Shown: in pieces, positions 1 to 18,921 of the stretch
Layout of the letters: every line of letters begins with the position of its first letter
How positions within the stretch are numbered: the stretch's first letter is position 1
NCBI GenBank assembly: GCA_040758355.1
Contig: JBFLWF010000036.1
Location: 1 to 18,921, forward strand
Length of the DNA stretch: 18,921 nucleotides
DNA from: Nitrospirota bacterium
Lineage (GTDB): Bacteria > Nitrospirota > Thermodesulfovibrionia > Thermodesulfovibrionales > Dissulfurispiraceae
Direction: 5' to 3'
Translations under genes and position numbers: made by a program
The notes under the pieces: model-generated
Databases searched by the model: none
Seen by the model: the letters and a program-made list of their open reading frames with translations, nothing else
What the model was told of the DNA's origin: nothing

Positions 1-95
1 ACAAAATTCGTGTTATACAGAGAAGGGCTTACGGTCTCAGAGACGAGGAGTATCTGCGCCTGAAAATACTTACATGTATGCTCAAGGAGATATAA
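1..95 (+). CDS. ISL3-family transposase, C-terminal fragment (5' truncated by window edge)
   Basis: Frame 3 reads KIRVIQRRAYGLRDEEYLRLKILTCMLKEI* (stop at 93-95). This matches the typical ISL3 transposase C-terminus N-K-I-x-V-I-x-R-R-A-Y-G-x-R-x-x-E-Y-L-R-L-K-I. It is absent from the ORF track because it is short and truncated. Confidence 0.9.
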   Translation, partial: KIRVIQRRAYGLRDEEYLRLKILTCMLKEI

Positions 96-123
96 AATGA
101 CCCACTCGATTACACGAAGAGCC
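1..123 (+). mobile_element. Right end of an ISL3 insertion sequence; right terminal inverted repeat at ~100-123
   Basis: The transposase stop is followed by ACCCACTCGATTACACGAAGAGCC. Its reverse complement starts GGCTCTTCG, the usual ISL3 terminus. AT-rich TTTATTAT (124-131) follows and is a candidate 8-bp target duplication. Confidence 0.85.
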
Positions 124-200
124 TTTATTATATTTTAAATATACAACTATTCAGAGTGCTTTTCAATATAAAATTTACTGAAAAATCAGGCAGAAACAGG

Positions 201-230
201 TTGTGATTGGTTTCTGTGCTGTGATAAAAT
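201..230 (+). promoter_or_regulatory. Putative sigma70 promoter (extended -10) for the metallophosphoesterase gene
   Basis: TGaTAAAAT at 222-230, with TTGTGA at 201-206. SD GGAGGA at 252-257 precedes the ATG at 263. Confidence 0.45.
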
Positions 231-262
231 GGCTGGATTAATATTTTTCTCCGGAGGATTTT

Positions 263-745
263 ATGATTTTAGGCATTATTTCCGACACGCATGACCATCT
301 CGATAATTTGAGGAAGGTTATGGATATCTTCAATTCAAGGAATGTCGAGCATATCATCCATGCAGGGGATTTCTGTTCTCCATTTACATGGAGGGTTATA
401 AAGCATTTCAAGGGCGGCTTTACAGGCATATTCGGGAACAATGACGGAGAGAGGATTCTTTTGAAAAAGCTTTATCAGGACAGGATTTATACCCAGCCTT
501 ATAAACTCAGCCTTTATGAAAGAAGGATTGTTGTTATGCACGAGCCTGATGTTGCGGATGAACTTGCAGACAGCGGGCGTTTCGATCTCGTGGTTTACGG
601 GCATACTCATGAGCCTGTTATTAAGAAAGTTAAGAACACACTGATTGTTAATCCCGGAGAGGTATGCGGATGGCTCTATGGAAAGCCGACGGTTGCGATT
701 GTTAATCTTGAGACAATGGATGCAGAGGTAGTCCCAATAGCATAA
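263..745 (+). CDS. YfcE/MJ0936-family metallophosphoesterase (calcineurin-like)
   Basis: Motifs ISDTH, HAGD, GNND, MHEP, GHTH and NPGE; strong SD. Confidence 0.92.
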   Translation: MILGIISDTHDHLDNLRKVMDIFNSRNVEHIIHAGDFCSPFTWRVIKHFKGGFTGIFGNNDGERILLKKLYQDRIYTQPYKLSLYERRIVVMHEPDVADELADSGRFDLVVYGHTHEPVIKKVKNTLIVNPGEVCGWLYGKPTVAIVNLETMDAEVVPIA

Positions 746-916
746 ACAGTGATGGTGCGGCTGACTTGATGCAAAATTTCTGGGTTCTCTAAGGGGCAAA
801 GTAACGACTGCCCCCAACATTAATAATTAAGAAAAACTACTATATTCTGTTTTTGTTTTCAAAAAAGGACAAACGTCTAATTAATTTTGCGAAAGGCAGT
901 CGTGCCATCACTGTTT
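744..916. mobile_element. ~170-bp non-coding element bounded by imperfect terminal inverted repeats (MITE / IS remnant or structured RNA)
   Basis: AAACAGTGATGGTGCGGCTGACTT (744-767) and AAGGCAGTCGTGCCATCACTGTTT (893-916) are complementary at 20/24 positions. The match extends inward with GCAAAATT/AATTTTGC. There is an internal hairpin GGGGCA/TGCCCC (793-814). The element lies between convergent genes. Confidence 0.55.
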
Positions 917-930
917 GCCGAAATATATGC

Positions 931-2313
931 TTAAATCTCAAAATCCTCTCCCTTTTGTGGCACATGAGTGATAAACCCGAATTTCTCTTTTACAATATCT
1001 TCGAACTCGATGGAGACTTTTTCTTCGCCGTGAACTATGAATACCTCCGGTTTGTTGGAAAATGCGCCGAGCCACTCCAGAAGCTCCCTCTGGTCTGCGT
1101 GGGCCGAGAACCCTCCGATGGTATATAGTTTTGCCTTAACTGCTATCTCCTCTCCGAGGACATGGACTATCTTTGCTCCTTCTATGATTTTGCGGCCGAG
1201 TGTTCCTTTTGCCTGAAATCCCATGAAGATTACACTGCATTCAGAGCGCCATAGGTTGTGTTTGAAATGATGCTGTATCCTTCCGCCGTCGCACATTCCG
1301 CTTCCTGCAATAATGATGGCGCCTGATTTTATTTTGTTGATTCTCATGGAATCCTCGATTGAATGAGTGAAATGCAGATGCAGGGCTGCGTCATTTTTTC
1401 TGTTAAACATCTTCATTGCCTCTTTATCAAAGCATTCAGGATGTGCGAGATAGACTTTTGTGGCATCTTCAGCAAGGGGGCTGTCAACATAGACATGCAG
1501 GTTATAAAGCCTTCCTTCCTTGACGAGTTTGTTTAGTGTATAAAGTATGTCCTGTGTCCTTCCCACGGCAAAGGCGGGTATAAGGACATTTCCTCCCCTT
1601 TTGAATGTAATTTTTATTGCCTCTGCAAGCTCATCGATGCTTTCTTCTATGCCTTTGTGCATTCTGTTTCCGTAGGTCGATTCCACGACCACATAGTCTG
1701 CTGCCTCCACATGCTGGGGGTCATTGATTATGGGATTTCCCTTTTTGCCTATATCCCCTGAAAATACTATCCTCTTTTCAACGGGACTGTCCTGATACCA
1801 TAGCTCCAGCGTCCCTGAGCCGAGTATGTGGCCTGCATCTATGAATCGGTATCTTACGCCTCTGCCGAGGTGTTCTATCTTTTCATAGAATTTCCTCTCA
1901 AATAGGGGGATTGCTGCCCTCACGTCTTGTCCTGTATAAAGCGGCTCAAATACGGCATCGACGCCCTTTCTTAATGCCTTTTTCGTCAACCATTCTGCAT
2001 CCTTCTCCTGTATCTGCGCTGAATCGTAAAGCATTATTTCGGCTAAGTCTGCAGTGGCTGATGTGGTTATTATTCCGCCATTAAATCCGTCCTTTACAAG
2101 TTTTGGGATGAGTCCTGAATGGTCTATATGTGCATGTGTCAGAAAAAGATAATCTATATCCTCCGGCCTGAAATCAAAGGGGGTTTTGTTTGTTTCGTCT
2201 GCATTTTCTCCCTGATACATGCCGCAGTCCACAAGTATCTGTATATCGTTTACGGATATGTGAAAACATGTGCCTGTGACAGTCCTGACGCCGCCTAAAA
2301 ATTTAATCTTCAT
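931..2313 (-). CDS. MBL-fold metallo-hydrolase, beta-CASP RNA-metabolising family (YSH1-like)
   Basis: Motifs LVDCG, THAHIDH, AGHILGS, FSGDIG, ESTYG, PAFAVGR, AGSGM, FSAHAD and VHGE. Confidence 0.93.
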   Translation of the reverse strand: MKIKFLGGVRTVTGTCFHISVNDIQILVDCGMYQGENADETNKTPFDFRPEDIDYLFLTHAHIDHSGLIPKLVKDGFNGGIITTSATADLAEIMLYDSAQIQEKDAEWLTKKALRKGVDAVFEPLYTGQDVRAAIPLFERKFYEKIEHLGRGVRYRFIDAGHILGSGTLELWYQDSPVEKRIVFSGDIGKKGNPIINDPQHVEAADYVVVESTYGNRMHKGIEESIDELAEAIKITFKRGGNVLIPAFAVGRTQDILYTLNKLVKEGRLYNLHVYVDSPLAEDATKVYLAHPECFDKEAMKMFNRKNDAALHLHFTHSIEDSMRINKIKSGAIIIAGSGMCDGGRIQHHFKHNLWRSECSVIFMGFQAKGTLGRKIIEGAKIVHVLGEEIAVKAKLYTIGGFSAHADQRELLEWLGAFSNKPEVFIVHGEEKVSIEFEDIVKEKFGFITHVPQKGEDFEI

Positions 2314-2320
2314 GGTAAAT

Positions 2321-2346
2321 CTTAACCTTAACCTTTACCTTTACCT
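2321..2346. repeat. Hexamer tandem repeat CTTAAC x2, CTTTAC x2 in the intergenic spacer
   Basis: Read directly: cttaac cttaac ctttac ctttac ct. Confidence 0.75.
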
Positions 2347-2351
2347 GTCTT

Positions 2352-3266
2352 TTATATCGTTACTCCGTCAATCCTTTTTAAGCCTGCATCCAGCGCAATC
2401 TTTACGGCCTCTGAATATTCCTTTGTTGTTATCCTCCTGTCGAGGGGAGGGTGTTCGAATGCCTTATAACACGGGTAATACTGATCCATGATGTTTATGT
2501 AAGTGTTTCTGGAAATCTCCTCTGCAATGAATTTCACGACCTCTTTTGTGCCCGCAATGCCTTCGGGCAGGACGAGATGTCTTACGAGGAGGCCCCTCAA
2601 TGCTATTCCTCTTTCATCAATTATGAGGTCTCCAACCTGTCTGTGCATCTCTTTTATTGCAGCCTTTGCCCTCTCCGGGTAATCCTTTGCCTTTGAGTAT
2701 TTTAAAGCCATTTGCGGGTCTGAATATTTAAAATCCGGCATGTATATGTCCACAACTCCGTCGAGTATCGTAACTGCTTCAAGGGATTCGTAGCCTCCGC
2801 AATTATACACAATAGGAATATTCATGCCCATTTCCGAGGCAATGGCAACGGAATGAAGTATCATTGGCATCTGGTGGGTTGGCGTGACCAAGTTTATATT
2901 GTGGCAGCCCATGTCCTGTATCTCCAGCATTATATGAGCGAGTTTTTCAAAGGATATTTCGTTCCCTTCGCCAAGATGGCTTATGGTCCAGTTCTGGCAG
3001 AATATGCATCCAAGGTTGCAGAAACTGAAGAATATGGTTCCCGAGCCGAGTCTTCCGACAAGGGGCCTCTCCTCGCCAAAATGAGGCCCCCAGCTTGCAA
3101 CAAAGGGCTTGTCCCCTGTCCTGCAGAAGCCGACGTTACCCGAAGTCCTGTCCACCTTGCAGTTTCTCGGACAGAGGGTGCATTTTTTTAATATACCTTC
3201 AGCAACCCTTACCTTATCCCATAGTTCGCCGCTGTAGAGCTTGCGATAAGCAGGTACGAATGTCAT
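2352..3266 (-). CDS. Radical SAM protein, PflX family
   Basis: N-terminal CTLCPRNCKVDR...GFC, then HFGEE, GSGTIFF, the CxxxCxxC motif CNLGCIFCQN, HNINLVTPTH, DIYMPDFKY, RHLVLP and MDQYYP. Confidence 0.92.
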   Translation of the reverse strand: MTFVPAYRKLYSGELWDKVRVAEGILKKCTLCPRNCKVDRTSGNVGFCRTGDKPFVASWGPHFGEERPLVGRLGSGTIFFSFCNLGCIFCQNWTISHLGEGNEISFEKLAHIMLEIQDMGCHNINLVTPTHQMPMILHSVAIASEMGMNIPIVYNCGGYESLEAVTILDGVVDIYMPDFKYSDPQMALKYSKAKDYPERAKAAIKEMHRQVGDLIIDERGIALRGLLVRHLVLPEGIAGTKEVVKFIAEEISRNTYINIMDQYYPCYKAFEHPPLDRRITTKEYSEAVKIALDAGLKRIDGVTI

Positions 3267-3270
3267 ATAT

Positions 3271-3888
3271 TCATTGTGCCTTAGGCAATGACCATTCTAC
3301 AAGCTTTACAGCAATTTCTTTTGCATGCCATGCAATATTCTTTATTGCATCAACCATGTTTATATATATAGATGACGCTACAGGGAGACACAATCCCTCG
3401 ATCAACCTCTCTTCGTGAAGCGTTGCATATTCTGTCGCCCTCTTTACTATACCCACCTCTGATTCCTCCACATATCTCCTCAGAATTGTATTTCTTGCAA
3501 GTATCATGTCTGCCGTCGGCCTCAGGACATCAATAAGCCTCTGAAGGAGAAATGTGATTTCCGTGACTGCCTTATCGCTGAAGAGTATGTTGTCCTTTAT
3601 CTTTTTGTCCATGAACTCCGTTAGTTTTTCGATATTCTCGCCGATCCTCAGGAGGTGTACAGGGATGGAGACGTACGGCTTCAGTTCGGGATTGTCCCGT
3701 GCCAGTTCGGCAACCTTCTTTGTGAGCTGGGCCTCTGCTTTTTTAATGGCCTCTACCTTTGAACCACAGTCCTTTAATGGTTTTGAAGAATTATAAATAA
3801 ATGCGGTTTGCAAAAAAGACATGCAATTTTCTTCATTGCTTGCCATATCATACATTGCCTTCAATAATTCCTTGACCTCCTCTTTCAT
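3271..3888 (-). CDS. PhoU-like helical domain protein (similar to the soluble C-terminal part of Na/Pi cotransporters)
   Basis: Start reassigned to ATG 3888 (MKEEVKELL), which follows SD AAGGAGG. Motifs LLRIGENIE, LFSDKAVTEI and HEERLIEGLC...IY...IKNIAWHA resemble PhoU repeats. Confidence 0.72.
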   Translation of the reverse strand: MKEEVKELLKAMYDMASNEENCMSFLQTAFIYNSSKPLKDCGSKVEAIKKAEAQLTKKVAELARDNPELKPYVSIPVHLLRIGENIEKLTEFMDKKIKDNILFSDKAVTEITFLLQRLIDVLRPTADMILARNTILRRYVEESEVGIVKRATEYATLHEERLIEGLCLPVASSIYINMVDAIKNIAWHAKEIAVKLVEWSLPKAQ

Positions 3889-3951
3889 GGCTTTTCCCTC
3901 CTTCTGTATTTTTTTAAAGCATATCAGATTGTATGACCTTCTGCAAGGATG

Positions 3952-3960
3952 TGCTAAAAT
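3952..3960 (+). promoter_or_regulatory. Putative extended -10 promoter for the first HDOD gene
   Basis: TGcTAAAAT about 32 nt upstream of ATG 3993, in the divergent intergenic region. Confidence 0.4.
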
Positions 3961-3992
3961 AGTAAAAACAGCAAAAGATGGGGATGTAACCA

Positions 3993-4829
3993 ATGGATGC
4001 ATGGACATTGCGCAGTAAGATCGAAAATATAGACAACCTTCCGACAATTCCTCCTGTCCTGAGAAATCTGCTAAACATTATAGAAGATCCACAGGTTTCT
4101 CTCAGCGAGGTAGGCAATTTCATACTGAAAGACCCGGCCCTCACGTCAAGGATACTCAGGGTGGTTAATTCACCGATCTACGGCTTCCCCGGCAGGATAT
4201 CCACGATAAGCCAGGCATTGATACTACTCGGTCTGAATGTTGTAAAGGGAATGCTCTTGGGAGTTTCTGTCTTTGATGTTATGAAAAAGGTGATGGTCGG
4301 GCTTTGGGAGCACTCTATTGGATGTGCTGTTACTGCACGGATAATTTCTCAGAGAAAGGCATCGATTTATCTTGAGGAGGTTGCTGTTGCAGCCCTGCTT
4401 CACGATATAGGGAAGGTGGTCCTTGGTTTGAGATTTTCTGACGAATATAAAAAGGCGCTGAAGGAGGCAGAGAAGAAGGGTATTTTTGTATTCGACTCGG
4501 AAAGGAAGCAATTTAGTGTGGACCATGCTACCGTGGGGGCATGGCTTACAGGGAAATGGAAATTCCCCAGGAGTCTGGTCGAGGTTATAGAATACCACCA
4601 TAAACCCCATCTCTCGAAGAATGTCCCTGTGCAGGCTGCAATAGTGCACCTTTCCGATATTCTTGTGCGCGCAAAGGGGTTCGGCTTTGCAGGCGATAAC
4701 TTTGTGCCTGCGATACATCCCTCTGTATTTGAGATGCTTGACCTTACAGAAACCGATATAAAAGACATACTCGATGAGATGGAAGACTCCTTCGGCCACA
4801 TAGAGGATATTCTCCTCATTGACTTATAA
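3993..4829 (+). CDS. HDOD domain protein (copy 1)
   Basis: Motifs LPTIP, DPALTSRILRVVNSPIYG, LWEHS, ALLHDIGK, DHA-VGAWL--KW-FP, YHH and VHLSD. Confidence 0.92.
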   Translation: MDAWTLRSKIENIDNLPTIPPVLRNLLNIIEDPQVSLSEVGNFILKDPALTSRILRVVNSPIYGFPGRISTISQALILLGLNVVKGMLLGVSVFDVMKKVMVGLWEHSIGCAVTARIISQRKASIYLEEVAVAALLHDIGKVVLGLRFSDEYKKALKEAEKKGIFVFDSERKQFSVDHATVGAWLTGKWKFPRSLVEVIEYHHKPHLSKNVPVQAAIVHLSDILVRAKGFGFAGDNFVPAIHPSVFEMLDLTETDIKDILDEMEDSFGHIEDILLIDL

Positions 4830-4866
4830 AGGTCTATTTTCTTCTGCTGTACTTGTAATTCTTTTA

Positions 4867-4875
4867 TGATATAAT
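4867..4875 (+). promoter_or_regulatory. Extended -10 promoter (TGnTATAAT) for the small protein-HDOD2-GGDEF unit
   Basis: Perfect TGaTATAAT at 4867-4875; SD GAGGAGG at 4893-4899 before TTG 4907. Confidence 0.55.
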
Positions 4876-4906
4876 ACCCTTCAAAAGTATCAGAGGAGGT
4901 AATGTC

Positions 4907-5203
4907 TTGCCAAAGGTTACCGTGAATAATCTCAAACCCGGCATGAAGCTGTCGAAGCCGGTTGTCAATGAAGCAGGAATGATACTCCTTGGAGAGGGCA
5001 CAGAGATTACGGACTCCCTTATCGAGAGGCTTCAAAATATGAATGTGAGCAGTGTTTTTGTAGAAGGGGCGTCAAAGCCCCAGAAGCCAAAGGAAGATGC
5101 CATGGCTGAAATAGACGCACGGTTCAAAAAGACAGAAAACGAGCCGCATATGGGCATGCTGAAAAAGCTGCTTAAAGAACATGTAGAGGAGTTATATAAA
5201 TAA
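4907..5203 (+). CDS. Small protein resembling the N-terminal accessory domain of HD-GYP/HDOD proteins
   Basis: Pattern V-x-V-x-x-L-K-P-G-M-x-L...G-x-I-L-L-x-x-G-x-x-I-T-x-x-L-I-x-R-L; strong SD with a TTG start. Confidence 0.75.
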   Translation: MPKVTVNNLKPGMKLSKPVVNEAGMILLGEGTEITDSLIERLQNMNVSSVFVEGASKPQKPKEDAMAEIDARFKKTENEPHMGMLKKLLKEHVEELYK

Positions 5204-5205
5204 TT

Positions 5206-6042
5206 ATGGACATACAGGCGCTGCGCAGTCAGATCGAGAGAATAGACACTCTTCCCACGATACCAAGCGTTTTGAGAAAGCTTCTGGGCGTCATCGAGAA
5301 TCCAAGGATTTCCTTGAACGAAATAGGCAGTTTCATATCAAACGACCCTGTTCTTACATCACGGGTCCTTAAGGTGGTTAATTCGCCTGTTTACGGCTTT
5401 CCCGGCAGGATATCCTCTGTAAGCCAGGCATTGATACTCCTTGGTCTGAATGTTGTAAAAGGAATGCTCTTAGGAGTCTCTGTGTTTGAGGCGATGCAGA
5501 AGACCATGGTCGGTCTCTGGGAGCACTCCCTGGGCTGTGCTGTGACTGCAAGGATAATCGCAAAGAAAAAGGAATTGAAGGAGCCTGAAGAGGTATCTGT
5601 CGCAGCACTCCTCCATGACATAGGGAAGGTTGTTCTGGGATTGAAGTTCCCTGACGAATACAAAAAGATTATGTCAGATGCAGAGACAAAGGACATTTTT
5701 ATATTCGATGCGGAGAAGAACTATTTCGGCATCAATCATGCCGATGCAGGGGCGTGGATCGCCCAGAAATGGAATTTTCCCAGAAGTCTCGTTGAAGTTA
5801 TAGAATACCACCACAAACCCCACCTGTCCAAAAATGTAGCCATGCAGACAGCTATAGTGCACCTTTCGGACATCCTTATAAGGGCAAAGGGATTCGGCTT
5901 TGCAGGCGATAACTCTGTGCCGGCAATTAATAACGCTGCGTGGCAAATGCTTAATCTGTCGGAAGCAGATGTAAAGGATATACTCGATGAGATGGAAGAC
6001 TCCTTATCCCAGGCAGAGGACTTCCTTCTTTCCGATGAATAA
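5206..6042 (+). CDS. HDOD domain protein (copy 2, paralog of 3993-4829)
   Basis: Same motifs and same length (278 aa) as copy 1; aligns without gaps. Confidence 0.92.
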   Translation: MDIQALRSQIERIDTLPTIPSVLRKLLGVIENPRISLNEIGSFISNDPVLTSRVLKVVNSPVYGFPGRISSVSQALILLGLNVVKGMLLGVSVFEAMQKTMVGLWEHSLGCAVTARIIAKKKELKEPEEVSVAALLHDIGKVVLGLKFPDEYKKIMSDAETKDIFIFDAEKNYFGINHADAGAWIAQKWNFPRSLVEVIEYHHKPHLSKNVAMQTAIVHLSDILIRAKGFGFAGDNSVPAINNAAWQMLNLSEADVKDILDEMEDSLSQAEDFLLSDE

Positions 6043-6973
6043 TCTAAAGACGGTTGTAGTCATATCCAGAGACATGGTCTTAACGAGCATTGTCGACAGG
6101 CTACTTAAAGACTCCTACATGGTTGCCGACTTTTCGAATATCCAGTCTTCGCTTGATTATATCTACGCCTCCATTCCCGACCTGATGATCATAGATATTG
6201 CCATGGATGATGCCTTTGCCATTACCATATTGAACGAAATGAAAAGCGATCCCATATTCGGCAGACTCCCTGTCCTTGCCATATTCGAGGATCAGTTTGT
6301 TATCCCGAAGTGGGACCACCTGCTCGTTGACGACTATGTCAGGAGGTCATGCCTTGAACTCGAGCTGTTGGCAAAAGTGAGCTTATGCATGCACAGGGCT
6401 GAAAGGATGGTCGAGGTTAATCCACTGACAAGGCTCCCCGGGAACATTGCGATAATCAAGCAGATACAGAGAAGACTGGACAATAACGAGGTTTTTGCGC
6501 TTGCCTATGCAGACCTCGATTATTTCAAGCCATATAATGACAGGTACGGTTTCAGCCGTGGCGATGAGGCTTTGAAAATGCTCGGGCGCCTTATTCTGAA
6601 CACTGTCAAGGAAAATCAGGCACAAGGCAGTTTTGTCGGACATATAGGCGGTGACGATTTTGTGTTTATGATGGATGTAGAGCATATCGAAGAAACTGCC
6701 GGAGAAATTATAGATAACTTCAATAAGATAATACCTACCTTTTATGATCCGGAGGACAGGGCAAGGGGCTTCATAGAATCCGTTGACAGGGAGGGGAATA
6801 AAAAGACATTCCCTCTTATAGGCATTTCAATAGGGGCAGCCCATAACAGGTTCAGGAAGTTCTCTCACTACGGCGAGATAGCGGAAGTGGCATCGGAAAT
6901 GAAAAAATACGCCAAGTGTGCAGGAGGCGGTTGTTTTAAGATGGACAAGAGGCACCACGAATTTGTGAATTAA
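6035..6973 (+). CDS. Atypical receiver domain + GGDEF (diguanylate cyclase-like) protein
   Basis: Likely start is ATG 6035 (MNNLKTVVV), overlapping the HDOD2 stop. Receiver-like PDLMIIDIAM, then NPLTRLPGN, DLDYFKPYNDRYGF-RGD, GHIGGDDF and ISIG. Confidence 0.88.
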   Translation: MNNLKTVVVISRDMVLTSIVDRLLKDSYMVADFSNIQSSLDYIYASIPDLMIIDIAMDDAFAITILNEMKSDPIFGRLPVLAIFEDQFVIPKWDHLLVDDYVRRSCLELELLAKVSLCMHRAERMVEVNPLTRLPGNIAIIKQIQRRLDNNEVFALAYADLDYFKPYNDRYGFSRGDEALKMLGRLILNTVKENQAQGSFVGHIGGDDFVFMMDVEHIEETAGEIIDNFNKIIPTFYDPEDRARGFIESVDREGNKKTFPLIGISIGAAHNRFRKFSHYGEIAEVASEMKKYAKCAGGGCFKMDKRHHEFVN

Positions 6974-7012
6974 CCCCGTTAGAAAGCAATCAAGCTTTCT
7001 AACGGGGTTAAT
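6969..7012. terminator. Perfect 19-bp inverted repeat between convergent genes (bidirectional terminator / REP-like element)
   Basis: ATTAACCCCGTTAGAAAGC-aatcaa-GCTTTCTAACGGGGTTAAT. The arms contain the TAA stops of both flanking genes. Confidence 0.8.
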
Positions 7013-7283
7013 CAAAGAGCCTTATGATGCTGTCTGCCTTGTTTTCTATGCTCTTTATGCCCTGCGATATGGAATTATATTCGCGTTTGACCCTGTGCAG
7101 TTCGTCCGCAATATTCAAGGCAGTCAGGATTGCCGCCTTAAGGGGTGTTATGTCAGGCGCTGTGGTGTAAACCTCCTTGAGTTTTTCGTCCACAAAATCC
7201 GCAATCTGTTGAATATACTCTGGAGGCGCGTCACCCTTTATTACATACTTTTGTCCAAGGATGTGTACTTCTATGCTGCCCAT
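7008..7283 (-). CDS. zapA: Cell division protein ZapA
   Basis: IEVHILGQKYVIKG...YIQQIADFVDEK...KAAILTALNIADEL followed by a coiled coil. Confidence 0.92.
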   Translation of the reverse strand: MGSIEVHILGQKYVIKGDAPPEYIQQIADFVDEKLKEVYTTAPDITPLKAAILTALNIADELHRVKREYNSISQGIKSIENKADSIIRLFD

Positions 7284-7288
7284 AATCT

Positions 7289-7510
7289 CTATTTAAGCCC
7301 GATTGTTTCAAGCTCGTTCAGCAGGTCTTCTATCTGGTTTTTAATGGACGACTTTTCCATGCCGAGCCTCTCGATTTCCATGTCCTTTAATCTGATCGCA
7401 TCCTCCAGTTCTTCGACCCTTCTTTCGAGCTTCTCTTTTTCTTCTTTTAATGACCTGACCTTTTCGACTGCAATGGCTATTTTCTCATCGAATGTTTTCA
7501 GTGCTTCCAC
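7289..7510 (-). CDS. zapB: ZapB-like coiled-coil cell division protein
   Basis: Entirely coiled-coil small protein directly upstream of zapA, ending IKNQIEDLLNELE. GTG 7510 follows SD GGGAGG; alternative start is ATG 7534. Confidence 0.65.
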   Translation of the reverse strand: MEALKTFDEKIAIAVEKVRSLKEEKEKLERRVEELEDAIRLKDMEIERLGMEKSSIKNQIEDLLNELETIGLK

Positions 7511-7581
7511 GGTAGCCTCCCTGTAGTAGTTCATTGTTTATTGCACGATAAATAATACACAAATTTTACGTGAAAAATAAA

Positions 7582-9627
7582 CTAAAGATTTCCTATGTAT
7601 TTTTTGGCTGCATATACGTCTGTATCTCGGCTTGCCCTCATATATTCGAAATAGGTGGTTAAAACCCTTTTCACATAGTTTCTTGTCTCATCGTAAGGTA
7701 TGTCCTCTATGAACTCATCTATCGTAGTATAGCTGCCCTTTTTCAGCCATTCCCTCACAGCCTCCTCGCCCGCATTGTATGCTGCAATGGCAAGGGGGAT
7801 GGAGTTGAAGGTCTTTACCAGATGTTTCAGGTAGTATGAGCCGATAAGGATATTGGTCTTTGCATCATGGAGCTGACCCGCATTTTTGAGAGCAATTTTG
7901 ACATGCTTATCAAATTTATGAGCAGTAGATGGCATGAGCTGCATTAATCCAAGTGCGCCGGCAATAGACCGTGCATCGGCATCAAACCTCGACTCCTCCC
8001 GCATGACCGATATGATTAAAAGGGGATCGATGCCGTTCCTTCTGGATGCCTCTTCAACCTCCTGTTGAAATGCCATTGGATAAAACAGATCATGGATATC
8101 TTCGCTGTATTGAACCTTTGTAACGAGATTTACAGACATCTTGTAATTGCCCAGATTTTTAAGCTGAGAGCTTATATAGATGAGCCTGTCATGGTCAGGG
8201 TTTTTCTTTGTCAGATGCGTTAATTCTGAAACGGCCTCATTGTTCAGTCCAAGCCTTATCAGGATGTCAACCCTCTCAGATGCACGCGACACATGACGGG
8301 TAGAGGTCGGCTGATCCAATCTGTCATTCCGAGCAGGGCGAGGAATCTCGTCTTTATAGATTGCTTCGTCACCATCGCTCCTCGCAATGACATTTTTACC
8401 GGGTGAACTTTTAAGCAGAGACAGAAATCCATAATAGTCCCGGTGAGAGATATTCTTTTTGTGCAGAGATGCCTTGAGTGCGTCCCCCTCTGTTTTTTCC
8501 GCACACTTATTTTTCCAGTACATATATTTTGACCCGCCGTATGTTTGGTTGAGATGGGAAAATACTTCCGATGCATTTTTACAATCACCCCACATGTAGT
8601 AAGTCCATCCCTTTGCCCAGAGTATTTCCTCCTTTTCAGATGGGTACTTTGATAATGTATTGTTAAATATTTCCAATGCCCTTTCGATATTACCGTCCCT
8701 TCTCTGCTTCGAGCCATACGCAATTAATACTGATGCAACCCTCTTGTCTCCTGTCTTTATCAGTTCCTGCAATTCGGACTCGAAGGTCTCCATGTCGCCT
8801 GCCCTGAATACCGACCTTGCCCTCCAGTAGCGGTTATTTACTTCTTTATAAAGTTCCGAGGCCTCTCTATAACGTTTCTGTCTGAAAATGGAGTATGCAA
8901 GCTTTTCAAGTATTTGGGTTTTGAGTTCTTCTCCTGACTCCTTTTTCAGGGCTTCTCTCAAGCATTTTTCTGCTTCACCGAACATCCATGCCTTGTTGAG
9001 GTTTTCGCCCCTTTTTATGAGGTCTTCTGTTGTTATATCGGAGGGAGACAGTTCATGCAGTGCGCTTTTAAAGAGCGGCGATACCGATACATATATATCC
9101 TTGAATATTCTTTTTGCCTTTTCTGTTTCGCCATTTTCCTTGAGCAATGAGGCATATGCATATTTCATATTTAGCTCTGAAGGATAATCCTTTACAAAGC
9201 CTTCGAGGAGCTTGATTAAATTCCCGTCATTTTTCTTTTTGGCGAGCTCTATCTCTTTTATGCGGACATTTTTTATCAGGGGGGAATCCTTGAATCGCTC
9301 TTTAACTGTTCTCAAGTCGGCAATTGCCCTGTCCATATCCCCTCTGTCCTCATACGCCCTTGCCCTCCAGAGGAGCGCATAGTCGCCTAATACCGGCAAT
9401 TTTTCATAGGCTGTTGTTAATTGCGATATTGCACTTTCGTAGTCGCCTTTATCGAGGCTGTTTTTACCATTTAACAGATAATTGGAAGCATCATCCGATG
9501 CAAAGGAAAATGTTGCCAGCAAGGACATAAGCAAAGCCACGGATGACAGAAGACAGAAGATATGGGTCAGGCATGGCGAAAAGAGGCGTCTTTGAGCCAT
9601 GCCTGACTTGTAAGGTCTAAATCTCAT
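7582..9627 (-). CDS. slt: Soluble lytic murein transglycosylase (Slt70-like, TPR superhelix + SLT domain)
   Basis: Signal peptide ending ...LATFSFA-SDD, TPR-like repeats, and SLT motifs REESRF, GLMQLMP, AAYNAG and IPYDETRNYVKRV. Start may be 9600 instead. Confidence 0.9.
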   Translation of the reverse strand: MRFRPYKSGMAQRRLFSPCLTHIFCLLSSVALLMSLLATFSFASDDASNYLLNGKNSLDKGDYESAISQLTTAYEKLPVLGDYALLWRARAYEDRGDMDRAIADLRTVKERFKDSPLIKNVRIKEIELAKKKNDGNLIKLLEGFVKDYPSELNMKYAYASLLKENGETEKAKRIFKDIYVSVSPLFKSALHELSPSDITTEDLIKRGENLNKAWMFGEAEKCLREALKKESGEELKTQILEKLAYSIFRQKRYREASELYKEVNNRYWRARSVFRAGDMETFESELQELIKTGDKRVASVLIAYGSKQRRDGNIERALEIFNNTLSKYPSEKEEILWAKGWTYYMWGDCKNASEVFSHLNQTYGGSKYMYWKNKCAEKTEGDALKASLHKKNISHRDYYGFLSLLKSSPGKNVIARSDGDEAIYKDEIPRPARNDRLDQPTSTRHVSRASERVDILIRLGLNNEAVSELTHLTKKNPDHDRLIYISSQLKNLGNYKMSVNLVTKVQYSEDIHDLFYPMAFQQEVEEASRRNGIDPLLIISVMREESRFDADARSIAGALGLMQLMPSTAHKFDKHVKIALKNAGQLHDAKTNILIGSYYLKHLVKTFNSIPLAIAAYNAGEEAVREWLKKGSYTTIDEFIEDIPYDETRNYVKRVLTTYFEYMRASRDTDVYAAKKYIGNL
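8322..8392. repeat. Palindromic REP/RPE-like element lying in frame within slt
   Basis: TGTCATTCCGAGCAGGGCGAGGAATCT...AGATTGCTTCGTCACCATCGCTCCTCGCAATGACA; translated as VIARSDGDEAIYKDEIPRPARND. Confidence 0.75.
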
Positions 9628-10720
9628 TGATCTCCTTGTATTCGCTACCCAGCGAATCTGCCAATGCCTTGTTTACAATGTGTCCCGTATAAGTATTAAG
9701 CGAACTTCTTATTATGGGGTCTTCCATTAGTGCCTTTTCAATGCCGTTTTTAGCAATAGTTTTGATATAAGGCAGTGTTGCATTTGTCAGTGCGAGGGTA
9801 GATGTCCTCGGATATGCACCAGGCATATTGGCAACAGTATAATGTATTATACCATCAACTTCATAAACAGGATTGTCGTGGGTGGTTGGCTTTGATGTCT
9901 CTGCACATCCTCCCTGATCAACAGACACATCGATTATAACAGAACCCTTTTTCATAGTCTTTAGCGTCTCTTTTGTTATGAATATAGGCGTCTTCCCTCC
10001 CGGCACAAGGACTGCCCCAATTATAATATCGGCGTTTTTAATCTCTTCCTGTATGTTGTGCATGGTGAGGGGCAGTGTTTTTACCCTTCCCATAAACATT
10101 TCGTCTATCTTTTGCAATCTATCCATACCCCTATTCATGACCACGGTATCCATCCCGAGACCAATGCATACACGGGCTGCGTTTGTGCCCACGACTCCTG
10201 CGCCGAGTATTAATGCCTTTGCAGGGACAACACCACAAACTCCTGTAGGCAGAATGCCTCTGCCGCCATGAATCCTCTGGAGGTAGTACGAACCTACTAT
10301 TGGAGCCATCCTGCCTGCTATCTCACTCATTGGAGCAAGTAGCGGGAGCGTTCCATCTTTCTGAAGGGTTTCGTATCCGAGGGCAGAGATTTTTTTGTTC
10401 AAAAGAAGTTCTGTAAGCTCCCGATTGGGCGCCAGATGGAGATATGTGAATATTGCCTGGCCTTCTCTAATTAAATCATATTCTTGTGGGAGCGGCTCTT
10501 TCACCTTAACTACGAGGTCTGATTTTTTGAATACGGTCTCTCTGTCAACAATATCCGCATCTGCCTTTAGATATTCATCATCAGAAAAGCTGCTGCCTTC
10601 GCCAGCGCTTGTCTCTATGAGGATTGTGTGGCCATCCCTTTTCAGCTCCTCAACACCAAAGGGCGTAATTCCGATCCTGTATTCCTCTTTCTTAATTTCT
10701 TTAGGGATGCCTATTATCAT
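9617..10720 (-). CDS. ald: Alanine dehydrogenase
   Basis: Motifs IGIPKEIK, VKVKEP, FTYLHLA, LLAPMSEIAGR, GAGVVG, DVSVDQGGC, ANMPGA and TSTLALTNAT. Confidence 0.96.
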   Translation of the reverse strand: MIIGIPKEIKKEEYRIGITPFGVEELKRDGHTILIETSAGEGSSFSDDEYLKADADIVDRETVFKKSDLVVKVKEPLPQEYDLIREGQAIFTYLHLAPNRELTELLLNKKISALGYETLQKDGTLPLLAPMSEIAGRMAPIVGSYYLQRIHGGRGILPTGVCGVVPAKALILGAGVVGTNAARVCIGLGMDTVVMNRGMDRLQKIDEMFMGRVKTLPLTMHNIQEEIKNADIIIGAVLVPGGKTPIFITKETLKTMKKGSVIIDVSVDQGGCAETSKPTTHDNPVYEVDGIIHYTVANMPGAYPRTSTLALTNATLPYIKTIAKNGIEKALMEDPIIRSSLNTYTGHIVNKALADSLGSEYKEINEI

Positions 10721-10722
10721 GG

Positions 10723-11922
10723 CTAAAACTGTTTCAAATACTCAATATACGAATTAAAGTTCCTCTTTGTCTCCTCTATACTGTCTCCGCCGAATTTTTC
10801 TAAAAAGGCGTCGGCAACTACAATTGCTGTCATTGCCTCTCCGATAACAGCAGCAGCAGGGACTGCGCATGTATCAGAACGCTCGTATGCAGCCTCAAAA
10901 GGCTCTTTTGTTATTATGTCCACAGATCGCAATGGTTTTCTCAGAGTAGGGATAGGCTTCATTGCTGCTCTGATAACAATCGGCATTCCGTTTGTCATGC
11001 CACCTTCGATTCCTCCGGCATGATTTGTCTTTCTATAAAATCCAGACTGCTGACCGCTGATTGCTGACTGCTGACTGTTATAGAATATCTCATCCATAAC
11101 CTCTGAGCCGAACCTCTCAGCCATTTCAAAACCTGTTCCGATCTCAACTCCCTTTATTGCCTGAATTCCCATCAATGCCTGCGAAAGCCTTCCATCGAGT
11201 CTTTTATCCCACTGTATATGGCTCCCAAGGCCCAAAGGTATATCTGTTGCAATCACTTCAAATACCCCTCCGAGGGTATCTCCATTTTTTACAGCAGTGT
11301 CTATTAATTCCATCATTTTCTTTGACGCATCCTCATCAGGGCATCTTACAGAAGATTCTTCGGTCTTTTTGAAGATTTCTTTGAAATTTGAAATTTGAAA
11401 TTTGAAATTTGAAATTTTTACGTTGCCTATTTGTATCACATAACTTCCGATATTTATTCCGAACTCCAAAAGAAATTTTTTAGCGACTGCACCAACGGCA
11501 ACGCGCATTGCTGTCTCCCTTGCGCTTGAGCGTTCAAGGATATTCCTTATGTCTTTATGACCATATTTTAAAGCGCCTGCAAGGTCTGCGTGTCCTGGCC
11601 TCGGTCTCGTTACAGGAGGGATTGAGCCTTCAAACTTTTCTTCTGATGACATGCCTTCCTGCCAGTTTTTCCAGTCCCTGTTTTCTATGAGAAGTGATAT
11701 GGGAGAGCCTATGGTTTTTCCCCATCTTACGCCGGAGATTATCTCCGCATGGTCGCTTTCGATCTTCATCCTGCCGCCGCGTCCGTATCCGGCCTGTCTT
11801 TTTTTGAGTTCTTTATCGATGTCCTCTGATGATAGAGAAAGCCCTGAAGGTACTCCTTCAATGATGCCCAATAATCCTTTGCCGTGGGATTCGCCTGCTG
11901 TAAGAAATCTGAGCTTATTCAT
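10723..11922 (-). CDS. aroC: Chorismate synthase
   Basis: Motifs LTAGESHG, RPGHAD, ERSSARETA, GGIEGGMTNG, MKPIPTL and ERSD. Confidence 0.97.
   Translation of the reverse strand: MNKLRFLTAGESHGKGLLGIIEGVPSGLSLSSEDIDKELKKRQAGYGRGGRMKIESDHAEIISGVRWGKTIGSPISLLIENRDWKNWQEGMSSEEKFEGSIPPVTRPRPGHADLAGALKYGHKDIRNILERSSARETAMRVAVGAVAKKFLLEFGINIGSYVIQIGNVKISNFKFQISNFKEIFKKTEESSVRCPDEDASKKMMELIDTAVKNGDTLGGVFEVIATDIPLGLGSHIQWDKRLDGRLSQALMGIQAIKGVEIGTGFEMAERFGSEVMDEIFYNSQQSAISGQQSGFYRKTNHAGGIEGGMTNGMPIVIRAAMKPIPTLRKPLRSVDIITKEPFEAAYERSDTCAVPAAAVIGEAMTAIVVADAFLEKFGGDSIEETKRNFNSYIEYLKQF
11045..11079. repeat. Degenerate heptamer tandem repeat (GACTGCT-like x5) within aroC
   Basis: gactgct gaccgct gattgct gactgct gactgtt; encodes NSQQSAISGQQS. 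Confidence 0.85.
11380..11417. repeat. Perfect heptamer tandem repeat (TTTGAAA x5) within aroC
   Basis: Five exact copies at 11380-11414 plus TTT; encodes ISNFKFQISNFK. Confidence 0.9.
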
Positions 11923-11931
11923 GATGTTTTT

Positions 11932-11960
11932 AAGATAACCTAAATAGAGCTTGTCGTCAA
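11932..11960 (-). promoter_or_regulatory. Putative sigma70 promoter of the aroC operon
   Basis: Minus strand TTGACG (11960-11955), 17 nt, TATCTT (11937-11932). It ends 9 nt before the ATG, with no SD. Confidence 0.6.
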
Positions 11961-11979
11961 CAATTTTATTGCTTATAAT
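11951..11979 (+). promoter_or_regulatory. Putative sigma70 promoter of the three-gene cassette
   Basis: TTGTCG (11951-11956), 17 nt, TATAAT (11974-11979). SD GAGGTG precedes ATG 12016. Confidence 0.65.
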
Positions 11980-12015
11980 TGAGATACGCGGACAAAATTT
12001 TAAATAGAGGTGCCG

Positions 12016-13515
12016 ATGGACACTGCCAATCTATCTTATGTCCTCGCTGCATTTTTGAGGCCCTTTTTGCCCTACCTGATAAAGGGAGAAACCGTACCCG
12101 AGGATTACAGGGGAACGGTTTCCGATTCATGGGAATTGGCAAAAGCAATATGGGACAAGCTCAGTCCGAAGATTGAGGACAGACCAGCTACAGAAGAGGC
12201 TGTGCATGGTGTAGTCATAACTCCATACAATGAAGATGCCCTTGCTGCTCTGCGATTTCAATTAAAGAAACTGCTATCTGATGATTCAGAACTGGCAGAC
12301 GAGCTTATCAGTCTATGGACGGAGGCAATAACCTCCGGGGTAGTGGTAGAAAGAGAGCTTACTGCTGAAAAGTGGTTTGATGTCCCTGGCCAGGATGATG
12401 TGTTTAAAAAACTGGAGATGATACGGCTTTTGAGAACAGGCATGTCTCCAGAACAGGTCGCTAAAGAATCTAATACTACTGTTGAGTACCTTTATAGGTT
12501 AAATGCTGCATTTTCATTAAATGGTGTTTCTGGCATCCTCTCAGGTTCTGACATCAGAAATTGGTTTGACATGTTGAGTAAGGACGATCCAATAATAAGG
12601 AGACTTGAGATGGTACGTCTGCTGAGGTCTGGTACACCTGTAGAAGTGATTGCTAAACAATATGATGCTGTTCCGGAGTACATATACAGGCTTAATGAAA
12701 GGTTCTCAAGAGGTGGAGTTATTGGCATACTGACAGAGGAGGATTTTCAGAAATTTCGTTCAATCTATCCTGAGGTTATCCGCATCTGCACTTACAATCT
12801 TCACGGAACCCATTTAAATAATCTGTTCCGATTCAGGCGCATTGCGCGCGAGATGAGCGCCTTTGACCCTGACCTGTGTGCCTTTCAGGAGGTAATCAGC
12901 GGCAATGGCATCGAAGAGACGAGCGCTCAGATAGCAAGGTGGATGACGCATATGACAGGTTGTTATTACCAAACTCGCTATGCTTATTGTCATCCTTTCA
13001 AGGATAAGTACCCGGAAGGGCTTTCTGTCTCTGCGAAACACCAGATCAAAAATACCCAGATAATAGATTTAAATCGTGGACTCAGAGACGGGCTTGTCCC
13101 GGGCCTTGAACGATACACTGTAGCAATAGAAGTTAAGATATACGGACGCAGGATTATTTTTATCTCTGTGCACTTTGACCATGAAAATCCGAAGATAAGA
13201 CTTGCACAGGCAGAAAAATTATTAAGGGAGCTTGATTCCCTCTACAAGAGAAAAGATTACTACGCCCGTATACTGGCAGGGGATTTTAACGATGTGGAGG
13301 ATTCCCCTGTCATGGATTTTCTGAGGGAAAATGGATATAAAGATGCTTACAGGCATTGCCACCCCACCGGAGGCAATACATTTGATGCTGTAACTCCTTA
13401 CAAACGTATTGATTATATAATGGTAAAGGGAAATGTGAATTTCCTCTCAGCAGAATTGATTCTCAAGGACCCCAAATTGAGCGATCATATTGGGGTTTTT
13501 GCTGTAATAAAGTAG
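12016..13515 (+). CDS. Multidomain protein: Bell-like helical N-terminal domain + two HTH repeats + EEP (endonuclease/exonuclease/phosphatase) domain
   Basis: EEP motifs TYNLHG, DLCAFQEV, SVHFD, ILAGDFND, NTF, RIDYI and SDH are all intact. Two ~63-aa repeats WFD...LEM(I/V)RLLR(T/S)G...(V/I)AK...EY(L/I)YRLN..FS..GV.GIL. N-terminus PFLPYLIK...AKAIWDKL...P.NEDALAALRFQLKKLL..D.ELADEL. Confidence 0.85.
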   Translation: MDTANLSYVLAAFLRPFLPYLIKGETVPEDYRGTVSDSWELAKAIWDKLSPKIEDRPATEEAVHGVVITPYNEDALAALRFQLKKLLSDDSELADELISLWTEAITSGVVVERELTAEKWFDVPGQDDVFKKLEMIRLLRTGMSPEQVAKESNTTVEYLYRLNAAFSLNGVSGILSGSDIRNWFDMLSKDDPIIRRLEMVRLLRSGTPVEVIAKQYDAVPEYIYRLNERFSRGGVIGILTEEDFQKFRSIYPEVIRICTYNLHGTHLNNLFRFRRIAREMSAFDPDLCAFQEVISGNGIEETSAQIARWMTHMTGCYYQTRYAYCHPFKDKYPEGLSVSAKHQIKNTQIIDLNRGLRDGLVPGLERYTVAIEVKIYGRRIIFISVHFDHENPKIRLAQAEKLLRELDSLYKRKDYYARILAGDFNDVEDSPVMDFLRENGYKDAYRHCHPTGGNTFDAVTPYKRIDYIMVKGNVNFLSAELILKDPKLSDHIGVFAVIK

Positions 13516-13531
13516 TAAGCAAGGGTTGTTT

Positions 13532-15154
13532 ATGTCTCATCCTGAATACTTTGTTCTTGCCTATCAATGGGATCATAATTGCCATAACCTGATGCAGTCC
13601 ATCAGGAGAAAATTTCAACATATGATATCTGAACTTGACGAGCTAAGGTATCAGGATGCATGGGATATGGAATCCCTTTTAAATTACTATAAGAAGTGGC
13701 ACTACAATAGGGAACTCTACCACCTCACAATCAATAATATAGACAGAAAACAATTTGTAATAAACTCCCTCGGATACAGGGGCTATGGAGTTAATAAGGA
13801 TCTGCTCGGGGCACTGGAGGCCATTAAGAATGAATATGCAGGCCATGCTTATTGGCTGATGGGAGAGAGATTTAAAAGACATATAGACTTTACAAAAAGG
13901 ACAATATACCTGCCGCAGGAACTTATTGATTCGATGGATTCTCACTATATAATCACAGAGCTGTGCAAAAAACTAAGATGGAATCCTGAAGAAAACATTC
14001 CCAGAGCGGCATATCCTGTAGGTTTAAATCCCGGCCATTATTTCCATGTTATGGGAGGAACCCCATGGCCGGTCAATACTGCCATTTTTCAGAAGCTATT
14101 TTTAAATCTTGGCAACTCCTCGATGACGCTTATGAAAGGCAGCATGGGTTACCATAATGTCCTTCCACATCGGGATTTAAAGATTATAGGCAATAGAAAC
14201 TTTATTGATATATATAAAGAGATATTTTCAAGCCTCCATAACTTTACTGCCATAGGCATCGATCTGTTAAAGAGGATTCACTATGTTTTATCGAAGGACA
14301 TCACCCCCAATGCAGGCAACTTCAGATCCCATGATTTTCATGACAGAAATGGTGTTACCTTTGATTTTGGTAATTTCCAAAGGGAGATAGGCGATCTGGC
14401 ACATGTCCTGTGGGAGACAGGACAGAGCTTTCACCATATAGATGACTTTATCTATAACCTGTCCAGGTCTTACTATATGTTCATAGGCATACATCCTTTC
14501 TGGGATTCGAATGGAAGAGTTGGCAAATGCTTTTTAAATTATATGTTCCTTAAAAAGGGGATACCGCCTGTAAGTTTCAAAGATGAAGACGAGGTATTTG
14601 CCCTGCCTCGGTATGGAGGCAGTATGAAGGATATGCATGATTATATCAAGATGAGGGTTATGAGGGCGGTGGATTCTTACTTCTACGAAAAATGGAAAAT
14701 GGAACATTTTGGACTTTTCACTAAAAGGATTTACAATGTCTCTTTTGATTCCGGATTCCATTTCAGGCAGATTGATGACAGGCCTCGCAAGCTGGAGGTG
14801 AATTTTAACGCCTATCTGATAGATGACAGCAATCCATCGAGCTGGCAATACCAGGGTCAGTGTAGAGTAGTTTTTCCCAGCGAGCATCTACTGTACAATA
14901 TGACCATTTACTGCGGTTTTTCCTATGGCCGGCGTGGGGAATGGGAGCATGTTTTTAGCCCCAAGAATAATTTTTTCATAAAGGAGATAAAATCTGAGAC
15001 CTCGGGGGTAAGGGTATTTGATGTGAGCTTTGTAGTAGAACTAAGAGATGTACATTACAATTATGATTATTTCAACTGCTGTGTGGTCTCTCACGAAGGC
15101 GGGCGCATATTTAATAATAATGGTCTGAATTATTCGTATAGGATAGAAAAGTAG
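13532..15154 (+). CDS. Fic/DOC-domain protein with long uncharacterised N-terminus and possible C-terminal carbohydrate-binding module
   Basis: LLKRIHYVL...AGNFR...IHPFWDSNGRVGKCFLNYMFLKKGIPP (motif at 14492-14527). Start is ATG 13532 or TTG 13526. The C-terminus ends FNCCVV...IFNNNGLNYSYRI. Confidence 0.85.
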   Translation: MSHPEYFVLAYQWDHNCHNLMQSIRRKFQHMISELDELRYQDAWDMESLLNYYKKWHYNRELYHLTINNIDRKQFVINSLGYRGYGVNKDLLGALEAIKNEYAGHAYWLMGERFKRHIDFTKRTIYLPQELIDSMDSHYIITELCKKLRWNPEENIPRAAYPVGLNPGHYFHVMGGTPWPVNTAIFQKLFLNLGNSSMTLMKGSMGYHNVLPHRDLKIIGNRNFIDIYKEIFSSLHNFTAIGIDLLKRIHYVLSKDITPNAGNFRSHDFHDRNGVTFDFGNFQREIGDLAHVLWETGQSFHHIDDFIYNLSRSYYMFIGIHPFWDSNGRVGKCFLNYMFLKKGIPPVSFKDEDEVFALPRYGGSMKDMHDYIKMRVMRAVDSYFYEKWKMEHFGLFTKRIYNVSFDSGFHFRQIDDRPRKLEVNFNAYLIDDSNPSSWQYQGQCRVVFPSEHLLYNMTIYCGFSYGRRGEWEHVFSPKNNFFIKEIKSETSGVRVFDVSFVVELRDVHYNYDYFNCCVVSHEGGRIFNNNGLNYSYRIEK

Positions 15155-15162
15155 AGTGGACA

Positions 15163-16782
15163 ATGAAGAAAAAATTGGCGGCAGAGGAGTTTGCCCATCC
15201 TTCATATAAATGGATAGGGGAAAGACGGTTTGTAATAAATACACAGAACTGGCATATCTCAAACTTCCCCGGTGGAATCGGTTTTTCCTTTTACAACTAT
15301 TCCAATGAAAAGGCATTGAAAGTAATCCTTAAAGTATACAGGGAAGACGGCGCCTGCGAATTCTATATAGTTGACACCTATTACTGCGGCGAATGGGGAG
15401 ACATTTGGCAGAAGTGGCAGACGCACAGGCTTCCCCTTTTTCCTTATGAAAGCTGTCACCGACGCATAAAATATATCACATTCTCTTATATAATCCACAA
15501 GGATGGCAGATCGATTCCATCAAAGTACGACTATAAATTTGCCACCCTCGATGACTTTCATAAAGGATGGATTGATCTCAGTGACTTCCATGACCCGTAT
15601 TTCAAAACAGAAAATAACTACTCCACATGTGAACTCAATCAGGAGGAATTACAGCAGGCGCTGAAAAGGATAAATAACGAATACGATAACCTCCCCATTC
15701 GCCCCTTCTTTACAAGAGGCAATACATGGGATACAGGTCATCCCGTCCACGAAATACACAGGCATATAGATTGGACTATAGAACGCAAAAGGAATGACCG
15801 CAGAGGCAGGCATTATATACTGATTGCAATGTTCGACTTCGATAATTATCATGTGGCAGAACATCTTATTTATGCAAAGAACAATGGTATCGATATAGAG
15901 TGTATTGCTGATTGGGCTTCCATAAGTTCTATGAACTGCACAGAAAATGTTGCGAGGATGAGACGTGCAGGGATTCCCATATATGGTGTAGTGCGAAACA
16001 CCCCGTGCAATTCATCGGAAGGCATTGCGAGCATGCATACAAAGTTTATCATCTTTGACGGAGAAATAGTCCATTCAGGCTCATACAATCTGCATTTTCA
16101 CCTCTGGGGCGGAAACTGGGAAAACGGGCTTGTTTATTACTCAAGGGATTTTGCCCTCCTTTACTCAAACATTTATAATGCCATAAGGGGAGGAGTTATA
16201 CAGAGACTGCATGTCGATCCACAGGAACGATATAACCTCTACTACAGTTTCGGCAGTTATTACACGTCATGGAGAGACTATTACCGGCCGCAGGATGCCA
16301 TTATAACAGAGATAAACAACGCAAGACATTCTATAATTGTGGCCATGTTCGATATTGACCATCTTACAGGTATATCATCCCACGATAGTCATGAAACCGA
16401 TGTAATAACAGCCCTTATCAATGCAAGGAATAGGGGGGTCAGGGTAAGGATAATAATGAATGGAATGGTCACCCATACCGGGCCTCTGCCGGAGCCGTGG
16501 GATAGGGATTTTCGCAGGCCATTAAAGGACCCTATCCAGCGGCTTAAAGACGCGTGGATGGAGGTTACTTACGTTTATTACTGGGAGAGCATATACTCTC
16601 CTTTACATCATAAGTTTGCGGTTTTTGATAATTACACGGTCATAACCGAGTCCTGCAACTGGTGTAGAGTAAGCACTTATTCGGATGAGGTCCTTTCAGT
16701 AATAAAGGACAGAAGAATAGCCATGGAGTTTATAAACGAGGCTGACAGGCTATGCAGATCCTTCAGACTTGGATGGGAATAG
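15163..16782 (+). CDS. Phospholipase D superfamily protein with two HKD motifs (Nuc-like) and an unknown N-terminal domain
   Basis: MHTKFIIFD...SGSYN (from 16036) and LHHKFAVFD...TESCN (from 16606). Also LIYAKNNGIDI, LINARNRGVRV and IxxAMF strands. No signal peptide or TM helix is evident. Confidence 0.88.
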   Translation: MKKKLAAEEFAHPSYKWIGERRFVINTQNWHISNFPGGIGFSFYNYSNEKALKVILKVYREDGACEFYIVDTYYCGEWGDIWQKWQTHRLPLFPYESCHRRIKYITFSYIIHKDGRSIPSKYDYKFATLDDFHKGWIDLSDFHDPYFKTENNYSTCELNQEELQQALKRINNEYDNLPIRPFFTRGNTWDTGHPVHEIHRHIDWTIERKRNDRRGRHYILIAMFDFDNYHVAEHLIYAKNNGIDIECIADWASISSMNCTENVARMRRAGIPIYGVVRNTPCNSSEGIASMHTKFIIFDGEIVHSGSYNLHFHLWGGNWENGLVYYSRDFALLYSNIYNAIRGGVIQRLHVDPQERYNLYYSFGSYYTSWRDYYRPQDAIITEINNARHSIIVAMFDIDHLTGISSHDSHETDVITALINARNRGVRVRIIMNGMVTHTGPLPEPWDRDFRRPLKDPIQRLKDAWMEVTYVYYWESIYSPLHHKFAVFDNYTVITESCNWCRVSTYSDEVLSVIKDRRIAMEFINEADRLCRSFRLGWE

Positions 16783-16831
16783 GTTTAGATTATGATAGAA
16801 TATTAAAAATAAATATTCACGGAAGGAGAAT

Positions 16832-18733
16832 ATGAAAAAGAGAGTTCTTACAGACTTTGATCTCCACCTTATAGGCGAGGGCACGCATTACAAGAATTAC
16901 GAAAAACTCGGAGCCCATGTTGTTGAGGTTAATGGAGCAAAGGGAGTCCACTTTGCTGTCTGGGCGCCTAATGCCAAAGGGGTAAGCGTTATCGGTGATT
17001 TTAATCACTGGGATGGAAAAAAGCATCCAATGAAGCTCCTCGGCGATTCGGGCATATGGGAGATATTTATTCCGGGCCTCGATGAGGGGGAATTATATAA
17101 GTTCGAAGTCAAATCAAAGTACAGGGGCTATAAGGAGCAAAAGGCAGACCCCTTTGCCTTCTATTTTGAGGTGAGGCCAAAGAGCGCTGCCATTGTATAT
17201 AACATAGAAAACAAGCACCAGTGGCAGGATGCTGAGTGGATGGAGATTAGAAGGAAGAAAAACTGGTTCGAATCTCCGGTTACTATTTATGAAGTGCATT
17301 TAGGCTCATGGATGCGTGTGCCAGAAGACAATAACAGGTTCCTTACATACAGAGAACTTGCGGATAAACTGATACCTTATGTCAAGGAACTCGGGTTTAC
17401 ACATATAGAGCTTTTGCCTATTTCAGAGCATCCCCTCGATGCCTCCTGGGGTTACCAGACTATAGGACATTTTGCACCAACGAGCAGGCACGGCAGGCCC
17501 GAAGACCTTATGTATTTTGTTGATAAATGCCACCAGAATGAAATCGGCGTAATAATAGACTGGGTTCCTGCCCATTTCCCGAAGGATGCCCATGGCCTCG
17601 GCTATTTTGACGGCACATGCCTTTATGAACATGAAGACCCGAGGAAGGGCGAACACAGGGATTGGGGAACGCTGATATTTAATTACGGAAGGAATGAAGT
17701 AACAAATTATCTGATCTCAAATGCCCTTTTCTGGCTCGAAAAATACCATATTGACGGATTGAGAGTGGATGCGGTTGCATCAATGCTATATCTCGACTAT
17801 TCAAGAGAACCGGGAGACTGGATACCAAATATCTACGGAGGCAATGAAAACCTCGAGGCAATAGATTTTTTAAAGAAATTCAACGAGGTCGTGCATCAAT
17901 ACCATCCCGGCGTTCTCACAATAGCCGAGGAATCTACGGCATGGACAGGTGTATCAAGGCCGACATACTTAGGCGGACTCGGCTTCAGCATGAAGTGGAA
18001 TATGGGCTGGATGCACGATACTCTGGAATATTTTTCAAAAGACTCTATCTATAGAAAGTACCATGCAAATAATTTGACATTTAGTATGCTCTATGCATTT
18101 ACTGAGAATTTTATTTTGCCCTTTTCCCACGATGAGGTTGTTCATGGCAAAAGGTCAATGCTGGATAAGATGCCGGGCGATATGTGGCAGAAATTCGCAA
18201 ATCTGAGGGCACTTTTAGGATACATGTACGGACATCCGGGGAAAAAACTTCTATTCATGGGATCTGAATTCGGCCAGTGGCGTGAATGGAATTTTGATGA
18301 AAGCCTTGACTGGCATTTGCTGCAACACGAGCCTCATAAAAAATTACAGAGATTTCTCTCTGATTTGAACAATCTTTATATAACAGAACCTGCAATGCAT
18401 GAGGTTGATTTTGAGTGGCACGGCTTTGAATGGATAGACTTCCATGACTCCGACAATAGCGTAATCTCGTTTATCAGAAGGGCAAAGAATCATGACGATT
18501 TCCTCGTATTTGTTTTTAATCTTACGCCGATTCCGAGGTTCGGATACAGGGTAGGGGTTCCGAGAGGCGGGTTTTACAGAGAAATTCTGAACAGCGATTC
18601 AGAGATATACTGGGGAGGCAATATAGGAAACGCCGGCGGTGTCTATGCCGATAATGTACCGTGCCATGCAAGACAATTCTCATTAAACCTCATTCTTCCT
18701 CCATTGTCTGTATTGATACTCAAGCCTGAATGA
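16832..18733 (+). CDS. glgB: 1,4-alpha-glucan branching enzyme (GH13, short N-terminus form)
   Basis: Motifs [66 protein letters not shown] and [18 protein letters not shown]. Confidence 0.97.
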
Positions 18734-18739
18734 AAAACC

Positions 18740-18768
18740 TTGACGATTATCATATTATGTGTTATAGC
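18740..18768 (+). promoter_or_regulatory. Putative sigma70 promoter for a downstream gene
   Basis: TTGACG (18740-18745), 17 nt, TATAGC (18763-18768), with TG at the extended -10 position. Confidence 0.4.
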
Positions 18769-18921
18769 TTACTTAATAGATGCGATAAATATGCGAAGGC
18801 TGTTCAATAACAGCGAATAGTTTTTGACAAGGAGTTAACAAACTGGGCAAATCAGACAACAAGGCAATGCAAACCGCAACTACAGCACATAATAACCTCA
18901 AACAACGCGGCTTCAAGTCCG

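Follow-up and report, generated by a model that had tools for sequence, protein, structure and literature searches.

The stretch of DNA analysed here (hereafter the window; 18,921 nucleotides from a Nitrospirota bacterium) raises the question of why three co-oriented genes for a phosphoesterase of the EEP type, a Fic protein and a double-HKD enzyme of the PLD superfamily stand in a tight row between aroC and glgB, and on which substrate they act. The open reading frames place the genes as a preliminary description of the window had stated, encoding proteins of about 500–540 aa and separated by 10 or 16 nt (gene 1/gene 2) and 8 nt (gene 2/gene 3) (Table 1). Its domain calls, two HTH repeats and an EEP domain, a Fic core and two HKD motifs, were confirmed, and in agreement with its claim that no signal peptide is evident, mean hydropathy stayed at or below 1.27 in every 19-residue segment of the three proteins, a crude check for signal and membrane segments.

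Table 1. Coordinates of the cassette, its domains and its flanks in the window
Feature	Position	Strand	Description
aroC	10723..11922	-	divergent flank of cassette
Promoter-like site facing aroC	11932..11960	-	9/12 matches; in DNA common to cassette-free congeners
Promoter-like site upstream of cassette	11951..11979	+	TTGTCG-17-TATAAT, 10/12 matches
Gene 1	12016..13515	+	Bell-like domain, two HTH, EEP phosphoesterase; 499 aa, ATG
Gene 1, alternative start	12010	+	GTG; 501 aa
Bell-like N-terminal domain	12016..12345	+	least conserved part; undetected in 23/108 homologs, some of which may be truncated gene calls
Two tandem helix-turn-helix repeats	12412..12732	+	HTH_7, HTH_23, HTH_29
EEP catalytic domain	12787..13488	+	catalytic residues near-invariant; own clade, outside MapP clade
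Gene 2	13526..15154	+	helical N-domain, Fic core, C-terminal beta domain; 542 aa from TTG
Gene 2, alternative start	13532	+	ATG; 540 aa
Fic motif	14492..14527	+	H323-P-F-W-D-S-N-G-R-V-G-K334; complete catalytic motif
Fic C-terminal all-beta domain	14717..15151	+	CBM21/CBM53-like candidate glucan-binding module; conserved W473, N530, N531, G533, N535, Y536
Gene 3	15163..16782	+	N-terminal Ig-like domain, double-HKD PLD-superfamily phosphodiesterase; 539 aa
PLD N-terminal beta-sandwich	15187..15564	+	residues 9-134; PTG CBM21 among tied best structural matches
HKD motif 1	16036..16059	+	H292, K294 in 176/176
HKD motif 2	16606..16629	+	H482 in 171/171 rows with residue; K484, D489 in 171/172
Extended -10-like motif before glgB	16793..16804	+	TGATAGAATATT; also before glgB in three cassette-free congeners and G114
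glgB	16832..18733	+	GH13 glycogen branching enzyme; starts 49 nt past gene 3

In cassette-free congeners aroC and glgB lie directly back-to-back. The GC content of the cassette (0.38–0.45) is near that of the flanks, no mobility gene was identified within the window, and a search of the cassette ends for direct or inverted repeats found no telling one. The near-consensus promoter described earlier does exist as a site, with its -35 in aroC-side DNA common to cassette-free congeners and its -10 in cassette-side DNA, but sites of this match level are not enriched over shuffles (23 in the window against 17.6 +/- 4.6), so that it is not significant by itself. The window glgB, the sole full-length copy in the host genome, retains its own extended -10-like motif.

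The three genes are real; their catalytic motifs are near-invariant, and they travel together. Independent occurrence of the homologs, a possibility raised in the preliminary description, is not what was found: each of the three proteins matches the identical 9 of 301 genomes of the phylum, where the genes are contiguous and in order, a linkage far beyond chance. Deltaproteobacteria, Myxococcales and Ca. Xenobia show this gene order too, the last with a bare 249-aa EEP devoid of HTH and Bell domains, and the pairwise identities of the three genes correlate (rho 0.88–0.92, 24 loci). At most loci the Fic gene has EEP and PLD as its neighbours; it adjoins PLD in 15 of 19 close GTDB loci (the other four genomes encode Fic elsewhere), and no tested genome had Fic without a partner HKD enzyme. 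Fic-PLD fusions occur in L021, P0358 and P0195, while apparent fusions in L020 and the 1628-aa L035 were left uncounted as possible frameshifts or an effect of the ORF caller. The distribution is patchy, with one of four congeners carrying the cassette, and since three congeners retain glgB without it, the cassette is dispensable for glycogen synthesis. In comparison with genome G114, EEP (84%), Fic (77%) and PLD (83%) are near aroC (84–85%) and ald (86%), and in comparison with G106, PLD and glgB are conserved to the same degree (71% and 70%). A literature search found no description of a Fic-PLD-EEP cassette, which could be listed in large gene-neighbourhood supplements beyond its coverage. 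The earlier claim of an undescribed, conserved three-gene unit with writer/eraser-type chemistry is supported.

The neighbours of related loci point to glycogen. Of 39 related loci, 11 have a branching-enzyme gene no more than 3 kb away, as do 6 of the 20 loci flanked by 2 kb or more on each side (loci that are not independent of each other), as against chance levels in random stretches of the host genome of about 0.4% for a branching enzyme and 1.8% for any glycogen gene. Every one of the 11 glycogen-adjacent loci includes a branching enzyme, of the GH13 family at nine loci and of the non-homologous GH57 family at three (one has both), in several orientations; in 14 of the 20 well-flanked loci, most Magnetobacteriaceae loci among them, glycogen genes are missing from the nearest 3 kb. 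The host genome encodes glgA, glgC, glgB and GH57 genes, and glycogen synthase was present in all five other carriers tested. In a 26-locus set, branching enzymes were found at 10 loci and plausible defence neighbours (AbiL-like, PDC-M38, PDC-S09 or PDC-M68B) at about four. No PADLOC model matched any of the three proteins over its full length, matches being confined to generic Fic or HKD cores and missing for EEP, and no Drm model was among the matches listed for 115 neighbours of the 26 loci. Plasmid collections gave no PLD match, phage collections no Fic match and the 99% complete host genome no NB-ARC match. The context evidence favours glycogen over defence; of the two functions suggested in the preliminary description, the glycogen-linked one is thereby supported, whereas support for the anti-phage or cell-death one is weak.

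In gene 1, the EEP domain was recognised by PF03372 (E 2e-14), and its residues N, E, D-x-N, D and D-H are kept in 106–108 of 107–108 rows. The best PDB match was 3TEB (E 1e-17), which we take to be a homolog of the maltose 6'-phosphate phosphatase MapP; a mannosyl-6-phosphatase was also matched, and five homologs are annotated 'maltose 6'-phosphate phosphatase' by JGI. In a tree in which three EEPs with PTS-linked contexts stood in for MapP in place of the E. faecalis protein, the window-type EEPs formed a clade of their own (100/99), and the window EEP scores no worse against generic EEPs. We therefore rejected it as a MapP ortholog; it shares the EEP fold with MapP and differs by its Bell-like and HTH domains and the absence of a PTS neighbour. 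As for the Bell-HTH2-EEP architecture proposed earlier, Pfam backs the HTH and EEP parts, and the Bell part is backed indirectly: residues 1–111 share 41% identity with a 147-aa cyanobacterial protein encoded before a large ATPase gene, and the Bell-like region 34% over 77 aa with a 140-aa protein before an NB-ARC/TPR gene. Judged by this homology to short proteins before NLR-like genes, and not by the published Bell profile, the Bell-like domain is genuine. No Pfam family matches the EEP N-domain convincingly; this domain was found on this gene only, in 5 of 201 genomes, and the two HTH repeats are conserved in most EEP homologs. Bell/BASS/NLR systems are marked by an amyloid motif at the C-terminus and an NLR gene alongside; in gene 1 the Bell-like domain runs into HTH repeats, and the next gene encodes Fic.

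The motif residues H, F, D, N, G and R of the Fic core are invariant in 121/121 homologs, and position 334 is basic in all of them (R 83, K 38). A second basic residue in this motif is typical of NTP-using protein AMPylators. The model (pLDDT 92) matched FICD and BT_2513 (Z 18–19, rmsd about 3, about 220 aligned), SoFic (Z 16–17) and AnkX (Z 12–13) at identities of 11–18%, the closest folds being the protein AMPylators FICD/HYPE and SoFic. Fold and complete motif are thus common to gene 2 and FICD/HYPE, SoFic and AnkX, from which gene 2 differs by a family-specific helical N-domain and the C-terminal beta domain. Its flap carries the invariant polar residues D270, D273, N275 and T278, which may suit a defined small acceptor. 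Class II Fic proteins have an inhibitory helix of the pattern (S/T)xxxE(G/N) N-terminal of the core. Residues 199–205 of gene 2 form a conserved segment, S-x-T-I-M-K-G, a register one off that pattern, and the position before Gly is Glu in 6 of 121 homologs and Lys or Arg in 107. The gaps between the genes of the cassette are too short for a small adjacent antitoxin gene. In the literature searched, no Fic enzyme was reported to act on a polysaccharide. A complex prediction of Fic residues 12–397 with the full EEP gave a score of 0.00 (mark 0.32) and is evidence neither way.

The C-terminal domain of Fic (residues 395–542) has CBM21, CBM53 and the Ig domain of glucan water dikinase as ESM feature neighbours, with scores (0.86–0.90) in a range sometimes reached by shuffled proteins. 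Its N-N-x-G-x-N-Y segment aligns to CBM21 repeats (pairwise P 0.001–0.002), and by motif mapping, with no superposition, the spacing of W473, N530 and N535 equals that of W193, N248 and N253 in CBM21 site I of PTG. W473 is conserved in 118/118, N530 in 101/118 and N535 in 117/119 homologs, and the position of PTG W246 is taken by Ile. Pfam gave a CBM match for 0 of 34 members and PDB sequences gave none, and a global profile alignment to CBM21 failed. CBMs are absent from the Fic fold-match lists; the structure jobs used full-length proteins, and because the C-domain was not folded alone, these searches barely tested it. The domain is almost exclusive to the Fic family of the cassette, with 17 matches at 1e-10 among 1.84 billion representatives, one of them an unrelated repeat protein; P0372 and P0373 were rejected as carriers, being weak matches and repeat proteins.

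Residues 9–134 of the PLD enzyme matched PTG CBM21 with Z 7.2 (second match 7.1; rmsd 2.6, 99 aligned, 16% identity) and a cytokine-receptor Ig domain with Z 7.5, values of about 7 being common to unrelated Ig folds. Against the CBM21 profile the pairwise P was 0.012 over 58 columns, and there was no usable ESM feature match and no PDB sequence match. Both CBM calls lie below Pfam detection. The Fic C-domain and the PLD N-domain are candidate CBM21-like modules that would tether their enzymes to alpha-glucan, an assignment with support short of proof. The preliminary description had missed the likeness of these accessory domains to starch/glycogen-binding Ig modules.

The PLD fold matched 7e0m with Z 28.8 (rmsd 3.2, 319 aligned), with phospholipases D and PLD3/4 nucleases also among its best fold matches. 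Its homologs are named cardiolipin synthase family in databases, but its scores are far under the cut-offs of the curated models (cardiolipin synthase 22 of 290 bits, NucT 35 of 351 bits) and under that of DISARM DrmC (37 of 133 bits), and it has no membrane anchor (maximum 19-residue hydropathy 0.86). The PLD enzyme is not necessarily an eraser only and could, with Fic, complete a phosphorylation; the circuit envisaged earlier, in which Fic adds and PLD and EEP remove, is supported as to its writer/eraser-type chemistry but not as to a purely erasing PLD.

The PLD belongs to a larger family, the other branch of which pairs with a CBM21x2-EEP phosphatase and no Fic of the cassette family. This two-gene unit occurs in methanotrophs and others, its PLD being homologous over the whole length (34–38%). 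The CBM21x2-EEP lies directly upstream of the distant PLD in 55 of 58 testable loci, and a glycogen gene is found within 3 kb in 25 of 61 loci, with frequent DUF4912-GH57 and glg neighbours. The unit is like the cassette in its PLD, the upstream EEP and the glg neighbours, but its EEP is of a different lineage with CBM21 repeats of its own, which groups with EEPs of PTS, maltose phosphorylase (GH65) and pgmB operons (support 100/99); both EEP types have 3TEB as their best match in the PDB. None of five genomes with the two-gene unit has a Fic of the cassette family, so that a substrate for the PLD exists in the absence of Fic as well. The literature searched contained no description of this unit.

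Given these observations, we tentatively propose, with somewhat less than half of our belief, that the cassette encodes a cytoplasmic three-enzyme module that phosphorylates the glycogen particle and removes the phosphate again. Fic would transfer AMP (from ATP) or glucose-1-phosphate (from ADP-glucose) to a glucan hydroxyl to form a phosphodiester, which the HKD enzyme would cut via a phospho-histidine to leave a glucan phosphomonoester, or would strip as the whole adduct; the EEP would hydrolyse the monoester, and the cycle could adjust how far glycogen is branched, how soluble it is or how fast it is turned over. The Fic-less CBM21x2-EEP + PLD relative would be an eraser-only, repair form. 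Glucan phosphate reduces the substrate affinity of branching enzymes, including a bacterial one (PMC13011383), which would explain why the neighbours are two unrelated branching-enzyme families. The fuller claim is that bacteria have a kinase/phosphatase cycle for glycogen whose parts are unrelated to their plant and animal counterparts: a tethered Fic would nucleotidylate or phosphoglucosylate glycogen directly, an HKD enzyme, likewise tethered, would turn the diester into glucan phosphate, and the EEP would erase it. This is conceivable and rather doubtful. The Bell-like and HTH domains are unaccounted for by the glycogen-phosphate model.

The same linkage and glycogen evidence fits a modification of protein, in which the CBM21-like domain docks Fic on the granule, in the way CBM21 docks regulatory subunits of PP1, Fic AMPylates an enzyme of glycogen metabolism, for example GlgB, GlgA or GlgP, the PLD cleaves the AMP-protein diester and the EEP removes residual phosphate. 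The complete Fic motif with R/K at position 334 throughout, the nearest folds FICD/HYPE and SoFic, which modify proteins, the tyrosyl-phosphodiester cleavers Tdp1 (HKD) and TDP2 (EEP) among the fold and sequence matches and the branching enzyme at all 11 glycogen-adjacent loci agree with this. However, the GH13 and GH57 neighbours are non-homologous and have a common substrate but no common surface, the PLD family persists without Fic beside a CBM21x2 sugar phosphatase of the MapP clade, and the polar flap may, as we infer, suit a defined small acceptor. We regard this explanation as unlikely, though it is the strongest of the rivals. Distinctly less likely is a soluble metabolite module, in which Fic would make a nucleotidylated sugar or maltooligosaccharide, or else a small signal molecule, close to the granule; PLD and EEP would break it down, and the HTH pair would couple its level to transcription. 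EEP relatives act on small sugar phosphates (3TEB, mannosyl-6-phosphatase, the JGI names) and most homologs keep the HTH repeats, but the polymer-binding-like modules on two enzymes indicate a polymer, and the bare EEP of Ca. Xenobia has neither HTH nor Bell.

An anti-phage or cell-death role, with Fic as toxin, PLD as nuclease or phospholipase, the Bell-like domain as membrane-damaging effector and the glgB adjacency as incidental, draws on the real Bell-like domain, whose stand-alone relatives precede NLR-like genes, on the proposal of Bell as a cell-death domain (10.1101/2020.01.06.895854), on the patchy distribution, on the Fic and PLD domains of PADLOC models and on the defence-type genes near 4 of 26 loci. 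Against this stand the generic nature of the PADLOC matches and their lack for EEP, the host genome without an NB-ARC match, the 23 of 108 EEP homologs with Bell undetected, the missing plasmid and phage matches, a divergence near that of aroC and ald, or of glgB in the case of the PLD against G106, and a GC content near that of the flanks with no mobility gene identified in the window; we consider it very unlikely. Least probable of all is that the PLD is a phospholipid synthase, lipase or nuclease which, together with Fic and EEP, has lipids or nucleic acids as substrates and nothing to do with glycogen, as its database names and top folds would allow, given its scores far under the family cut-offs, the missing membrane segment and the glycogen context in both branches of the PLD family.

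Known systems resemble the cassette in part. The eukaryotic glucan phosphorylation cycle (GWD/PWD; laforin, SEX4) likewise combines carbohydrate-binding-like modules with phosphoryl-transfer and phosphatase chemistry, by hypothesis on a storage glucan, and the Ig-like domain of GWD is among the ESM neighbours of the Fic C-domain. However, no shared catalytic fold was detected, a dikinase and dual-specificity phosphatases standing against Fic, HKD and EEP, and neither dikinase nor dual-specificity phosphatase domains gave a Pfam match in the three proteins at E 0.1. As in the glycogen-targeting subunits of PP1 (PTG, GM), recruitment of a modifying enzyme to the glycogen particle by a CBM21-type module is conceivable, but the cassette lacks PP1 and its catalytic domains are fused directly to the putative binding modules. 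The defence proteins DISARM DrmC, SoFic and PDC-S04 show only generic HKD or Fic core similarity, with scores under the cut-off and partial coverage, and none of their partner genes is in the cassette.

According to a 2026 review, whether phosphorylation of prokaryotic glycogen is general, and how it comes about, is an open question, prokaryotes being without known glucan phosphorylation machinery, and the enzyme behind the phosphate of animal glycogen has proved elusive (PMC13666283, section 3.3). By the same review, the animal UDP-Glc:glycogen glucose-1-phosphotransferase activity (Lomako 1993) has neither a gene nor later support; as presented there, it is a diester-forming reaction of the type proposed for Fic and offers no sequence to compare. 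In the 300,000 characters covered of a prokaryotic alpha-glucan review (PMC11046441), CBM21, phospholipase, laforin, AMPylation and MapP do not occur. The cassette offers three predicted soluble, intact enzymes and clear mutants with which a concrete route can be tested in vitro. Should the modification of protein prove correct, the cassette would represent a new type of AMPylation circuit, targeted to glycogen and equipped with its own HKD eraser. Should the phosphorylation of glycogen itself prove correct, the enzyme set would serve starch modification and provide a gene-level precedent for the orphan animal glucose-1-phosphotransferase activity, and gene 2 would encode the first glycan-modifying Fic enzyme, in the first prokaryotic route to glycogen phosphate.

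The preliminary description placed three co-oriented genes with tiny gaps between aroC and glgB, and the ORF coordinates confirm this arrangement (see table), with 10-16 nt between EEP and Fic and 8 nt between Fic and PLD. The genome is 2.77 Mb in size and 99% complete, and the window is one entire contig of 18,921 nt; judging by what its close homologs are called, it belongs to Nitrospirota. The proteins fall into the Fic, PLD and EEP superfamilies, and their catalytic residues are near-invariant among 121, 176 and 108 aligned sequences, respectively. The near-consensus promoter ascribed to the cassette exists as a site, but such sites are not enriched (23 versus 17.6 +/- 4.6 in shuffles). 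Further upstream, zapA, zapB and the genes for a TPR-SLT lytic transglycosylase and alanine dehydrogenase (7008-10720) form an ordinary housekeeping run before aroC. Tandem HDOD paralogs of 278 aa each (3993-4829 and 5206-6042), with a 98-aa ORF without Pfam match between them, precede a GGDEF gene (5987-6973); a minus-strand ORF of 258 aa (3271-4047) is also without Pfam match.

Positions and domain content of the cassette genes and their flanks in the window
Feature	Position	Orientation	Pfam domains or place
EEP gene	12016-13515	co-oriented with Fic, PLD and glgB	two HTH + EEP
Fic gene	13526/13532-15154 (alternative starts)	co-oriented	Fic
PLD gene	15163-16782	co-oriented	two PLD motifs
aroC	10723-11922	divergent from cassette	flank on one side
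glgB	16832-18733		flank on the cassette's other side

Each cassette protein matched the same nine of 301 genomes of the phylum, with the genes contiguous and their order kept. The carriers are the window's genome, one of its four congeners and seven of the eight genomes of one other family. Among GTDB loci whose PLD is closely related (at least 39% identity), Fic adjoins PLD in 15 of 19; these neighbours occur in Magnetobacteriaceae, other Nitrospirota, Syntrophorhabdales, unnamed deltaproteobacteria, Myxococcales and Ca. Xenobia. The remaining four genomes encode a full-length Fic at another site, next to EEP in two. Among metagenome loci found via Fic, EEP lies upstream of it in 28 of 30; exceptions to the linkage are two Fic loci without either partner (L111, L112) and two EEP-Fic loci with PLD not adjacent (L092, L110). 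Pairwise identities of the three genes covary across 24 loci (rho 0.88-0.92, kin not being independent), and Fic and PLD are fused in locus L021 and in the proteins P0358 (59% identical to L021) and P0195 (88%). Two loci carry a two-gene insert between Fic and PLD (L016:8924-9983 and L100:11050-12073; ~167 and 180-188 aa, without Pfam match) and an EEP-Fic gap of about 1 kb, and only the first insert gene is visible in a third (L102:5156-5656). The Fic frame is broken in L110:10001-10884, L116 and L020, through either real decay or sequencing error.

Within the genus, aroC and glgB stand back-to-back with ~70 nt between them in three cassette-free congeners, and the cassette of the fourth (G114) occupies the same place as that of the window. 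All five genomes share the half of the spacer next to aroC, and an extended -10-like motif precedes glgB whether the cassette is present or absent; glgB need not rely on a cassette promoter. The two congeners nearest by aroC and glgB identity are without the cassette and the more distant G114 carries it, at a divergence from the window resembling that of housekeeping genes (EEP 84%, Fic 77%, PLD 83%; aroC 84-85%, ald 86%, glgB 92%). The simpler reading of these gene identities would be an ancestral cassette followed by losses. In the cassette-free genomes (G013, G090, G172) the glgB start codon lies only 7 nt past the motif, which suggests a leaderless transcript; in the window, the spacer is longer and contains a ribosome-binding-like purine run.

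A glycogen gene lies within 3 kb at 11 of 39 loci with Fic and PLD (counted apart from the window and L110, a few being the same genome reached twice), and at six of the 20 loci that are flanked by 2 kb or more on either side. All 11 have a branching enzyme, GH13 glgB in nine and GH57 in three, one locus having both. By chance, as a rough null from the window's genome only, a random 4.8-kb stretch is near a branching enzyme in 0.4% and near any glycogen gene in 1.8% of cases. The glgB gene is downstream and co-oriented in the window and G114, upstream and co-oriented in L093 and L110, and downstream and convergent at seven loci; a DUF4912-GH57 pair is upstream of the cassette in L015 and L027 and divergent in L099. 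The window's genome itself encodes branching enzymes of both types and two glgC-like genes (C27:9415-10608, C2:82366-83541). Of the two neighbourhoods considered in the preliminary description, glycogen genes and defence islands, the former is better represented: among 26 selected loci, ten have a branching enzyme, but a PADLOC scan of 115 neighbour proteins gave plausible defence genes at about four (L010, L092, L094, L104), the other matches being generic ATPases, an ankyrin protein, a cysteine desulfurase beside nifU, and glgB itself. At L010, from Ca. Magnetobacterium casense, an AbiL-like pair immediately follows the cassette (11766-13644).

The accessory domains of Fic and PLD are candidate glucan-binding modules. 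The Fic model (pLDDT 92) comprises a helical N-domain, the Fic core and an all-beta C-domain (residues 395-542), whose ESM feature neighbours are clusters of CBM21 (0.90, 0.89, 0.88), CBM53 (0.88, 0.86) and the glucan water dikinase Ig domain (0.87), besides unnamed or DUF clusters; seven of the ten best named matches fall in one family or clan, scores that are a lead and not proof. Its N-N-x-G-x-N-Y motif aligns to CBM21 repeats, and W473, N530 and N535 are spaced like W193, N248 and N253 of PTG site I, with Ile at the position of W246 (site residues as given in PMC9582199 and PMC3398936). Comparisons of this domain with Pfam, PDB sequences and, by global profile alignment, CBM21 were all negative, and a search of 1.84 billion representatives found it nearly confined to the cassette Fic family. 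In the PLD model (pLDDT 94), the Ig-like domain at residues 9-134 matches PTG CBM21 (Z 7.2, rmsd 2.6, 99 aligned, 16% identity, the top identity of the tied best rows); the tied best folds further include CBM21 domains of GM and Rhizopus and the N-domains of amylases, yet cytokine receptors are among them as well (Z 7.5). Judging by homology to short cyanobacterial proteins encoded before NLR-like genes, the EEP N-domain is Bell-like (domain as defined in 10.1101/2020.01.06.895854). It is the least conserved part of EEP and went undetected in 23 of the 108 homologs; in the Ca. Xenobia cassette, EEP is bare. No NB-ARC gene was found in the window's genome. At two loci on cyanobacterial plasmids, a short Bell-like gene is paired with a large ATPase or NB-ARC/TPR gene (L148:3995-8211, L149:3995-7855), and the L148 protein has a low-complexity C-terminal Asn/Ser/Gly tail similar to an amyloid signalling motif.

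A genome scan found 426 PLD relatives, of which 80 were kept; 61 of these are distant (34-38% identity, full length) and occur in Methylococcales, Planctomycetes, Kiritimatiellae, Rhodocyclales, Rhizobiales and Chloroflexota. Directly upstream, 55 of 58 testable loci have a ~500-aa gene, a representative of which encodes two CBM21 repeats and an EEP domain. Glycogen genes lie within 3 kb at 25 of the 61 loci (21 of 40 well-flanked), frequently a DUF4912-GH57 pair lying immediately upstream, or else a glgA-glgB-glgC-malQ cluster. Wherever GH57 neighbours either form (L015, L027, L099 and more than 20 two-gene loci), DUF4912 directly precedes it and may be an uncharacterised glycogen protein. 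The cassette-type Fic was absent from all five two-gene genomes searched, which argues for a task of PLD independent of Fic. A tree built from 45 EEP domains groups CBM21x2-EEP (100/99) with three EEPs from PTS/alpha-glucosidase/GH65/pgmB operons, the setting of MapP, and puts the window-type EEPs in a clade of their own. PLD is thus the core common to both forms and has taken on EEPs of two different lineages; the Fic-less form, whose MapP-clade phosphatase carries two CBM21s, fits a glucan-phosphate substrate.

Fic enzymes move NMP, phosphocholine or phosphate onto hydroxyls, HKD enzymes cleave phosphodiesters via a phospho-histidine and EEP enzymes hydrolyse phosphoesters. The model we favour, tentatively and at somewhat under even odds, is a phosphorylation cycle on the glycogen particle, in which Fic would make a glucan phosphodiester, PLD would convert it to a monoester or take it off, and EEP would strip the phosphate. 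We prefer it because of the glucan-binding-like modules on Fic and PLD, the Fic-PLD fusion and the two unrelated branching-enzyme families as neighbours. In the main rival, the targeting to glycogen stays but Fic would AMPylate glycogen enzymes; the motif of Fic, complete and of AMPylator type, and its FICD-like fold point to this reading, which we consider unlikely, yet well ahead of the rest. A soluble sugar-nucleotide or signal as product is improbable given the same modules. The preliminary description had offered a glycogen-linked or an anti-phage function; the branching-enzyme neighbours favour the former, but defence, despite the few loci with defence genes, ranks slightly below a soluble product, and lipid or nucleic-acid substrates are the least probable of all.

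The combination, which the preliminary description did not recognise as a named system, is apparently undescribed: no NCBIfam model reached its cut-off for the three proteins, PADLOC matched generic cores only, and a literature search including terms in PMC11046441, covering material other than subscription papers and supplements, found no description of the cassette. Cardiolipin synthase, DrmC/DISARM, a Fic toxin-antitoxin pair, a Bell/BASS/NLR system and MapP proper were each considered and rejected. The cassette may work like the GWD/laforin/SEX4 cycle, although the catalytic folds are not shared. According to section 3.3 of PMC13666283, no glucan phosphorylation machinery is known in prokaryotes, E. 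coli glycogen is low in phosphate, and an animal UDP-Glc:glycogen glucose-1-phosphotransferase is cited as unconfirmed; branching-enzyme affinity, that of a Deinococcus enzyme included, is reported in PMC13011383 to be reduced by glucan phosphate. The cassette is a real, conserved and apparently undescribed three-gene system, with its mechanism put forward as a proposal only, and, taking the two leading models together, it probably acts at the glycogen particle.
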